A DNA stretch of 62,738 nucleotides, the filler included, from Nanobdellota archaeon (lineage in GTDB: Archaea > Nanobdellota > Nanobdellia > Woesearchaeales > CAZZGN01): assembly GCA_051819665.1 (NCBI GenBank). It is 8 parts of 8 records of this genome, joined end to end, with 100 filler letters (N's around TTAATTAATTAA, not from the genome) between each part and the next. Parts side by side here need not be neighbours in the genome. Positions count along the whole stretch, not along the records: positions 8,754 to 17,150 come from JBNJDG010000041.1; 7 more parts are not named here. The stretch is one strand, 5' to 3'. Of the stretch, positions 1 through 62,738 are shown piece after piece. Below the pieces are notes generated by a model. That model was not told where the DNA came from. It made no database searches and saw only the letters and a list, made by a program, of their open reading frames with translations. The position numbers and the translations under genes are program-made. Numbering within the stretch: position 1 is the stretch's first letter; every line of letters starts with the position of its first letter.

Positions 1-1134
1 TCCTTCCTCTTTAGCTTTCCTCAGGCGGTCCTCAGCATAATTATCACTATCCTTCTTATTAAAAACACCATGAGTGGCTGCGATCGAGACCTTCTTTGCT
101 CCTTTCTCCTTGAAGTTCTTTGCTGCATCTATAGCTGAACCACCGCTTGCGATAATGTCATCATAGACAACTACGTGCTTATCCCTGACATCACCCATGA
201 CATGAACCACTTCCGTTCCACCGTCTTTCTGGTCTCTCTCTTTGTTTATTATCCCGTAAAGACCAGATCCGAAGAGATCGGCTGCCTTAGAAGCTCTTGC
301 AGCACCTCCCGCGTCCGGTGTTGCAGGCATGATATTATCTCCATTATTCTCCATAAAATATGCTGTAAAGAGGGGCAAAGCTCCAAGATCATCAACCGGT
401 CCATTAAAATGGCCCTGGTTCTGGTTTGAATGAAGATCGCTTGTAACGATCCTCTCAAGCTTACCGTTAGAAGAATGGTCTAATAATGAGAAAGTCTTTT
501 CAGATGTAACAGGAGCTCTCGGAACATCCTTCCTGTCCTGTCTCTGGTTGATGAGATAAGGAGCATAGAGGATTATCTTTTCAGCACCCGCTCTGGATAA
601 GGAATCCAAGAGATTCTGCAGATCAGCAAAACCATCATTCACTGAGAATGAATCTGAATAAGGAGTGTTCTTTTCAGAGAGAGAATTATAAGCTTTTTTC
701 ATATCCTCCCAGGATTTATCTTTTGTCTCATTGATGAACCTATCAAAAGAGGGGAACTGATTGAAATTGAATGTATAGAAGAGATGTACGTTCTTACCGC
801 TTACATGCGCAGGACCGCTATTCTTTATCTCTCCGTCACCAAATATTTTCGGCCATGCATGAACCGGTTTTAATACATCCTTTATGATCGTGGAGAGACG
901 TTGGTTGAAACCGAGAAAATCGTATTGCGCTTTGATCCTGTCCTCATACTTATGGTTAAGATAGCTATGGAGCGAATCTACGACACCTTCAACAAACTCC
1001 TTTGAAGTTCCTCCCGAAATAATGCGCATATTCTCAAGATTATCTAGATCCCTCCTATCCTTGGAAATCAGATTAGCATCAATGTATCCATTACCAAGCT
1101 CGCTTCTGAAACCTTTCTCACCGTCTTCTGCCAT
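1..1134 (-). CDS. prs: Ribose-phosphate pyrophosphokinase (PRPP synthetase), 3' end runs off the window; absent from the ORF track
   Basis: Manual translation from ATG at 1134 is open to base 1: FGDGEI, PYLINQRQDRK, DLHSNQ, TPDAGGAARA, PRPP-binding motif VVVYDDIIASGGSAIDAA, AATHGVF; GGGGG SD-like sequence upstream. Confidence 0.9.
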   Translation of the reverse strand, partial: MAEDGEKGFRSELGNGYIDANLISKDRRDLDNLENMRIISGGTSKEFVEGVVDSLHSYLNHKYEDRIKAQYDFLGFNQRLSTIIKDVLKPVHAWPKIFGDGEIKNSGPAHVSGKNVHLFYTFNFNQFPSFDRFINETKDKSWEDMKKAYNSLSEKNTPYSDSFSVNDGFADLQNLLDSLSRAGAEKIILYAPYLINQRQDRKDVPRAPVTSEKTFSLLDHSSNGKLERIVTSDLHSNQNQGHFNGPVDDLGALPLFTAYFMENNGDNIMPATPDAGGAARASKAADLFGSGLYGIINKERDQKDGGTEVVHVMGDVRDKHVVVYDDIIASGGSAIDAAKNFKEKGAKKVSIAATHGVFNKKDSDNYAEDRLRKAKEEG

Positions 1135-1329
1135 ATAAAAACCCCCCTTACGACTAAGAGGTAGTATATCTAATATAAAAAGATTACTGTAAGAGAATAT
1201 AATCCCTCTGGAAGTTTACTTTACACTTTCTATGATCTTCCTGAGCATACAATCCCTGTATCTTTCTCAATGAAATCATTTCACTATATCACAACAAATG
1301 ATTTTTATAAGTAATGATGTTTAGAGAAT

Positions 1330-2607
1330 ATGATAGATAGTCTGAAAGAGATATATGACCATTTCAAAGGAGATCATGACGGAGCCATGCCGGATATCTC
1401 CCTGAAAGAGGAAGGTGTGGATTTCAAGACACTTATTTCTGAATTCAAGAACATAAACGCCCATACACCGAGAGTTGCAAGCAACAGATATTTCAGCCAG
1501 CTCTTCAACGGAGAGGATAAGGTAGCCCAGATGGCAGATATGATCTCTTCCGTCTACAACATGCCCATGCATACCTATAAGGCTTCAGGGATCCATGAAG
1601 ATATAGAGAAAGAAGTCATCAATTTCATCAACAGATATACAGGGCATCAGGACGGCATAATAACACCGGGAGGTACGATTGCAGACATGATGGCCATGAT
1701 CATGGCCCGTAATGATAATAACTGGGAAACAAAGGATGAAGGGATAGGCGCAGGAAGATACATGGTCTATGCTTCTCAGATAGCTCATTATGCATTAACG
1801 AGAGGAGCTAATGTCATCGGCATCGGAAGGAACAATGTAAGGAAAGTTCCTGTTGATGAGAAGGGAAAGATGAGAACCGGGAAGCTAAAAGAGATGATCG
1901 AAGAGGATCTCGACAAAGGCCACATACCCATGATGATCAATGCCACTGCCGGTACGACGATAACAGGCACCTACGATAATATCGATGAGATAAGCAGGAT
2001 AGCCAGAAAATTTGACATCTGGTTCCACGTAGACGGCGCTTTCGGAGGGACTTTGATCTTTGATGAGAGGAGGAATAACATACTGAAAGGTCTTGAAAAC
2101 GCCGACAGTTTCTCCTGGGACGCCCATAAGATGCTGGGCCTGCCAATCCCCTCATCAGTCTTCGTCACAAGGAAGAGGGTACTCAAGGAAAGCCTCTATG
2201 AACATGTCCCTTACCTTTTCGGGAGGGGTGATGACCAAGGCTATAAATCCATACAATGCGCAAGGAGGAACAATGCATTGAAGATATGGGCCTATTTCAA
2301 ATATTACGGTGTTAAAGGCATAAAGGAAAGGCTGGACAAACAGTTCGGGAATGTACGATATGCCGTTGAATTCATAAGAAATCATCCGAAGATGAACCTT
2401 GTCCTCGAGCCGGAACTAGTGAATGTATGCTTTACTATAGAAGGTAAGGACAGCACTGAAGTATGCAGAAAAGCTGAAGATAAAGGGATAAAGATAAACT
2501 CGGGTTATCATAACGGTCAGGAGGTCATCAAGATAGTCCTTGTTAATCCTGAGCTTGAAAAGAAGGATATAGACTATGTCTTTAACGCCTTGATAGATCT
2601 CTCATAA
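1330..2607 (+). CDS. Group II PLP-dependent amino-acid decarboxylase (glutamate/aspartate/cysteine-sulfinate decarboxylase-like)
   Basis: TPGGT, ATAGTT, WFHVDGAFGG, and PLP-lysine motif DSFSWDAHKMLG. Confidence 0.9.
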   Translation: MIDSLKEIYDHFKGDHDGAMPDISLKEEGVDFKTLISEFKNINAHTPRVASNRYFSQLFNGEDKVAQMADMISSVYNMPMHTYKASGIHEDIEKEVINFINRYTGHQDGIITPGGTIADMMAMIMARNDNNWETKDEGIGAGRYMVYASQIAHYALTRGANVIGIGRNNVRKVPVDEKGKMRTGKLKEMIEEDLDKGHIPMMINATAGTTITGTYDNIDEISRIARKFDIWFHVDGAFGGTLIFDERRNNILKGLENADSFSWDAHKMLGLPIPSSVFVTRKRVLKESLYEHVPYLFGRGDDQGYKSIQCARRNNALKIWAYFKYYGVKGIKERLDKQFGNVRYAVEFIRNHPKMNLVLEPELVNVCFTIEGKDSTEVCRKAEDKGIKINSGYHNGQEVIKIVLVNPELEKKDIDYVFNALIDLS

Positions 2608-3611
2608 GTTTTCAGAATCTTCTCCGCATATAGACCTTTCTTCACGAAATCCTTGAAACCGGGCACTTTAGCTTTCTTCTGTTGATTCTCCTTAGCGACT
2701 TCTATAAGGAGATTATACTGCTCCATGAGTATTGAATAAGCAGTGAAGATATCATATCCCGGATCAAAATAATTGGTAGATAATGAGAAGACACCATTTA
2801 CCTCAACAATCCTTATATTGCCCTTCATGAGCTCTTCCTCTGAATCTGCCTTTACATCAAACCTGCCGTAGTTGTAACCTGCACCTTTAACAGTATCGTA
2901 TAATGTTTTAAGAAGCTCGTCAGTAGCCAGGTGTGATTTTTCCTTGAAAGTACAACCCCTGGCATGATTCCCTATCTCTGAAACGATGTATTTTTCCCCA
3001 TCAGGCACAATCTTCTCCATATCAGTACCATAGAGCTCCTTTATGTACCTTTTCAGGTGATTATCCTTCCGGAGAAGCTCTTCTACAGAAGATTTACCAT
3101 CCCCTATCACATAAGGCATCTCTTTGGAATTGATGGACAATATCCCCGGTTTACCATTCAGACTATAATAAAAAACACCGAACTCTTTACCCGGATCATA
3201 TTCCTGGACAATCATATCCGCGTTGGTCTTCCTGAGTTTGGCCTTTAAGTCCGCAGAGTTTTTTATCTTGGCCACGCCTTTCCCACCTCTGCCTTTATCA
3301 GGCTTGAGAAAGATAGGGAAATCAAGCTTATTCCTTCTCATGAAGTCTTTCACTCTTTTCTCCTTATCCGAATCATGAGGTATGAAAGAATAAGAGAGGA
3401 ACCTTTTCTGGTTGAACTTTATACTGTTATCATACTTGGAACAAAATTCCCCTCCCAAGCTAAGACCCCAGTTGGCTTTTACAATATGATGAGGAGGTAT
3501 CCTCCTATATATACACCTAATAAGGCCCCAAGGCATCAAAGGGGCCTGGAAAACCTTCAGGTCCAGATGTTCCCAAAAACGGGTCATTGTATTCTTGTTC
3601 ATAGCTCTCAT
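2574..3611 (-). CDS. ATP-grasp carboxylate-amine ligase (Ddl-like family), substrate unknown
   Basis: FPIFLKPDKGRGGKGV, IVQEY, GRFDVK, IVEVNG ATP-grasp motifs; start set at ATG 3611, 2 nt after the GtrA stop. Confidence 0.8.
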   Translation of the reverse strand: MRAMNKNTMTRFWEHLDLKVFQAPLMPWGLIRCIYRRIPPHHIVKANWGLSLGGEFCSKYDNSIKFNQKRFLSYSFIPHDSDKEKRVKDFMRRNKLDFPIFLKPDKGRGGKGVAKIKNSADLKAKLRKTNADMIVQEYDPGKEFGVFYYSLNGKPGILSINSKEMPYVIGDGKSSVEELLRKDNHLKRYIKELYGTDMEKIVPDGEKYIVSEIGNHARGCTFKEKSHLATDELLKTLYDTVKGAGYNYGRFDVKADSEEELMKGNIRIVEVNGVFSLSTNYFDPGYDIFTAYSILMEQYNLLIEVAKENQQKKAKVPGFKDFVKKGLYAEKILKTYERSIKALKT

Positions 3612-3613
3612 TT

Positions 3614-4009
3614 TTAAATTTGTCTGAAAGTCCATAGGGAATTTAGGGTAAAACTGGTCAATAAGACCAATATGCTGGCAATCACCTGCGAATACATATA
3701 ATATATCCCAACAAGATCCGTCAAAGCGTAAAGAGCAGACAGGTTCAGGACAAGACATAATGATGCAATGGCCATGAACTTCATATACTTGATTTTATTG
3801 TTCCCCTTATGCCACTGCCTGAATGACCATCTATTATTCAACAGAAAATTGTTCGTGGCAGCCATGACGAAAGCTACGGATTCTGACAATAGATAAAATA
3901 CATTAAAGATATCTGTTAACAGATAAAGCACCGAAAGATTCACAACCATGCCTATTCCGCTCACTATAGCGAACTTGATGAATCGTGTTGCTGTATTACT
4001 TACATCCAT
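3614..4009 (-). CDS. GtrA family membrane protein
   Basis: RFIKFAIVSGIGMVVN, NFLLNNRWSF, four TM segments, C-terminal LNSLWTF. Confidence 0.9.
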   Translation of the reverse strand: MDVSNTATRFIKFAIVSGIGMVVNLSVLYLLTDIFNVFYLLSESVAFVMAATNNFLLNNRWSFRQWHKGNNKIKYMKFMAIASLCLVLNLSALYALTDLVGIYYMYSQVIASILVLLTSFTLNSLWTFRQI

Positions 4010-4177
4010 TGAAGTGAAGCTCTTAAGGCTGAATATTTAATATTTTCGGAGAGAAATACCATATTATGGCACCTATCCAGAATACAATAACCTACTTATA
4101 CCCGAGCAAAAGTTTAAATATATGGCCTTATAAGAAGAACCACCAAAGGATGATAACTGCTCCGGAGAGGTTTTATT

Positions 4178-5548
4178 ATGAAGAATAAGAAAGAATCAAC
4201 CCTTGAATTTATGGCCGACCATTTTGTCGAATATATGGGAGATATAGAAGAATATCCCAAAGAGAAACAGGAAATGATCCTGAAGGACCTGGCCGAAATT
4301 AATCCGGAAAGCGTTATCCAGTACAGTACCGAGATCAAAGCCCCCGAAACAAGAGAGATAGCCTTACTTAGTGCTCTTGACCATATAAATGAAAAAGACA
4401 TAGGCAAAGAAGGGATTGATTCGGAATTCTACATGAAGATGCCCCAATTTTTCAGGGATAATAACAAACATATATTAAACAAGCTTGGAGAAAAGCTTAT
4501 GGATATAGACACACAATCAACATATATCATATCTGAAATATACAACCTTGATGAATTAAAAATCAAGGCAGGCCATAAACTGCTTAATAAGCCCAAGTCC
4601 AGTGTATTCTTAAACCACAGGGTAATTGAGACCACCAGTCATCTCAAGAATAAGCCAATTGATGATCCTCTGTTCCTCAACGGAGGACACCCACATAAGG
4701 ACGGGTTCCTGAGATCAGCTGAATGGCTCGCCCAGAGCACAAACGATGAAGGACTTTACAAAAATCTCTTCAGGGAACTGATCAATGAAAAGGATTTCAG
4801 ATGGGCATTTGAGATCGGAAAGACTATAGATTCAGAGTTTAACGATAAAGAAGCAAAGATATATGCAAGGAATAAGATAAAGAAAACAAGGTCAATAAAA
4901 AGGGAGATGAAAAACAACAATCAAGAAACTGTTGAAAGGTTCCTCGGGATATATAAGGATAGAAAACAAGGTAAGAAAGCTTGGCAGACTTATCTGAAAG
5001 AGTATTATTCTTTTGCCAAGGATTACGCTTTTAGAACAAAAGATAAGGATAAGATAAATGAAGTCTTGGAGATGATGGTCAAGAAAGAACCTATTAAAGC
5101 TTATGAGAACGGGCATTTGTTTGAAGATAAATCTTTGGTTGATAAAGCAAAAAAGAACTCAGTTAAATCAATGATCAGGAATAAAAACTATAAACAGGCT
5201 TTAGAGAATTTCCCCGATTACAAAGATCATATTGAGAACAAGTGGATAAGGGATAAGAATAATTTATATCAGGCCGAAAATTATGCTGAAACAACCAGTG
5301 ATAATAATCTCCTTAAAAAAATCGCACTCAGGCATGAGAATAAAAAGGATTACTTAAGTTTCTACAGGGTAGCATCTAAATCGGGAGACGATGAGCTTAT
5401 AGAGAAAGCAGGAGAAAAACTTGTAAATAAATATCCACAGAATGTTATCAATCAGAATTTTCCTGCCGAACTCAAGATAAAAGCGATAGATAACCTGAAT
5501 ATTAATAAATCTATGAAGGACCATATGAAGGAACAATATAAAAAATAA
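4178..5548 (+). CDS. Hypothetical protein, charged and probably all-helical
   Basis: 456-aa ORF with GAGG SD-like site; no motif recognised. Confidence 0.65.
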   Translation: MKNKKESTLEFMADHFVEYMGDIEEYPKEKQEMILKDLAEINPESVIQYSTEIKAPETREIALLSALDHINEKDIGKEGIDSEFYMKMPQFFRDNNKHILNKLGEKLMDIDTQSTYIISEIYNLDELKIKAGHKLLNKPKSSVFLNHRVIETTSHLKNKPIDDPLFLNGGHPHKDGFLRSAEWLAQSTNDEGLYKNLFRELINEKDFRWAFEIGKTIDSEFNDKEAKIYARNKIKKTRSIKREMKNNNQETVERFLGIYKDRKQGKKAWQTYLKEYYSFAKDYAFRTKDKDKINEVLEMMVKKEPIKAYENGHLFEDKSLVDKAKKNSVKSMIRNKNYKQALENFPDYKDHIENKWIRDKNNLYQAENYAETTSDNNLLKKIALRHENKKDYLSFYRVASKSGDDELIEKAGEKLVNKYPQNVINQNFPAELKIKAIDNLNINKSMKDHMKEQYKK

Positions 5549-5587
5549 AGTTAACACTTCATATCCAAAGTTTTTTATAATAGTTAG

Positions 5588-5977
5588 GTGAGCCTAACTT
5601 CTATGAGCAAGAGCACTGAGGATTTCCTGGAAGCTGTATACCTTGGAGTTGAGAACATCAGTGATCTCGCAGCTTATCTCAACATAAAGAAACCCAGTGT
5701 CACCGAGAAAGCCAAAAGCCTCGCTAAAGAAGGCTACCTTATCTACAGGAGATATTCAAAGCTGAAACTTACAATGAAGGGAAGGAACCTTGCAAAGAAG
5801 ATATATTTCAAACATTCTTCACTCATAGATTTCCTGAGAAAGATCGGAGTGGACAATGAATTATCCGAGACGGAAGCATGTCTCATCGAACATTACCTGA
5901 GTTATGATACTGTAAAGAAGATAAAGAGAGCTAGTGATAATATTGGACCTCGTAAAAGCGAAGAAAGGAGAGCTTAA
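5588..5977 (+). CDS. DtxR/MntR family metal-dependent transcriptional regulator
   Basis: EDFLEAVY, HTH DLAAYLNIKKPSVTE, EACLIEHYLS metal site; heads the feoAB operon. Confidence 0.9.
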   Translation: MSLTSMSKSTEDFLEAVYLGVENISDLAAYLNIKKPSVTEKAKSLAKEGYLIYRRYSKLKLTMKGRNLAKKIYFKHSSLIDFLRKIGVDNELSETEACLIEHYLSYDTVKKIKRASDNIGPRKSEERRA

Positions 5978-6155
5978 GATAAGCTCGATAGAAGGCGGAC
6001 AAGGCATAAGGGATAAACTCTACTCGATAAACATAAGACCGGGAAAGAGCATAAGGAAGATAGCATCATACCCTATGAAAGGGCCTGTCGTTGTCGAGGT
6101 TGACGACAGGAAGATATCTATAGGGAGAGGCATGGCAGAGAAAGTAATAGTCTGA
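5934..6155 (+). CDS. feoA: Ferrous iron transport protein A
   Basis: KLYSINIRPG...PMKGPVVVEV...ISIGRGMAEKVIV; upstream of feoB. Confidence 0.92.
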   Translation: MIILDLVKAKKGELKISSIEGGQGIRDKLYSINIRPGKSIRKIASYPMKGPVVVEVDDRKISIGRGMAEKVIV

Positions 6156-6160
6156 TAGCG

Positions 6161-7825
6161 ATGAGGATAATACTGACAGGGAACCAGAATGTAGGAAAGA
6201 GTTCTTTATTCTCTAGGCTCACAAGCGCAAAATCCGAGATATCCAACTATCCTGGCACTACTGTGAAAGTCTCCAAAGGTTTCCTCAAGAACGGCGACGA
6301 GATAATGGATGTCCCCGGGACTTACACAGTCAAGGGAGACTCGAAAGCAGAGAGCATTGCAGGGAAAGCAGCGGATGATGCTGACCTCATCGTTAATGTG
6401 GTCGACTCTACAAATCTGGAGAGGAACCTCCTCCTGACGAAAGAACTCGCAGAGAAAGGAAAACCGACTATAATCGCCCTTACTTTCCCGGATGAAGCGG
6501 AGAGAAAAGGCATACATATAGACAGTGACAAGCTTGAGAAAGAACTGAATGTTCCGGTCGTCAAGATAGTCCCTCCAACAGGAGAGGGTATCAAAGAGCT
6601 TGTTTCTAACTTCGATAACCGAAAAAGACTGAAAGAAAATCTCACAACGAGAGATATAGAAACAATAACTTCATTAGTCAAGACAAAGGAGAAGCACAGG
6701 AAGAACTTCAAAGACCGGTTCGAGGAGCTTTCTGTGAAACCCCTTCCAGGAGCAGTGATAGGAATACTCTCTCTCACGACAATGTTCCTCTTCATAGTCT
6801 ACACCGGAGAATTCCTCATAAACAATATCCTCGATCCTCTCTTTAGTATTTATGCTTCTTCACTGGAAGGGCTCTACCAAAGTCTCGGGGAAGGACCTTT
6901 AAGAGACATACTTATCGGAAACCTGGATGACATGGAGACAGCCATGGGCGTGCTCACTACCGGACTCTATGTCCCTATAGTCATGGTGCTTCCCTTCGTG
7001 TTCTCGTTCTACCTTATCCTGAGCTTATTCGAGGACACAGGTTATTTACCGAGGCTTGCCACCATGTTCGATAATATAATGCACAGGGTAGGCCTCCACG
7101 GGCTTGCTATAGTCCCGATGATGCTGGGGGTTGGATGTAATGTTCCGGGAGCCCTCGCCACAAGGATCCTCGAGACAAAGAGGCAGAGGTTCATCGCGAT
7201 GACACTCATCTCGATAGCTGTCCCTTGTGTCTCGCAGATATCGATGATCTACGGCTACATGGGTAATTATGGTGTAAAGGCTTTGGCAACAGTATTCTTC
7301 ATACTCCTGCTTGTATGGATCCTTCTCGGTTTTTTCCTCAACAAACTCGTGAAAGGAAGAAGACCAGCCACATTCATTGAAGTACCGCCTTACAGGATGC
7401 CCAATCTGAAGAACCTTTCAAAAAAGCTATGGATAAAGATGAAAGGATTTTTCAAGGAAGCTGTCCCCTATGTCATACTTGGTGTCCTGATAATAAACCT
7501 GCTCTACAATTCAGGCATAATATCCTATCTCGGCAATATCCTCAGTCCTGTATTGGGAGGCGTATTCGGCCTTCCTAATGAAGCAGTCACAAGCCTCGTC
7601 AGCGGTTTTCTCAGGAAAGACCTTGCTATAGGGGCTTTGATCCCTTTAGGGTTGACTGTCAAACAGGCTATAATCTCCACTGTTGTATTGAGCATGTATT
7701 TCCCGTGCATAGCGATGTTCGTCATGATGTTCAAAGAGTTAGGTTGGAAGTATATGCTTCAGGCTATCGGTATAATGATTGTTTCCACATTCATAGTGGG
7801 AGGCTTCCTCAATCTTGTGCTCTAG
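6161..7825 (+). CDS. feoB: Ferrous iron transport protein B
   Basis: GNQNVGKS, NYPGTTV, DVPG, NVVDSTNLERNL, LFEDTGYLPR, GCNVP, YFPCIA. Confidence 0.96.
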   Translation: MRIILTGNQNVGKSSLFSRLTSAKSEISNYPGTTVKVSKGFLKNGDEIMDVPGTYTVKGDSKAESIAGKAADDADLIVNVVDSTNLERNLLLTKELAEKGKPTIIALTFPDEAERKGIHIDSDKLEKELNVPVVKIVPPTGEGIKELVSNFDNRKRLKENLTTRDIETITSLVKTKEKHRKNFKDRFEELSVKPLPGAVIGILSLTTMFLFIVYTGEFLINNILDPLFSIYASSLEGLYQSLGEGPLRDILIGNLDDMETAMGVLTTGLYVPIVMVLPFVFSFYLILSLFEDTGYLPRLATMFDNIMHRVGLHGLAIVPMMLGVGCNVPGALATRILETKRQRFIAMTLISIAVPCVSQISMIYGYMGNYGVKALATVFFILLLVWILLGFFLNKLVKGRRPATFIEVPPYRMPNLKNLSKKLWIKMKGFFKEAVPYVILGVLIINLLYNSGIISYLGNILSPVLGGVFGLPNEAVTSLVSGFLRKDLAIGALIPLGLTVKQAIISTVVLSMYFPCIAMFVMMFKELGWKYMLQAIGIMIVSTFIVGGFLNLVL

Positions 7826-7861
7826 AAAGATTTATAATGGTTTTATTTTAACTCGTTTTTC

Positions 7862-8470
7862 ATGAAGAAGATCATAACTAATGACGGCTCTGTCACTTTC
7901 TGGAGAAATGATATTGGAGAGAGTTATCACACTAATTCAGGAGCTGAGGAAGAGGCTGTAAAAAAATATATTGAACCCTCGCTGGAAAAACATACAACTA
8001 AAGGCAGGATAAGGATATTGGATGTCTGCTTCGGTCTTGGTTATAATACAGCAGCAGCTTTAGATAGGTTAGATGATGTTGAGGTTGTTGCGTTAGAGAA
8101 CGATAAGGAAATATTGTCCAAGATAAAAGAGATAGAGAGCTCTTTCGATAGTTATGATAAGATAAAGGAAGCTGCTGAAAAACTTTACTATGAGGATGAA
8201 AAGGTTAAGATAAACATAATCCTTGGAGATGCTTTAGAGACTATAAGGGATCTTGATGGAAAATTTGATTTTATATTCCATGATCCTTTCTCAGCTACAG
8301 AGAAACTGTGGTCATATGAGATGTTCGAAGAGTTAAGTAAAAGATGTAAAGGAGTTCTTACGACTTACAGATGCGCTAGGAGAGTCAGGGAGAACTTAAA
8401 GAAGGCAGGTTTTACTGTTGAAGACGTCGAACCTGTTGGAAGGAAAGCTCCCTCTACGATAGCATGGTGA
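7862..8470 (+). CDS. MnmC/MnmD-like SAM-dependent methyltransferase (stand-alone domain)
   Basis: DGSVTF...GESYH...GAEEEA, ILDVCFGLGYN, HDPFS, LTTY motifs. Confidence 0.85.
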   Translation: MKKIITNDGSVTFWRNDIGESYHTNSGAEEEAVKKYIEPSLEKHTTKGRIRILDVCFGLGYNTAAALDRLDDVEVVALENDKEILSKIKEIESSFDSYDKIKEAAEKLYYEDEKVKINIILGDALETIRDLDGKFDFIFHDPFSATEKLWSYEMFEELSKRCKGVLTTYRCARRVRENLKKAGFTVEDVEPVGRKAPSTIAW

Positions 8471-8550
8471 TGTTAATCCTATTTAACAGCTGTTTAATGA
8501 TTTTAACACAGAAAGATTTATAATAATCATAGAAATCTTGCTGTAAATAT

Positions 8551-8624
8551 ACCCGTGTAGTATAGTCTGGACAGTACACAGCCCTGCGGAGACTGAGACC
8601 CGGGTTCGAATCCCGGCACGGGTG
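8551..8624 (+). tRNA. tRNA-Arg(GCG), no intron, CCA not encoded
   Basis: Acceptor stem ACCCGTG/CACGGGT, D-loop with A20, anticodon loop CT-GCG-GA, T arm CCGGG-TTCGAAT-CCCGG; TATA-like TTTATAA upstream; one C-A mismatch in the anticodon stem. Confidence 0.9.
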
Positions 8625-8653
8625 TATAACCGACGGTTGAAAACCCCATAACC

Positions 8654-8753
8654 NNNNNNNNNNNNNNNNNNNNNNNNNNNNNNNNNNNNNNNNNNNNTTA
8701 ATTAATTAANNNNNNNNNNNNNNNNNNNNNNNNNNNNNNNNNNNNNNNNNNNN
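8654..8753. other. Artificial contig spacer
   Basis: 44 N + TTAATTAATTAA (six-frame stop) + 44 N. Confidence 0.99.
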
Positions 8754-8946
8754 GAATCCCGGCCGGGGCATTAGTCCCATTATGCTGCCTTGCGCAGCAT
8801 ATAGTACACTGGTTGATATAGGCTGAAGTGCCTTATGTGGGAATCCCGGCCGGGGCATTAGTCCCATTATGCTGCCTTGCGCAGCATATAGTACACTGGT
8901 TGATATAGGCTGAAGTGCCTTATGTGGGAATCCCGGCCGGGGCATT
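8754..8946 (+). repeat. Tandem repeat of an 87-bp unit (2.2 identical copies), each starting with a tRNA 3'-end fragment and containing a hairpin
   Basis: GAATCCCGGCCGGGGCA at 8754, 8841 and 8928; internal TATGCTGC-cttgc-GCAGCATA inverted repeat. Confidence 0.92.
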
Positions 8947-8997
8947 TATTTGATGATTATCGTCATTCTTAAATAAAGAGCTTACTACCCACATATT

Positions 8998-9597
8998 ATG
9001 GTTAAGGTTGAGGAGATTGTAAATGATTATGAAGTTGTTCTCCTTGATACTAATGTTATTCTGAATTACGCCTATCCGGGTAAAGAGCAGAAGAGGCAGG
9101 TCCCGAAAGGTGAGAATGCCAAATCCTTCTCTTTCTGGAGGAAAGTACTGGAGGAGAACGGGAATATCTTCGTGCCTGAAAAGATCTATGAGGAGCTCTT
9201 TCCGGAAAAAAAGCTGAAGTTCACGAACAAGACCGTAACAAAATCATACAATAAACGGAAGAAAGATATGTTGAAAAACCTGAATATATTCAGTATGTCA
9301 GAGAAAGAGCTGGCCCTTTACCAGGAACTTTATGAGGAGATAGTCCCTTCTGATTTTAACTCTTTCACTACAGGTTCTTTACGGGAGAATACCTCGCTTG
9401 AAGACTATGATCTCCTGGTTTCAGGCTTAGTGAAGGCTGTGAATGATGTCCCTACTGCCATGATATCCAATGACCGGAATCTTTGTAAAAGATGGACAGA
9501 GATCAGGAAGAATGGGCAGAAAGATGCGCCTCTTGCATTCTACCAGAGATTATATGAGAATGTTTTCAAAGAGATGGATCCCTTCCACCAGTATTGA
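8998..9597 (+). CDS. PIN-like domain protein
   Basis: VLLDTNVIL, IYEEL, EDYDLL, MISNDRNL acidic PIN-type motif spacing. Confidence 0.65.
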   Translation: MVKVEEIVNDYEVVLLDTNVILNYAYPGKEQKRQVPKGENAKSFSFWRKVLEENGNIFVPEKIYEELFPEKKLKFTNKTVTKSYNKRKKDMLKNLNIFSMSEKELALYQELYEEIVPSDFNSFTTGSLRENTSLEDYDLLVSGLVKAVNDVPTAMISNDRNLCKRWTEIRKNGQKDAPLAFYQRLYENVFKEMDPFHQY

Positions 9598-9632
9598 ATT
9601 TTTAAGAAAGATTAATAAATGAAGGCTCTATT

Positions 9633-10544
9633 ATGACTCCAGGTGATAAGATGATCGTTCCCCTTGATGTACCTGAAGACATGAAAAAGGAATATACTGA
9701 TAATTATAATGAGCTTACACATTATACGGGCAGGCTTATGCTTTTTGCGGATGATCAGAGGATCGAGCATCTGAATTCGGATTTCCACGGTGAGCATATA
9801 AGCGAGGATGACGAGGATCCTGAACATCCTTTCAGAGTTGCCGGAAAGGCGAAGATTGGGGCAATGGCCGCTCAACTTGGTCTTATCTCAAGATACGGCA
9901 TGGATCACAAGGAAGTCCCTTACCTTGTGAAGCTGAATTCTAAGACCAACCTGATCAATAAGAACATAAGGGATCCTTTCAGCTCAACCTTAGTTGATGT
10001 TGAGCAGGTATATGAGTTCAAGAAGAGGACAGGCCTGAACATTTTAGGAGTAGGTTATACGCTCTACCTTGGTAGTGAGTATGAGCCTGCCATGCTGAGG
10101 GAGGCTTCGCAGATGATCCTCTCTGCTCACAGGCACGGCCTTGTTACTGTGTTATGGATATATCCTCGTGGTAAGGCAGTGAAGGCCGAGAAGGACCCTG
10201 ACATAATAGCCGGAGCTACGGGTGTTGCCGGATGTCTTGGCAGTGACTTTGTCAAGGTGAATTACCCTGAGAAGAAAGGGAAGAAATCAAAGGATGTATT
10301 CGGACAGGCAGTGAAGGCTGCCGGGAGGACAGGTGTCATATGCGCCGGAGGTTCTTCTACCTCACCAGCAAGGTTCCTCGAGAGGCTGAAGGAACAGATG
10401 GATGCCGGAGCGAGCGGTAATGCGACGGGAAGGAATATCCATCAGAAGAGTGATGAGGAAGCTGTGAGGTTCTGCAATGCGATATATGCGATAACTGTCG
10501 AGGGGAAGACAGTGGAGGAAGCTTATGCGATCTATAAAGGTTAG
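9633..10544 (+). CDS. fbaB: Class I (DhnA/FbaB-type) fructose-bisphosphate aldolase
   Basis: ADDQRIEH, LVKLNSKT, LWIYPRG, Schiff-base lysine in DFVKVNYP, AGGS, GRNIHQ. Confidence 0.9.
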   Translation: MTPGDKMIVPLDVPEDMKKEYTDNYNELTHYTGRLMLFADDQRIEHLNSDFHGEHISEDDEDPEHPFRVAGKAKIGAMAAQLGLISRYGMDHKEVPYLVKLNSKTNLINKNIRDPFSSTLVDVEQVYEFKKRTGLNILGVGYTLYLGSEYEPAMLREASQMILSAHRHGLVTVLWIYPRGKAVKAEKDPDIIAGATGVAGCLGSDFVKVNYPEKKGKKSKDVFGQAVKAAGRTGVICAGGSSTSPARFLERLKEQMDAGASGNATGRNIHQKSDEEAVRFCNAIYAITVEGKTVEEAYAIYKG

Positions 10545-10935
10545 TCTGTTGGTTTTTGTGATGCTCCTGGCTCTGCCCTTTACTTCAGGTTTCTGTGAAG
10601 ACCTTGAAGGTTACGGCGGAGTCGAGGTGCCGGGATTTATACCTTACAAGAACGAGGTCGTCGATGTATATCTCAATGATACCTTCGTTGCCCAGTCAGA
10701 GATAAATAACAGGGAAGTGGGCAATATCTCCTGTGAGAGCGAGAAAGAATCAACTCTTGACGTTCAGGTTAAGAACGCTTCAGTGATCGAGGATATCGCT
10801 GTTTCCGATTCTCCTTTAAGTGCTCTTGAGAAGGAGATAGGAGATGGTATAAAACTCGAGCCTAAGACGAGAAGCACTAAGATAAGGAATTTCCTTTTTA
10901 AGGTGGAGATGAAGGTAGCTTCCTGGTTCATCTAA
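10525..10935 (+). CDS. Hypothetical exported protein
   Basis: N-terminal signal-peptide-like hydrophobic stretch; overlaps the aldolase stop. Confidence 0.65.
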   Translation: MRSIKVSLLVFVMLLALPFTSGFCEDLEGYGGVEVPGFIPYKNEVVDVYLNDTFVAQSEINNREVGNISCESEKESTLDVQVKNASVIEDIAVSDSPLSALEKEIGDGIKLEPKTRSTKIRNFLFKVEMKVASWFI

Positions 10936-11405
10936 TCGAATTTATGATTAGAGAAGTTGAAATAATCCTCTACCTTTACATTTCCCTGATTTGAGTCTTT
11001 ATTTGAGCTACTGTTTTGTTGTTTTTCCTGGCTCTCCTGCTGCTGATTATCCTGAGCAGGCTCATCGCCGAAAGTGACCCTCGCTTTGTTCATCTTTGAT
11101 TTTATGTCCTCTACTTCGTTCCTGAGCTGGGTCATGTTCCTGTTATGATCCACATTGCTCGAGGTTTTCTCCTCGATCTTCTTATCCAGCTCGTTGATCT
11201 TCTCTTCGATCTTTTTCAGGACATTGTTCTGGAGGTAATCCACTTTCCTCTTAAGGAGCATCATCTCCTGGGGCTCTTCTTTCTGCTCTTCCTGTTTCTC
11301 TCTGGGCTTATTATCTGTCTCTTTCTTCTTATTATCCGACATTATGCTTTCCTTGTCAATGCCCATGTTCCTGAACTGTTTATTGAATTCGTTTCTGTCT
11401 ACCAT
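10932..11405 (-). CDS. Hypothetical coiled-coil protein
   Basis: Q/E/K-rich ORF with a TATA-like TTTATAAA upstream on the minus strand. Confidence 0.7.
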   Translation of the reverse strand: MVDRNEFNKQFRNMGIDKESIMSDNKKKETDNKPREKQEEQKEEPQEMMLLKRKVDYLQNNVLKKIEEKINELDKKIEEKTSSNVDHNRNMTQLRNEVEDIKSKMNKARVTFGDEPAQDNQQQESQEKQQNSSSNKDSNQGNVKVEDYFNFSNHKFD

Positions 11406-11498
11406 CTTGTCTTGCTTTCGAGAATTGTCTCTTTATAAATTTAATTATTCCTGAACAGACAGAAACAGTTTTATATCCGTTTTACTCATATAGTAGAT

Positions 11499-12125
11499 AT
11501 GGACTGGCTGGATGATGAGATCAGGGGAGCCGGAAGGGATCCCGGAGAGGTAACTGTGCTTGCGGTATCCAAGAAGAGGAGCCTTGATGAAGTAAGATCT
11601 GTAGTGCACGGAGGTATTGAAGCGGTAGGAGAGAGCAGGATCGATGAGGCTTACGATAAGCTCCCTCTGCTTTCAGGCATTAAGAAACATATGATCGGAC
11701 ATCTGCAGAGGAATAAGGTAAAGGATGCCCTTGAGCTTTTTGATGTCATAGAGAGCGTTGACTCACTGAAGCTTGCCCGTGAGATTGACAGGAAAGCGAG
11801 GATGAAGGGCATTGTTGCAGAGGTGTATTTCCAGATCAATATAGGGGAGGAGGACTCGAAGTATGGTGTCGGTCTTTCTGAAGCACAGGAGTTCTATTCG
11901 AAACTGCTTAGTCTTACTAATCTGAAAGTGACAGGCATCATGTGTATAGCTCCTTACCTTGAACCTGAAGGGACGAGGCCTTATTTCAGGAGGATGAAAG
12001 AGCTTTTTGATACTCTGCCTGTAAAGAACCTCTCGATGGGCATGAGCAATGATTATAGGGTTGCTTTAGAGGAAGGCTCTACCGAGATCAGGCTTGGAAG
12101 GAAGCTCTTCGGTGAAAGAAGATAA
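11499..12125 (+). CDS. yggS: PLP homeostasis protein (YggS/PLPBP)
   Basis: LAVSKK, HMIGHLQRNKV, SVDSLKLA, LSMGMSNDY, EGSTEIRLG. Confidence 0.95.
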   Translation: MDWLDDEIRGAGRDPGEVTVLAVSKKRSLDEVRSVVHGGIEAVGESRIDEAYDKLPLLSGIKKHMIGHLQRNKVKDALELFDVIESVDSLKLAREIDRKARMKGIVAEVYFQINIGEEDSKYGVGLSEAQEFYSKLLSLTNLKVTGIMCIAPYLEPEGTRPYFRRMKELFDTLPVKNLSMGMSNDYRVALEEGSTEIRLGRKLFGERR

Positions 12126-12126
12126 T

Positions 12127-12942
12127 ATGGATGGTCTTAAATTGACGGAAAGGCTTACTGTCCGGGACGAGGATAATATATCGAAGTATTTCAATGAGGT
12201 TAGGAATTATCCTCTCCTGAATCCTGATGAAGAGACCGATCTTGGCTGGAGAGCGAGGCATGGCGATGAAAGAGCGAGGGAGAAGCTGGTCCTTTCCAAT
12301 CTAAGATTTGTCATTTCTGTAGCTAAGCAATATAAGAGGAAAGGTATATCTTTTGCAGACCTTATCAATGAGGGGAATATTGGTCTTATCAAGGCTGCGG
12401 AAAGGTATGATGAGACAAAGGGTTTCAGGTTCATAAGCTATGCGGTCTGGTGGATAAGGCAGACGATGACCCAGTATATTGAGAGGGACACAAGGACCAT
12501 AAGAAGGCCTGTGAATATTGGGAGGAGAGTAAGGGAGCATAATAAGGAAAGGGAGAGGATGAGCCAGCATTATCAGTCTGAGGTGCCGGAAGATATTGTT
12601 TCAGCTGATTATGAGTTGAGGACAAGGTCGATTGATGAACAGATGGGTGATTCGGAAAAGACCTTCGGTGATTATCTTGAGGACCGGACTTTCGGTGACC
12701 CGGAGAGCAGGTTTAAGCATCAGTCTCTCAAAGAGTCGCTTAACTTCGCCCTGGATAAGCTCTCGGAGAAGAATGAGAAGTTAGCTTATGCTGTAAGGAA
12801 TTTTTATGGTATAGGCACTGAGAAATTGTCAAAGGATTCTATTGCTGAAGACCTCGGTATGAGCAGTGAGAGGGTGAGGCAGTATTTGAAGAAGGGAGAG
12901 AGGTTCCTTAAGGGTTTTGATGGCCTGAGAGAATATCTGTGA
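12127..12942 (+). CDS. RNA polymerase sigma-70 family factor, RpoD/SigA-like (copy 1)
   Basis: Region 1.2 NISKYFNEV; region 2 NLRFVISVAKQY...DLINEGNIGLIKAAERYDETKGFRFISYAVWWIRQ; region 4 HTH IAEDLGMSSERVRQ; ATG 1 nt after the yggS stop. Confidence 0.93.
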   Translation: MDGLKLTERLTVRDEDNISKYFNEVRNYPLLNPDEETDLGWRARHGDERAREKLVLSNLRFVISVAKQYKRKGISFADLINEGNIGLIKAAERYDETKGFRFISYAVWWIRQTMTQYIERDTRTIRRPVNIGRRVREHNKERERMSQHYQSEVPEDIVSADYELRTRSIDEQMGDSEKTFGDYLEDRTFGDPESRFKHQSLKESLNFALDKLSEKNEKLAYAVRNFYGIGTEKLSKDSIAEDLGMSSERVRQYLKKGERFLKGFDGLREYL

Positions 12943-12983
12943 AGTAGAAACTTTTTTAAACCAGAATCATATTCTTCCAGTGT

Positions 12984-14063
12984 ATGTTGTCTGTTGTCAT
13001 CCCTACGTTCAATGAACGGGAAGTTATCCTTGAGACTGTTTCTAAGCTCCACAGGGCTCTTAAGAACATTGGCAGTTATGAGATCATAGTCGTGGATGAC
13101 GATTCTCCTGATAAGACATGGAAGCTGGTCAGGGATAAGGCCAAGGAAGATCCCCGTCTCCGTCTGATACACAGGAAGAAGGATAAAGGGTTGAGCAGAG
13201 CTGTAGTAGAGGGCTTTTCCAGAGCGAAAGGTGAATACCTCCTCGTTATGGATGCTGACGGCCAGCACGATGAGACAAGGATCCCGGAGATGCTTTCTGT
13301 GGCGGAGCATGCTGATATAGTGGCCGGCAGTCGTTTTGCGAAAGGAGGAGGGGTCAGCGGCTGGTCAAAGAGCCGCCTTCTTATAAGCAGGACCTTCTCT
13401 ATGCTGTCAAGGCCCTTTATCAGGACAGGGATTACTGATCCCCTCTCCGGATTCTTCCTTGTGAAGAGGACTTTGTTCGAAAAGGTGAAGGACGAACTTG
13501 ACCTTCGCGGGTATAAGATCCTTCTCGCGATTATCTTTGCCGGTCAGAATAAGAAAAGTTTGAAGGTAAAGGAAGTCCCTTATGTATTCAGGCCCAGGGA
13601 ATTGGGCGAGAGCAAGGCGGATTACAGGGTGGCTGTTGACCTTATCTTCATGCTCGGGAAACAGGCGCTCAGGGCAAACAGGAAGTTCATCAAGTTCGCG
13701 CTGGTCGGGGCTTCCGGCACTTTAGTCAATTTCGGTCTTCTGATAGGGCTTACAGAATTGGCCGGGCTTTATTATCTCCTGTCTTCTGTGATTGCTGTGG
13801 AAGCTTCTATAATCTCTAATTTCCTCCTTAACAATTTCTGGACGTGGCGCAGCGGTAAGCATCGCAACAGATTCATGGTCAGGCTCTTCCGTTTCAATCT
13901 TGTCTCTTTGATTGCTCTATTATTGAATGTCTCCGTCCTGTTCTTCCTGACAGAGTACCTGAGTATGTGGTATGTGCTCGCTAATGTATTCGGGATACTT
14001 GCGGGCATGATCGTCAATTTCACAATAAACGACAGATGGACTTTCAGGAAAAATGATGCCTAA
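12984..14063 (+). CDS. GT2 polyprenol-phosphate glycosyltransferase (DPM1-like) fused to a GtrA domain
   Basis: SVVIPTFNE, VVDDDSPD, MDADGQH, GSRF, DPLSGFF, GESK; C-terminal four-TM GtrA domain (FIKFALVG...NDRWTF). Confidence 0.92.
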   Translation: MLSVVIPTFNEREVILETVSKLHRALKNIGSYEIIVVDDDSPDKTWKLVRDKAKEDPRLRLIHRKKDKGLSRAVVEGFSRAKGEYLLVMDADGQHDETRIPEMLSVAEHADIVAGSRFAKGGGVSGWSKSRLLISRTFSMLSRPFIRTGITDPLSGFFLVKRTLFEKVKDELDLRGYKILLAIIFAGQNKKSLKVKEVPYVFRPRELGESKADYRVAVDLIFMLGKQALRANRKFIKFALVGASGTLVNFGLLIGLTELAGLYYLLSSVIAVEASIISNFLLNNFWTWRSGKHRNRFMVRLFRFNLVSLIALLLNVSVLFFLTEYLSMWYVLANVFGILAGMIVNFTINDRWTFRKNDA

Positions 14064-15495
14064 AAATACAGATCCGGTAAGATTTTTACGTAAGAACCGC
14101 CGTCTCTTTGGCTTCTTGTTCATCCTGGCCGTGTTCGTGGTTGTGCTGAGCCTCCTTGCACAGGAATCCTCTTTCCTAAACTGGGATGAGCCTGTCTACC
14201 TTAGTAATGCGCGCTCTCATATCGATGATTCAAACTATACAGAGGATTTCAGGTTTCCCCTGCTCGAGTTTGTCATTGCAGGTATATGGTCTTTGTTCGG
14301 GGAGTCGGTTGCTCTCGCCAAGGCGGTCATGGTCTTGTTCTCCTCTCTCTCAGTCTATGCTATGTATCTTGTTTCGAAGGAGCTTTTTGATGATTCTCTT
14401 CCTGTACTGCTCTCCACTTTCCTTTTCTCGTTCTCTTCTGTGATGTTCATCTGGGGTTTCAGGATCTATACAGACATACCCGCTCTGGGGATGATGCTCT
14501 TCTCCTTGTATTTTTTCTTCAGGGGCCAGAGATCTTCAGGTTTGATGCCTGTATTCTTCTCAGGCGGTTTTGCGACACTGGCTTTCCTGTTCAGGTTCCC
14601 CGTCGCTTTATTTGTGCTGCCTCTCATCGTTTATTATCTCTATAAGAAGCATTTCAGGAGGTTGTTTTTCTTTTGCGCGGGAGCTTTCTCTTTCGCCCTT
14701 CCCTGGCTGGTCTATAATCTCGTGAATTATGGTAATCCTCTCTGGGACCTTTTTGCGCAGGGTTCGGCGGTGGCTGAGTATACGAGCTTCCAGTCCCCTT
14801 ATGTCCTTCTTTCAGAAGTTGTTTCCCAATTCTCGTTCGGTCTGCTTTTCATCCTAGCTGCTTTTTTCGCTTTCAGGCATGGCTGCAAACGTAAAGAGTA
14901 TTTCATGATGCTCTCTTTCCTGCTTATTCTGGAGTTCCTGCTTTACCTTTTCGTCGTAAAGCTTAAGCTGACACGGTATGTCCTTGTCCTTCTCCCTCTT
15001 ATAGTACTTCTTGAGGTGAAGGGTCTTGATTACCTCCGTTTCAGGCTGCGTGGGCTTAGTGGGGTGTTGTATAATTCTGCCATGGTTATCCTGTTGCTTT
15101 TATTGCTCGTACCTCTCTATCTCTCATCGGTTTCCTCATTGGCTTATGTTCAGGAGAAGATCGATTGTGAGAATGACGGGGCAATGGCCCGGTCGGTTGA
15201 TTATATCAGGAGAACGGTGCCTTCAGATAAGGTTGTCCTGTCAAATTTCTGGCCGTGGTTCGGGTATTATGGTAATCATAATGTTTCCAGTTTCTGGTTG
15301 TCGCCTGAGGTGCTTTTCACTGATGAAAACCTTTATTTTGAGAAGATAGACCCGGATAAGATCGTTATCTGTGATGATTACGGTCTTGAGGGTGAATATG
15401 ATTCTCTTGAGGAATATAGTGAGTTTGTTGACCCGGAGAAGGTCTTTGAGGACGACTGCGGGAAGACAGTAACTGTTTATGATGTCTCTTCATAG
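14053..15495 (+). CDS. GT-C fold membrane glycosyltransferase (PMT/ArnT-like)
   Basis: WDEPVY loop motif, many TM helices, C-terminal soluble domain. Confidence 0.8.
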   Translation: MMPKNTDPVRFLRKNRRLFGFLFILAVFVVVLSLLAQESSFLNWDEPVYLSNARSHIDDSNYTEDFRFPLLEFVIAGIWSLFGESVALAKAVMVLFSSLSVYAMYLVSKELFDDSLPVLLSTFLFSFSSVMFIWGFRIYTDIPALGMMLFSLYFFFRGQRSSGLMPVFFSGGFATLAFLFRFPVALFVLPLIVYYLYKKHFRRLFFFCAGAFSFALPWLVYNLVNYGNPLWDLFAQGSAVAEYTSFQSPYVLLSEVVSQFSFGLLFILAAFFAFRHGCKRKEYFMMLSFLLILEFLLYLFVVKLKLTRYVLVLLPLIVLLEVKGLDYLRFRLRGLSGVLYNSAMVILLLLLLVPLYLSSVSSLAYVQEKIDCENDGAMARSVDYIRRTVPSDKVVLSNFWPWFGYYGNHNVSSFWLSPEVLFTDENLYFEKIDPDKIVICDDYGLEGEYDSLEEYSEFVDPEKVFEDDCGKTVTVYDVSS

Positions 15496-15546
15496 TCTCT
15501 TTTATGAACAGTTAATTATTTATTCTTTGCTTAATACCCAGGCAGT

Positions 15547-16350
15547 ATGAGGTCTTTGAATATAACTAATAAGATCACTAAACGTGATGAGGATTCTATC
15601 AATAAATTCTTCAGGGATATTGAAGGATATGAGATGCTGTCTCCTGAAGAAGAGACCGGCCTTGCCAGGAGAGCGAGGGAAGGTGAGAGAGAAGCCAGGG
15701 ATAAGCTGGTCCTTCATAATCAGAGGTTCGTGGTTTCAGTGGCCAAGCAGTACGAGGACAAGAATTCTTCACTGCCTGATCTTATCAATGAGGGTAATAA
15801 AGGCCTGATCAAGGCTGCAGAGAAGTATGATGAGAGAAAGGGTTTCAAGTTCATAACCTATGCGGTCTGGTGGATAAGACAGTCGATGATCAGATACAAG
15901 GCAGATTCTTCTCCTTTAATAAGGCTTCCCTATAAGAAGGCTCAGGACAGTATAAGCAACAGGAAAGAAAATGAGGAGAACTCTCAGAAATACCAGATGG
16001 ATATGTCAGAGCGTTTCAGGTATGATTATAGTATAAAATCTCTTGATGACAGGCTTCCCGGTTCAGAGAATCCCTATATGGCTCTTGTTGAGAACAGGAA
16101 TGCAGAGTCACCGGATGAGGGGCTTAACAGGGAATTTCTTAAAGGGGCGATTGAGAAATGCCTCAGCGGGCTTCCGGCGAGGACTGCAGACATAATTAAA
16201 CAACATTATGGTATGGAGGGACATCCGAAATCGTTTTCTACTATAGGTTTTGAGAAGAACATGACAAGGGAGAGGATACGCCAGCTCCATAATGACGGTA
16301 TGATGAAGCTGAAGAGAAGATACGGTAATATCCTGGGATCTTACCTCTGA
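15547..16350 (+). CDS. RNA polymerase sigma-70 family factor, RpoD/SigA-like (copy 2)
   Basis: N-terminus MRSLNITNKITKRD; RFVVSVAKQY...LPDLINEGNKGLIKAAEKYDERKGFKFITYAVWWIRQ; region 4 NMTRERIRQ. Confidence 0.93.
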   Translation: MRSLNITNKITKRDEDSINKFFRDIEGYEMLSPEEETGLARRAREGEREARDKLVLHNQRFVVSVAKQYEDKNSSLPDLINEGNKGLIKAAEKYDERKGFKFITYAVWWIRQSMIRYKADSSPLIRLPYKKAQDSISNRKENEENSQKYQMDMSERFRYDYSIKSLDDRLPGSENPYMALVENRNAESPDEGLNREFLKGAIEKCLSGLPARTADIIKQHYGMEGHPKSFSTIGFEKNMTRERIRQLHNDGMMKLKRRYGNILGSYL

Positions 16351-16838
16351 AGAGCGTCATAGAAAGCTTCGTATCTCTTTATCCTGTTCTCCAGCTTTTT
16401 CTCTAGTTTAGGCAGGGACAGCAGGCCGGCCAGGCGGCCGGTGAGAGTGCCCATGGCTGTAAAGGTTCCTATGCCAAGGTATTTGTACACATTATCCATA
16501 GTGGTCATCTGCCCTTCCATATCATTGGCAAGCTCGTTGAAAAAATAATATCCTATGGCAGCACCTGCGATTGTTCCGGCGATGCATGCGTAATCGACCA
16601 TCTTTCCCTTCAGTTTCTCCTTTTTCCTTGTCTCTGAGATCATCTTTTCAGTGATGTCTTTCAGGTTCTCTCTTGTCCTTTCGTCTTCGGCATAGATATT
16701 CAGTCTTTTCAGATTGTCTGCAGATTTGGTGGCCTTGTTTATCGCTTTCCTGTAATGCTTCTCTTTATCACTGGATCCCGCTCTGATTATATAATTTCCT
16801 TCGTTTTTCTTTTTTATGGCTATGGAATTCTCTTCCAT
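16341..16838 (-). CDS. Hypothetical membrane protein
   Basis: Two Gly/Ala-rich hydrophobic segments; TATA-like sequence upstream. Confidence 0.65.
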   Translation of the reverse strand: MEENSIAIKKKNEGNYIIRAGSSDKEKHYRKAINKATKSADNLKRLNIYAEDERTRENLKDITEKMISETRKKEKLKGKMVDYACIAGTIAGAAIGYYFFNELANDMEGQMTTMDNVYKYLGIGTFTAMGTLTGRLAGLLSLPKLEKKLENRIKRYEAFYDALQR

Positions 16839-17098
16839 GGTGGGATTTTTGTAGGGATATATTTTTATAAAATTTTTGTTCTGATAAAGTGGTGAATTAT
16901 GATTTATATATTTAAATGGTTATTTTTTGATATGATTAATATGGATTAACAAAGGGGAAGATTTATATAATATCTTTATTTACCCTGTTAATAACATCTT
17001 AAGTTGGGGGGCATAAATGGTAAAGAGCATACACTTCACAGGATCGGTTTCTATGTGCTCCTATTTCAAACAAAAACAAAAAGGTGGGGGTATAAACT

Positions 17099-17150
17099 AT
17101 GAAAAAAATAACTAGTCTGATAATTATTTCGATCGTCTTTGCGATGATGA
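17099..17150 (+). CDS. 5' fragment of an exported protein, truncated by contig end
   Basis: GGTGGGGG SD, then MKKITSLIIISIVFAMM signal-peptide-like start. Confidence 0.55.
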
Positions 17151-17250
17151 NNNNNNNNNNNNNNNNNNNNNNNNNNNNNNNNNNNNNNNNNNNNTTAATT
17201 AATTAANNNNNNNNNNNNNNNNNNNNNNNNNNNNNNNNNNNNNNNNNNNN
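17151..17250. other. Artificial contig spacer
   Basis: N/TTAATTAATTAA/N. Confidence 0.99.
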
Positions 17251-17652
17251 CTTCAGGTCCTTATTGTTCACAAGGCCTCTGATGAGGTCCTCATGGCTCG
17301 GAGGCATGAAATCACTTTCACAGTCTGGATGGGCATCGAGCATTATCAATCCCGAATGTTTGCTTTTTTCGGAGAAAGCTTTCACACATGGATATGTTAT
17401 AGAATGATCTCCTCCGAGGATGATGCATCTCTCATTCTCTTTTATCTTTTCATATATGTTCCTGTTCGTCTTCTCAAAATCATCTTCAGCTATCTCCACA
17501 GAATCCTGACTGAATTGTGTATTCTCGCCGTCTTCTGTAAGGAATAATGATCCGAGCTCTTCTATTATCTTATCAGGTGCTTTACTGCACCCTGTGTTCT
17601 TGTTCATGTTTCCCGCTTCCTGGGGTATGCTGATAAGCTTTGTCTTTGCCAT
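17251..17652 (-). CDS. Arginase/agmatinase (ureohydrolase) family protein, 3'-truncated
   Basis: LGGDHSITY and LDAHPD metal motifs. Confidence 0.9.
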
Positions 17653-17653
17653 A

Positions 17654-18676
17654 TTATTCGATAACTTCTTCTATCTTCCCGAGGTCGCAGAAATTCGACC
17701 TGAAATTATAAGCGCCTGCGTTTATGAAGGTTATGGTGTCCCCTTCCTTCGGATTCTTGAGATAGACCCTGTACCTGAACAGGTCAGTAGAGCACGGCGT
17801 TATACCTTTTATCACATAAGGTTCTCCTTTCTCCTTGTTCAGTTCTCCCTCAACTTTAAGTTTTATGGGAACGATCAACGCGTCCATATCGGAATTATAG
17901 ACTGATGCATCAATTATGATGTTATTATCGTATATCCTCAGGATATTTGTCTCAAGCTTCACCGATGGAGCAGAGATGTATCTCCCCGGCTCGATGATCA
18001 TCTTTATGTCCCTCTCATCAAGCCATTCTTTGAATTTCTTTATCTTAGGGAAGATAGAGCCTATGACTTTCATGTTGGTGTTCTTGTACTCTGATGGAAG
18101 TCCTCCTCCGATGTCCATATAATCGATCTTCTCCAGGGTGTCCTCATCAAGGGTATGCTCGAGCTCGAATTTCAGGTTCCACTCGCTCATGTTCTGGGTC
18201 TTCCGGTGGAAATGTATCCCCAGTTTTTCCACCAAGGGCTTCATCTCTCTCACTTTCTCTTTTATCATATCCGATTCCATGCCGAAGACGAAATGCCTTT
18301 CTGTCCTCAAAGTATTCTCCTTGAGCTTCATCCTTAGCAGGAGGTTTATCCTGACACCCTTCTCCTGTATGTATCTTTTCAGTATCTCGAGATCTACGGT
18401 ATTATCAACGGCGAAGAACCTTATACCCATGTTGATGAGCCTTTCGATGCTGTTCTCATCCCATCCTTGTGCGAGGAATATGACTCTGCTCTTGTCCTTT
18501 ATATGTTTCAGCTCGTTCTCCAGGTGAACGCTGAAGAAACAGTCAGTCTCATCATGGAGTATCCTTGTTATTGTCTGGTTGGTCTTCGAACTATAGGAGA
18601 TGAAATCAGTGAGCTCTTTAAGCTTATTGTACCTTTCCACAGCCTTCTCCCTGCTGATTATGAACCTAGCCATCAA
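17654..18676 (-). CDS. Alanine-racemase-fold (group IV) Orn/Arg/DAP-type decarboxylase
   Basis: YSSKTN PLP lysine, HFH, DIGGGLP, IEPGRY, GITPCSTD, AGAY. Confidence 0.88.
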   Translation of the reverse strand: MMARFIISREKAVERYNKLKELTDFISYSSKTNQTITRILHDETDCFFSVHLENELKHIKDKSRVIFLAQGWDENSIERLINMGIRFFAVDNTVDLEILKRYIQEKGVRINLLLRMKLKENTLRTERHFVFGMESDMIKEKVREMKPLVEKLGIHFHRKTQNMSEWNLKFELEHTLDEDTLEKIDYMDIGGGLPSEYKNTNMKVIGSIFPKIKKFKEWLDERDIKMIIEPGRYISAPSVKLETNILRIYDNNIIIDASVYNSDMDALIVPIKLKVEGELNKEKGEPYVIKGITPCSTDLFRYRVYLKNPKEGDTITFINAGAYNFRSNFCDLGKIEEVIE

Positions 18677-19604
18677 GAAGTCCCTCTTCGGATAATTGTT
18701 CCAGCGCCCCTATCATGGCCAGAGGGAACATAACTGTCACATCACCTATTACTGTAGTGATATCACTCTCGTCCTTGACTTTCCCCCATGATTTCGCCTC
18801 TCTGGTAGTTGCGCCTGACATGCTTCCGGATGTTTTGCTTGCAGTGGTCATGTATAATGCGTATTCCGCACCTCCTGTAAGGAGTGAGGCCATGATGGCA
18901 TGATGCTTTGAGATGCTCCCGCCAAGGGCTATGACGGCTTTCTTATCATCATGGCTCGAGGAGAAAAGGATATTCCCGAAATCCTTCACCGGGTCTATTA
19001 TGAAATCTTCATGCTTCTGCTGGAAGAGGTAGAGATGGAATCCTATGCCTCCATCGGTGATGGAAGGGCAGAAGATAGGTATGTCGTTCTTAGCTGCCTG
19101 ATAAAGAATGGAATCCTCGTCATCCAGCATCAGCCCGAGCTCTTTCAAAAGTTCAGAGATTGTCCATCTTTTCTTCTTCTTATAGATCTCAGTGAGGTAT
19201 TCTGTTATAACATCCTCGAACTTCATATAACTCTCGCTCTTGATCTCGAGATTCCCTACCCTGTTGATGCCTTTCTCGTGGAGCTCTACATCATCACTTG
19301 AGAATTTTCCTATATCAAATTTCTCACCGTGAGCTTTCATGATATCCTCTTCAAGGCCTCCGGCAGTAGTTACGATAACAGATGGTATCCTCATGGATAT
19401 GAGCTGTGCGAAGAACCCTCGTAATCCTGATGTGACCATGTTCGAGGTGAATGTAAGGAAAATTTTTGCAGAATTCTTCCTCATCTTCACGATAAGGTCC
19501 CTTGCCTTGGCCAGCTCGACGCTCTGGAAACCGACCTTCGAGAACTTATCGATAAGCCCTTTTACTGTAATGCCCTTCTCCCATTTAAGATCATCTACAA
19601 CCAT
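18666..19604 (-). CDS. dys: Deoxyhypusine synthase
   Basis: FTSNMVTSGLR, TAGGLEEDI, GINRVGN, GGSISKHH, GSMSGA, catalytic lysine in EAKSWGK. Confidence 0.95.
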   Translation of the reverse strand: MVVDDLKWEKGITVKGLIDKFSKVGFQSVELAKARDLIVKMRKNSAKIFLTFTSNMVTSGLRGFFAQLISMRIPSVIVTTAGGLEEDIMKAHGEKFDIGKFSSDDVELHEKGINRVGNLEIKSESYMKFEDVITEYLTEIYKKKKRWTISELLKELGLMLDDEDSILYQAAKNDIPIFCPSITDGGIGFHLYLFQQKHEDFIIDPVKDFGNILFSSSHDDKKAVIALGGSISKHHAIMASLLTGGAEYALYMTTASKTSGSMSGATTREAKSWGKVKDESDITTVIGDVTVMFPLAMIGALEQLSEEGLLDG

Positions 19605-19674
19605 GGACAGAGGGGATTCGTTTTTTATTTAAATCAGTTACGGTATGTGTCTCTACAGAATTCCTGGGTCGGTA

Positions 19675-20076
19675 TCACTTATATTCCTTTATTATGTTTT
19701 CAAGTTTTGTGATGTCTTTGTATAAATCTTTATGTTGCCAATGATTTTTCGTTGTTGTGAGCTTTATTTCACCCTGGTCGGTCTCTTTAAAGCTGGTATC
19801 AGGAAATTCTTTTTTCATGGTCATGTATGGTTCCATCTGCCAGATAATGTTCCTATTCATTTTGCTTTTGTATAGGGTGTTCTCATATCTGAGATGGATT
19901 GTATTATGGTTCAGGATTATGTCTATTCTGCTCTCCGTGTTTTTCATATACAAGTGGATATGGCCTTTGTTCCTTTTTTCCATCTCGGCTTCTTCATGTT
20001 CCCTGAAATAGGTTCTTGTTTTCTCGAATTCCTCTTCAAGTGCCAGAGAGAGCTTATCATTGGGTCTGTTTGCCAT
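19675..20076 (-). CDS. Hypothetical protein
   Basis: ORF; start moved to ATG 20076, about 25 nt downstream of a TTTATAA box. Confidence 0.55.
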   Translation of the reverse strand: MANRPNDKLSLALEEEFEKTRTYFREHEEAEMEKRNKGHIHLYMKNTESRIDIILNHNTIHLRYENTLYKSKMNRNIIWQMEPYMTMKKEFPDTSFKETDQGEIKLTTTKNHWQHKDLYKDITKLENIIKEYK

Positions 20077-20122
20077 AAGAATAAGGTGGTTCTTATTGCT
20101 TATAAACCTTATCATTCCTTTG

Positions 20123-21196
20123 TTAATATTTCAGAAGTTTCCCGTCCGCAAATATCTTAATGTCTCTCATTACATGATCGAAATGCACTGCTGATTTTAT
20201 AGGGCCGCCGAACCAGTGATTGCTCCCGTTCGCGATATGGGCTGTAAGGTAAGTCTTCTCATCGATCATCGTAGGGTTTATTATCCTCGCGTTCGGGTTT
20301 ATCCCTATGCCTATCTCGCCTATTTTCCTGACATTCTCTTTAACTTTTGCCTTTTTCTCTGCCCAATCGATGGTCTCTCTAAGGGTCTCTGCTTCTTTCC
20401 CTCCTTCTATCGAGGTTATGCTCCCTTTCTCTATATTGATTGTGATCGGGCTTCTAAGTACTACAGTTCCCCTGTGGGTCCTTATGGATCCGTCTATGAC
20501 TGCTTTTCCCGAAACATTCTCCTTGCCGAGTGGATGGAAATACACTTCTCCTGCGGGAAGATTACCTCCTTTCCCGAATTCCTTGTAGATGCCTGCGTTG
20601 GTAACTGCCTCGACTCCTTCCTTATTGACTTTCAGATCAGTTCCCTTGTCTGTCTTCAGTTCAATTGTCTTCGCTTTATCGAGTTTCTTCTTTAGCTTTT
20701 TGGCTCTTTTCTCCATCTTCTCCGGATCTGCTGTCATTGTGCTCAGGATGGAGGGAAAAAGCTCAGTTCTTGTATAATTCAGGCCGGAGAGCGAGATGAA
20801 TTTGTGTTTTTTCTGTCTCACGTATTTTCTGAAACTCTTTCCTATAGCTTTCAGTGAGCCGAGTTTGCCTGACATGCAGAGGATGAGTATATTGTGGTTC
20901 CCTAGATCCAGGAATTTCTCTACTATCTCCTCGCTTGCCCTGTCTCCCCTGAACTTGGGTCCCTGGATTATGAGCTCGACGTTCTTCTTCAGCTCTTTTG
21001 CTGCCAGCAGGTAACAGGCTGCTGCTATCGCTGGTATCCTTTTGCCTTTCCTTCCCAGATCAGCGATTATGATTATAGGCTCATCCTTTATGAAGAGGTT
21101 CTTCTCGAGTATGTTCTTGAAATGGGGGTAATACTTTATTACCGTATCAAGGAGGTCTTTCTCTTTCAGCCAGTATAGGAGATCTTTCCAGTTCAT
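20123..21196 (-). CDS. Aminopeptidase T (M29)/leucyl aminopeptidase-like protein
   Basis: [35 protein letters not shown]. Confidence 0.85.
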
Positions 21197-22410
21197 TTGT
21201 GGAGCGGGAATCTTGTTGCCATATCTTTGACTTCTTTTCTGACTCTATTTATGGTCTCCTCATCCCTTTTTCTTATGACTTCGTCCATCCAGTCTGCTAT
21301 GGTGGTCATCTCTTCCTCTCTCATGCCTCTTGTGGTTACAGCAGGTGTCCCGAGTCTTATCCCTGAAGGGTTGAATGGAGACCTTTCATCATAAGGTATC
21401 ATGTTCTTGTTGCATGTTATGCCTGCCTTATCAAGGATGTTCTCTGCTTCTTTACCTGTAATATCTTTCTCAGTAAGGTCTATAAGGAGAAGATGGTTCT
21501 CTGTTCCGCCAGTTACAAGCCTGAATCCTCTCTTCTTCAGTTCCTCTCCCAGTTTCTTTGCGTTCTTTACGACCTGTGATGAATATTCTCTGAAACTTTC
21601 ATCGAGAGCTTCCCTGAAAGCAACAGCTTTACCTGCTATCATGTTCTCGTGGGGGCCGCCCTGCATGCCCGGGAAGACTGCCTTATCTATCTTCTTGGCG
21701 TGTTCTTTCCTGCAGAGTATCATGGCTCCCCTCGGCCCTCTTAAAGTCTTGTGTGTCGTCGTGGTGACCACATCAGTATGAGGGAAAGGGCTGGGATGTA
21801 CACCTGCAGCAACCAAGCCTGCAATGTGGCTCATATCCACCATGCTTACAGCACCGACTTCTTCTGCTATCTCAGAGAACCTCTTGAAATCCAGTTCACC
21901 GGGATAAGCGCTTGTGCCGGAGACTATCATCTTCGGCTTATGCTCTAAAGCAAGTCTCCTGACTTCCTCATAATCTATGCTCTCATCATCTTTCTTTACA
22001 CCGTAATGGATGAAATTGTATGATCTCCCCGAGAAATTCACTTTATGTCCATGGGTTAGGTGACCTCCGTGATCCAGGCTCATCGCGAGGACTGTGTCCC
22101 CGAAATTCAGGAAGGCTGAATATACTTCCATATTGGCAGGGCTGCCCGAGTAAGGCTGCACATTAACATGTTCTGCCCCGAAGAGTTCTTTAGCCCTTTC
22201 TATCGCAAGGTTCTCTGCAATGTCTATGAATTCATTACCTCCGTAGTACCTCTTCCCTGGATATCCTTCGCTGTACTTGTTTATCATCACACTGCCTACA
22301 GCCCTAAGTACATCATCGCTGACAAAATTCTCCGAAGGGATCAGCTCTATGCATGATCTCTGTCTCTCTTCCTCGTCTTTTATAGAATCGAATATCTTAT
22401 CTTCTGCCAT
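21193..22410 (-). CDS. glyA: Serine hydroxymethyltransferase (bacterial-type)
   Basis: [56 protein letters not shown]. Confidence 0.98.
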
Positions 22411-22458
22411 AAAAACACTCCTGTTTCCTTCTTTTTCTCATCATTTAAATCTTTTATC

Positions 22459-22707
22459 TTATAATAACCTTATGCTTTTCCTCTTGCTCTTCTGCCCTTT
22501 CATTATCCTTGCCTCTTTTTTCATCTCTTTCCCTATAAACCTGATTATCTCCCTGTTAGCTTTCCCCTTCTCCGGCGGGGCCTTGACATCCATCCTGTAA
22601 GCTTTCCTGTCATCATCATACTCGTTGAGCTTAGTCTTCTTAGCATTCGTCTTGACAAGGACATCAAATTCTTCCGGAACTTCCATAATATCTTCAAAAA
22701 ACATCAC
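22459..22707 (-). CDS. DUF167/YggU family protein
   Basis: VKAPPEKGKANREII and GQKSKRK motifs. Confidence 0.85.
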   Translation of the reverse strand: MMFFEDIMEVPEEFDVLVKTNAKKTKLNEYDDDRKAYRMDVKAPPEKGKANREIIRFIGKEMKKEARIMKGQKSKRKSIRLL

Positions 22708-22814
22708 TTATATTAAAAACATTTGATAGCCAGTGCAATTTTTTTCTTCTCTTTGTAATATTTCCGGATTCTCTTCAGAAAATTATTTTTTTAATCCAAA
22801 TAAATAAGGGTAAT

Positions 22815-23219
22815 ATGGGAAAAGCACTAAAACGTTTGGTAATGCTTGGTCTTCTGGCAGGGGGGTTATATCTTGCAGATAAGCATAATATCCCCTCAAG
22901 GATGATCGAGAAGTACAATGACCTGAAAGGTAGCAAGGAACAGGTAGAGGAAAAGGTAAAAAAGCCGGGAGGGGGAGATTATGATAAGATGATGAGCATG
23001 TATGAGAGCCTTCCTGATAAGAAGAAAGAGAATTTCCTCTATCATGCTTTCTCCGATAAGCCTTCCGTCAACACCATCGATTCTCTCTTTGATTATGTCT
23101 CTACAGGACCTTATACGTCTGAGGAGAAGGTGAACCTTTTCGGTGGATATTATCAGAACCTCAGCAATAAGGAGAGATGGAAAGCGGCTAAGGAGATAAC
23201 CAAGAGGACACTGAGATGA
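22815..23219 (+). CDS. Hypothetical membrane-anchored protein
   Basis: N-terminal hydrophobic anchor; ATGA overlap with the next ORF. Confidence 0.65.
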   Translation: MGKALKRLVMLGLLAGGLYLADKHNIPSRMIEKYNDLKGSKEQVEEKVKKPGGGDYDKMMSMYESLPDKKKENFLYHAFSDKPSVNTIDSLFDYVSTGPYTSEEKVNLFGGYYQNLSNKERWKAAKEITKRTLR

Positions 23220-23674
23220 GGATAAGCAAGAAAGGCCTGGCTGTGATAGTCGGGAAAGCGAGCCTTCTTACGGCCTTCTATCTGGGCTATCATTATCACC
23301 AGGATGTAGAGAGGCTCAGGACCAATATATTTCATGGAAGGACTCCTGTAAAAGAGGGATATTACCAGAACATCTCAGACTTAAGGATTTTCAGGGAGAA
23401 AAAGGACGGTTATTTTGTGCCTTATTATGGCATCAATGATAAGAAGATACCTATAGGTGAGGATCTGATGCCTAAAAACAGGAGTGAAGGTGATAAATAT
23501 GACTACAGGGACATTGGTAATATTCTTACTGATTTTACCAGTATGTATTCAGACTCTCTTCTCTTTGAGGAGAGGAAATACCTGCTCAGGAAGATAGAGC
23601 AGGCCGGTGATGACCTGAGAGAGGTAGAGATAAGAAGGATGATGGACACCATCGGGAAAAAGTATAAGAAATGA
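23216..23674 (+). CDS. Hypothetical membrane-anchored protein
   Basis: N-terminal hydrophobic segment; coupled to the previous ORF. Confidence 0.6.
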   Translation: MRISKKGLAVIVGKASLLTAFYLGYHYHQDVERLRTNIFHGRTPVKEGYYQNISDLRIFREKKDGYFVPYYGINDKKIPIGEDLMPKNRSEGDKYDYRDIGNILTDFTSMYSDSLLFEERKYLLRKIEQAGDDLREVEIRRMMDTIGKKYKK

Positions 23675-23712
23675 TGTAAAAGAATGCTTGTTGTCAACAG
23701 GAAAATTTATAA

Positions 23713-25143
23713 ATGAATTTCACTATAGAGAAAAATGTCATGACAGATTCTGAACTGCTCAAGAAGTATGGGTTTAAGGAAGAGATTGAAGAGAGGGAGG
23801 ATATAGAGCTCGGCAATTATTCTCCCACTGGTTTCCCTAAGCCGACTAAACGTTATAGGATGGTGGCTGAGGATTTCAGTCTCTCGATGGAGGAGAGATA
23901 TTTCTGGCTCATAGATTATATGAGGGACGAGAACGGTTTCGCTGATATAGAGAAACTTATGGATGTTTTCTCGGCAGGGGAGAACAGTTCCTTCTTCGGT
24001 GCCTCACAACAGAGACTCGGTATGCAGCAGGATAAGGTGAGCAATTTCCTGGCCACTATAGGAAAGATGACCAAAGAGCTTTTCCAGCTGGTAAGAGAAC
24101 TGAGGATACTCGATGAAAGGCTCGGTTATTATTATGATTCTTACTCGAACTCGAAGAGCAGGGAAAGTGCGGAGATAACCCTCAAAGGTATCTGGGTGGA
24201 TATGGTTGAGCAGGGATCCAAGAATCCGGCTTCCGTCTATGGTATGGCCCGGGAGCTTGGTTTTGCAACTTTGCCTGATCTTTTCTTCGGCATCCATCCT
24301 GCAGGTCCTGAAAAAGTAGATGAGGATGTGGACAGGCTCGATTTCAACAGAAAGCTCAAGGAAGTTCTCAAGAGAAAGCTGAGGACTTATCTTCAGTGGA
24401 AGAAGAGCACTTTTTCGGAGCTTAAGAGCAAGAGGAAGTTCACTTTGAAATACCTCAGACAGCATTTTGATACTATTAAGCTCTACATGCACTGGGTGAA
24501 GCCCTACCTCAGGAATATAAGGAGGCTTCAGATGGATACGAACAGGATGGACTCGCCCGAGATAATCTCTGCCTTCGAGACATCGTTCATAGAGCTGGAG
24601 GTGCTTTTCAGGAAAAAGTTCGGCAACAGGCATGCCTGTGTCCTTGCACATTTCGACTACCGTACTGCTCCTGCTATGAACTATCATCAGGAATATCAGC
24701 GGGGTCCGCTTCATATTGGTAAAGTGGATCTCACCCTCAGGGCATATTCCTGGACAGATGAGGACCTTAGGAAATACAGGGCTATGAAGAACGAAGAGGA
24801 TTTCAGGCTTCTCAGTTATGTAGATAACTCGGTAAAGAATGCAATGGAAGCTCTTGGTGAGGAGTTGATGAACTATCTCAAGGAGGCGGGCGAGGATTTC
24901 TCAGATGACCCTGACGCCGGCTGGTATCTGCCAAAACAACCGGCTAAGCCGGAGAAAGTCAAGCAGGATAATCCTTTCGCGGAGCTTTTCAAAGGCCTGA
25001 AGATATTCAGTGCTGGTAAAGGCAGTGGTGTCGATGATTATAAGGACGGCAAGGATAAGGATAAGGCCAAAGGACATGCGAACAAATCATTATGGAACGC
25101 TTATAAGGATTATAAGAAAACCTTTAAGCATCTGTCATGGTAG
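23713..25143 (+). CDS. Hypothetical protein
   Basis: 476-aa ORF with host-like codon usage; no function recognised. Confidence 0.75.
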   Translation: MNFTIEKNVMTDSELLKKYGFKEEIEEREDIELGNYSPTGFPKPTKRYRMVAEDFSLSMEERYFWLIDYMRDENGFADIEKLMDVFSAGENSSFFGASQQRLGMQQDKVSNFLATIGKMTKELFQLVRELRILDERLGYYYDSYSNSKSRESAEITLKGIWVDMVEQGSKNPASVYGMARELGFATLPDLFFGIHPAGPEKVDEDVDRLDFNRKLKEVLKRKLRTYLQWKKSTFSELKSKRKFTLKYLRQHFDTIKLYMHWVKPYLRNIRRLQMDTNRMDSPEIISAFETSFIELEVLFRKKFGNRHACVLAHFDYRTAPAMNYHQEYQRGPLHIGKVDLTLRAYSWTDEDLRKYRAMKNEEDFRLLSYVDNSVKNAMEALGEELMNYLKEAGEDFSDDPDAGWYLPKQPAKPEKVKQDNPFAELFKGLKIFSAGKGSGVDDYKDGKDKDKAKGHANKSLWNAYKDYKKTFKHLSW

Positions 25144-25302
25144 ATGAGAAAAAGGATGAAGGAACGGGGAAACAACAGCATAGTGAAAAAGAGAAGGCAA
25201 AGAAAGAGGAAGAGACTGTTTTTGAATCCATAAAGAATTACCAGATAGAGAACAAGGTCGATGAAGAGGATTTCAGGGAAGAGTCGGAGAATTCTGAAGA
25301 TG
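25137..25302 (+). CDS. Hypothetical acidic protein, 3'-truncated
   Basis: Overlaps the previous stop; open to contig end. Confidence 0.5.
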
Positions 25303-25402
25303 NNNNNNNNNNNNNNNNNNNNNNNNNNNNNNNNNNNNNNNNNNNNTTAATTAATTAANNNNNNNNNNNNNNNNNNNNNNNNNNNNNNNNNNNNNNNNNN
25401 NN
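25303..25402. other. Artificial contig spacer
   Basis: N/TTAATTAATTAA/N. Confidence 0.99.
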
Positions 25403-26104
25403 CAGGCAGCAAATATAATAGAAGCCCTTGAATGCGGTGCAGAATGCCTTCTCATAGACGAAGATACTTCAGCAACCAATTTCATGATAAGGGACAGGAG
25501 GATGCAGGAGCTTGTCTCGAAGGACAAAGAGCCGATAACGCCATTCATAGACAGAGCTCTGCAACTTTATGAAGACCATGGTGTTTCCTCGATCCTCGTT
25601 ATAGGAGGCTCGGGGGATTATTTCGGCATAGCCGATAAGGTCATAGCCATGGAGAATTATCTGCCTTACGATCTCACGGAAAGGGCAAAGGAGATATCAA
25701 AGCAGACTGTAAGAAAGAAGGAAGGCCGGGAGAATTTCGGCAGTATAACCGAAAGAACACCGGTAAAAGACAGCATAGACCCTATGAAGGGCAGGAAAGC
25801 GAAAGTGAAGGCACAGGGAAGAGAGGCGATCCAGTTCGGAGAGGAGAGGATAGAACTGAGCTCTATCGAGCAGCTGGCAGATGAGAGCCAGACCAGGGGG
25901 ATAGCGAAGGCCATACTCTACGCAAAAAGGTATATGGACAAGAACAGTACATTGAATGAAGTCCTGGAGAAAGTACTTGCTGATATAAAGAACGAAGGCC
26001 TTGACATAATAGAGAAGAGATCAGGAAGCCTGGCGAGATTCAGGAAGCATGAGCTGGCCTCGGCAGTTAACAGATTAAGGACACTTAAAGTGAAGCAGGA
26101 TTAA
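25403..26104 (+). CDS. Predicted ABC-class ATPase, C-terminal part (5'-truncated)
   Basis: In-frame from contig start: QAANIIEALECGAECLLIDEDTSATNFMIRDRRMQ...EPITPF...GGSGDYF...AVNRLRTL. Confidence 0.85.
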   Translation, partial: QAANIIEALECGAECLLIDEDTSATNFMIRDRRMQELVSKDKEPITPFIDRALQLYEDHGVSSILVIGGSGDYFGIADKVIAMENYLPYDLTERAKEISKQTVRKKEGRENFGSITERTPVKDSIDPMKGRKAKVKAQGREAIQFGEERIELSSIEQLADESQTRGIAKAILYAKRYMDKNSTLNEVLEKVLADIKNEGLDIIEKRSGSLARFRKHELASAVNRLRTLKVKQD

Positions 26105-26146
26105 AAACGAAACATTTTTAATCAACTGTATTTTTCCCTTGTTCAG

Positions 26147-26725
26147 GTGGGTTTAATGGAAACAGGATACAAGGTTTCAGATGTGATGACCGAAGTACCG
26201 GTCGTAGTAGAACCAGAGAGGTCTCTTGAAGAATGCGCCGCTATGATGGTACAGAAGAAAGTTGGTACCCTTATCATTAAGAACGATGATAAGCTCGAAG
26301 GTATAATTTCAGAAAGAGATATTGTCAGGAAAGCTATAGCAAAAGCGAGCTCTTTCACAGGGAAAGGCAAAGATATCACCAAGATCTCTGCAAAGGATGT
26401 CATGGTGGATGATGTTGTCACTATAGACCCAAATAAAGATATCTTCGAAGCTATCAAGACCATGAAGGATTACGATATAAGACATCTTCCTGTAATCCAT
26501 GAGAATAAGCTCGCCGGTATATTGACCATGAAGGATGTTCTGAGGATAGAGCCACAACTTTTCGATATTCTTGTAGAGAAGATGAACATAAAGAAAGATG
26601 CAGAGAAGCCTATAAACAAGGTCAACGAACAGGAAGGCATCTGTGAGATCTGCGGAGAGTATGCGGAGAAAGTGGTCAGGAAGAACGGCAATGTAGTTTG
26701 TGAGAGATGTATAGAGAGAGTATGA
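26147..26725 (+). CDS. CBS-pair protein with C-terminal Zn ribbon
   Basis: VSDVMT, LEGIISERDI, IRHLPV, GICEICG...VCERC. Confidence 0.9.
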   Translation: MGLMETGYKVSDVMTEVPVVVEPERSLEECAAMMVQKKVGTLIIKNDDKLEGIISERDIVRKAIAKASSFTGKGKDITKISAKDVMVDDVVTIDPNKDIFEAIKTMKDYDIRHLPVIHENKLAGILTMKDVLRIEPQLFDILVEKMNIKKDAEKPINKVNEQEGICEICGEYAEKVVRKNGNVVCERCIERV

Positions 26726-26760
26726 AAAACTTTATAAACATATGACTTTATTTTTATTCT

Positions 26761-27303
26761 ATGTCTATTGATGCAAACCCTCTTGGACCCCATGATGAAT
26801 ATGTAATAATCAAGAACAAGGGCGTGGCAGATATCAAACAACTATATGCTGATATAAGGAGATGGTTCAGGAATCATGATTACGAGTTCCATGAAAAGGA
26901 TCAGAAATCCAAGATCCCCTCTCCGATGGGTGCCGAAGAAGAACTCAAGATGTTCGGCAAGAGGAAAGAGGACGATTTCATACAATTCGAGATAAAGCTT
27001 GAGATCCACACATGGGATGTTATACCTGTAGAAGTAATGAAGAACGGGAAGAAAGTGGAGATGTCTAAATGCAGGGCCAAGATAGTCATGTGGCCGCTCT
27101 TACACTTTGATTACGAGGATAAATTCGAAAAAAGCTTTTTCTTTGAAGGGCTGAGAAAATGGTACATAAATAATATCATAAAGAGAAGGTTCCAGATACA
27201 GGGAGATAAGCTCGAGTATGAATTTTTTGAGCTTCATGATCTGTTAAAGAGAGACCTCGGAATGCTTGCCAGCGGCGACCAATTCGACCTTAAGTGGAAA
27301 TAA
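26761..27303 (+). CDS. Hypothetical protein (paralogue family member 1)
   Basis: Shares LY..I..WF, EV.KNGKK and DYE.K.E patterns with the next two ORFs. Confidence 0.75.
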   Translation: MSIDANPLGPHDEYVIIKNKGVADIKQLYADIRRWFRNHDYEFHEKDQKSKIPSPMGAEEELKMFGKRKEDDFIQFEIKLEIHTWDVIPVEVMKNGKKVEMSKCRAKIVMWPLLHFDYEDKFEKSFFFEGLRKWYINNIIKRRFQIQGDKLEYEFFELHDLLKRDLGMLASGDQFDLKWK

Positions 27304-27305
27304 AA

Positions 27306-27806
27306 ATGGAAAGGAAAATAGTCTTCGATCACAGGAAAATCAATTACAAAGGGATTTTCAGTTTTACAGAGCTTTACAATATGATAGATTCCTGGTTTGC
27401 CGAGAGGGGATACACGAAACATGAATTAAGGTATGACGAGGAAGTGAAAGAGGACGGTAAGAGGATCTATGTTAACAAAGAGCCTTCCAAGAACATCAAG
27501 GATTATATGTCCTATGTGATACAGTGCGAGATAGAATGCAATCATCTTAAAGAGGTAGAAGTGGAAAGGGACGGAAAAAAGATGATGCTCAATCAGGGTG
27601 ACTGTACAGTTGTAATAACCGGACATATAAATACGGATTATGAAGCGAAATGGGAGAAAAAGCCCTGGTATTATTTCATCAGAGGACTTGTGGACAAATT
27701 CGTATGGAATGTACATCTCGGCAGGGGTGAAGGCGAGCTTGCAGAGGAATGCGGGGATTTCCTCTCTCAGGTGAGGTCTTTCCTCAATCTTTACAGGTAT
27801 AAATAG
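27306..27806 (+). CDS. Hypothetical protein (paralogue family member 2)
   Basis: Close tandem paralogue of 27914..28414. Confidence 0.8.
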   Translation: MERKIVFDHRKINYKGIFSFTELYNMIDSWFAERGYTKHELRYDEEVKEDGKRIYVNKEPSKNIKDYMSYVIQCEIECNHLKEVEVERDGKKMMLNQGDCTVVITGHINTDYEAKWEKKPWYYFIRGLVDKFVWNVHLGRGEGELAEECGDFLSQVRSFLNLYRYK

Positions 27807-27913
27807 GATTCTTTTAATATACTCACTGCTTTATCTATGAAAAACTTTATAAATCCTTGACGAGAATATCAACCCTGAGTCTGGCTATCGATAGATACTG
27901 AACAAGTGGAAAG

Positions 27914-28414
27914 ATGGAAAGAAAAATAATCTACGACCATGTAAGAACCAATTACAAGGGACTTTTCAGTGTCACGGAACTTTACAGGCTGATAGATTTC
28001 TGGTTCATGGAAAAAGGATACACTAAACATGAGCTCAATAATTTTCAGGAAGATAAACAGGACGGGAAAAAGATCTATATTAACAAAGAACCCTATAAAA
28101 AAACAAGCGACTATATCAAATATGTGATCCAGTGCGAGATAGAGTGTGATCAGGTGAAGGAGGTAGAAGTGGAGAAGAACGGCAAGAAGATAAGGCTTAA
28201 CCAGGGAAATTGTTCTGTAATCATCACAGGTCATCTTATCACGGATTATGAGAGGAAATGGGAGGACAAAGCCTTTTTCTATTTCCTCCAGCAGATCTTC
28301 GATAAGTTCGTCTGGAATCCCTTTGTGAGCAGAGCAGAGAAAGGCCTTATAGAAGAATGCAATCATCTGAGGACACAGGTGAGCTCATTCCTCAATCTCT
28401 ACAGGTACAGATAA
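27914..28414 (+). CDS. Hypothetical protein (paralogue family member 3)
   Basis: Shares MERKI, YVIQCEIEC, LNQG and SFLNLYRY with 27306..27806. Confidence 0.8.
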   Translation: MERKIIYDHVRTNYKGLFSVTELYRLIDFWFMEKGYTKHELNNFQEDKQDGKKIYINKEPYKKTSDYIKYVIQCEIECDQVKEVEVEKNGKKIRLNQGNCSVIITGHLITDYERKWEDKAFFYFLQQIFDKFVWNPFVSRAEKGLIEECNHLRTQVSSFLNLYRYR

Positions 28415-28415
28415 A

Positions 28416-28874
28416 ATGAGATGCCCCTACTGTTCCCATGATACCACCAGAGTAATAGATAGCAGAGACACCACTGAAGATATAACAAGAAGGAGAAGGG
28501 AATGTGATAAATGTAGTAAACGTTTCACAACTTATGAACGTATAGAGATGGTGGATCTCTTCATCATAAAGAAAGATGGCAGCAGAGAACTGTTCGACAG
28601 GGAAAAGATAAGAAGAGGCATCCTCAAGGCGAGTGAGAAGAGAGACATTTCCATAAGCAAGATAGAAGAAGTTATTGACAAGGTCGAGACAGACCTGAGG
28701 AGGAAGGATTCTACTGAGATAAACAGCAAAGAGGTTGGCAAGGCAGTCATAAAACACCTGAAAAGACTCGACAATGTAGTCTATATAAGGTTCGCTTCTG
28801 TCTACAGGGAATTCGCAGATATTGAATCCTTCGAGAAAGAACTGAGGAAGCTACTCAAAAGGCATAGAAGATAA
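28416..28874 (+). CDS. nrdR: Transcriptional repressor NrdR
   Basis: MRCPYC...VIDSR...RRRRECDKCSKRFTTYE, ATP-cone KKDGSRELFDREKI, YIRFASVYREF. Confidence 0.97.
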   Translation: MRCPYCSHDTTRVIDSRDTTEDITRRRRECDKCSKRFTTYERIEMVDLFIIKKDGSRELFDREKIRRGILKASEKRDISISKIEEVIDKVETDLRRKDSTEINSKEVGKAVIKHLKRLDNVVYIRFASVYREFADIESFEKELRKLLKRHRR

Positions 28875-29600
28875 TCTCTCATAACAGTGTTCCATTATCT
28901 TCTTGAGATTGAATACATCCTCCTCGTTATATTCTACAAGAAGATCGAGATAATATTCATCACCTGAAGCCCTGTACATCTTCCATAGCGTGAGAGGATC
29001 ACCACTTCCAAGCTGGCCAACCAAGCCGGGCCTTTTTATTCCAAGTTCTTTCTCTATCTCCTTAAGGCCCCCTGTTAAACCCAGCCTGCTGCAGAGATGC
29101 CTTAGATCTATATGAGGTATTTCAGGCAGGATATCGAATTTCTTCCTGATGAGAGGAAGGTCATAAGATGAGCCGTTGAAGGTCACTATCAGCTTATACT
29201 TAGAAAGCTCCTCTTCAAGAGCCTTAAGGTCAAGATCCACCATAACCTTAGTATTAACGCCATCAAAAAGCCCGAATATGGTTATGTAATCATCTTCTGA
29301 ATTGCCTGAAGACTCTATATCGAGAAATACGGTCTCATCCCTGAAAAAATCATAGAGCCTCCAAGTGTCCCTTATACTCCTGAAATAAGAAGAATTGAAG
29401 CTATACAGATTGCTCCTCGCTTCCTTTATCCGCCTGTCGTAATAAGCTTTCCTCTTTCCAGATATACTTGGTACAGAATCCTTACTGCATGAGAGGAACT
29501 TATCCCATGAATCAATGCCATCAGACCATAAACTCTTCTCTGTTCTTTCTCCTATACCGTCAAGAAACGAAAAACTTCTTCTTATCATAGAAATAAGCAA
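28851..29600 (-). CDS. YprB-like RNase H-fold exonuclease with N-terminal HhH-like segment
   Basis: LDGIGERTE, FLDIESSG, VTFNGSSYDLP, HIDL, GGLKEIE, YNEEDV. Confidence 0.88.
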   Translation of the reverse strand: MLISMIRRSFSFLDGIGERTEKSLWSDGIDSWDKFLSCSKDSVPSISGKRKAYYDRRIKEARSNLYSFNSSYFRSIRDTWRLYDFFRDETVFLDIESSGNSEDDYITIFGLFDGVNTKVMVDLDLKALEEELSKYKLIVTFNGSSYDLPLIRKKFDILPEIPHIDLRHLCSRLGLTGGLKEIEKELGIKRPGLVGQLGSGDPLTLWKMYRASGDEYYLDLLVEYNEEDVFNLKKIMEHCYERLSSMPFE

Positions 29601-29654
29601 AGAGAAGGGATTTAAAACCCTTACCCGACATTGTCCAGTGTCCTGTGTTCAGAC

Positions 29655-30776
29655 TCAGATCTTGAAACCGAAGAAACTCTTCTGGGGAGCCACATCCTCC
29701 CCCATCTCTTCAGCAAGCTGCTCGATTATCTCTCTTTCCTTCTTCGAAAGCCTCTTAGGCACCTGGACTATAATCTTCACGAGCTGATCCCCTCTTCCTG
29801 AGCCATGAAGCATAGGCAATCCTTTATCTTTCATCCTCATGACAGTATGGCTCTGGGTCCCGGGAGGCACTTTCAGCTCTGCTTTTCCCGTGATTGTTGG
29901 AACAGATATTGTAGCTCCCAATGCAGCCTGTACGAAAGAGATGGGTACTTTACAGATAAGATCGGATCCTTCCCTTTCAAAGATATCGTGTTCCCTGACG
30001 AAAATCCTCACATAAAGGTTGCCTGAAGGACCTCCGTTCGGTCCGGCTTCTCCTTCGCCTTCCAGCCTGAGGGTATTACCATGCTCAACACCTGCAGGGA
30101 TATCAATCTCTATCTTCCTCTTCTTCTTGACCCTTCCTTCTCCGGCGCAGGCACTGCATTTGTCCTTTATGACCTCACCCCTGCCATTACAGGAAGAACA
30201 GGGCCCTGTGCTCTGGAAAATACCGAAAGGGGTCCTCTGAGCCCTTTTCTCAACACCACTGCCCTTACAGGTCGAACATGTAACTATAGAATCATCATCC
30301 TTTGCACCGCTGCCCTTACATTTATCACAGGTCTCATGCTTTTCAACATTAAGCTCCTTCTTAGTGCCGTGATAGACATCCTCAAGATCAACCTCAACAT
30401 CTGTCTGGAGATCTGCTCCGCCTCTTTTCCTTCTTCTCCTCGAACCCCCTCCGAACGGATTTCCGCCGAAGAAGCTCTCGAAGATATCATCGAAATCGAA
30501 ACCGAATCCGAAATCACTGAAATCCTGGGAAGAGAATCCTCCGCCCTGGGCCTGCTGTCCGGTTGTCCCGAACTGGTCATACTGCTGTCTCTTCTTATCA
30601 TCAGCCAGCACGGATGCTGCCTCATTAACTTCCTTGAACTTGTTAGCAGCCTCCTTGTCGCCTTTGTTAAGGTCTGGATGATACTTCTTGGCCAGTTTCT
30701 TATAAGCCTTCCTTATCTCCTCCTTAGAAGCGTTCCTGTCAACTCCGAGTATATCATAATAATCCTTATCTGCCAT
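29655..30776 (-). CDS. dnaJ: Chaperone DnaJ
   Basis: J domain with HPD, G/F region, four CxxCxGxG repeats. Confidence 0.98.
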
Positions 30777-31434
30777 TTTCCTCTGCCTCTAACCTTTCTA
30801 CTAGCTCTTCAGGTCCGAAATCCAGTTTATTAAAAATTTCCCTTTCAAGCCCATAAAACTTATCATCGATCTCCTTTATCTTCTCGCTGCTGTACTGATC
30901 GTAATACCTGTTATCCTTATACCTCTCATGGCCATCACGGAATCTTTCCTGGAGAGAGACTATCTTATCATGCTTGACCCTCTTATCGGCATAACATACA
31001 AGCTTCTCTTCCCAGTTATCAAGGGAATTCACACCCTCCATCTCATGATATCCGTGTTTCCTCACTACTTGCGCAAGCTCAGGATATTTCTCCTGTAAGA
31101 CCCTGTATGCAGCCACTTCATGTGAAAGGCCACCGTACTTTCTCTTCAGCTCAATCCACTTCATCCTGTCCTTCTTGGATATTACATTCGTCTGATTGCT
31201 GTTCTTCGGTATGAATATGTTCCCTGTAGGTATCTCGACTATCTTCAGCATATCATGAAGTATGGATGCCCTGTCAACCAGCTCTTTCCTTACCTCCTCG
31301 CCTTTCTCTTCAAGCTTCCCGGCCAGGAACATGGCTACCCTGTTCACCTGGATACTATGCTCTATGATATTCTGGGGTACCCTGTAACCTACTGTAAGGA
31401 GATACTGGCTCTGCTCTCTTGAAGGGAGTTCCAT
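30766..31434 (-). CDS. HD-domain phosphohydrolase
   Basis: [34 protein letters not shown]. Confidence 0.88.
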
Positions 31435-31455
31435 ATTAAAAAAAAAGAAGGAAAT

Positions 31456-33366
31456 TCATTCCTTCTTATCGTCTTTCTTCTCTTCCTTGTAGTCAGCATC
31501 AACTACGTCTTCGCCATCCTTCTTGCCGGATGAGTCTCCTGAAGACTGCTCACCACCCTCTGAAGACTGCTGCTGACCACCTGCCTGTTGTCCCTGGCCC
31601 TGTTGCTGCTGCTTGGCCTGTTCCTCAGAGACTTTCTGGTACATCTCCGAAGAGGCTTCCTGGACCTTGTTATTGACTTCATCAAGCTTCTTCCTGATCG
31701 CCTCGACATCCTTGTCTTTCGGCTCCAGAAGTTTCTTGAGCTCATCAACGCCTTTCTTGATCTCGTCAAGCTTGCTCTTATCGACCTTACCTTCCATCTC
31801 CTTGAAAAGCTTTTCGGTCGAGTAAACAAGGCCTTCCGCCTCATTTATCGTCTCTATCTCCTTCTGTTTATTCTTGTCCTCTTCGGCGTGTTTCTCTGCC
31901 TCTTTCTTCATCCTCTCCACTTCCTCTTCAGAGAGATTGGTAGAGGATGTTATCTTTATGCTCTGCTCCTTGCCTGTTCCCTTATCCTTGGCACTTACAT
32001 GTACGATGCCGTTAGCATCTATATCGAAAGTCACCTCGATCTGAGGGACTCCTCTCGGAGCAGGCGGGATACCGACAAGATCGAAACGACCAAGGGTCTT
32101 ATTGTCAGCAGCCATAGTCCTCTCACCCTGGAGAACATGGATGCTCACAGCCTGCTGATTATCAGCTGCTGTCGAGAAGACCTGCGATTTTTGCGTGGGG
32201 ATAGTAGTATTCTTCTCGATGAGCTTTGTCATTACACCACCAAGAGTCTCTATACCAAGACTGAGAGGTGTAACATCGAGAAGCAGAACATCCTTAACAT
32301 CACCGCCGAGGATTCCTCCCTGGATAGCTGCTCCTATTGCTACAGCCTCATCAGGGCTTACTGACTTATCCCCTTCTTTGCCGGTTATATCCTTCACAAG
32401 ATTCCTTACTGCAGGGATCCTGGTCGAACCACCCACAAGGATCACCTTGTCTATGTCATTATTCGAATAACCGGCCTCCTTTATGGCCTTCTCGCATGGA
32501 CTTCTCAGCTTACTGATTATATCTGAGATAAGATCCTCGAACTTCGCCCTTGAAAGGTCCATGTTAAGGTGCTTAGGACCATTCTTATCAGCCGTGACGA
32601 AGGGTATGTTGATGTTGGTGCTCTTCTTTGTAGAGAGCTCGATCTTAGCCTTCTCAGCAGCCTCTTTGAGCCTCTGTAGCGAGGTATTGTCCTCTCTGAG
32701 GTCAACACCCTGCTCTTTCTTGAACTCCTCTGCAAGCCAGTCCATGACCGCCTGATCCACATCGTCACCACCAAGGTGGTTATCACCTGAAGTGGCCTTA
32801 ACTTCAAAGACACCGTCTCCCAGCTCAAGTACCGAAGCATCGAAAGTACCTCCACCAAAGTCGAAGACTAGAATCTTCTGGTCATTACCCTTGTCAAGAC
32901 CATAAGCCAGTGAAGCTGCAGTCGGCTCGTTGATGATCCTTTTCACGTTTAGGCCGGCAATCTTTCCTGCATCTTTAGTTGCCTGCCTCTGTGAATCCTC
33001 GAAATAAGCAGGCACAGTGATCACCGCATCGGTCACTTCCTGACCCAGGTAACTCTCAGCATCCTTCTTCAATTTCTGGAGGATCATTGCGGAGATCTCC
33101 TGAGGAGTGTAATCCTTATCCTTCATCTTCTCCTTGTGATCCTCACCCATATGTCTCTTTATGCTCTTGACCGTGTTATCAGGGTTGGTTATTGTCTGGT
33201 TCTTTGCAACCCTTCCTACAAGCCTCTCATTGTCATCGTTTATAGCTACAACGCTCGGCGTTGTCCTTTCACCTTCAGCATTCGGTATGATGACAGGCTT
33301 TCCGCCTTCCATTACAGATACTGCTGAAAATGTGGTTCCTAAATCGATTCCTATTATCTTTCCCAT
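31456..33366 (-). CDS. dnaK: Chaperone DnaK (Hsp70)
   Basis: [49 protein letters not shown]. Confidence 0.99.
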
Positions 33367-33416
33367 TTTGTTTACCTCCTCAACCTAAAGGTTGATATAA
33401 CTTAGTATCTTCTTTA

Positions 33417-33516
33417 NNNNNNNNNNNNNNNNNNNNNNNNNNNNNNNNNNNNNNNNNNNNTTAATTAATTAANNNNNNNNNNNNNNNNNNNNNNNNNNNN
33501 NNNNNNNNNNNNNNNN
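33417..33516. other. Artificial contig spacer
   Basis: N/TTAATTAATTAA/N. Confidence 0.99.
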
Positions 33517-34176
33517 CAACTGATGACCCATAGATACCTTGAAAAGAACGACAACCACATAATATACAAGAACCAGCCCATAAAGCTTAGCGGACCGGAC
33601 CATACGGAGGAGATGAAAGATAGATTCATAAAAAGGCTTGGAGAGACTGAAGAGAGTAAAGGATTCCTGGATAAATTCAAAGAATACCTGTCTGAAAACA
33701 ACCTGGAATTCAATTTCCTCACCCACAATGATTATTTCGTCAGCAATATAATGAACAGTGAAAACTACAACCGGGGGAAGCTGGAAAGCAGAGCTGTCAT
33801 AATCGACTATGAGAAGGCAGGCATAGGCAATCCTATCAGAGACATAATAACCCTCACCGCAAATCCCTCAATAGAAAAGAGCGGTATAGACACTGAAGAA
33901 GAGACAAAAAAATACATCGATGATTTTACGAAGATGCTCAAGAAAGAGGGTTATCAGAATACAGAGAAACTGAAAGAGCAGCTGTCCTCAAGCATGCAGC
34001 TCGAGATAATGCAGAATGATCTCTGCCAGATAGGCTCTAAGATAAACCAGGGGAAGATGGGAGAGGCAGAATGGTATACGAAAAGGTTCATCCAGCATGC
34101 GCCAGCAGGATTAAAGGACCAGTTCATGAAATACATCAACTCCACTAAACAAGAGAATCTTAAGAGGATCATCTAG
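33517..34176 (+). CDS. APH/choline-kinase-like phosphotransferase, 5'-truncated
   Basis: THNDYFVSNIM (HxDxxxxN) and IIDYEKAGIGNPIRD motifs. Confidence 0.7.
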   Translation, partial: QLMTHRYLEKNDNHIIYKNQPIKLSGPDHTEEMKDRFIKRLGETEESKGFLDKFKEYLSENNLEFNFLTHNDYFVSNIMNSENYNRGKLESRAVIIDYEKAGIGNPIRDIITLTANPSIEKSGIDTEEETKKYIDDFTKMLKKEGYQNTEKLKEQLSSSMQLEIMQNDLCQIGSKINQGKMGEAEWYTKRFIQHAPAGLKDQFMKYINSTKQENLKRII

Positions 34177-34213
34177 GGCAAATTTTTTATAGACCAGCAT
34201 CTGTTTCCGGAAT

Positions 34214-34777
34214 ATGAACTTAGGTATAGACTTTGATGGTGTTATCGCAGATACTGTATCCCTGAAGATAGATTATGTCAAAGAAAGATACGGTAAGAGC
34301 ATATCACCAGAAGATACCGATAAGAAAAAGCTATCAAGTATCATAGGTACTGCAGAATATGAAGAGATGATTGATGATATCTATATTTCTGAGAAGATTA
34401 TGCTCACTGCCCCTGTTGTAAAAAGCGCAGGAGAATCAATAAAAAAACTAAGAGAGAACCACTACATTTTCATCATAACAAACAGGAAAGATCATGAGAT
34501 AAATGTCATGACCAGGTACCTGGAATACAATAATATCTCATACGACAGAATAATAAGCTCTGCAGGGAAGAGCAAAGAGAAAGCATGCATGGAGAACAAC
34601 ATAAGGATTATGCTTGAAGACTCTCCCTACCAGCTTGAGAGGTTCAGTAACAAAGGAACAAGGTTATACCTGCTCCTGAGGCCTTACAATAAAGATATAA
34701 GAACACATGAAAACGTAATAAGGATAGATTCATGGGATGACTTCATCCAAGATGTAATGTCAAAAGGGGACCGTTAA
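34214..34777 (+). CDS. HAD-family 5'(3')-nucleotidase-like protein (NT5C-like)
   Basis: IDFDGVIAD, IITNR, K, MLEDSP, RPYN, IDSW. Confidence 0.85.
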   Translation: MNLGIDFDGVIADTVSLKIDYVKERYGKSISPEDTDKKKLSSIIGTAEYEEMIDDIYISEKIMLTAPVVKSAGESIKKLRENHYIFIITNRKDHEINVMTRYLEYNNISYDRIISSAGKSKEKACMENNIRIMLEDSPYQLERFSNKGTRLYLLLRPYNKDIRTHENVIRIDSWDDFIQDVMSKGDR

Positions 34778-35654
34778 GGTCAAAGACCGCCTGAAGGATA
34801 GAATCCAGTTTCACAAGAATCAAAAGATCCTCACCCTCCTTATTCTTCCGGACATTATTTATCTTCCTACAAAGAGACTTGTATGATTCACCGAACTTCC
34901 TGTACTTCTCAGCTGAAAACGAATAAAACAGCTTTGAAAATTGATCTATAAAATTGATTAGCTTATTAAAGATATCCTGGACATCTTCTGATAACCCAAC
35001 ATCATTCTCAGATATATGCTCTGCCAGGTACTTATACTTATCACCTACATTCTCAAGCTCCTCGACAATAAAATAGAGCATGCTCGTATCCCTCTTCCCC
35101 GAGGAACCGTAAATATTCAGGAGCCTTCTTGCAAAATCGGCAAACTTGTTTATATTTACATCCTTCTTCGCAACAAGCTTCAGGGCTTCGAAATCCCGTT
35201 CTTTGATAGCTTCATAAGCCTCTTTTGCATTCTCCTGTACAAGCCAAAATATCCTTCTTATGCTTGTATCAAGCTCGCCCGGATCTACGTTTGCCATTGA
35301 CCTCAGTACACAATGATGCTTCCCCTTATGTACGAAATCAAGCCCGAAGAAACCCTTGCTGAGCTCCTTCTCTATAAGCGTTGATGTCTTCGGATCATTG
35401 AAAGTAAGCTTGAACTCAGAATAACCTGATTTGTACAAAGCACCTACGACCCTTCCGACCATATTGCCGTATTCAGAGACATCCAGCTCAACTCTTCCCG
35501 ACGTGTTAGTTCCAGTGCTTGATATGACAAGATTCCCGCCTTCTTCATTTAAATCTATCTCATCCCCTTTTGAAAGGCCGTTTTCCTTCACCCACCTGCT
35601 TGGCAGGCTCACAGTCAGTGTTGAAGTACCGACTCGATTGATCTTCCTTTTCAT
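34743..35654 (-). CDS. Phosphate uptake regulator-like protein (AbrB N-domain + PhoU domains)
   Basis: RKINRVGTSTLTVSLPSRWVKENGLSKGDEI; LENVGD PhoU-type motif. Confidence 0.85.
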   Translation of the reverse strand: MKRKINRVGTSTLTVSLPSRWVKENGLSKGDEIDLNEEGGNLVISSTGTNTSGRVELDVSEYGNMVGRVVGALYKSGYSEFKLTFNDPKTSTLIEKELSKGFFGLDFVHKGKHHCVLRSMANVDPGELDTSIRRIFWLVQENAKEAYEAIKERDFEALKLVAKKDVNINKFADFARRLLNIYGSSGKRDTSMLYFIVEELENVGDKYKYLAEHISENDVGLSEDVQDIFNKLINFIDQFSKLFYSFSAEKYRKFGESYKSLCRKINNVRKNKEGEDLLILVKLDSILQAVFDLNGPLLTLHLG

Positions 35655-35696
35655 ATAAATTACTAAGAAACAGTCATATAAATATATTTTGATTTA

Positions 35697-35712
35697 GTAA
35701 TTATATAATTAC
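35697..35712. promoter_or_regulatory. Perfect 16-bp palindrome between divergent regulator genes
   Basis: GTAATTATATAATTAC, followed by AATTATAATT, between two TATA-like boxes. Confidence 0.55.
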
Positions 35713-35767
35713 CTATAATAATTATAATTGAACAAAGTATATATTTTATGCACATAATACGGTTATT

Positions 35768-36211
35768 GTGATACAAATGCAGGAGAAAGACATCCCGATA
35801 ATAAGTCATCTGAGAAAGGATGCAAGAACTCCGCTGACAGAGATCAGCAGAGCCACAAAAATCCCTAAGAGCACGGTCTCCGAAAGGATCAGGACGTATA
35901 ACGAATCAATTTTCCACAAGCACACATCACTACTGAATTTCAAGCACATCGGCTATAATGTAAGGACGAAGATACTGTTCAGTGTTGATAAAGGAAGAGA
36001 AGAGGAATTTCTGGAACACATGAAGGATCACGAGAACACAAACAACATCTACAGGGTAACTAACGGATTTGATTTCCTGATCGATGCAGTATTCAGGAAG
36101 ACTGAAGATCTGTACAGATTTTACGAGGAAGCAGAGGATAAAGGATCGACTGATAGCAAGGAATACTTCGTGTTGCAGGAGATAGCAAGAGAGAAGTTCA
36201 TGGAGAAGTGA
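35768..36211 (+). CDS. Lrp/AsnC family transcriptional regulator
   Basis: LRKDARTPLTEISRATKIPKSTVSERI HTH; RAM-like domain YRVTNGFDFLI. Confidence 0.9.
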   Translation: MIQMQEKDIPIISHLRKDARTPLTEISRATKIPKSTVSERIRTYNESIFHKHTSLLNFKHIGYNVRTKILFSVDKGREEEFLEHMKDHENTNNIYRVTNGFDFLIDAVFRKTEDLYRFYEEAEDKGSTDSKEYFVLQEIAREKFMEK

Positions 36212-36252
36212 ACTGAGACACGATAAAGATAGAATAACTTAGCGGGAGCTAT

Positions 36253-37083
36253 GTGAAGATGGAAAAAACAGGAGGGACGAAATTGGACAATCTAGAAGAT
36301 TTTATCGAAGATATAAGCGAGAGAAAAAACCTAAGCAAAGAAGAATTAAATTATTCACTGGGAATAGCAAAAAAACTTATGGAAAAAAGGACAAAAATTG
36401 TAAATGTCGGAGAGAGAGATTACAATGTAACAAAGACCGCCTTAGGACCTATTAAGAAAGACGATCATAACAATTTCTATCAAATAAATTTTGAGATTGA
36501 TGATATCTGGGAAAAGTACATGGTACTTACAAAATCTGAGCTTGACCCTGAAAACCATTATCTGCCAGCCTATGATAATAAAAAAGACCTTTACCTTAGA
36601 ATAGATTCAGGATGCGAGCCAGGCCAAACATTCCAAGACCAAATGTGTGATTGTTTCGACCAACTACACATGGCAATAGACGGACTCATAAATTCAGAGC
36701 AGGGACTTATAATACATATACCAAAACAAGACGGTAGAGGAAGAGGGACAGACTTTCATCTTGCAACCCTCTACCTTCAGGAAGAACTAAATGTGAACAC
36801 TGTAGAGTCATTCAGTCTCCTTGGCGAGGACTCTAGTGAAGAATCCCTTGATGTAAGAACATATGAAGGAGCAATAGCCACCATGAAATATTTAGGCATT
36901 GATAATAATTTCAATATAAAATTTGGTACAAATAACAAGAAAAAAATAGACCCCTTAGAAAAGGAAGGATATAACATAATAAGAAGCCCAACTGAAATAG
37001 AACCAACAAAATACACAAAACAACATTTACAAGCTAAAAAAGAGCATCTCGGACATTTTCTTGAAAATGAAAACTATAGATAA
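36253..37083 (+). CDS. GTP cyclohydrolase II (RibA)-like protein, divergent
   Basis: LRIDSGC...CDC Zn motif, QDGRGRG, TVES, DVRTY, TNNKKKI, HLQAKKEHLGH. Confidence 0.82.
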   Translation: MKMEKTGGTKLDNLEDFIEDISERKNLSKEELNYSLGIAKKLMEKRTKIVNVGERDYNVTKTALGPIKKDDHNNFYQINFEIDDIWEKYMVLTKSELDPENHYLPAYDNKKDLYLRIDSGCEPGQTFQDQMCDCFDQLHMAIDGLINSEQGLIIHIPKQDGRGRGTDFHLATLYLQEELNVNTVESFSLLGEDSSEESLDVRTYEGAIATMKYLGIDNNFNIKFGTNNKKKIDPLEKEGYNIIRSPTEIEPTKYTKQHLQAKKEHLGHFLENENYR

Positions 37084-37879
37084 ACTCATCAGGCCAAATA
37101 GTGGTGTCTGTATAGGATTAGATCCTGATCCAAAAAAATACCCAGATGAATTCAATCAATACTCGTATGATAAATCTACAAAGATTTTCCTAAAAGAGAT
37201 AATTAATATAACAAAGGAGTTTACAACAGCCTACAAAATACAAAAGGCCTTTTTTGATTTACACAAAGATGGAGATAATCTCATAAAAAAAATCACCAAA
37301 AATATAAGGAAAGAAAATCCAAATGCGACAGTATTTATGGACAGCAAAATTGGTGATATTGGAAACACAATGAAAGCCTATCTAAAGAAACATTTTGAAG
37401 ACTATGATTGTGATGGAACTACTGTAAACCCATATATGGGAGGAGATGTATTCAAGGAATTCAAAAACTATCCCGATAAATCAATCTTATTACTTTCAAG
37501 AACAAGCAATGAATCAGCCTATTCTATACAAGATAAAGTTGTAGAAGGAAAAAGACTATGGGAACATGTGCTTGAAGAAACCATAGAGAAATGGGATAAT
37601 TATGGAAATATAATACCCATACTTTCCCACCATATAAACAACACGAAGATAAGAGAGAAAATAGGAGATAGACCAATCCTTTATGCAGGGATAGGAGCAC
37701 AAGGTGGAGACATAAACAAAGCAAAGAAATTACTCAACTCATACAACAGCGGCATAATTGTGAACTCATCAAGAGGGATATTATACCCCTATGAAAAGAA
37801 TAATATAAATTGGAGGAATAATGTTATTGAAGAAACTGAAAAACTTTACAATATGATCGAGAGTATAAAAAATGAATAG
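37061..37879 (+). CDS. pyrF: Orotidine-5'-phosphate decarboxylase
   Basis: CIGLDPD, AYK, DSKIGDIGNT, TVNPYMG, RTSN, GIGAQGG, VNSSRGI. Confidence 0.92.
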   Translation: MKMKTIDKLIRPNSGVCIGLDPDPKKYPDEFNQYSYDKSTKIFLKEIINITKEFTTAYKIQKAFFDLHKDGDNLIKKITKNIRKENPNATVFMDSKIGDIGNTMKAYLKKHFEDYDCDGTTVNPYMGGDVFKEFKNYPDKSILLLSRTSNESAYSIQDKVVEGKRLWEHVLEETIEKWDNYGNIIPILSHHINNTKIREKIGDRPILYAGIGAQGGDINKAKKLLNSYNSGIIVNSSRGILYPYEKNNINWRNNVIEETEKLYNMIESIKNE

Positions 37880-38441
37880 ATTAGTTGCAATTTTAGGACC
37901 AAGCAAATCAGGAAAATCAACAATAATCAATAACCTCATTGATAAATATCAGAACAGATATGAATATATCAAACCATACACAACAAGAGAATTAAGAGAA
38001 AATGAAACTGACAAAATACACCTGGACACTAAACAATTCCATGAAAAGATGAGAAAAGGAGATATACTTCTCCCGAACCATATATACGAAAACTGGTATG
38101 GGCCACCTATAAAAGAGATGACTAAAGAAACAAAAAAGATCAAACTAATTGACTGGCCCGTCCAGAAACTAGATGATCTTATAAAAGCCATTCCTGAGAC
38201 AGATGTAACAGGCGTTTACATAATGCCGGACAGCATAAATACATTGATGGAAAGACAAAACAAAAGAAATATGAATGAAGAAAGAAAAAATAAAGCAATA
38301 GAAGAAATGAAGGATATATACAATAACAAATACGAAAATATAGATTACATCGTAGAAAACAACAGCACAATAAACAATATCACTTACAGATTAAACAACA
38401 TTATAAGAGGGTATAAAAATGATAACAATAATTTCCAATAA
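37872..38441 (+). CDS. Guanylate kinase-like nucleotide kinase
   Basis: GPSKSGKST P-loop, YTTRELRENE, NWYG, DYIVEN. Confidence 0.85.
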   Translation: MNRLVAILGPSKSGKSTIINNLIDKYQNRYEYIKPYTTRELRENETDKIHLDTKQFHEKMRKGDILLPNHIYENWYGPPIKEMTKETKKIKLIDWPVQKLDDLIKAIPETDVTGVYIMPDSINTLMERQNKRNMNEERKNKAIEEMKDIYNNKYENIDYIVENNSTINNITYRLNNIIRGYKNDNNNFQ

Positions 38442-39039
38442 CTTATCAGAAGCATGGGAGAAAACTTTAATCAAATTATATGAGAATGGTAAAGAGAACA
38501 AAGATATGCTCAGGGATGACACAGCAGTTATAGAGATAAACAACCCGACAGGAGAAAGATTAAATGACAGATTCCCGATGAAAAAAGAGATCATGGAAGA
38601 ATACAATGATTTTATAACCAGAGGAGGGGATAAAGGGAATGTACTCGAAGAACACGCCTTATACCACGAGAGGATATTTGAACACTTCAATGATCAGGCC
38701 GAGTATGTAATAGAAAGATTGAGAGAAGACCCACTCTCAAAAAGAGCACAGGTATCATTCTGGGACCCTGTTAAAGATCAGGAAAAAGATAAAGTCCCAT
38801 GCATACAGATCATCTGGTTCAGGATAATTGATAAGAGACTGGAGATGCATGTACATATGAGAGCCAATGATGCATACAAGAAACTCCTCATGAATCTCAA
38901 TATAGCAACTGAACTCATGATATACATTGCAAAACGGCTTAATGTGAGCATAGGAAAATACATCCACATCGCAGACAGTCTTCACATATACAGGAATGAT
39001 AAAGAGGATATCGAAAGGTTATATTCATGTATAAAATAA
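38419..39039 (+). CDS. Thymidylate synthase-like protein (short archaeal-type)
   Basis: DQAEYVIERL, SKRA, WDP, catalytic PC, MRAND...N, SLHIY. Confidence 0.85.
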   Translation: MITIISNNLSEAWEKTLIKLYENGKENKDMLRDDTAVIEINNPTGERLNDRFPMKKEIMEEYNDFITRGGDKGNVLEEHALYHERIFEHFNDQAEYVIERLREDPLSKRAQVSFWDPVKDQEKDKVPCIQIIWFRIIDKRLEMHVHMRANDAYKKLLMNLNIATELMIYIAKRLNVSIGKYIHIADSLHIYRNDKEDIERLYSCIK

Positions 39040-39332
39040 AAAACGACTCTTACAGACAGAAAAGAGGAGGGAACACCAAAATAATTGACATTTACTGTGC
39101 ACAATGCGATAATAAGTTGCACACATATCAGAAAGATGGCAAAGGTGGATTATTCAGATTATATCTGGACAGGATTCTTGACAAAGAGTTTAAAGAGATA
39201 AAATCAAAAAAAGACATCTCAAATCTGGAATGCAAATGCGGGAATTTAATTGGTGTACCTATGCTACACAAGGATAATAGATTTGCCTACAGACTGATGA
39301 AAGGCACATATTATAAGAAAAACCACAAATGA
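39027..39332 (+). CDS. Small Zn-ribbon hypothetical protein
   Basis: CAQC...YQKDGKGGLFRLYLDRI...CKCGNLIG; overlaps the TS-like stop. Confidence 0.75.
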   Translation: MYKIKNDSYRQKRGGNTKIIDIYCAQCDNKLHTYQKDGKGGLFRLYLDRILDKEFKEIKSKKDISNLECKCGNLIGVPMLHKDNRFAYRLMKGTYYKKNHK

Positions 39333-39333
39333 T

Positions 39334-40023
39334 TCACTTCTTCTTTTCCATCGATTTTATTGCTATAACAGCAATAATAACAAGAGCTATGACGATCCAG
39401 GGCAGTGCATCATTCCTATCTTCATCATTCTCTTGATCCTCAACACTGAGATTGCCTTCAGAGACATTATCCTCTACTGTCTTATTCCTCTCACCATCAT
39501 CCTCATGATCCTTCTCCTCTTCAACTTCACCAGAAAGAACGACTGTCTCAGTCTCGCCGATGAAATCCTCATCAGCCTCATACTTTACCTTCTCTGTCCC
39601 TTCAACAGAAGCGAAGCTCCACATCACGAGAGGATCTTCCTCAATCACCTCAAAATCAGAAGAAGAATTGAGCTCAGAAGCATTATCTAGAAGCTCTTTA
39701 GGTATTGACTCAAAGAGCTCAACATTAACCGCATAACCGGTTATCTCAAAATTCATAAAACCGTTCTCATAATACTTTTCAACAATGAGCTCATTCTCAG
39801 AACGCTCCTCTACATTTTCATACATCCCTTTCAGCTTCTCTATCAATGAAGGGCTCTGGCTGAAACCTGCATCTATAGAAAGATTATCCCTGTCATTAAT
39901 ATTAGCTGATGAAACATTATCAGAACCATTCAGGCCTTTCGTGTACTCAAAATCTCCCTCTCCTTCAGTCACCTGTCCGGCTGCAAGACTCACCAGCAGC
40001 AAAAACATCAGGATGTATCTCAT
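39334..40023 (-). CDS. Acidic exported protein with C-terminal membrane anchor
   Basis: Signal peptide, N-glycosylation sequons, C-terminal TM followed by KKK. Confidence 0.75.
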   Translation of the reverse strand: MRYILMFLLLVSLAAGQVTEGEGDFEYTKGLNGSDNVSSANINDRDNLSIDAGFSQSPSLIEKLKGMYENVEERSENELIVEKYYENGFMNFEITGYAVNVELFESIPKELLDNASELNSSSDFEVIEEDPLVMWSFASVEGTEKVKYEADEDFIGETETVVLSGEVEEEKDHEDDGERNKTVEDNVSEGNLSVEDQENDEDRNDALPWIVIALVIIAVIAIKSMEKKK

Positions 40024-41195
40024 CTTGTCCTCCGTATCTCATAAAAGCTTTCTCTAAGGAAGGCTATCCAGCCGAAAAGATAACTCAACAACAGGATAAC
40101 CATGAAAAGCCCCATGAAGACAGATATATAAATATTACCCAGAGAGAAGAGCGTCTTGACAGAACCAGCATAAGTATTAGCTATGCTAAGAACATACTTG
40201 TAGATATAATAAGTGAAGAAACCGAGTACTATAGCGAAAGATAATTTCGTAAGAAGCCTCTTGAAACGAGGCAGGAGAACATCAACGAGGAAGAACACAA
40301 ATATCCCCAAAGCCAAGGCTCCGAAGTAGGAGTTCAAGGCTATTGTACTATACCCGATGGCAACACCGGTCATTTTTCCGGAGATTATAGAGGAGAAATC
40401 GATGAAGGGAGCAAGAAGGAAAACCACGACAGAACCGAGGAAAAGGGATATTTCCCATCTATAAAGCCTCATGCCCTCTCTCTTATAGACCTTCCACCAT
40501 ATATAGGCAGGACCGAACATCAGGAAGAACAGGGCAACATAGACAAGCACAAAGACGAGGAATACAACAACCTTCTCCAGAACACCAAGCCCTGAAACAA
40601 CAGAAGAGAAAACACTCGAGATATTATCTATCCCTATATATACATTCTCATGGAGGCCGAGAGAGGGGAAGACAAACAATGCAAGATCCGTAAGGAGATG
40701 AAGCACAAGCATACCCGAAAATCCGAGCATGAACCTTCTCCTTGAATGAAAAAGCTCAATGAATTTAGCGTAGAAACCTTCAACATTCTCACCCAGCTTA
40801 TGGATAAAGGAATCAACATTGAAGTTCCTCTTCTTGAAGAAGACATAAACGAAATAAAGGAACGCCAGCACGATCACCGAAGCATCGACTATTATGGCGA
40901 GCCACTCCATCATCAGATTGAAAGCCAGTATGAAGAAAGCCAACAGGACAAAAAAGATAGTGAAGAACCTCTCGATTTTCTTTCTCGCACCGACAGCTCT
41001 ACCCTCCTCATGAAGGACATGTATCACGCTGGGCCTTTTAACATGGAGATGGCCTGTAAGATAGAGGGAAATGAAAAGCAGAGCCAACGTACCGAATATG
41101 AAACCACCTACCTGTATCAACTGAGCATTCTCAAGGATGAAACTATAGACTGGCGCAAAGAAGCCACCGCTAAGTTCCTCAGCTACAAAGACAAG
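40020..41195 (-). CDS. Polytopic membrane protein, 5'-truncated
   Basis: About 10 TM segments; frame remains open to the contig end. Confidence 0.75.
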   Translation of the reverse strand, partial: LVFVAEELSGGFFAPVYSFILENAQLIQVGGFIFGTLALLFISLYLTGHLHVKRPSVIHVLHEEGRAVGARKKIERFFTIFFVLLAFFILAFNLMMEWLAIIVDASVIVLAFLYFVYVFFKKRNFNVDSFIHKLGENVEGFYAKFIELFHSRRRFMLGFSGMLVLHLLTDLALFVFPSLGLHENVYIGIDNISSVFSSVVSGLGVLEKVVVFLVFVLVYVALFFLMFGPAYIWWKVYKREGMRLYRWEISLFLGSVVVFLLAPFIDFSSIISGKMTGVAIGYSTIALNSYFGALALGIFVFFLVDVLLPRFKRLLTKLSFAIVLGFFTYYIYKYVLSIANTYAGSVKTLFSLGNIYISVFMGLFMVILLLSYLFGWIAFLRESFYEIRRTR

Positions 41196-41295
41196 NNNNN
41201 NNNNNNNNNNNNNNNNNNNNNNNNNNNNNNNNNNNNNNNTTAATTAATTAANNNNNNNNNNNNNNNNNNNNNNNNNNNNNNNNNNNNNNNNNNNN
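41196..41295. other. Artificial contig spacer
   Basis: N/TTAATTAATTAA/N. Confidence 0.99.
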
Positions 41296-42488
41296 AGCCA
41301 TTTCCATATCGGCTTGATTATTGCCTTCCTGCCTTCCGAAGAGATCTCATCCTCCTGTGAATGTGTAAGGATAAGACCTTTATCAAGCCCGTGAGAATCC
41401 ATCGCCTCATAAAGGCCCGAAAGTTCCCTGTCCTTGTTATCAGAATCCAGCTTATGGCAGACCTGAACTGCTTCAACGACCTTATCCTTTTCCCTCACCA
41501 AAAAATCACATTCATGGTTGTTCTTATGATAATAGATCTCTTTATCCCTCCTTTTCAGCTCGATGAAGACAGTATTCTCAAGAAGCCTCCCCATGTTCTC
41601 TGAAAAAGAGAAGGAATTTTCCCTTATTATCGCATTATCTATACAGTATATCTTCTTCGGGTTGATCATCTGCTTCTTCAGGGAATGATCATATTTTTTC
41701 AGTGTGAAAAGAAGATACGCCTGCTCAAAAGCCTCTATAAATTGTATAACAGTGTTTGTCGAACCTACACCTATGATCTTCCTTAGCTTATTATAAGAGA
41801 TCTCTTTCCCTATATTCGAGAGGAGATAATGCATCAGAGTCTTTACAGCACTCTCACCCCTTATATCATTCCTCAGAAGCACATCCCTGTAGAATACATC
41901 ATAGAAAAGATTCCTCAGTATATCAACATCCCCCTGCTTCAGGTACTCAGGAAAGCCGCCCTGCTTAAGGTATTCATCAAAAGCTTTTGGCCCTGCTTTC
42001 TTACGCCTGAGTCTCAGGGACTCATTGAATGAGAAAGGATAAAGCTCATGTGTGATCTGCCTTCCGGTAAGCCTTGAACCAAGCTCCCTGCTGAGCATAT
42101 TAGCATTCGATCCTGTCACTATTACCTTCTCTCCGTTATCCACGAGCTGACGGACATATCTTTCCCAGCCCTCTACATTCTGGATCTCATCAAAAATATA
42201 TATCCCTTTAGGACCTAATCTTCTCCTGAACATATCCTCTGCCTTATTGAAGTCCTTAAGCTCAAAATCTGAAAGGCTTATGTCCTCAAACTGCAGATAA
42301 TATACAGGCCTCCTCCCCTTAATAAACTGTCTTGCAAGGGTGGATTTCCCGCATCTCCGAATACCGGATATTATGGATGCGAATCCAGGAAGGATCTTAA
42401 GGCCGGTATCACGCCTCACTCCTGTATCCTTTTTCAGATCTTCCTGTTGCTTCAGGATCACCCTCTCCAGTTCTTCATTGAGCATCAT
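41296..42488 (-). CDS. AAA+ ATPase with DUF4143/PD-(D/E)XK C-terminus, last codons missing
   Basis: GIRRCGKST, IFDEIQ, VTGSN, LTGR, GGFPE, KKIYCID, ENTVF, ECDF. Confidence 0.92.
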
Positions 42489-42617
42489 TGTAATAAGTGT
42501 GCACTACGAATATATAAAAGTTTGCATTAGCAATGCACAGATTTTTGAAATGACCAAAGAGCATGATAACGATCCTGAACAGAGATTTTATCCAGAGTTA
42601 CCCATAACATTTATATA
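42437..42617 (+). repeat. About 181-bp direct repeat, copy 1 (ATPase 5' end plus divergent promoters)
   Basis: Near-identical to 43987..44168. Confidence 0.92.
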
Positions 42618-42641
42618 CATGTACATATACACATACATACT

Positions 42642-42872
42642 ATGGCAACAAAGACCATATCTTTAATGGAGGATGCATACGAAGTCCTTAAGAGGGCCAA
42701 GCTTCCGGATGAATCTTTCTCGGATGTGATAAGGAGAGAGATCAAGAAATCCCCAGAGGATTTTTTCGGAGTATGGAAAGATCTTGATACTGAATCAATG
42801 AAAAAAGGGATAAAGGAATCCAGAAAGAAAAGCAGGAAAAGGATGAAGGAGGTATTAAAATCATTTGCCTAG
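42642..42872 (+). CDS. Archaeal VapB-type antitoxin (DUF217-like)
   Basis: MATKTISLMEDAYEVLKRAK..ESFSDVIRR, DFFGVW. Confidence 0.88.
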   Translation: MATKTISLMEDAYEVLKRAKLPDESFSDVIRREIKKSPEDFFGVWKDLDTESMKKGIKESRKKSRKRMKEVLKSFA

Positions 42873-43252
42873 ATTCTTCCTTCATAATTGATTTCCTGAA
42901 AGGAAGAAAAGAAGCGAAGAACTGCCTGGATAAATTCAAGGGTGAAAAGATATTCACTACAGAGATAGCCTTGTTTGAAGTCGGCACCGGCTACTATTTT
43001 GGGGAGAAGGAACGTAAAGGATTTGATCAGTTCATGGATTTTATGGAAAACGTAGATATCATCCCCTCAATGTCACACTTCGCGTTAGAAGCAGCGGAAG
43101 TCCAGGCAGAGCTTTTGAAGAAAGGCAAACCTATAGAGATAGCAGATTGTTTGACGGCCGGCATGATGATAAGACAGGGCATCAGGAAGATACTTACGAA
43201 GAATACCGAGCATTTCTCACGGATAAAGGGCATAGAGGCAATAGGTTATTGA
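42860..43252 (+). pseudogene. vapC: VapC PIN toxin lacking an ATG (ATC at the expected start)
   Basis: In-frame (I)ICLDSSFIIDFL...E...ADCLTAG...LTKNTEHF; GGAGGT SD precedes ATC at 42860; no in-frame ATG upstream. Confidence 0.7.
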
Positions 43253-43277
43253 AGCTTTCAGAAGCCATGCCGGATGA

Positions 43278-43305
43278 TCCTTTACTGAAAGTTTCCTGTA
43301 AGCGG
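43278..43305 (+). repeat. 28-bp 11-6-11 imperfect inverted-repeat site (A)
   Basis: TCCTTTACTGA-AAGTTT-CCTGTAAGCGG between convergent TA modules. Confidence 0.45.
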
Positions 43306-43306
43306 G

Positions 43307-43639
43307 TTAATATCCAAGCTTCCTTAACATCTCCTTCAGCTTGTCTATAACTTTTTGCTGATTATTCTTCTTGCTCATCTCTATGAACCTTATAATCTCA
43401 TCTTTTAGTCTTTCCGGATCCTTCACCATAAGCAGTTTCCTCGAATGGATGAAATAGAACCTGAAGGTCTTGTATCTCTTTTCCTTTAGAACAATAGTTC
43501 CGAATGTATAAATATGGTCTCCCTGAAAAGGATTCTCCTGTAAAGAATAAAACAATTTCTTTATCTCTTTCAAATCTTTCGATTTGAACTTCTTCTCAAG
43601 CTTCTTCACCAGCTCTTTATCTATCCTTACGATTACCAT
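43307..43639 (-). CDS. RelE/ParE-like toxin
   Basis: Basic; LQENPFQGDHI...LKEKRYKTFRFYFI; downstream of a small antitoxin. Confidence 0.7.
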   Translation of the reverse strand: MVIVRIDKELVKKLEKKFKSKDLKEIKKLFYSLQENPFQGDHIYTFGTIVLKEKRYKTFRFYFIHSRKLLMVKDPERLKDEIIRFIEMSKKNNQQKVIDKLKEMLRKLGY

Positions 43640-43812
43640 TCAAGATCCTTAAGCCCTACAGTATTCTTGGTGTCCAGAAACATCTCCGCGTACTGTGCTT
43701 CATTAGCGGAATCGTACATCCTCTCGATTATCTCACTGTAAGTCTCGTTCTTATGGCCGAATTCGGAGACCTTCTTATGGACCTTATCATCAACAGCTAT
43801 GGTTTTCATCAT
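43633..43812 (-). CDS. Small RHH-like antitoxin
   Basis: MMKTIAVDDKVHKKV...ETYSEIIERM; AGGTGA SD before ATG 43812. Confidence 0.75.
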   Translation of the reverse strand: MMKTIAVDDKVHKKVSEFGHKNETYSEIIERMYDSANEAQYAEMFLDTKNTVGLKDLEW

Positions 43813-43986
43813 GATCACCTTATATTTAATATAATAAATATAAATCATATATAAATTTTTCCAATAAATACTATTCAGATATAGGTAGTATTGAGACAAT
43901 AAATTATTGAGACTGCTCCCAAAGGACCCAAAAGTATTTCCTGAAAGATTCACTGATTGCACGGCTTTCAATCATAATTGCCATAG

Positions 43987-44168
43987 GATCTTCCTGTTGC
44001 TTCAAAATCACCCTCTCCAGTTCTTCATTGAGCATCATTGTAATAAGTGTGCACTGCGAATATGTAAAAGTTTGCATTAGCAATGAACAGATTTTTGAAA
44101 AAGAACAAAGAGCATGATAACAATCCTGAACAGAAATTTTATCCAGAGTTACCCATAATATTTATATA
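43987..44168 (+). repeat. About 182-bp direct repeat, copy 2 (decayed ATPase 5' end and promoter)
   Basis: Copy of 42437..42617 with substitutions in the TATA box and operator palindrome. Confidence 0.92.
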
Positions 44169-44190
44169 TGTATATCACTGTCCAGTTGTC

Positions 44191-44940
44191 ATGGGCGGGG
44201 AAATCAGGCAACTGAACCCATTCCTACCCGAATACAAGGGGATGGGAAAGAAGGGTTACCTTAGCAGAGGGTCTATAGGCGATCTTATTTCCTATTTCAA
44301 CACCGATGAAAAAACTTACAAGAAGGCCCTGCAAAATCCAGACAGAGAAGGTAAGAAAAAGGATCATTCCAGGATCTACAGATCTATCGATGACACCTTC
44401 GGCCTTGATTCCCGGAATAAGAAAGATGAAAAACCTTACATGAAAGTCGTGCGGCCGGGTTACAAGAAAGAGAAATATTCCGATAAGAAATACAGTAATA
44501 AGAAAAGCACCCCGAAGAGGTTCGCGGAGAAGACCAAAATGCCTTCATCATTATATTCTCTCCTGAACTCACAGGATCCATACACGGAAAGGCTCAGGAA
44601 ATTCAAGGAGAACATGTCAGGTCCTGTCAAAAAGACACTGGGAGAGAACAATAAGATAATCAATATGTTCGGGCCGGCCGCTCATGCGCTCGCCCACACG
44701 TACAGCAGGAAAGACGGGAATAAGAGCTATCTCCTGAACAGGAAGGATAAGGAGAAAAAAGGATACCAGAAAGAGAATACTAACCTGAAAAAGCTAAGGG
44801 TCGGTAATGCAGCGAAACTTTATCTGCCAGAGTCTAAGATAAAAACCCTGAAAAATGATCCGCTGAAATACAAGCCGATGTACAATCAACTGAAGAATGT
44901 AGGGAATAACATCGGCTACGCTTCGAAGAAAGCAGCCTGA
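44191..44940 (+). CDS. Hypothetical Lys-rich protein
   Basis: ATG 44191 lies about 25 nt after TTTATATA; the upstream extension in the ORF track is duplicated promoter DNA. Confidence 0.6.
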   Translation: MGGEIRQLNPFLPEYKGMGKKGYLSRGSIGDLISYFNTDEKTYKKALQNPDREGKKKDHSRIYRSIDDTFGLDSRNKKDEKPYMKVVRPGYKKEKYSDKKYSNKKSTPKRFAEKTKMPSSLYSLLNSQDPYTERLRKFKENMSGPVKKTLGENNKIINMFGPAAHALAHTYSRKDGNKSYLLNRKDKEKKGYQKENTNLKKLRVGNAAKLYLPESKIKTLKNDPLKYKPMYNQLKNVGNNIGYASKKAA

Positions 44941-44976
44941 CCGAATCTCTTCCTGCAGAGCAGTTCATTTCTAAAA

Positions 44977-45004
44977 ATCTTTACTGAGGATTCTCCGGAA
45001 ACGG
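44977..45004 (+). repeat. 28-bp 11-6-11 site (B)
   Basis: ATCTTTACTGA-GGATTC-TCCGGAAACGG. Confidence 0.55.
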
Positions 45005-45078
45005 CGATCATGTGAGGGAACCACTATAAAAATATTTATATATGAGATGTGCTTATTTGTGATTAAAGGTGATTCATT

Positions 45079-45330
45079 GTGATTCAGGCACGTTTTGAGA
45101 TAGATGAGTATACTGCCAGGGTATTGGATGTCATAAAGGGCAAATTCGGCCTCAAGAACAGGCAGGAAGCCCTGAAAAGGCTTGTCCTTGAGGCAGGGGA
45201 AAAGTATGTCGAGCCCGAGCCCAACGAGATGGTACTGAAAGAGTTAGATGCGATATACGAGGATCATAAGAAGAAACATAAGAACAGGAAGATGACCGAT
45301 AAGGAACTCAGGGGACTTCTGGATGTTTAG
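45079..45330 (+). CDS. DUF2683-like antitoxin
   Basis: ARVLDVIKGKFGLKNRQEAL...EPE; overlaps the toxin start. Confidence 0.8.
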   Translation: MIQARFEIDEYTARVLDVIKGKFGLKNRQEALKRLVLEAGEKYVEPEPNEMVLKELDAIYEDHKKKHKNRKMTDKELRGLLDV

Positions 45331-45592
45331 TTATGATATCTCTGACAGGCTAAGGAAAAAGCTGGAGAAGATAGGCAGGAAGGATAAGGTTCTGGCAAGG
45401 AATTTCTACAGGAAAATACAGGAAGTCATAAGCAGAGATGGAAAATCCATAAACATGTACAAGAACCTCAAATCACCAATGAATGAGTATAAGAGGATAC
45501 ATCTTACGGATAATTATGTTCTTCTTTTCGCTGTTGAGAAGGATCATATAGTCTTCATAGACATAAGACACCGTGATGATGTCTATGGTTGA
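45323..45592 (+). CDS. RelE/YafQ family toxin
   Basis: YKNLKSPMNEYKRIH...VLLF...HRDDVY. Confidence 0.85.
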   Translation: MFSYDISDRLRKKLEKIGRKDKVLARNFYRKIQEVISRDGKSINMYKNLKSPMNEYKRIHLTDNYVLLFAVEKDHIVFIDIRHRDDVYG

Positions 45593-45854
45593 GAACAGGA
45601 GAGCATGAATGTTTTAATCTCCATGTTATAAGATTATAACCTTAAAGTTATAGAACTCTTTTGGATCTTCCAGGGAAAACTTACTGAAATTAAACTCGAG
45701 TTACATTTTTGTCCCACTAAAATTGAACTCAAGTTTGAAAAAAGTAAAACATGAGAGAATGAGAATCGAATATGTTGATCAAGACACTGATTGAAGAGCT
45801 GTCGTCATGAATTCTATGTACACACAATTCATCTGGTAACAAGTAGGATTTATG

Positions 45855-45882
45855 TGCTTTACTGAGAATTTATCGGAAAGAT
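45855..45882 (+). repeat. 28-bp 11-6-11 site (C)
   Basis: TGCTTTACTGA-GAATTT-ATCGGAAAGAT. Confidence 0.55.
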
Positions 45883-45893
45883 TGTGGGATTTT

Positions 45894-46475
45894 TCAAACA
45901 AGCCTTATGCCATGCTTGATTATATCTTCCGTAAAAGAATCTTTCTTTTCAAACCGACTGACTGTAATCAAGAAAGATTGTATCTTATGTCTATCTGAAA
46001 ATTTATCTGAAATCTCATTAAGCAAGAGATCATCCTCAGCACTCTTATTTTCAACTATAACAGCGATGTCCATATCAGAGTCTTCTCTATAAGTCCCCTT
46101 AGAAACGCTGCCAAACAGATAAATATTTTTAGGATCAATCCTGTCTATAACTTCTCTAACATACTCTCTTAGGACAACAGAAAAGCTGTAAGGAAGAAAA
46201 TTCATATCCTTTCTCTCCTTTTTTAGTACATTAAGAATTTCTTTCATATAGGAATTACCATGATTCAATTTATAGACTGACTTCTTAGTCCCAATCGCCT
46301 GTTCATTAATGATACCAAATGAAAGAAGTCTTCTTAATGCAAGAGTCACCGATTTATTCCCAAGCATAGTATATTCTTTTATCTCTTTCCTTGTAAATCC
46401 TGCTCCTGGAGTCTCAGCATAAAGCATAAGGACTCTCCAGACAGACTTGTTTCCAAAACATATGTCAAGAAGCAT
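45894..46475 (-). CDS. wHTH + minimal nucleotidyltransferase (MNT) antitoxin
   Basis: N-terminal HTH; IYLFGSVSKG...SDMDIAVI. Confidence 0.88.
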   Translation of the reverse strand: MLLDICFGNKSVWRVLMLYAETPGAGFTRKEIKEYTMLGNKSVTLALRRLLSFGIINEQAIGTKKSVYKLNHGNSYMKEILNVLKKERKDMNFLPYSFSVVLREYVREVIDRIDPKNIYLFGSVSKGTYREDSDMDIAVIVENKSAEDDLLLNEISDKFSDRHKIQSFLITVSRFEKKDSFTEDIIKHGIRLV

Positions 46476-46972
46476 TATAGCAATCCCTCCATTATACTTA
46501 TATAAGGAACCACGAAATTGTCATAGAAATACTGTGCAGTTTGCATAATCTCTGATTCAGATTTATTACTTTTCTCTGAATCATAATACTGTGTTTTTGT
46601 CCTCTCATCTCTTCCCTTTGAAAGAAGTCTTGGAACAATATGCACATTTGAAGAATTAATGGCATCAAACTCTTCTTTGGCTTTCTGGATCAGAGGCAAT
46701 ACCCTCTCTGATTCTTGTTTGATATATTTTGAGAGAAAATGTATTGTCTTTGCATGTACACTTTCACCAGTCACCTTCAGATTATGAACCTTTGCAAGAT
46801 ATAACTTACTGATATTATGCATTGCATAGTAACCGATTATTATGGACCACCTTGGTGAATCTGTCATTATCTTATCAGACATTTCTCTATCTTCTTTATA
46901 GGCAGAACTATGAAAATCAATCCACCTTTTTGACTCTTCTCTTGTCAATCCGATCTCTTCATAATTTTGCAT
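46475..46972 (-). CDS. HEPN-domain protein
   Basis: WSIIIGYYAMHN, HAKT, RTKTQYY (RxxxxY-type motif); start set at ATG 46972. Confidence 0.75.
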   Translation of the reverse strand: MQNYEEIGLTREESKRWIDFHSSAYKEDREMSDKIMTDSPRWSIIIGYYAMHNISKLYLAKVHNLKVTGESVHAKTIHFLSKYIKQESERVLPLIQKAKEEFDAINSSNVHIVPRLLSKGRDERTKTQYYDSEKSNKSESEIMQTAQYFYDNFVVPYISIMEGLL

Positions 46973-46975
46973 TTT

Positions 46976-47028
46976 TACACTTAAGTGTATGAAAACACCC
47001 ATTATTTATATATTTTTCCACTTAAGTG
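46976..47028. promoter_or_regulatory. Paired operator palindromes flanking the HEPN-MNT TATA box
   Basis: TACACTTAAGTGTA (46976-46989) and CACTTAAGTG (47019-47028) on either side of a minus-strand TATATAAA. Confidence 0.7.
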
Positions 47029-47071
47029 TATATTTATTCATCTGTCAGATAGAAAGATCTTAAGATTTGTG

Positions 47072-47099
47072 ATTTTCCCGGAAGAATTTCAGGCATGAT
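47072..47099 (-). repeat. 28-bp 11-6-11 site (D)
   Basis: Reverse complement ATCATGCCTGA-AATTCT-TCCGGGAAAAT; CCGGAAGAATTTCAGGCATGATAAAA is shared exactly with site E. Confidence 0.7.
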
Positions 47100-47207
47100 A
47101 AAATCCTATTGGGATCAGGGTCAAAGATCATGGAGATGAGCCTTATTAATAATATATACAATAGTATATAAATCTTTAAATAAACTGTAATCCTCTTAAT
47201 AGTTACA

Positions 47208-47885
47208 ATGTCAGATTACTATCAACAAACAGGACTCAGGAGGATCTTCGGGAAAAAGGAGATAGATACTATCATGAAGAGACTCAGGGGACAGCCCCTT
47301 AAACAGACAGAGAGGAATTATATGTATCGTTCTATAAGGCCCAAGCTCCTCTCTGTCGAGTTTTTATACAGGAAAGGGATAGCAGGAAAACTTGAGAAGA
47401 ATATGAAAAGATCCGAAAATACAATCCTCTATAACCTTCACCACTACGGCTCCCCTATGCTAACCATGAAAAAGATAAAGGAGAAGGAGATAATGCCCAT
47501 TGAAGAACTGATCAGGGAGATACTGCTACACCATCCTAAAGCACGTTATATTGAAGCTATTCCCGGACTGATGACGAGGAACGAGGTTAATACATACAAG
47601 CTCCTCGAGATAGCCATAAATTACAACCTGCAGAATAAAATCGGATATCTTGCTGAGACAGCAGAGATGATAAGCAGAAAGGATAAGTATAATGGCCTCC
47701 TTGGATACCTCAGAAAAAACAAGTCTTCCAGGGAAGAGTTCCTGGCCGGGGAGAAGGACAAGGATTACAAAGATTTCCTGAAGAAGACAAGCCCCCAGAG
47801 GATGAGGAAGTGGAGACTGTACGGCAGGTTCTTCGACGAGGATTTCAAAGATGGTAACAAAGAACGATCTGCTCAGATGGCTTGA
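47208..47885 (+). CDS. Putative regulator/antitoxin partner of the downstream nucleotidyltransferase
   Basis: Overlaps the next gene; ARYIEAIP and LQNKIGYL helical pattern; palindrome TATATAC-aata-GTATATA upstream. Confidence 0.6.
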   Translation: MSDYYQQTGLRRIFGKKEIDTIMKRLRGQPLKQTERNYMYRSIRPKLLSVEFLYRKGIAGKLEKNMKRSENTILYNLHHYGSPMLTMKKIKEKEIMPIEELIREILLHHPKARYIEAIPGLMTRNEVNTYKLLEIAINYNLQNKIGYLAETAEMISRKDKYNGLLGYLRKNKSSREEFLAGEKDKDYKDFLKKTSPQRMRKWRLYGRFFDEDFKDGNKERSAQMA

Positions 47886-48363
47886 GAGCATCGATAGAGG
47901 ACTGGAAAAGGAGATAACACTTATCGCTGTCGGAGGTACAGCCCTGACAATACTTGATATTAAGGATTCTACAGTGGATGTAGATTTCTGCATAAGGAAA
48001 GGAGATTACCAGAGCTTCAAGGATTTTGCAGAGAACAGTCAATTCGATGTGGACATCTTCATTGATGGCTATATCTTCTCAGAACAGCTTCCCGATGACT
48101 ATATAGACAGAGCCAGTCATGTAAGCTCCGGTCTTAGAAAAATAAACCTCAAGTGCCTTTCCCTCACAGATATAATAATAACCAAAGCAGCACGTTATAA
48201 TGAGAGGGATGAAGAAGACATATCAACTATAGCAAAGACAAATAAAATCGATAGGGAAGAACTGGAAGAGAGGTTCGGAGAGGTCCTGGAGACATATGCA
48301 GGCCGGGAAGAAGATTACAGGAACAACATGAATTTCATCCTGGAAAGGCATTTTGGTGATTAA
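47851..48363 (+). CDS. DUF6036/AbiEii-like nucleotidyltransferase
   Basis: AVGGTAL...STVDVDF, ITKAARYNERDEEDI. Confidence 0.8.
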   Translation: MVTKNDLLRWLESIDRGLEKEITLIAVGGTALTILDIKDSTVDVDFCIRKGDYQSFKDFAENSQFDVDIFIDGYIFSEQLPDDYIDRASHVSSGLRKINLKCLSLTDIIITKAARYNERDEEDISTIAKTNKIDREELEERFGEVLETYAGREEDYRNNMNFILERHFGD

Positions 48364-48370
48364 GGGATTA

Positions 48371-48398
48371 TACTCTCCGGAAGAATTTCAGGCATGAT
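48371..48398 (-). repeat. 28-bp 11-6-11 site (E)
   Basis: Reverse complement ATCATGCCTGA-AATTCT-TCCGGAGAGTA. Confidence 0.7.
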
Positions 48399-48422
48399 AA
48401 AAAAAGTAAGAAAAAAATATCC

Positions 48423-48652
48423 TCAGGCGAGCTGTTTCCCTATGGACTCTATGGATTCCTTCACACCCGTGACAGGATCCCAGTCTATGACCCTTCCGGA
48501 TACAGTCCCGCCTGTATAGTTGATCCTGGCCCTCACATCATACTTATGCCTGGGCATCTCTTTTATGTGTATTTCGACATCGTATTCTTTGTCTATGTGA
48601 TGGGAAAGCTTATCCGCCGTCCTGACAGCGGTCCTGTATAACCTGTCTTTGG
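48423..48652 (-). CDS. C-terminal HPF/RaiA-like domain, 5'-truncated; absent from the ORF track
   Basis: Translation KDRLYRTAVRTADKLSHHIDKEYDVEIHIKEMPRHKYDVRARINYTGGTVSGRVIDWDPVTGVKESIESIGKQLA*. Confidence 0.55.
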
Positions 48653-48752
48653 NNNNNNNNNNNNNNNNNNNNNNNNNNNNNNNNNNNNNNNNNNNNTTAA
48701 TTAATTAANNNNNNNNNNNNNNNNNNNNNNNNNNNNNNNNNNNNNNNNNNNN
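48653..48752. other. Artificial contig spacer
   Basis: N/TTAATTAATTAA/N. Confidence 0.99.
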
Positions 48753-48876
48753 TACTATCATGCTGCACAAGGCAGCATACAGGACCCATATATGTTTTAA
48801 ATCTAGAAGAAGAACGAAGTTCCCATTGTTTTAGTCGAGTTTTTCTAAAAAACTCGTGAGGATCCTCTCCCCGCTA
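48753..48876 (+). repeat. Hairpin repeat element ending in a tRNA(iMet)-like 3' fragment
   Basis: ATGCTGC-acaag-GCAGCAT (inverted relative of the 87-bp unit hairpin), CGAGTTTTT-cta-AAAAACTCG hairpin, then ATCCTCTCCCCGCTA. Confidence 0.65.
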
Positions 48877-49135
48877 TTTCTTTACAAAATACTGAATTTT
48901 TTCTATCATTCTGAACGTAGTTCCCATTGATATGATTTGAGCCCTCTTGACTCCTTTAGGAAGATTTATTTGGAGGGATTTCAGAGGTAGATTTTCTGGA
49001 TCATGATATGTTTTTCCGGGCTGAAGTTTTTAATCAGGATTATTTTCCTTCATGCAGGAAGTATTTCTTTTTTATCGGAATATTTCTGTTGTTATTGCCC
49101 AAAGCCTTATTATCTGTTATTCATATTCTTTGGAC

Positions 49136-49630
49136 ATGATACTCAACCTGAAGAGGGATACGCCTAAAAGATTCGTTTTGTTCGAGGATCTTGCCAAGGT
49201 TCTGGTGAAAAGAGAAAGGGGAAATAATTTTATCTTCGTGACTAGGTTGTCCGGAAGCCTTGATGTACTTATCTGGAAGTATGATCTTGATATCTCTGGT
49301 CTGGAAAATGATCTGGTGGACAGATTGAGAAAAAAATTCACATCTCCTGATATTATTGAATTTGTTGTTGATGAGAACAGGAAAGTGAAAGACCTGTTGT
49401 TCTACGAGGTCAAGACCAAATCAAACAGGAATCATCGTGGTTATGATATGTGTGTCAGTTCTTATGATTTCTATGAAGAGATGCAGAGCAGAGGGTTTGT
49501 CTGTAAACTGGTATCCTTTGTTCTTTTCGAGGACTGGAGATATTCGTTCAATGTCCATGGCCTTGACTTGTCCAAGATGAGGAGATATTCAAGAGCTGAC
49601 GGTTACTGCCCGAAACAGTTAAATATCTGA
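49136..49630 (+). CDS. PD-(D/E)XK nuclease-like protein
   Basis: SPDIIEF...FYEVKTK. Confidence 0.55.
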   Translation: MILNLKRDTPKRFVLFEDLAKVLVKRERGNNFIFVTRLSGSLDVLIWKYDLDISGLENDLVDRLRKKFTSPDIIEFVVDENRKVKDLLFYEVKTKSNRNHRGYDMCVSSYDFYEEMQSRGFVCKLVSFVLFEDWRYSFNVHGLDLSKMRRYSRADGYCPKQLNI

Positions 49631-49647
49631 GATGGTTCTCTGCGGGT

Positions 49648-50493
49648 ATGAGAAAGAAGAGCTTCATCCTCGTATTCATCATTGTATCCATCTTTGCGAT
49701 TTTTCTCAGCGGCTGCTCTGATCCAGAGGAGCAGGACAAACCTCTTGCTCTAGTGAGCATCCTTCCCCAGGAAGAGTTCGTGGAAGCGGTGGCCGGGGAT
49801 GAGGTGGAAGTGCATTCGATAATACCTCCAGGTTCAAGTCCTACAACATACAACCCGAAGCCGAGTGATATGGTGAAGGTAGAGGAAGCGGATGTGTTCT
49901 TCAGAATCGGCCATGTGCCTTTCGAGAAAGCTAACATAGAAAAACTCAGATCTGTAAATGAAAAGATGAGGATAGTGGACACTTCAGAAGGTATCCCTCT
50001 GAGAGAGAAAGATGGTAATGTGGATCCCCATATATGGCTCTCCCCGAAGCTTGTGAAGGAACAGGTCAATACAATCTATGAAACTCTGGCTGAGATGCAT
50101 CCTGAAAAAAGGGAGTTCTATAAGAGGAACAAGGAAGATTATATAGATAGGCTTGATGAGCTTCACGAGAACATAAGCTCTTCCCTGGATGGGGGCAAGC
50201 TTTTAGTGTTCCATCCCTCCTGGGGTTATTTCGCAGATGAATACGGGCTTGAGCAGATAGCTATAGAGAAGGAAGGTAACGAGCCCACAGTGAAAGGTCT
50301 TAAGAACATCATCGATGAGGCAGAAGAGAAGGACATAAAAGCTGTATTCGTGCAGGAGCAGTTCAATGAGGATATAGCAAAATCAGTGGCAGAAGAGACA
50401 GGTGCAAAGATAATCTCTGTAGATCCTTTAGCGAGGGATTACGTGGAGAACCTGAGGAAGGTAACAGAGAAGATGGAACAAAACATTAATTAA
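49648..50493 (+). CDS. znuA: Zn/Mn ABC transporter substrate-binding lipoprotein
   Basis: Lipobox LSGC, DPHIWLSP, FHPSWGYFA. Confidence 0.92.
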   Translation: MRKKSFILVFIIVSIFAIFLSGCSDPEEQDKPLALVSILPQEEFVEAVAGDEVEVHSIIPPGSSPTTYNPKPSDMVKVEEADVFFRIGHVPFEKANIEKLRSVNEKMRIVDTSEGIPLREKDGNVDPHIWLSPKLVKEQVNTIYETLAEMHPEKREFYKRNKEDYIDRLDELHENISSSLDGGKLLVFHPSWGYFADEYGLEQIAIEKEGNEPTVKGLKNIIDEAEEKDIKAVFVQEQFNEDIAKSVAEETGAKIISVDPLARDYVENLRKVTEKMEQNIN

Positions 50494-50515
50494 TCTTTAG
50501 TCCTTACTCATTCTT

Positions 50516-51211
50516 ATGGAAATAATATCCCTTGAGGACGTAGCTTTCAGTTACGGAAGGAACGAGCTTTTCAAAGGCGTTAACCTCAAGGTGAAGAATG
50601 GCGAATTCCTGGGTCTTGTGGGTCCTAACGGCGGTGGTAAGACAACCCTCGTCAAGATAATCATGGGTCTCCTCAGGCCGACAAAGGGCAAGGTGAGGGT
50701 CAAAGGCCTTCCTCCTGAAAAAGGCAGAAGGCATCTCGGTTACATCTCCCAATATGAGATGATCGATTTCGATTATCCTATCACTGTCTATGAGGTCGTC
50801 ATAATGGCGAGGCAGAAGGGCCTCATCCATAGATTCTCCAGGAACGATCACCGCCTTGCTAAAGATTCTCTGAGGAAAGTGGGTCTCCTCGAGCTGAAAA
50901 ACAGAAATATCAATGAGCTTTCAGGAGGGGAGAAGCAGAGGGTCTTCGTTGCAAGGGCATTGGCGACACGGCCTGCTGCTCTTGTGATGGATGAGCCCAT
51001 GGCCAATGTGGATATAAAGATCCAGGAGGATTTCTATAAGCTGATGAAGAAGCTGAGCAAAGATATGGCAGTGGTCATCGTGGAGCATAACCTTGAAGTG
51101 CTTGCGGAGTATGTCGACAGGGTAGCCTGTGTCAATAAATGCTCCTATCACGGCCTTAAGGGACATGATATGAACTCCATGAAGAAGATAAAGGACATGA
51201 AGGAATTATGA
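50516..51211 (+). CDS. znuC: Zn/Mn ABC transporter ATPase
   Basis: GPNGGGKTT, LSGGEKQRV, MDEP. Confidence 0.92.
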   Translation: MEIISLEDVAFSYGRNELFKGVNLKVKNGEFLGLVGPNGGGKTTLVKIIMGLLRPTKGKVRVKGLPPEKGRRHLGYISQYEMIDFDYPITVYEVVIMARQKGLIHRFSRNDHRLAKDSLRKVGLLELKNRNINELSGGEKQRVFVARALATRPAALVMDEPMANVDIKIQEDFYKLMKKLSKDMAVVIVEHNLEVLAEYVDRVACVNKCSYHGLKGHDMNSMKKIKDMKEL

Positions 51212-51999
51212 TATACCAGTTTTTACAGAATGCAGGACTAGTAGCAGTTCTTGCCTCAATAGCCGCCGGCATAATCGGGACTTATATTGTTGTGAAGAGG
51301 ATGTCCCTCATAACTGGCAGTATAGCACATACTTCATTCGGCGGCCTCGGTCTTGCCTATTACCTCGGTTTCAATCCACTCTATGGGGCTACTTTGTTCA
51401 GCGTGGCTGCCTCTTTCATCATAACCTATGTCAGGAAGAAAGCCAGAGAGAGGCTTGATACCCTTCTGAGTGCAATATGGGCTTTCGGTATGGCTGTAGG
51501 GCTTATCTTCATATTCATGACTCCGGGTTATTCTTCTAATCTGTTCACTTATCTTTTCGGTAATATACTGATGGTGGGCACTTCAGAGCTTTGGCTCATA
51601 CTTGTCCTGGATATAGTCCTCATCGGTGCTGTTGTGCTGTTCTATAATTCCTTCAAGGCAGTGACCTTCGATGAGGAATTCGCCAGAGTAAGGAATCTGC
51701 CGGTGAATCTGATATACCTTCTTCTCTTCATCCTCATAGCACTCTCAGTGGTTATGCTCATAAGGATCGTTGGTATAATACTGATGATAGCTCTCCTGAC
51801 GATACCGGCAGCAACCTCGCATCTGTTCTCGGGTAAGTTAAGGCCCATGATGATCTGGTCCTCTCTCATATCTTTAGTCTCGATACTCTCGGGCCTTTTC
51901 GTGTCTTACTTCTTCGATCTTCCGACAGGACCGGTGATAATACTCGCTGTAACGATAATATACATAGCAGGGATGGTGATAAAAAGTGCTAGAAACTGA
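51208..51999 (+). CDS. znuB: Zn/Mn ABC transporter permease
   Basis: SIAHTSFGG, YLFGNIL, TFDEEFA, LPTGPVII. Confidence 0.92.
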   Translation: MIYQFLQNAGLVAVLASIAAGIIGTYIVVKRMSLITGSIAHTSFGGLGLAYYLGFNPLYGATLFSVAASFIITYVRKKARERLDTLLSAIWAFGMAVGLIFIFMTPGYSSNLFTYLFGNILMVGTSELWLILVLDIVLIGAVVLFYNSFKAVTFDEEFARVRNLPVNLIYLLLFILIALSVVMLIRIVGIILMIALLTIPAATSHLFSGKLRPMMIWSSLISLVSILSGLFVSYFFDLPTGPVIILAVTIIYIAGMVIKSARN

Positions 52000-52672
52000 T
52001 CTTCATATACATACAGTATTGTGCGGGCATGCTTACGGGACCCTTAATGAGATAATCAATGAAGCTAAGAGGAAGAACCTCAGCATCATAGGCATAAATG
52101 AGCATGGTCCTGCTACCGGCACAGAGATCCCTCATTTCACCCTCGGTCACAGGAAGCCCGAAGTGGAAGGCCTTAAGATATTATGGGGTGCCGAAGCGAA
52201 TATAATAGATAAGGAAGGTAATCTTGATATACCTGAGAATATACAGGCACAGCTTGATTATGTTTCTGCAGGTTTTCATCTATTTACCGGTTATGAGGAC
52301 CAGGGATTTGAAAAGAATACAGAAGCCCTCATCAGGGTTATAGAGAATCCTAATGTCAAGTTCATAACACACCCGACACATCAAAGTTATCCTTTTGATC
52401 TCAGTAAAGTCTGTGAGAAAGCCATAGAGAACAATGTACTTCTGGAGCTTAACCTGTCTTATCTTGATAGGGACAGGCCAGAGGATTTCAGGTTGGTAGT
52501 GGATCTTGTCAGGAAGAAGGGCAAGAAACTGATTGTCAACAGTGATGCTCATTTCCTCCATGAGATAGGTGATGATTCTAAGCTCAGGGAAAGATGGGAT
52601 GAACTCGGGTTGTCGGAGGACCTGATCATAAACAATCATCCGGAAGAGCTTAAGAGATTCTTTGCTATATAG
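51986..52672 (+). CDS. PHP-domain phosphatase (YcdX-like)
   Basis: DLHIHT...HAYGT, NEHGP, GAEANI, GFH, THP, NSDAH. Confidence 0.9.
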   Translation: MLETDLHIHTVLCGHAYGTLNEIINEAKRKNLSIIGINEHGPATGTEIPHFTLGHRKPEVEGLKILWGAEANIIDKEGNLDIPENIQAQLDYVSAGFHLFTGYEDQGFEKNTEALIRVIENPNVKFITHPTHQSYPFDLSKVCEKAIENNVLLELNLSYLDRDRPEDFRLVVDLVRKKGKKLIVNSDAHFLHEIGDDSKLRERWDELGLSEDLIINNHPEELKRFFAI

Positions 52673-52717
52673 TGTATATAGTTAAAATTAATATAATATT
52701 TACATTCTTTCCAGTAT

Positions 52718-53194
52718 ATGGTGATAGAGGATAAGATAAGGGGAGAGGGGGACATAAAAGATAAGAACGAGAAAGAAACATATGCGAATACCGCTTACCA
52801 ATTCTTTGTGGAGGCTCAGGCTCTTCCTGATGTGTTTTATGAGAATAAGCTGGGCAGGAAAGGTTATAATAAGGCTAAGAAGAATATCGGTATGAATGGT
52901 CATTCTCCTCTGGAGAAACCGAGTGTATCTGTTATGGGCAATAAGGTCTCTGTGGAGTATGGTTCATCGATGGTTGACCTTCTTGATGATGTGGCGGGAA
53001 CTGATTTCTACAAGGAGGAGATAATCCCGCAGGCCCAGGAGATGATGAAGAAGACAGGGATAGACCATCTTGAGCTCAAGTACAGGGGAAATAAAGACAC
53101 TTTATTGTTGAGCCCTGATGCGCAGGGAGGCGAGGTAACTCATCTTTTCACTCCTGCTATATATAATGATGCTAATAAGGCCAATTATAATTGA
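52718..53194 (+). CDS. Hypothetical protein
   Basis: 158-aa ORF with an AT-rich promoter upstream. Confidence 0.6.
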   Translation: MVIEDKIRGEGDIKDKNEKETYANTAYQFFVEAQALPDVFYENKLGRKGYNKAKKNIGMNGHSPLEKPSVSVMGNKVSVEYGSSMVDLLDDVAGTDFYKEEIIPQAQEMMKKTGIDHLELKYRGNKDTLLLSPDAQGGEVTHLFTPAIYNDANKANYN

Positions 53195-53248
53195 TATACC
53201 CAATACTGATTTTTCCAATAGTTATTTAAACTAAATTCTCTCACTCAT

Positions 53249-53896
53249 ATGGATATGTTCGCAGGAATAGATGAGGCAGGAAGAGGGCCGGTCATAGGGC
53301 CGATGGTCATGGCGGTTGTTGCAGTTGATGATGATTCTGAACTTGTAAAGCTCGGCGTGAAGGATTCTAAGCTTCTAAGCCCGAAGAAAAGGGAGATGAT
53401 GTTCGAGCGTATAAAGTCTATAGCGAAAGATTACAGGATCCTGAAGATAACACCTAAGCAGATAGATGAGGCATTGACTTCTCCTGCATTGAACCTTAAC
53501 AAGCTTGAAGCGCTTACTTCCGCAAAACTGCTTAATGAAGTAAAAGCAGATAAGGCTATACTTGATTGCCCGAGCAGCAGTTCATCGGCTTTCGTGAGGG
53601 ATGTGAGGGAGTATCTGGAATATGAGCCCGAGATCGTCTCGGAGCATAAGGCTGACCTGAATCATCCGGTGGTTGCTGCGGCTTCCATACTCGCCAAGGT
53701 AACAAGGGACAGGGAGATCGAGGCATTGAAGAAGAAGACAGGTCATGATTTCGGGAGCGGTTATCCTGCTGATCCCAAGACAAGGAGCTTCCTTGTTAAG
53801 AATTACAATAAGTATGATATATTCAGGAAGAGCTGGTCAAGTTATAAGAAAGTCGCTTCGGCTAGGAAACAGGGCAGATTAGGAAAGTTTAAATAA
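53249..53896 (+). CDS. rnhB: Ribonuclease HII
   Basis: GIDEAGRGPVIGPM, VKDSK, HKAD, AAASILAKV, GSGYPADP. Confidence 0.97.
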   Translation: MDMFAGIDEAGRGPVIGPMVMAVVAVDDDSELVKLGVKDSKLLSPKKREMMFERIKSIAKDYRILKITPKQIDEALTSPALNLNKLEALTSAKLLNEVKADKAILDCPSSSSSAFVRDVREYLEYEPEIVSEHKADLNHPVVAAASILAKVTRDREIEALKKKTGHDFGSGYPADPKTRSFLVKNYNKYDIFRKSWSSYKKVASARKQGRLGKFK

Positions 53897-53918
53897 TTCC
53901 TTTCAGATAGGGGAGATT

Positions 53919-54275
53919 ATGGCAGAGATACCGGGCAAGGTTTTTGTGATAATAGGATTGATAGTTACCGTAAGTTCTTATTTCCTTAATAATATGAGAG
54001 AGACTTCTTTTCTGATTTTTATAATAATAGGTGCCCTGATGTTCATCTATGGTCTCTTTAAGCTTTTCATGAGGAAGGATAAAGATGAAACAGGGAGTAC
54101 TGGACATAAGAGACCGGCAGGCCAGGGTAACAGGTCGGTAAGTCAGGCTTATCAGCATCCACATGAGCATCACAGGACAGAGCATGATAAGGTGATGAAT
54201 TTTTGTCCCGGCTGCGGTCATAAGGTTCCTCCCGGAAGCAGATTCTGTCCTTCATGCGGTATAAGGCTGGCATGA
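53919..54275 (+). CDS. Membrane protein with C-terminal zinc ribbon
   Basis: Two TM helices; FCPGCG...FCPSCG. Confidence 0.8.
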   Translation: MAEIPGKVFVIIGLIVTVSSYFLNNMRETSFLIFIIIGALMFIYGLFKLFMRKDKDETGSTGHKRPAGQGNRSVSQAYQHPHEHHRTEHDKVMNFCPGCGHKVPPGSRFCPSCGIRLA

Positions 54276-54318
54276 ACTTTAAGCAATATTTTTAAACCTC
54301 AGATGTTCACCCTATAAG

Positions 54319-54711
54319 ATGAAGTTCGAATATCTTGATCATACGGCCGATGTCATGTTCAGGGCCTATGGGAAAAGTCTTGAGGAGAAGTTCGCGAATG
54401 CGGTGCTTGCCTTCACTAATATAATGGCAGATGTTGAGAAGGTTGAGAAGAGAGTGAAGAGAGTCTGCGAGGTAGAGGCTAAGGATGATAAATCGAAGCT
54501 CTTCGATCTTGTGGACGAGTTGATATTCTTCCTTGATACGGAAGGGTTATTGTTTTCAGAGGCGAGGATAACCATTGAAGGTAATAACCTGAGGGCGGAG
54601 CTCTTTGGTGATGATTGTAATAATTACAGGCTTAACGGGGATGTGAAAGCACCGACCTATAATTATATGGAGATAAACGATGAATATTTGCAGATGGTGG
54701 TTGATATATGA
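54319..54711 (+). CDS. Archease
   Basis: FEYLDHTADV, VKAPTY, VVDI; ATGA overlap with rtcB. Confidence 0.95.
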   Translation: MKFEYLDHTADVMFRAYGKSLEEKFANAVLAFTNIMADVEKVEKRVKRVCEVEAKDDKSKLFDLVDELIFFLDTEGLLFSEARITIEGNNLRAELFGDDCNNYRLNGDVKAPTYNYMEINDEYLQMVVDI

Positions 54712-55942
54712 AACTCAGAAAAACAGGAGAAGCGAAATATGTATATGATAAGGAAGGCAATATGAACACTGATGCAGTCTTTTTCCTTAACGATAAACTA
54801 CTTGGTCTTGTAGAGGATAAGGCAGTGGAGCAGGCGAAGAATGTTGCATGCCTGCCGGGGATAAAGGGCCAGTCGATAGCCATGAGCGATATGCATATGG
54901 GTTATGGTTTTCCTATAGGTGGTGTTGCGGCTTTCGACAAGGAAGAGGGTTGTATAACTCCGGGAGGAATAGGTTTTGATATCAACTGCGGTGTCAGGCT
55001 CCTTAAGACTAACCTGAAGTATGATGATATCAAGGATGATGTGAGGAAACTTGTCCTTAAGCTCTTTGAGAAAATTCCCTGCGGAGTAGGCAGAGGCTCG
55101 GACCTTAACCTTTCGATGGATGATATGGATGAAGTGCTTGTCCAGGGCTCTTCATGGGCATTGAGCCAGGGTTTTGGTGTGGAGGATGATCTTAAGTTCT
55201 GTGAATCTGGAGGGGAGATGAAAGGTGCTGATCCTGATAATGTAAGTCATAAGGCGAAAGCGAGAGGAAAGAAACAGCTTGGAACTTTAGGTGCAGGCAA
55301 TCATTTCCTCGAGATACAGGAGGTCATGGAAACAGATAATAAATTCGGTCTGGAGAAAGGACAGATCGTCCTGATGATACATTGCGGAAGCAGGGGCCTC
55401 GGTCATCAGGTCTGCTCGGATTATCTCAGGAGGATGGAAGACGCTTTCCCTGAGCTCATAAAGGCTCTCCCTGAGAAGGATCTTGTCTATGCTCCCATCA
55501 GCTCAGATATAGCGAAGGAGTATTATTCTGCGATGAAAGCGGCCGCTAATTTCGCATGGGCGAACAGGCACGTCATAGCTTCGAAGGTGAGAGAGGCAGT
55601 GTGTGAGTTGTATCCGGAGGCAAAGCTGGATCTTGTCTATGATGTCGCGCATAATATAGCAAAGCTCGAGGAGCATACCCTGGATGGAGAGAAGGAAGAA
55701 GTATATGTCCACAGGAAAGGTGCTACGAGGGCTTTCCCTCCGGGTCATCCTGAATTGCCGGAGGATTACAGAGAGACGGGCCAGCCGGTCCTGCTTCCTG
55801 GAAGTATGGGAACTGCGTCTTATGTACTTGTCGGTACTGAGAAAGCTATGCAGGAATGTTTCGGCAGCTCTGCTCATGGTGCTGGCAGGGTTATGTCGAG
55901 GGCGAAGGCAAAGAGAGAGTTCAAGGCGGATTCTGTCAGGAA
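54708..55942 (+). CDS. rtcB: RNA ligase RtcB, 3'-truncated
   Basis: DMHMGYGFPIGG, GFDINCGVR, GAGNHF, HCGSRGLG, HNIA, HRKGAT, PGSMG, HGAGR. Confidence 0.97.
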
Positions 55943-56042
55943 NNNNNNNNNNNNNNNNNNNNNNNNNNNNNNNNNNNNNNNNNNNNTTAATTAATTAANN
56001 NNNNNNNNNNNNNNNNNNNNNNNNNNNNNNNNNNNNNNNNNN
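55943..56042. other. Artificial contig spacer
   Basis: N/TTAATTAATTAA/N. Confidence 0.99.
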
Positions 56043-57244
56043 GCAGGCTCACCGAAGGTAGCCATGAACCTTCTCACAATGAGATCATAGACCTTGAACC
56101 TCTTCCCCTCTACTTTCGCTAAGGCCCCTGTAGGGTATATGGCAGGGTGAGCAGGATCATCCTTCTTGCCGTTATTGGGCTTGAGCTTCCCGCCCATGAG
56201 CTTATCGGCAAGCTTCTTATACTTCTCATCCTTTGACAGGGCCTTGAGTATGTTCCTGAAACCCAGCTTCTCCGAGAGCTTCTGGGAAGATGTCCTAGGA
56301 TACGAGATGACTCCGGAGGTATAAAGCTCCTGGGCTATCTGGAGGGTCTCTTTAGGACTTATGCCGAGGCATTTATAACTCTCTGTCTGAAGGGTCGTGA
56401 GATCGAAAGGTGTAGGAGGTGCCTGTTTGAAGTCTCTCTTATTGACATCATCAACTTTAGCGTTCCTGCCTTTCGTCCTCTCAACAATCTTATTGGCATC
56501 CTCCTCATTCCAGATCTTATCCGAGGAATGCCAGGCCTCTATATCATTTGAGTTTAGTTTACCATCCAATTCGATCTGCCAGAAAGGCTCAGGTTTGAAA
56601 TTGTTTATCTCTTTCTCTCTCTCGGCAAGTATCTTGAGTGCAGGACCCTGGACCCTTCCTGAAGACATGATCTTGAAGCTGCCCGTGGCTTTTATCGAGG
56701 AGGTCAAAGCCCTGGAAAGATTGATACCGTAAAACCAGTCAAGCTCATGCCTCGTAAGACCCGCATTTGCCTGCCCCCAATCCAGATTGGACATCTTACC
56801 ATCATAAGAACCGGAAAGCTCATCCTTCGTCAATGTAGAGAATTTCATACGATAAGCATCCTGCTTACCGCATACATGCTTGACTATATTATAGCCTATC
56901 ACCTCACCCTCAACATCATAGTCTGTTGCAACAGTGAAAGAGTCAGCCTTCTTAGCTAACTTCTTGATCGTGGTAAGGTATTTTCTTGTATAGGCAGCAT
57001 CTTTTGAAGAATCAGCAGAAGGTATCCATTTTATATCAAATACAGGATACTCAAAACCTTTCTTCTCTACTTCTTCAACTGTATAGAGGTGGCCGACCGC
57101 CGAGGAGACTATGATATCCTGATTTCCCCTTGTTATCTCATAATAAGAGACCTTATTATTCGTTTTCTTGATGGGTTTTCCATCCGCAAGAGCATTCGCT
57201 ATCTTCTGTGCAGCTGCCGGCTTCTCGGTTATGATAAGTTCCAT
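56043..57244 (-). CDS. topA: DNA topoisomerase IA, 3'-truncated
   Basis: ITEKP, AVGHL, ATDYDVEGE, SSGRVQGP, active-site ISYPRT, AHPAIYPT. Confidence 0.97.
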
Positions 57245-57358
57245 TTTTAGGGCCGGGAATACAATTCGTTTATATATGTTACGGCAAAATTGTCCAAAGA
57301 ATCAGCACAGGCAGAATGCCAATGGAGATAAGATAATAACGGAACCAGAATCCAGGAA

Positions 57359-59194
57359 TCATATATTGGAGAACTGCTCTTTCAGGGATTTCTCATATTT
57401 TCTCTTGTTCTCTTCCCACTCCTTCTTCTCCTTGTTCAGTCTCTTCTCCCTCTCGATTATCTGTTGCATATCTTTCTCGAGCTTGTCTGCCTTCTCACCG
57501 ATCTTATTCCGCTGTTCTTCCAGTTTGTTCTTCTCCTTCTCGATCTCCTTACTCCTGGAAGCAAGCTTATCCTCTCTCGAGAGAAGCTCGTTCTCCTTTT
57601 CCTTGATATCCTGCTCTCTCTTATCAATCTCCTCGATCTTCTTCGAGATCTCGTTCTCCCTCTCTTCAAGATATTTTGAGCTGTTATCGAGCTCTTCCTT
57701 CTCTAAAGCTATCTCATTCCTGAGCTGGTTCAGTTCTTTCTTCTCCTCATCAAGTTTCTGATGCTCTTCCTCTATCTGTCTCTTCTTATCCTTGAGGATC
57801 TCAAACTGCTCAGTGAGCTTGTGCTGGACGTTCTTGATCTCCTCTTTCTCATCATCAACCTCTTTCTTCCTCGATTCAAGGGCCTTCTCCCTCTTATTGA
57901 GATCAACTTCCTTATCAGAAAGGTCTTTCTCATACCTCTTCAGGACCTCTTTCTCTCTCGAATTCTCCTCGGTTACGTTCTTAGCATGATCCCTTTCCTT
58001 CTCCGCCTCATGAAGCTTCGAGTTTATCTCTTTCTCCTTATCCTTAAGCTGCTGTCTTACCCTCTCTGTCTCCTCTTCCTTCTTTGCCAGTTCCTTCTCC
58101 CTTTCCCGGAACTCTTTCTCCTTATCACTGAGGATATTCTCATTCGATTTCAGATGCTGGAAAGAGACATCAAGCTTATCCCATGCCTTCTGAAGCTCAT
58201 CCTCTTTTTTCTCAAGCTCCTTGGAGTAATGCTCAATATGCCTCTCTCTCCTTTTAAGTTCATTCTCATGATCCCTGAGCCTCTGATATTTTTCCTTTAT
58301 CCTGTTCTCCTCATCCCTGTTCTTAGCTTTCGTCAGGGCCCTCTTATGCTCCAGGTCATGGATCTCCTTCTCTATCTCTTCCTTTCTCTTCTGCCAGCTC
58401 TCCGTCTCAGCTTTAAGCAGATTAGCCCTCTCATCGACCTTCTTCTCTTTCTCCTTTATCTTCCTGTCCTTATCATAAAGCTGCTGCTCGAGCCTCTCCA
58501 TCTGGTCGGATTTCCTTCGGATCTCCATTCCTGCCTTCTCGATATCATTCTCCCTTTCAGACAGCTTTGAACTCTCCCTCGTCAGCTCGTTCTCTTTCTC
58601 CTCTACAAGAGCGAGGTTATTCTTTATATTCTCGTCCTTCTTCTCGAGCTTCTCCCTTTCTTTCTCTACCTCTTCTTTCTCGAGCTGGATCTCGTATTCT
58701 CTCTTATCAAGAGTTTTCTTGTTCTTCTCGAGGAGAGCTATAAGATCGTTTATCTCATTAACCTTCTTCTCAAGCCTCTTCAGATAATCCTTATCATACT
58801 TAGTCTCTTCTTCCTTTTTCTCTTCCTTCTTTTTCCCGCTCTGCTTAGAACTCTTTTTCTTACTACTCTTACTGCTCTTTTTCCCGGTCTTCTTACCGGT
58901 TTTCTTACTGCTCTTCTTTGCGGCTTTCTTCTGCCTGCTGTCTATATTCTCCATCTCATTCTCGATATTATTGTGATAGATCTCCTTCTCTGCCTGCAGG
59001 AGCCTCTCAAGGGCATCCTCATCAACTTTCTCGAAACCCATGCCCCTCACTTTCTCGATGAGCTCAAGCCAGTCATCATGTTCCCATCTGCCTTCTTTCT
59101 TCCTTACAAAATCCTTGACAAGGCCTGTATCCTTAAGCTTCTGGAGAGGCCCTCTCCTGACAGAAGTATCAACCTGCTCTGAAAGTTCTTTCAA
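57359..59194 (-). CDS. Long coiled-coil protein with small N-terminal domain and Lys/Ser-rich linker
   Basis: About 470 aa of E/K/R heptads; no ATPase motif; start codon uncertain. Confidence 0.8.
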   Translation of the reverse strand: MKELSEQVDTSVRRGPLQKLKDTGLVKDFVRKKEGRWEHDDWLELIEKVRGMGFEKVDEDALERLLQAEKEIYHNNIENEMENIDSRQKKAAKKSSKKTGKKTGKKSSKSSKKKSSKQSGKKKEEKKEEETKYDKDYLKRLEKKVNEINDLIALLEKNKKTLDKREYEIQLEKEEVEKEREKLEKKDENIKNNLALVEEKENELTRESSKLSERENDIEKAGMEIRRKSDQMERLEQQLYDKDRKIKEKEKKVDERANLLKAETESWQKRKEEIEKEIHDLEHKRALTKAKNRDEENRIKEKYQRLRDHENELKRRERHIEHYSKELEKKEDELQKAWDKLDVSFQHLKSNENILSDKEKEFREREKELAKKEEETERVRQQLKDKEKEINSKLHEAEKERDHAKNVTEENSREKEVLKRYEKDLSDKEVDLNKREKALESRKKEVDDEKEEIKNVQHKLTEQFEILKDKKRQIEEEHQKLDEEKKELNQLRNEIALEKEELDNSSKYLEERENEISKKIEEIDKREQDIKEKENELLSREDKLASRSKEIEKEKNKLEEQRNKIGEKADKLEKDMQQIIEREKRLNKEKKEWEENKRKYEKSLKEQFSNI

Positions 59195-59383
59195 TCTCCT
59201 GAAATTCCTTTGTATCTCTTCTTCTATTTTAACTCCCCCTGCTGATAACCTATAATCTAATCCTGAACAAGGTGTTTTAAAAATGTTTATTACCCCCTTA
59301 AAATTAATACACAGAATGGCCTGAGTTTCTATCCATGAATGGTCAATAAACTTAATAAAACTCTACAGGAAAGAGATTTTTGT

Positions 59384-60184
59384 ATGAAATATAAGGTAAA
59401 CAAGAAGAAGAAGCACCAGAAGCATAAGAAGAAGGATGTTGATCTGGCATACGATTTCTCGAAAAGGGCTTATAAGGAATTCGGCTCTTTCCTCAAGACC
59501 ATAGCCATCTTCGGCAGCAGTGCCACCAAGAAGAATTCGGATAGTAATGATATAGACATGCTCCTCATTGTTGATGATGTTAGTATAGTGCTGAGCAATG
59601 AGATCATCGAGACTTACAGGGTTATTCTCAAGAAACTAGTATCGAAAGTGTCAAAGAAACTGCACATCACGACCCTCAGGTTCTCCACATTCTGGGACCT
59701 GGTAAGGAACGGGGATCCTGTAGTGGTGAATATACTGAGAGATGGATCACCTATAATCGACTCAGGTGTATTCGAGCCAGTACAGAAACTCCTCCTGTCG
59801 GGAAAGATAAGGCCAAGTGCAGAGAGCATCTGGACTTATTTCTCGAGAGCGCCTTCAGCAATACATAATTCGAAATCCAACCTGCTTCAGGCAGCAGTCA
59901 ACCTTTACTGGGCCGTGATAGACTCTGCCCATGCTGCCCTGATGAACGAGGGAGAAGTTCCTCCCAGCCCTGACCACATCGCAGATCTTCTCCAGGTGAG
60001 ACTTGTGAACGAGGGGAAAGTCGAGCAGAGATACGCAGCAATAATGAGGGACTTCTACAAACTCTACAAGGACATAGCCCACAGGAACATCAAGGAAGTC
60101 AGGGGAGAAGATTACGACAAGTACCAGAAGATGGCCGATGATTTCGTGAGAAGGATGAGGAAGATCATCGAAGAGAAGAAATGA
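59384..60184 (+). CDS. Nucleotidyltransferase (MNT)-HEPN-like fusion protein
   Basis: IFGSS...DIDMLLIVDD; C-terminal YWAVIDSAHAALM...KDIAH. Confidence 0.8.
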   Translation: MKYKVNKKKKHQKHKKKDVDLAYDFSKRAYKEFGSFLKTIAIFGSSATKKNSDSNDIDMLLIVDDVSIVLSNEIIETYRVILKKLVSKVSKKLHITTLRFSTFWDLVRNGDPVVVNILRDGSPIIDSGVFEPVQKLLLSGKIRPSAESIWTYFSRAPSAIHNSKSNLLQAAVNLYWAVIDSAHAALMNEGEVPPSPDHIADLLQVRLVNEGKVEQRYAAIMRDFYKLYKDIAHRNIKEVRGEDYDKYQKMADDFVRRMRKIIEEKK

Positions 60185-60236
60185 TCATGTAAGTTTTCAA
60201 TAAACTTTTTATTCTATACCTTGATCCTTATTTTGT

Positions 60237-60797
60237 ATGAGCTTTGAAGAGAAAAAGAGAAATGCTCTCGACGGGCTTGAAAAGGAAGACAGATCAAGAA
60301 AAGGAAAAGTTGATGAGGACATAAGACCTCTCCTCGATATCCTTAACAATCATCCCGATTATTACACTACAAGCAGCTGTTCGGGGAGGATCATGCTCTA
60401 TACAAGTTCTGAGAATAAAAAGGACTGCAGATGGCTCTTTGTAAGCCACGGCTTTGTGAAGAGAGAGGACCTTCCAAGGATAGAAGGAGAAAAGGAGCCT
60501 GTCTGGCTCAAACAGGAATCGATGATCCTCCATATCATAGCGAAAGACCTCCCTGCAGCAGAAAAGCTCGTCAAGACAGCTAAAGATGCAGGGATAAAAA
60601 GACCAGGTATCCAATCAATAAAGCCGAGGATAATGACAGAGATAATGTACGGACTGAAAGTAGATGTTCCTGTGCATGATGAAAAGATGCTTGTCTCTGA
60701 AGAATACCTTGATTACATTATCAATATAGCGAATGAGAATCAAAAGAAAAACAAAGAAAAAATAAAGAAGCTCAAAGCTTCTTTCTCCACTCTTTGA
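60237..60797 (+). CDS. taw3: tRNA wyosine-derivative methyltransferase Taw3/Tyw3
   Basis: VDEDI, YYTTSSCSGRI, WLFVSH, ILHI. Confidence 0.93.
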   Translation: MSFEEKKRNALDGLEKEDRSRKGKVDEDIRPLLDILNNHPDYYTTSSCSGRIMLYTSSENKKDCRWLFVSHGFVKREDLPRIEGEKEPVWLKQESMILHIIAKDLPAAEKLVKTAKDAGIKRPGIQSIKPRIMTEIMYGLKVDVPVHDEKMLVSEEYLDYIINIANENQKKNKEKIKKLKASFSTL

Positions 60798-61419
60798 CCA
60801 TCTTCTCCGCCTCGTTCCTGAGACCAAGGCCGAAACCGAGAGCGAGGGCGAAGACAATACCTCCAAGGATTATGAGGAAGCTGTCAGTAGCCACGCTGAG
60901 GTTTATACCTACCTGCTCGAGGGCTATAAGAAGAGAGAAGACTATTATGATCACTCTCGTCAAGCCTCCGATGAATTTGGAATGGGAAAAAGAGGTCTGC
61001 TCGATCTTGAGCTTGGTGTAGTTGGCTATCAGGATACCTATAATCATTATAATTACCGCTGCGATCAGGTTAGGTATCCACATCGAGAGATTAATCAACA
61101 GACTTTCAAGGCTCTTGAGCTCAACAATCTCGGCTGCCGGCGGAAAGAACAGTATGAACACATACCACCGGGCGATCAATGACAGGAAATGTGACAGCTT
61201 GAACTTCCCTATCACTTTCTTTAAACCTGTCTCCTGTATTGTCCACTTATCTAGCTTGACCCTCTTAAGCAGTTTCTCAAGGCCATTATAGATAAGCCAG
61301 GCCACAAAATAACCAATGAGCAATATTATCAAAGCCCAAAGTATTGAAGGGGCGGTCTCGACTATACCGTCCCACATCGCCGTAAAGACGCTTTTAAGTT
61401 CTCCTCCTAATGTTGGCAT
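60772..61419 (-). CDS. TM-helix repeat protein (MscS-associated/CmpX-like)
   Basis: PSILWALIILLIG and IPNLIAAVIIMIIG repeats, ALEQVGI, ALALGFGLG. Confidence 0.8.
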   Translation of the reverse strand: MPTLGGELKSVFTAMWDGIVETAPSILWALIILLIGYFVAWLIYNGLEKLLKRVKLDKWTIQETGLKKVIGKFKLSHFLSLIARWYVFILFFPPAAEIVELKSLESLLINLSMWIPNLIAAVIIMIIGILIANYTKLKIEQTSFSHSKFIGGLTRVIIIVFSLLIALEQVGINLSVATDSFLIILGGIVFALALGFGLGLRNEAEKMVKEWRKKL

Positions 61420-61424
61420 TCATA

Positions 61425-62723
61425 TCATCCCCATTTTTCGAAAGCTCTGGCGAGCTCTCTTTTCTTTTTAGCTTCCTGTTTCAGAGGCTTTTTCCTTACG
61501 GCAGCCTCTGTTGCCTGTCTCATAGCCATAGCTCCCTTTCTTGTACCATCAGGATGACCATGGACGCCTCCGCCTGCCTGTATGATTATATCCTTCCCCA
61601 TAGTCTTCACTATCTTCGGTACCTGTAAGGGAGATACACCACCTGAAGCCACTGCAAGCGTCGGCTTTATCTTATACCATTTCTGTGTAAGACGGTGATT
61701 GGTATCATCTGCACTGATATCATGGCATTCTACCTCTTCCTCTATAGACAATTCTTCATTTTTTGAACCGTGCATCTTTCCTATGCCGGCAGTCCCTATA
61801 TGGAGCTGGTCTATCCCGAGAAGCCTGCTCAGCTTAGCCAGCACAAGCATCGAGATACCATGATGAGGGTCCCTTGTGAGAGCACCGTGCATGGCCCTGT
61901 GCCCGTGGAGAGCAAGGCCGAGTTTCTCTGTATAATTCCTTATAGAATGAAGGGCCGACCAGCCTATCGTGAGTATATCGACCATGACATATTCCCCTCC
62001 GCGGTTCTTCACATGCCTGGCCCTCTTCTTCATCTCCTCATATTCAGCTGTTATATTCGCAAGGTAGATCTTCTTCTCGCCTGTCTCCTTCTCTGCCTTA
62101 TCCCTTTTCTTCAGGGTTTGTGTGATACGCTTATAGAAATTGTTGAATTCCATCGAGGTAAGATTCTCATCATCCTTGACGACATCCAGGCCACCCATCC
62201 ATGCCTCGAAAGCAACTTCAGCATGCTGTTTATGATCAAGGCCGACCTTTGGCTTCACTATTGTCCCGATAAGGGGTCTTCCCTTAACCTCTGCTATCCT
62301 TCTGACACCCTTTATCCCGAACTGAGGACCCGGGAAAGAATCAATAAGCTTCTTCGGAAAATGGATATCATCAAGTCGCAAATGCCTGGCCTGTTTCATC
62401 CCGTAGATATTCCCGGCTATAGAAGATAATATTCCCGAAATATTGCCTGCTTCAAAGAGATCCTGGGGATAAGCTATCTTTATACGCTTAGTCCTCTTGT
62501 TAATATAGAATGCATGAGGCTTAAGCTTTTTCGCTATGGAAGGGTTCATCGTGGAAATCTTGGTCCATGTGCCTATCGAGGATTCTCCCGCGAGGAACTC
62601 GCACATCTGCTCAAGGCTGTATCCTTCCTCAGGATCCACATAATACTCTACAATAAGGTCTGTCCTCTTTGGCTTATAATCCAGATCCACGAACTCACAA
62701 TTCCCATAAATCATCTCCTGCAC
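61425..62723 (-). CDS. rbcL: RuBisCO large subunit, form III-type
   Basis: ESSIGTW, KPKVGL, carbamylation motif DVVKDDENL, HGHRAMHG, HIGT, GKM, SGG, QAGGGVHGHP. Confidence 0.95.
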   Translation of the reverse strand: MQEMIYGNCEFVDLDYKPKRTDLIVEYYVDPEEGYSLEQMCEFLAGESSIGTWTKISTMNPSIAKKLKPHAFYINKRTKRIKIAYPQDLFEAGNISGILSSIAGNIYGMKQARHLRLDDIHFPKKLIDSFPGPQFGIKGVRRIAEVKGRPLIGTIVKPKVGLDHKQHAEVAFEAWMGGLDVVKDDENLTSMEFNNFYKRITQTLKKRDKAEKETGEKKIYLANITAEYEEMKKRARHVKNRGGEYVMVDILTIGWSALHSIRNYTEKLGLALHGHRAMHGALTRDPHHGISMLVLAKLSRLLGIDQLHIGTAGIGKMHGSKNEELSIEEEVECHDISADDTNHRLTQKWYKIKPTLAVASGGVSPLQVPKIVKTMGKDIIIQAGGGVHGHPDGTRKGAMAMRQATEAAVRKKPLKQEAKKKRELARAFEKWG

Positions 62724-62738
62724 CTCCGGGCTATAAAA

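Follow-up and report, generated by a model that had tools for sequence, protein, structure and literature searches.

Two genes of the sigma-70 family, here termed sigma-1 and sigma-2, are located on contig C41 (8,397 bp, positions 8754-17150) of the window, which is the whole stretch of 62,738 nt analysed and consists of eight contigs of one metagenome-assembled bin, joined by spacers of N44, 12 nt and N44. The bin represents a DPANN-like archaeon with a genome of 1.12 Mb and is 96% complete at an estimated contamination of 4.45%. Both reading frames noted in a first-pass annotation are present at its coordinates, on the plus strand, and Pfam searches recover regions 1.2 and 2 in both proteins and region 4 in sigma-2.

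Features around the sigma-70 genes of contig C41 (positions count along the window)
Feature	Position	Strand	Evidence and remarks
TATA-like box TTTATATCC	11469..11477	+	22-30 nt 5' of yggS ATG; putative archaeal promoter for yggS and sigma-1
yggS, PLP-homeostasis protein family	11499..12125	+	TIGR00044 146.9 bits (cut-off 106.25); Pfam Ala_racemase_N
sigma-1, 271 aa, sigma-70 family	12127..12942	+	Pfam; TIGR02937 100.8 bits (cut-off 42.9); AF2; Foldseek
TATA-like box TTTTTTAAA	12951..12959	+	25-33 nt 5' of GT2 ATG
GT2 fused to GtrA/DPMS membrane domain	12984..14063	+	PF00535 130.7 bits; PF04138 102.3 bits
PMT_2/GT-C-type membrane glycosyltransferase	14053..15495	+	PF13231 43.9 bits; 11-nt overlap with GT2 gene
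TATA-like box TTAATTATTTAT	15513..15524	+	23-34 nt 5' of sigma-2 ATG
sigma-2, 267 aa, sigma-70 family	15547..16350	+	Pfam r2 61.8, r4 38.5, r1.2 29.1 bits
Orphan 165-aa protein, hydrophobic C-terminal half	16341..16838	-	Convergent with sigma-2; 10-nt overlap at sigma-2 3' end

A single nucleotide separates the stop codon of yggS from the ATG of sigma-1, and the two genes are predicted to be translationally coupled behind their TATA-like box, as had been proposed. Alternative starts of sigma-1 are a GTG at 12112 and a TTG at 12094. Gene order and Pfam matches likewise agree with the earlier statement that the sigma genes flank the GT2-GtrA and GT-C genes, both of which lie between them; full-length homologues of the GT-C protein (32-37% identity) occur in 3 of 60 same-order relatives. 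The orphan protein gave no match in Pfam, PHROG or PADLOC and is present in none of 60 same-order relatives; its gene adjoins sigma-2 but need not belong with the sigma genes.

Sigma-1 comprises regions 1.2, 2.1-2.4 and 4.1-4.2, and of region 3.0 it has a single helix. Its Pfam matches to Sigma70_r2 (68.7 bits, cut-off 24) and r1.2 (33.3, cut-off 22) are above threshold, whereas those to r4 (19.9, cut-off 24.1) and r3 (19.1, cut-off 25.3) are below. In the AF2 model (mean pLDDT 84.3), residues 12-121 (sigma-2 domain) and 192-262 (sigma-4 domain) are predicted with confidence, and the top matches in a Foldseek search are sigma-S and sigma-A. In sigma-2, regions 1.2, 2 and 4 all exceed their Pfam cut-offs and r3 gives no match; among PDB sequences it finds SigA and RpoS (E 4e-36). 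The -35 recognition helix of sigma-2 is complete (TRERIRQ) and YAVWWIRQ is retained, while sigma-1 has S in place of R584 and keeps the remaining -35 residues. The motifs quoted earlier (DLINEGN.GLIKAA, YAVWWIRQ, ERV/IRQ) are all present. The description of the proteins as near-full-length goes too far, as region 3 is cut down.

A third paralogue, sigma-3, was detected outside the window on the minus strand of contig C4 (G000:C4, L003:1048-1866), a contig of 55 kb which also carries TYW1, archaeal S15, archaeal RecJ, an RPA-like SSB and GlyRS. None of the three frames is interrupted (267-272 aa), and their mutual identity is 42-45%. In a sigma phylogeny the three make up a clade of their own (SH-aLRT 85), within which sigma-1 and sigma-3 pair as sisters (86), and these two have a 3-aa insertion in common. 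The segment P453-S506 measures 38-43 aa in the three paralogues, whereas 39 of 42 relatives have 51-57 aa there; from region 3.1, 11-16 residues are absent, the predicted sigma-3 domain is reduced to a single helix, and the finger region is weakly conserved. Regions 1.2 and 2 are nearly identical to the bacterial consensus, and most residues for core binding, melting and -35 recognition are retained; sigma-3 lacks W434, Q437 and five -35 recognition residues but retains helix 2.2. The earlier notion of duplicated genes gains a third copy, and the common clade and the shared deletion in region 3 show a single origin with later duplication within the lineage.

The nearest named relatives of the sigma proteins are primary sigma factors of Bacteroidota (35-44% identity), and both the named best matches and the signature residues agree with the likeness noted in the first-pass annotation. 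Among the best 120 matches listed, all named ones are Bacteroidota RpoD/SigA proteins of about 287 aa; apart from the protein of the window itself and a match of half length, identity is 39-44% over 96-100% of the query. Sigma-2 likewise has Bacteroidota RpoD/SigA as best matches (40-44%), and the best 80 species-representative loci are mostly from Bacteroidota or the FCB group. Every score against the equivalog models of NCBIfam is far below cut-off. With Bacteroidota RpoD/SigA the proteins share the length class, the lack of region 1.1, N-termini (MDGLKLT, MRSLNIT) which mirror the MRQLKIT start of sigma-A, and near-identical regions 1.2 to 2.4 including the signature residues F386, N406, I413 and F425, common to all three. 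They differ from them in an identity of only 35-44%, in the missing residues of region 3.1, and in a host without bacterial core enzyme but with archaeal promoters and codon use. The comparison traces the genes to a single sigma factor gained by horizontal transfer, of the short type lacking region 1.1 which serves Bacteroidota/FCB bacteria as primary sigma. Group 3/4 (alternative, ECF) sigma factors resemble them in effective architecture, in which a linker joins the sigma-2 and sigma-4 domains and the sigma-3 domain is small or missing, and the TIGR02937 superfamily cut-off is passed; unlike these, the present proteins possess region 1.2 and a group-1-type region 2.3/2.4 (YAVWWIRQ), and their best matches are primary sigmas, not ECF. 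The sigma-like protein MzaA of the MZA anti-phage system matches partially in the sigma-2 region (NCBIfam 148-149 bits, PADLOC 76-103), and membership was rejected: NCBIfam requires 800 bits, the match spans only about 100 residues where the model has about 700 positions, and no other defence genes are nearby. In archaea, TFB recruits the RNA polymerase (RNAP) to promoters and aids DNA opening and so is the functional analogue of sigma in the host. Archaeal TFB and eukaryotic TFIIB have no detectable sequence relationship to the sigma proteins, and TFB is encoded in the genome; the sigma genes, which come from bacteria, were added to it and do not replace it.

The codon use of the sigma genes, described earlier as rich in AGG and ATA like that of their neighbours, equals that of the genome for AGG/AGA and ATA. 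AGR codons make up 93% of arginine codons in the sigma genes and 91% in the genome, compared with 33% in 68 Bacteroidota sigA genes, and the RSCU correlation with the genome (0.848) is within what gene triplets drawn at random give (5th percentile 0.826). TATA-like boxes are located 22-34 nt 5' of all three promoter-proximal ATGs (yggS-sigma-1, sigma-2 and sigma-3). The genome-wide peak of TTTAWA in 983 upstream regions is in the same place, at -40 to -21 from the ATG (116+142 hits; every other 10-nt bin has 8-52), and the Bacteroidota -7 motif (TAnnTTTG) and TTGACA show no positional enrichment upstream of genes. The boxes of the three sigma genes are thus of archaeal style and at leaderless distance. 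By these sequence features the genes are native to the archaeon and ameliorated, as the term "domesticated" had implied.

Sigma genes were found in 27 of 61 same-order genomes, closed ones included, and the homologues called for as a check do exist, with conserved functional residues. Across 51 archaeal sigma modules, taken from 38 genomes of the order, the residues kept, with the number of modules, are D403 (46), E407 (42), N409 (42), Y430 (45), W433 (43), W434 (43) and Q437 (41) as well as, for -35 recognition, R584 (34), E585 (38), R588 (39) and Q589 (38), a constraint that appears typical of working sigmas. In relatives, the genes adjoin those for exosome, deoxyhypusine synthase, archaeal S15, diphthamide synthase and prefoldin, also in a one-contig genome, and the family is evidently chromosomal there. 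Elsewhere in the order there are longer forms that include regions 1.1 and 3, forms resembling ECF factors, and fusions in open frames of up to 1,763 aa; library representatives of such fused proteins reach 2,571 and 7,852 aa. The best sigma match outside this genome is 46% identical, compared with 56-80% for Rpo1N over comparable lengths, and no conserved gene neighbour of the family was found in same-order relatives. This patchy spread, fast evolution and lack of a conserved neighbour fit an accessory role, possibly a polymerase-free one. The locus had been ranked as the best candidate for a new system, but sigma-70-class genes in DPANN archaea, especially Woesearchaeota, have already been published, in genomes which also encode TBP, TFB and TFE (Castelle 2021, PMC8204110; fam00359); that study states that mis-binning was excluded and that no anti-sigma was found. 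Going by this published description, fam00359 and the present genes have in common an archaeal genome, frequent occurrence in relatives and no conserved partner, whereas the lineage-specific triplet, the short Bacteroidota sigma-A type and the truncated sigma-3 domain distinguish the latter. New here is a further instance of the published genes, as a lineage-specific triplet.

On the whole we favour, at a little short of an even chance, a native, horizontally acquired and triplicated sigma factor, with sigma-1 and sigma-2 as accessory factors on the archaeal RNAP. Most of the sigma-3 domain was lost before the triplication gave rise to sigma-1 and sigma-2 on C41 and sigma-3 on C4. The genome encodes TBP, TFB and a single archaeal Rpo1N, and the check for a bacterial core enzyme found no alpha-CTD in the 96%-complete bin. 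It is possible, although we would not count on it, that sigma-1 and sigma-2 are accessory sigma-like transcription factors inside the archaeal cell. They would recognise a -35-like duplex element with the sigma-4 helix-turn-helix and hold a -10-like non-template strand with the sigma-2 domain, while conserved helix 2.2 would mediate association with the archaeal RNAP, the only polymerase present; they would add to TBP/TFB and not replace them. Sigma-3, as a DNA-blind paralogue, could compete for the same docking site. The beta' clamp-helix positions which we take to be critical for sigma-70 binding (R275, E295, A302) are I263, L283 and H290 in the archaeal Rpo1N. Among 30 same-order genomes, of which 17 have sigma and 13 lack it, the clamp coiled-coil hardly varies and shows no adaptation to sigma, and helix 2.2 is still Bacteroidota-like without change toward a new partner. 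These clamp differences and the absent co-adaptation would count against docking to the archaeal RNAP, and the lack of a bacterial-type promoter signal upstream of genes would also weigh against the favoured reading.

The unadapted clamp would suit stand-alone regulators, in which the sigma-4 helix-turn-helix, possibly with the sigma-2 domain, binds DNA without docking to RNAP, like bacterial-type archaeal transcription factors. Such regulators, for example NrdR, are already employed by this genome, and the patchy distribution, fast evolution, lost sigma-3 domain, weakly conserved finger and fusion of relatives' modules into much longer proteins point the same way. We nevertheless consider this unlikely: a duplex binder needs no exposed helix 2.2 residues, yet D403, E407 and N409 are kept in 42-46 of 51 modules, and the strand-capturing aromatics Y430, W433 and W434, which would be superfluous, in 43-45. 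Moreover, sigma factors of the primary type have little affinity for promoter DNA unless joined to core enzyme. Bacteroidota-like helix 2.2 and melting residues in a genome without bacterial polymerase, next to a clamp not adapted to sigma, could also indicate an effector or decoy which is delivered to a bacterial partner or neighbour, binds its core via the bacterial interface and redirects or blocks host transcription. DPANN archaea are generally regarded as living attached to other cells, and nuclear-encoded plastid sigma factors are a precedent for a sigma encoded apart from its polymerase. This is improbable, however, with no signal peptide or export feature apparent in the sigma proteins, whose N-termini mirror the sigma-A start; hosts of cultivated DPANN are, to our knowledge, archaea and not bacteria, and a poor holoenzyme is expected because the sigma-3 domain and finger are truncated and one of the three paralogues is degenerate.

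That C41 is a mis-binned Bacteroidota or phage contig foreign to the archaeon is very improbable. It is only 8.4 kb long, carries no universal archaeal marker in Pfam searches and overlaps no other bin contig at its ends, the contamination estimate leaves room for foreign contigs, and the best matches of its aldolase (63-67%) mix Methanosarcina with bacteria and are taxonomically not diagnostic. The earlier designation as an archaeal contig is right for the bin, in which other window contigs carry the archaeal markers deoxyhypusine synthase, TYW3, RtcB and RuBisCO, which were probably its basis, but several contigs are joined and C41 itself has none. Against mis-binning, genuine sigma-A proteins of Bacteroidota resemble one another much more closely than the 35-44% found here, the promoters are archaeal TATA boxes, and PHROG and PADLOC searches found no phage or defence context around the C41 sigma genes. 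The tetranucleotide correlation of C41 with the rest of the bin, proposed as a check of its origin, is 0.972 and typical for its size. Together with the codon fit, the location of sigma-1's sister sigma-3 on a marker-rich archaeal contig and the closed genomes of relatives with such genes, this largely refutes mis-binning. Relics of an old transfer, slowly decaying and non-functional or partly functional, are quite improbable as well. The residues lost from sigma-3, the truncated region 3 of all three proteins and the lack of a close orthologue would be in keeping with decay, but the frames have stayed intact despite their divergence, regions 1.2 and 2 are nearly at the bacterial consensus, amelioration of codon use is complete and every gene has retained a TATA box. 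The same-family genome without a sigma match says little because it is 82% complete and also lacks matches to the aldolase and GT-C of C41. Contigs from RNA libraries, which may contain DNA, cover sigma-2 (15499-16272) in two of four salt-lake libraries, all from one study, and give a weak hint of expression; one of them has a frameshifting 14-nt gap inside sigma-2, as a relic might.

Both open reading frames that the first-pass annotation had read as sigma-70 genes are real. They encode proteins of 271 aa (sigma-1) and 267 aa (sigma-2), and a third copy, sigma-3, lies outside the window (see table). Membership in the sigma-70 family was tested with the Pfam models PF04542, PF00140, PF04545 and PF04539 as well as NCBIfam TIGR02937. 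All three proteins passed the superfamily model TIGR02937 (100.8, 88.6 and 81.4 bits; cut-off 42.9) and Sigma70 region 2 (PF04542; 68.7 bits for sigma-1, 61.8 for sigma-2 and 58.2 for sigma-3; cut-off 24), and the cut-off of region 1.2 was passed by sigma-1 and sigma-2. Region 4, the helix-turn-helix for the -35 element, scored above its cut-off of 24.1 in sigma-2 (38.5) and below it in sigma-1 (19.9), and was not matched in sigma-3; region 3 fell just under its cut-off in sigma-1 and was not matched in sigma-2. The RpoD/SigA equivalog and subfamily cut-offs (354-572 bits) were not reached, the best RpoD-type scores being 145-168 bits, and sigma-1 and sigma-2 stayed far under every NCBIfam equivalog cut-off for RpoD, RpoS or RpoH. 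The best solved relatives in a PDB sequence search were SigA and RpoS chains (E about 4e-36). Membership in MzaA of the MZA anti-phage system was rejected, with 148.9, 148.0 and 106.3 bits against an NCBIfam cut-off of 800; the PADLOC matches span only about 100 residues, and the neighbours of the sigma genes are without defence match. A phage or defence origin was likewise rejected, as the searches gave generic sigma matches, two marginal matches to phage-regulator families and the partial MzaA match only.

Coordinates of the sigma genes and of other features (positions in the window unless a genome, contig or locus is named)
Feature	Position	Strand	Remark
Artificial joint	8654-8753		N spacer
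Artificial joint	17151-17250		N spacer
Artificial joint	25303-25402		N spacer
Artificial joint	33417-33516		N spacer
Artificial joint	41196-41295		N spacer
Artificial joint	48653-48752		N spacer
Artificial joint	55943-56042		N spacer
Contig C41	8754-17150		8,397 bp
Aldolase	9633-10544		C41
sigma-1	12127-12942	+	C41
sigma-2	15547-16350	+	C41
sigma-3	G000:C4, L003:1048-1866	-	third copy, from whole-genome scan; C4 = 55 kb
RNA-contig cover of sigma-2	15499-16272		C41
Gap in one RNA contig	15636-15649		14 nt missing, inside sigma-2
Repeated contig end	1-99		C40 start = C12 end
Repeated contig end	17251-17349		C42 start = C35 end
Repeated contig end	25204-25302		C42 end matches C36
PRPP-synthetase-like gene	1-1134		C40
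NrdR	28416-28874		C43
DnaK-DnaJ pair	29655-33366		C43
RuBisCO large-subunit homologue	61425-62723		C48
Sigma tandem of genome G039	L026 (G039:C3:14500-23500)		287, 297, 371 and 684 aa

The source genome (G000) comprises 1.12 Mb in 64 contigs and is 96% complete with 4.45% contamination. Contrary to the single contig assumed in the first-pass annotation, the window joins eight contigs (C40-C44, C46-C48) through spacers of 44 N, a 12-nt linker and 44 N; sigma-1 and sigma-2 do share one of them, C41. Because the window is a concatenation, synteny over the joints is artificial and ORFs entering them, such as 17203-17652, are cut. The archaeal hallmark genes of the window (deoxyhypusine synthase, RtcB, TYW3, RNase HII and RuBisCO) sit on contigs other than C41, so the archaeal nature of C41 itself needed to be shown. 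C41 carries no universal archaeal marker, and its ends show no overlap with any other contig of the bin. Elsewhere in the window some contig ends are repeated on other contigs; these repeats, each about 99 nt, resemble overlaps of the assembly graph, and C41 has none.

C41 almost certainly belongs to the archaeon. Among the taxonomic checks proposed in the first-pass annotation were tetranucleotide composition and the best matches of the neighbouring genes. The former agreed with the bin, the profile of C41 correlating with the rest at 0.972, which is ordinary for its size. The latter was of less use: the aldolase gene of C41 (NCBIfam PRK06852, 491 bits, cut-off 420) has orthologues of 52-62% identity in 9 genomes of the order, and its best matches overall (63-67%) mix unlabelled, Methanosarcina and bacterial proteins of several phyla, so it is not diagnostic. 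This pattern suggests that the aldolase family may move between domains. AGA and AGG account for 93% of the arginine codons in the trio of sigma genes and 91% in the genome, compared with 33% in 68 sigA genes of Bacteroidota, and ATA accounts for 51% of the isoleucine codons in the trio, 54% in the genome and 18% in Bacteroidota sigA; the codon profile of the trio lies inside the range of random gene triplets from G000. In addition, the contig of sigma-3 also carries TYW1, archaeal S15, archaeal RecJ, an RPA-like SSB and GlyRS.

For residue numbering, the three proteins were aligned to sigma-70 of E. coli, with the functional roles of the numbered residues taken, as we understand them, from the literature. 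The core-binding helix 2.2 (D403, E407, N409) is intact in all three, and the melting and -10 residues F427, Y430, W433, W434, R436 and Q437 are present in sigma-1 and sigma-2. The entire -35 recognition helix (T583, R584, E585, R586, R588, Q589) is retained in sigma-2, and sigma-1 has the substitution R584S there. Sigma-3 carries W434N and Q437A and has also lost R584, E585, R586, R588 and Q589. As judged from the alignment, sigma-1 and sigma-2 have mostly kept the predicted core-RNAP-binding and promoter residues of a bacterial sigma. The segment P453-S506 measures 41, 38 and 43 aa in the trio versus 51-57 aa in 39 of 42 other aligned proteins. In an AlphaFold2 model of sigma-1 (45-row alignment, mean pLDDT 84.3), region 1.2 and the sigma-2 domain (residues 12-121) are predicted confidently. 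So is the sigma-4 fold (192-262), despite the Pfam region 4 score below cut-off. In place of the sigma-3 domain the model has only one long helix, at 129-149, and a helical turn of four residues at 155-158, and the linker 159-191 is disordered. The top Foldseek matches of this model were sigma-S and sigma-A chains from holoenzymes. Group 1 primary sigma factors, including the Bacteroidota type, differ from the G000 proteins in that their three-helix sigma-3 domain is complete, and their partner is the bacterial core enzyme of their own genome, an enzyme that the scan of G000 did not find.

Within the same order, 27 of 61 genomes (one per family, G000 counted) contain a Sigma70_r2 match. With sigma-1 as query, matches were strong (E at most 1e-20) in 66 of the 401 genomes searched in the order, or in 60 of 395 once six genomes flagged as unpublished are set aside. 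The best match of sigma-1 outside G000 shows 46% identity, and at this distance of the closest relative synonymous sites are saturated for dN/dS. The only other genome of the family gave no sigma match, which says little since that genome is 82% complete and the aldolase and GT-C of C41 are also unmatched there. Genes of relatives adjoin archaeal markers: genome G039 has four tandem sigma genes beside an exosome RNase PH subunit and deoxyhypusine synthase, in G017, a genome in one contig, the neighbour is archaeal S15; in G019 there are diphthamide synthase plus a RIO kinase, and in G050 prefoldin. Mis-binning therefore cannot explain the family. The two longest G039 sigmas also match region 1.1, one of them under Pfam's cut-off, and sigma-1-like modules were seen inside giant proteins (P0127, 7,852 aa; P0165, 2,571 aa; an open frame of 1,763 aa on G113:C5). 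No conserved neighbour or anti-sigma candidate was found among 37 loci of relatives, with 150 of 168 ORFs scanned, and the convergent membrane ORF next to sigma-2 is an orphan, seen in 0 of 60 relatives.

Residue retention was counted over 51 archaeal sigma modules, de-duplicated and drawn from 38 genomes, with the loci of unpublished genomes left out. In helix 2.2, D403 is kept in 46, E407 in 42 and N409 in 42 of the 51 modules; the corresponding numbers are 45 for Y430, 43 each for W433 and W434, 41 for Q437, 34 for R584, 38 for E585, 39 for R588 and 38 for Q589. At the sequence level, this is the pattern expected from selection on a working sigma.

The sigma phylogeny proposed in the first-pass annotation was computed as a quick maximum-likelihood tree of 102 rows. 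A related-locus search had returned no relative with a single-protein query and 80 loci with an alignment query; the rows consisted of 31 sigma modules of this archaeal order including the G000 trio, 16 of the 80 named loci (every fifth), and the 55 best-scoring of 140 unlabelled library representatives, the genome's own being dropped. Many rows were long-branched. The trio is recovered as a group (SH-aLRT 85) in which sigma-1 pairs with sigma-3 (86), both supports being moderate. It is nested in a supported clade (96) to which five further archaeal proteins and every named protein of Bacteroidota or Balneolota belong. Most other archaeal sigmas, among them longer forms that have regions 1.1 and 3, lie outside that clade, which suggests several acquisitions within the order. 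Among the best 120 matches listed for sigma-2, each named row is a Bacteroidota RpoD/SigA of about 287 aa without region 1.1, at 39-44% identity over 96-100% of the query; the exceptions to these ranges are the protein of the window itself and one match of half length. For sigma-1, most of the best 80 species-representative loci come from Bacteroidota or the FCB group, at 35-41% identity, with a few MAG titles naming other phyla. Sigma-1 and sigma-3 have in common a 3-residue insertion in region 4.1, and the Bacteroidota signature residues F386, N406, I413 and F425 are found in all three proteins. These independent characters, together with the short P453-S506 segment, agree with a single origin. 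Only 3 of 10 looked-up clusters of the nearest unlabelled library proteins had named members, none of them archaeal; the donor is placed only as "Bacteroidota/FCB-type". It is well supported that the trio represents ameliorated, archaeal-promoter-driven genes from one sigma-A of this type; in that ancestor most of the sigma-3 domain was lost before the triplication.

The order yggS, sigma-1, GT2-GtrA, PMT_2/GT-C protein and sigma-2 is as the first-pass annotation had described it, and the ATG of sigma-1 follows 1 nt past the yggS stop. TATA-like boxes precede the ATGs of yggS, GT2, sigma-2 and sigma-3 by 22-34 nt. The true start of sigma-3 is likely an ATG 3 nt inside the called TTG, and its own TATA box lies 23-31 nt upstream. 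TTTAWA peaks at the same distance genome-wide: its matches number 116 at -40 to -31 and 142 at -30 to -21 in 983 upstream regions, compared with 8-52 in other bins. A search for TAnnTTTG, TTGACA and TATAAT upstream of G000 genes gave a positional peak only at the TATA-box position; this is a crude search, run with presumed motifs. RNA data were contigs from four salt-lake runs of one study (X1-X4). They cover sigma-2 (see table) and also the aldolase, both glycosyltransferase genes and the yggS/sigma-1 junction on C41, and the body of sigma-1 (12132-12942) had no RNA-contig cover in the four runs. Since such libraries can contain DNA, they give a weak hint of expression only. In one X1 contig (depth about 8), 14 nt of sigma-2 are missing. 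Such a gap would cause a frameshift; strain variation or faulty assembly could account for it.

Besides TBP and TFB, G000 has only one Rpb1-type gene; its 882-aa frame is typical for archaeal Rpo1N and shares 80% identity with that of the same-family archaeon. The check for a bacterial polymerase thus returned one archaeal-type Rpb1_1 match, and no bacterial alpha C-terminal domain was found in the 96% complete bin. The coiled-coil of archaeal Rpo1N (250-297) aligns gap-free to beta' 262-309 of E. coli and has I, L and H in G000 where beta' has R275, E295 and A302, positions which we take to be critical for sigma-70 binding. Among the best 30 of 60 same-order genomes with a match, 17 sigma-bearing and 13 sigma-lacking, the coiled-coil is essentially invariant. 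Co-adaptation of the clamp was therefore rejected and the polymerase appears unadapted to sigma; helix 2.2 of the sigmas is likewise not shifted from the bacterial consensus. A complex prediction of sigma-1 1-135 with Rpo1N 1-360, both as alignments, scored 0.04 against a mark of 0.32 and so counts neither for nor against docking.

Because exposed residues for core binding and strand capture are retained across the archaeal family, and because the cell has no polymerase besides the archaeal RNAP, we tentatively favour an accessory sigma-like factor that would work with the archaeal transcription machinery, with sigma-3 as a would-be DNA-blind competitor. That the clamp helix is unadapted speaks against simple docking. 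The same observation keeps alive the idea of a stand-alone DNA-binding regulator, which we regard as somewhat unlikely, and that of an effector on the polymerase of a bacterial partner, which is very unlikely. That the genes are partial relics is about as unlikely as the effector, for the residue retention over 51 modules is hard to square with neutral decay, and mis-binning of the G000 genes is barely credible given codon use, tetranucleotides and TATA boxes that fit the genome and a sister gene on a contig with archaeal markers.

Sigma-1 and sigma-2 could be working initiation factors of a hybrid system, which we consider unlikely. In a docking version, the two proteins would sit with helix 2.2 on the clamp coiled-coil of the archaeal polymerase and open dedicated promoters alongside or instead of TFB/TFE; in a hand-over version, a bacterial partner cell would receive both proteins and have its polymerase reprogrammed. 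If true, either version would be the first example of a bacterial sigma factor that bridges the divide between bacterial and archaeal transcription machinery.

In textbooks, sigma factors and TBP/TFB mark the two transcription systems of prokaryotes. Sigma factors in archaea were reportedly described by Rinke et al. 2013. Sigma-70 genes in DPANN have been published and are most prevalent in Woesearchaeota; in that report mis-binning was ruled out, anti-sigma factors were not found and the mechanism was called unclear (Castelle et al. 2021, PMC8204110). As in the DPANN genomes with their family fam00359, the sigma-70-class genes of G000 stand in a genome that also has TBP and TFB. The literature raises, without settling, the question why many DPANN archaea keep their sigma genes intact in the absence of a bacterial polymerase (PMC8204110). 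The trio of C41 and C4 does not answer it and instead provides a compact test set from one genome, in which sigma-2 has all DNA-reading residues, sigma-1 is nearly complete, and sigma-3, as a natural "DNA-blind" variant, keeps only the core-binding helix. Docking models must face two facts, a bacterial-like helix 2.2 and an archaeal clamp helix that is invariant with or without sigma. The locus adds a three-member paralogue set of Bacteroidota type, a truncated sigma-3 domain, a DNA-blind copy and the clamp-helix invariance.

Further bacterial-type regulatory and chaperone genes in the same archaeal bin are the NrdR repressor (zinc ribbon plus ATP-cone) and the DnaK-DnaJ pair, both on C43. The window also holds a RuBisCO large-subunit homologue and a PRPP-synthetase-like gene. 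A nucleotide-salvage RuBisCO pathway has been reported in DPANN, and the two genes fit with it.

Follow-up and report, generated by a model that had tools for sequence, protein, structure and literature searches.

The window analysed here is a 62,738-nucleotide stretch of DNA made up of eight contigs from a Nanobdellota archaeon joined by N spacers. Five open reading frames lie together on one of these contigs, C44 (JBNJDG010000044.1; window positions 33517-41195, 7679 bp), all on the plus strand:

36253..37083, + strand: 276-aa zinc enzyme with a RibA fold, belonging to a separate, long subfamily (Pfam GTP_cyclohydro2)
37073..37879, + strand: OMP decarboxylase paralogue, PyrF subfamily 2 (Pfam OMPdecase)
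37872..38441, + strand: guanylate-kinase-fold protein (Pfam Guanylate_kin)
38419..39039, + strand: thymidylate-synthase-like (TS-like) protein, from a separate subfamily with lengths of 206-214 aa (Pfam Thymidylat_synt)
39027..39332, + strand: small four-cysteine zinc protein, without a Pfam family and with a predicted beta-tent fold

Successive frames overlap by 11, 8, 23 and 13 bp when PyrF is started at ATG 37073, an alternative start being TTG 37061. The GC content of 36253-39332 is 0.337 vs 0.432 +/- 0.023 for the genome, and only five of 1878 overlapping 3080-bp windows of the host genome are equally low. The GC3 values of the five ORFs rank at 1.3%, 0.8%, 2.2%, 9% and 6% among 918 long ORFs, with the lrp gene upstream of the operon at 78%. 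No rib or further pyr genes adjoin the operon in its flanks on C44 and, because this contig is 7679 bp long, the true context is limited to approximately 2.7 kb on the upstream side and 1.9 kb on the downstream side. Coordinates, Pfam assignments and base composition thus bear out an earlier note on this DNA, which had described five overlapping, AT-rich genes with no rib or pyr genes beside them. Contigs from four RNA runs, all from one salt-lake study, span parts of the operon and of its flanks alike, which is no proof of transcription.

The host genome has a pyrD-pyrF cluster, thyA-folA and pyrH, each separate from the cassette, and the cassette PyrF and TS-like protein are therefore not sole housekeeping copies. 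The separate housekeeping genes considered in the earlier note are accordingly present for pyrF and thyA but not for the kinase, since the host has no Pfam match in the RibA and GMK families other than the cassette genes themselves. Lumazine synthase was not found in the host genome (96% complete) and occurs in just 17/50 cassette hosts, these genomes being incomplete bins in which a missing gene is weak evidence. We also considered a replacement of PyrH; bacterial-type PyrH is present in 17/50 hosts vs 22/201 of a one-class background, and in our own host, and the comparison was uninformative.

Together the five genes represent a single copy of a real mobile cassette found in ultra-small bacteria and archaea. 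The RibA-like subfamily has 69 loci that are well flanked and non-redundant, most of them from Patescibacteria and DPANN; in these the RibA-like gene is accompanied by the zinc protein in 63, by PyrF in 49 and by the kinase in 49, and fusions join the four core members in several ways (RibA-PyrF, RibA-PyrF-kinase, zinc-RibA and kinase-zinc). The recurrence of the gene set in other genomes, which the earlier note proposed to look for, holds for the core but not for the TS-like gene, which is optional (14/69 loci, a count that leaves out L125, where the gene belongs to a different family) and occurs free-standing too. Among relatives the set is rare, the long RibA form being absent from all others of 61 related genomes and the TS subfamily present in 1/301, which, together with conservation and fusion elsewhere, upholds the idea of a horizontally spread functional unit. 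The flanks are varied and consist mainly of housekeeping genes. An NTPase_1 gene lies no more than 4.2 kb away in 10/69 loci, forms a fusion with the zinc protein in P0192 and stands beside a lone TS-like gene at L196, and a Maf gene is found near four cassette loci; these neighbours are few and come partly from related genomes. A search of accessible full texts found no prior description of the gene set.

The RibA-like protein carries a helical N-terminal extension of about 50 residues and scores 79.6 bits against the curated NCBIfam model, below its cut-off of 148. Its zinc triad (Cys121, Cys132 and Cys134) is kept in 95/95 homologues; the zinc site of RibA presumably serves ring opening. 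Arg202 (95/95) and Asp200 (93/95) correspond to Arg128 and Asp126 of RibA, which we take to be the pair responsible for pyrophosphate release. The equivalents of E. coli RibA Tyr105 and Glu92, to which we attribute formate release and guanine contact respectively, have changed: position 173 is Leu in 81/95 and Tyr in 0/95, and position 160 is Asp in 92/95 and Glu in 3/95. Asp and Gly stand at the positions of His51 and Glu53 (E. coli RibA numbering).

The PyrF paralogue scores 155.9 bits, above the TIGR02127 cut-off of 110.6, and its catalytic tetrad is largely invariant (Lys55 52/52, Asp90 51/52, Lys92 52/52, Asp95 48/52), as are the uracil-reading Ser145 and Gln210 and the phosphate contact Arg234 (each 52/52). 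A distinguishing feature is Ala205, which precedes the phosphate-gripper Gln loop in 52/52 cassette copies where the four PDB alignments shown have Pro. Dihydroorotate dehydrogenase has no match in 17/43 cassette-PyrF hosts and weak matches alone in a further 6/43, and a second PyrF is present in 21/43, so the cassette PyrF does not seem to track de novo synthesis.

In the kinase, which scores 70.6 bits vs 160 for the curated guanylate kinase model, the P-loop and the arginines that hold the NMP phosphate are intact (Lys15, Arg39 and Arg42 in 61/61, Tyr76 in 60/61), with Lys at one phosphate-binding Tyr position. The acidic guanine-side residues, which we take to contact guanine in GMK, are replaced, position 67 being mostly Val or Ala and position 96 Pro in 61/61. 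We rejected an identity as PhnN, the score for which is much weaker than that for GMK, and did not count the invariant Asn69 as a clue to uracil, given that it aligns two residues past the guanine-side Glu. The hinge serine is Pro35 in 59/61 homologues and aligns with the engineered Pro of PDB 4F4J, a guanylate kinase in which this Ser-to-Pro change abolishes GMP kinase activity, the serine being needed for GMP-induced closure. In 10/69 loci a CMP-kinase relative substitutes for PyrF and the kinase, never occurring alongside the two. Its occurrences fall at several separate places of the RibA-like tree, a quick, midpoint-rooted IQ-TREE reconstruction in which long branches meet. The cytosine contacts Ser36, Arg110 and Asp132 are lost in 14/14 copies, with Asn at the Asp132 position in 10/14, and Arg41, Arg131 and Arg188 are retained.

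The TS-like protein (124.9 bits against a ThyA cut-off of 174.55) keeps the catalytic Cys128 together with Asp151 and Asn159, equivalent to the Cys, Asp169 and Asn177 of ThyA, Asn159 being present in 119/120 homologues. We take Asn at this position to read uracil-type and Asp cytosine-type bases, and likewise assume the role of Gly173, at whose position 119/120 homologues have Lys (Lys155 here); because of this lysine, the C1 transfer suggested in the earlier note is doubtful. Lys108 and Ala149 replace the deoxyribose-type pair Arg126/Ser167 of ThyA and align with Lys133/Ala176 of MilA, which confer ribose preference. Two phosphate-binding arginines are missing in 115/120 homologues, and the full pattern of the window copy is seen in only 4/120 listed homologues. 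The TS gene and a second zinc gene are found in 14 and 19 of 47 loci, never both (Fisher p 1.8e-4, a value inflated by relatedness). The notion of a dedicated cassette member was weakened by newly sampled copies, 4/6 of which had no cassette gene nearby.

The zinc protein is a core partner of the RibA-like gene, with solitary copies too, and belongs to an unannotated Atlas cluster of 5975 members. Its predicted fold appears to be of the beta-tent class: beta-tent proteins fill the first four VIA rows of the structure comparison and most of the first 24, the best of these matches being weak (Z 5.1, rmsd 3.7, 72 aligned; Foldseek E >0.05). Several long zinc-protein fusions look like read-through artefacts. 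There was no match in the phage collection, and plasmids gave four weak ones.

Four proteins of the cassette, each related to a textbook enzyme of nucleotide metabolism, have been re-tooled, most likely for unusual RNA-type uridine units rather than for DNA modification. The readable specificity clues all point to a uracil-type ribonucleotide, given Ser145 and Gln210 of PyrF, Asn159 and the ribose signature of the TS-like protein and the lost cytosine contacts of the CMP-kinase relative. Our leading proposal, which we offer tentatively and rate at a little under an even chance, is that the cassette cleans up or recycles non-standard uridine-type ribonucleotides in nucleotide-scavenging microbes; Patescibacteria and DPANN archaea rely largely on scavenged nucleotides. 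The RibA-like protein, partnered by the zinc protein, would accept a pyrimidine ribonucleoside triphosphate that is damaged or modified; a zinc-bound water would attack the ring carbon beside the glycosidic nitrogen, with pyrophosphate leaving and a monophosphate remaining. The PyrF paralogue may then strip a C6 carboxyl and the TS-like protein, where present, may act at C5 through its cysteine, both converging on UMP, and the re-tooled kinase would send the monophosphate back to the diphosphate pool. The clean-up element of this proposal stems from the NTPase_1 and Maf genes near cassette or TS-like loci. Since the hinge Pro abolishes guanylate kinase catalysis, the kinase step may be wrong and a bulkier acceptor is possible. 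The proposal is also weakened by the invariant zinc cysteines, which exceed the needs of a plain pyrophosphatase; by the RibA-PyrF-kinase fusion, whose pathway-like order fits synthesis equally well; by the presence of PyrH in the host; and by a phage lineage that carries the CMK-type cassette. We know of no substrate for which ring chemistry, decarboxylation at C6 and chemistry at C5 would all be required.

A bolder account, which we think doubtful, invokes an unknown pyrimidine ring chemistry: the Tyr-less RibA and its beta-tent zinc subunit would make a new nucleotide (an antiviral analogue or signal) from a uridine-type triphosphate, or OMP/UMP would be built without dihydroorotate dehydrogenase, starting from a scavenged precursor, with a prokaryotic GK fold that had independently acquired the MAGUK-type hinge Pro and a folate-independent TS fold. 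The main rival to our proposal, in our view unlikely, is a biosynthetic cassette for a uridine-derived antiviral analogue, antagonist or signal, for which viperin-plus-kinase logic is a precedent; PyrF would supply UMP, the TS-like protein might decorate C5, the kinase would activate the product, the RibA-like protein would open or rearrange the ring and the beta-tent protein would be a sensor or subunit. The fusions listed above, the patchy distribution, the loss of canonical base contacts in both partner kinases and the zinc protein's predicted likeness to the RIG-I/MDA5 C-terminal fold all favour synthesis, as does one phage lineage in which a CMK-type cassette adjoins an RlaP-type nucleotidyltransferase. 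However, no effector, polymerase or transferase recurs among the cassette neighbours, the TS-like and zinc genes are also solitary, and PADLOC 2.0 returned generic P-loop matches for the kinase, no family for the other four proteins and no system-level match; among flank proteins, 10/150 match at 1e-10, several being generic helicases or ATPases, a count without a control set. The defence role raised earlier may apply but has little contextual support. A structural match to UTP cyclohydrolase (7EEV/7EJ3), N-terminal elements included, would suit an improbable third scheme in which UTP supplied by PyrF and the kinase goes to a ring-destroying UTP cyclohydrolase of independent origin, much as URC1 and URC6 degrade uracil to ribosylurea and 3-hydroxypropionate. 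The profile match to UrcA (E 6e-4) is far weaker than that to RibA (E 1e-27 to 1e-30), none of the recurring neighbour clusters of cassette loci is a candidate for URC4 or a phosphoribosyltransferase, and destroying UTP would presumably be costly for nucleotide-poor symbionts.

A TS homologue next to an NMP-kinase fold is typical of modified-base systems, and PHROG matches to families of thymidylate synthase and of guanylate kinase also recall a phage-type pathway supplying an altered dNTP for DNA. We nevertheless regard this as very improbable: the window TS has a ribose-type signature, most homologues lack the two phosphate arginines, the TS subfamily has 0 loci in IMG/VR, the RibA-like protein occurs in only two near-identical viral contigs without TS, and the TS-like gene is in a minority of cassette loci, among which no DNA-acting partner recurs. 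Given this signature and the lack of such a partner, the DNA-modification branch of the earlier note is unsupported, and its fixed five-step pathway falls because the TS-like gene is optional and free-standing; the salvage or repair branch fits best. A chance grouping of canonical ribA, pyrF, gmk and thyA genes seems hardly credible. PyrF does exceed its curated cut-off, the RibA-like and GMK-like genes have no Pfam family peers in the host, and the cassette abuts pyr genes in L048, L049 and L079, but order and fusions are conserved across phyla, family-defining residues are lost, and the host has its own pyrimidine and thymidylate genes and no detected lumazine synthase.

The cassette bears on how nucleotide scavengers handle modified or damaged nucleotides, and its five proteins, small and suited to expression, make sharp predictions, namely a RibA fold with pyrimidine ribonucleotides as substrates and a TS fold that is possibly folate-free. 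It also offers a natural prokaryotic instance of the hinge switch seen in the GK domains of animal scaffolds, a pair of NMP kinases re-tooled independently of each other and a zinc-protein family that is large and lacks annotation. Annotations of ribA, gmk, cmk and thyA in such genomes overstate metabolic capacity.

Several known systems invite comparison. The zinc protein has a four-cysteine zinc site like that of beta-tent domains (MsrB, Yippee/Mis18, cereblon and the RIG-I C-terminal domain) and a predicted topology that weakly matches theirs, but has its own invariant set of Tyr, Gln, Lys, Asp and Arg and no Pfam family. MilA, the CMP 5-hydroxymethylase of mildiomycin (PDB 5B6D, 5JNH), has the TS fold and the same ribose-signature Lys and Ala; unlike MilA, which has Asp there, the TS-like protein has Asn159, as well as Lys at Gly173, phosphate arginines absent from most homologues, and neither MilB nor an antibiotic cluster nearby. 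The kinase has in common with MAGUK-type GK domains and the 4F4J variant its fold, phosphate arginines and hinge Pro (native in the cassette), whereas it differs from the former in being prokaryotic and operonic with an intact P-loop and lid arginines. GTP cyclohydrolase II (RibA; PDB 2BZ0, 4RL4, 4I14) and the predicted RibA-like structure share a fold (Z 18.6, rmsd 2.4, 172 residues), the zinc triad and equivalents of Gln70, Thr114, Asp126, Arg128 and Lys154, the RibA-like protein differing in its N-terminal extension and in lacking a riboflavin context. Tied with RibA in the same modelled comparison is UTP cyclohydrolase UrcA/URC1 (PDB 7EEV, 7EJ3; Z 18.5, rmsd 7.8, 240 residues including the extension), a RibA fold tied to pyrimidine nucleotides whose structural alignment reaches the N-terminal helices. 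UrcA is longer (~423 aa vs 276 aa), is 13-14% identical and retains the active-site Tyr, Glu and His that the RibA-like family has lost, and in place of the URC partners the RibA-like protein is accompanied by PyrF, the kinase and the zinc protein.

The overlapping five-gene set described in the earlier note is present in the window, which joins several contigs; the operon sits on one of these, C44 (7679 bp).

36253-39332, + strand: five ORFs with successive overlaps of 11, 8, 23 and 13 bp

Pfam and NCBIfam label four of the encoded proteins as RibA-like, PyrF, guanylate kinase (GMK)-like and thymidylate synthase (TS)-like, with only PyrF passing a curated NCBIfam cut-off, and the Pfam search returned no family for the fifth, a zinc protein. 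The A/T-richness claimed for the operon was also borne out: its GC is 0.337 vs a genome mean of 0.432 +/- 0.023, with 5 of 1878 overlapping genome windows as low, and by GC3 the first three genes all rank within the bottom 2.2% of 918 ORFs. The host genome (1.12 Mb, 96% complete, 4.45% contaminated) carries archaeal PyrH and Lrp paralogues, which together with its size suggest a DPANN archaeon. Ahead of the cassette (34743-36211) stand AbrB/PhoU-type and Lrp regulators with host-like GC3; both are common to locus L013, and the PhoU-type gene alone to L109. Further upstream, 33523-34777 holds an NT5C-type 5'-nucleotidase and an EcKL-like kinase truncated at the contig start; neither was seen adjoining the cassette in other loci. 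On contig C46, a 182-bp inverted repeat (94% identical; window 42437-42617 and 43987-44168) flanks small toxin-antitoxin-like gene pairs.

Searching for the gene set elsewhere, as the earlier note proposed, showed that it recurs, with fusions, and mostly in Patescibacteria. For the RibA-like protein, 524 candidates include 27 full-family relatives at 38-58% identity, and 129 representatives match at E < 1e-30. Scans yielded 162 loci (the best 80 of 88 from genomes, the best 80 of 185 from metagenomes and 2 viral), reduced to 121 at 90% identity and to 69 with sufficient flank; Micrarchaeota, Nanoarchaeota and scattered other bins are also represented. In these 69 loci the RibA-like gene is accompanied by the zinc protein in 63, PyrF in 49, the GMK-like kinase in 49 and the TS-like gene in 14 (a fifteenth copy, left out, belongs to another family), and stands without any partner in five, two of which have a different PyrF after it. 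RibA-PyrF fusions account for six of 30 longer homologues scanned and a RibA-PyrF-kinase fusion for one; zinc-RibA (P0035, P0042, P0050, P0084, P0095) and kinase-zinc (P0180) fusions also occur. Among relatives of the host, the long RibA-like form is found in 0/61 other genomes, the zinc protein clearly in 3/301 and the TS subfamily in 1/301. The cassette is thus both conserved and mobile. Several loci carry additional features: RibA-like proteins of L078 (5356-6567) and related Saccharibacteria loci have a conserved extension of ~200 residues matching no Pfam family, which that of L088 resembles, and a membrane-anchored protein of 225-291 aa, also without a Pfam family, lies 3' of the cassette in seven loci (L044, L065, L130, L133, L148, L165, L168).

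The RibA-like protein (pLDDT 94) retains the zinc cysteines, Gln137, Arg202 and Lys231 in 95/95 sequences, Asp200 in 93/95 and Thr183 in 91/95. At E. coli RibA positions, Tyr105 is never tyrosine (0/95; leucine in 81/95), while Glu92 is replaced by Asp (92/95), His51 by Asp (93/95) and Glu53 by Gly (94/95). E. coli RibA and UTP cyclohydrolase are matched equally well by the predicted model, at Z 18.6 over 172 residues for the former and Z 18.5 over 240 (extension included; rmsd 7.8) for the latter. At L199:3620-4725, upstream of which the contig ends, a TS subfamily gene overlaps a different RibA-like gene, whose product keeps Glu92 and is likewise missing Tyr105. Cassette PyrF keeps its catalytic and uracil-contact residues, with one invariant Pro changed to Ala. 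The zinc protein model (pLDDT 92) gives weak but consistent beta-tent matches, and an unnamed Atlas cluster of 5975 members matches it with a score of 0.95; in P0185, P0190, P0193 and P0194 the zinc domain ends long low-complexity N-terminal extensions.

The GMK-like kinase keeps its P-loop and phosphate arginines, and its Pro35 (59/61) lines up with the engineered proline of 4F4J. A hinge Ser to Pro change in guanylate kinase impedes closure and virtually abolishes GMP kinase activity, according to Anderson et al. 2016 (PMC4718807). A CMP kinase (CMK)-like gene replaces PyrF and the kinase in 10/69 loci, never together with them, and in four separate places on a quick RibA-like tree. Ser36, Arg110 and Asp132, cytosine contacts of CMP kinase according to PMC3603445, are missing in 14/14 aligned CMK-like proteins, the Arg110 column being the least certain. 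Taken together, the swap and these missing contacts indicate, at the level of sequence, that two unrelated kinase folds were recruited to the cassette and that both lost canonical base contacts. On a phage contig (L171:2370-7814), RibA-like, zinc, CMK-like and RlaP-type nucleotidyltransferase genes of one lineage have the N-terminal half of an apparent SNF2-type helicase gene on one side and its C-terminal half on the other, the helicase label being read from sequence.

Within the TS-like protein, Asn159 is a uracil-type residue, and Lys155 replaces a ThyA glycine. Its Lys108 and Ala149 correspond to Lys133 and Ala176 of MilA, a pair that Zhao et al. 2016 (PMC5175136) showed to set ribose preference. 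Among the best 120 of 351 homologues, 115 are without two of the phosphate arginines and only four share the full residue pattern of the window copy; class-wide genome samples contain the subfamily in 2/401 and 7/401. In 47 loci with PyrF and the kinase, in which kin are not independent, the TS gene occurs in 14, a second zinc gene in 19 and both in none. A fixed pathway including this protein, as first proposed, is not supported: of six further copies, one is in a cassette, one adjoins a different tyrosine-less RibA and four have no cassette gene nearby, and the zinc gene also stands alone. The window copy clusters with four loci (98% SH-aLRT, quick tree), of which two have a PhoU-type regulator neighbour and none has the window's TS gene, so the latter probably joined separately, for which its higher GC3 (0.41) may also be cited.

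Whether separate housekeeping copies exist had been raised earlier, and the answer is mixed. The host has a canonical thyA adjoining folA (C7), a second pyrF adjoining a dihydroorotate dehydrogenase gene (C8) and PyrH (C9). Pfam finds no further member of either the RibA-like or the GMK-like gene's family there, GMK being missing from all four archaeal control genomes too. Neither ThyX nor lumazine synthase was found in this 96% complete genome. Two more unrelated TS-like genes are present. TS-like sequences of this genome include a 503-aa fusion of MtrA-like, TS-like (intact Cys) and pterin-binding DUF4346 domains (L174:5269-6777, C3), and a TS-like gene with catalytic Cys to Ser that lies directly 3' of a 508-aa gene without a Pfam family (L175:978-3139, C15); a TS at L125:2310-2963, with Cys to Gly, is similar to this TS-like gene. 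In 50 chosen hosts (50 of 80 genome loci), all incomplete bins, lumazine synthase occurs in 17; among the 43 with cassette PyrF, again incomplete, a second PyrF scores above cut-off in 21, a separate, stronger GMK match exists in 17, and dihydroorotate dehydrogenase gives no match in 17 and only a weak one in six. That these are simply housekeeping genes is the least probable reading we considered.

The hub of the cassette is most likely a uridine-type ribonucleotide. We tentatively favour a function in which the cassette would clean up and recycle such ribonucleotides, because its small enzymes are interchangeable and partly free-standing, because NTPase_1 and Maf are neighbours, because a downstream consumer is absent, and because the hosts scavenge. 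Synthesis of a nucleotide analogue or signal is conceivable if somewhat unlikely, as is new pyrimidine chemistry in the cassette; URC-like catabolism is improbable, and further readings, such as the kinase as a scaffold, are together slightly less plausible still. DNA modification is very unlikely. Of 177 flanking proteins, 150 searched against PADLOC gave 10 matches at 1e-10; comparing 117 with NCBIfam put a name to 30 at 1e-25, almost every one distinct and most of them housekeeping.

A literature search of limited coverage yielded no paper on this gene set. The cassette is a real, undescribed gene set and, on the best reading, a variant of nucleotide clean-up or salvage, whose members are alike in fold to RibA, GMK, ThyA and MilA and fall outside each of these families on their defining residues.
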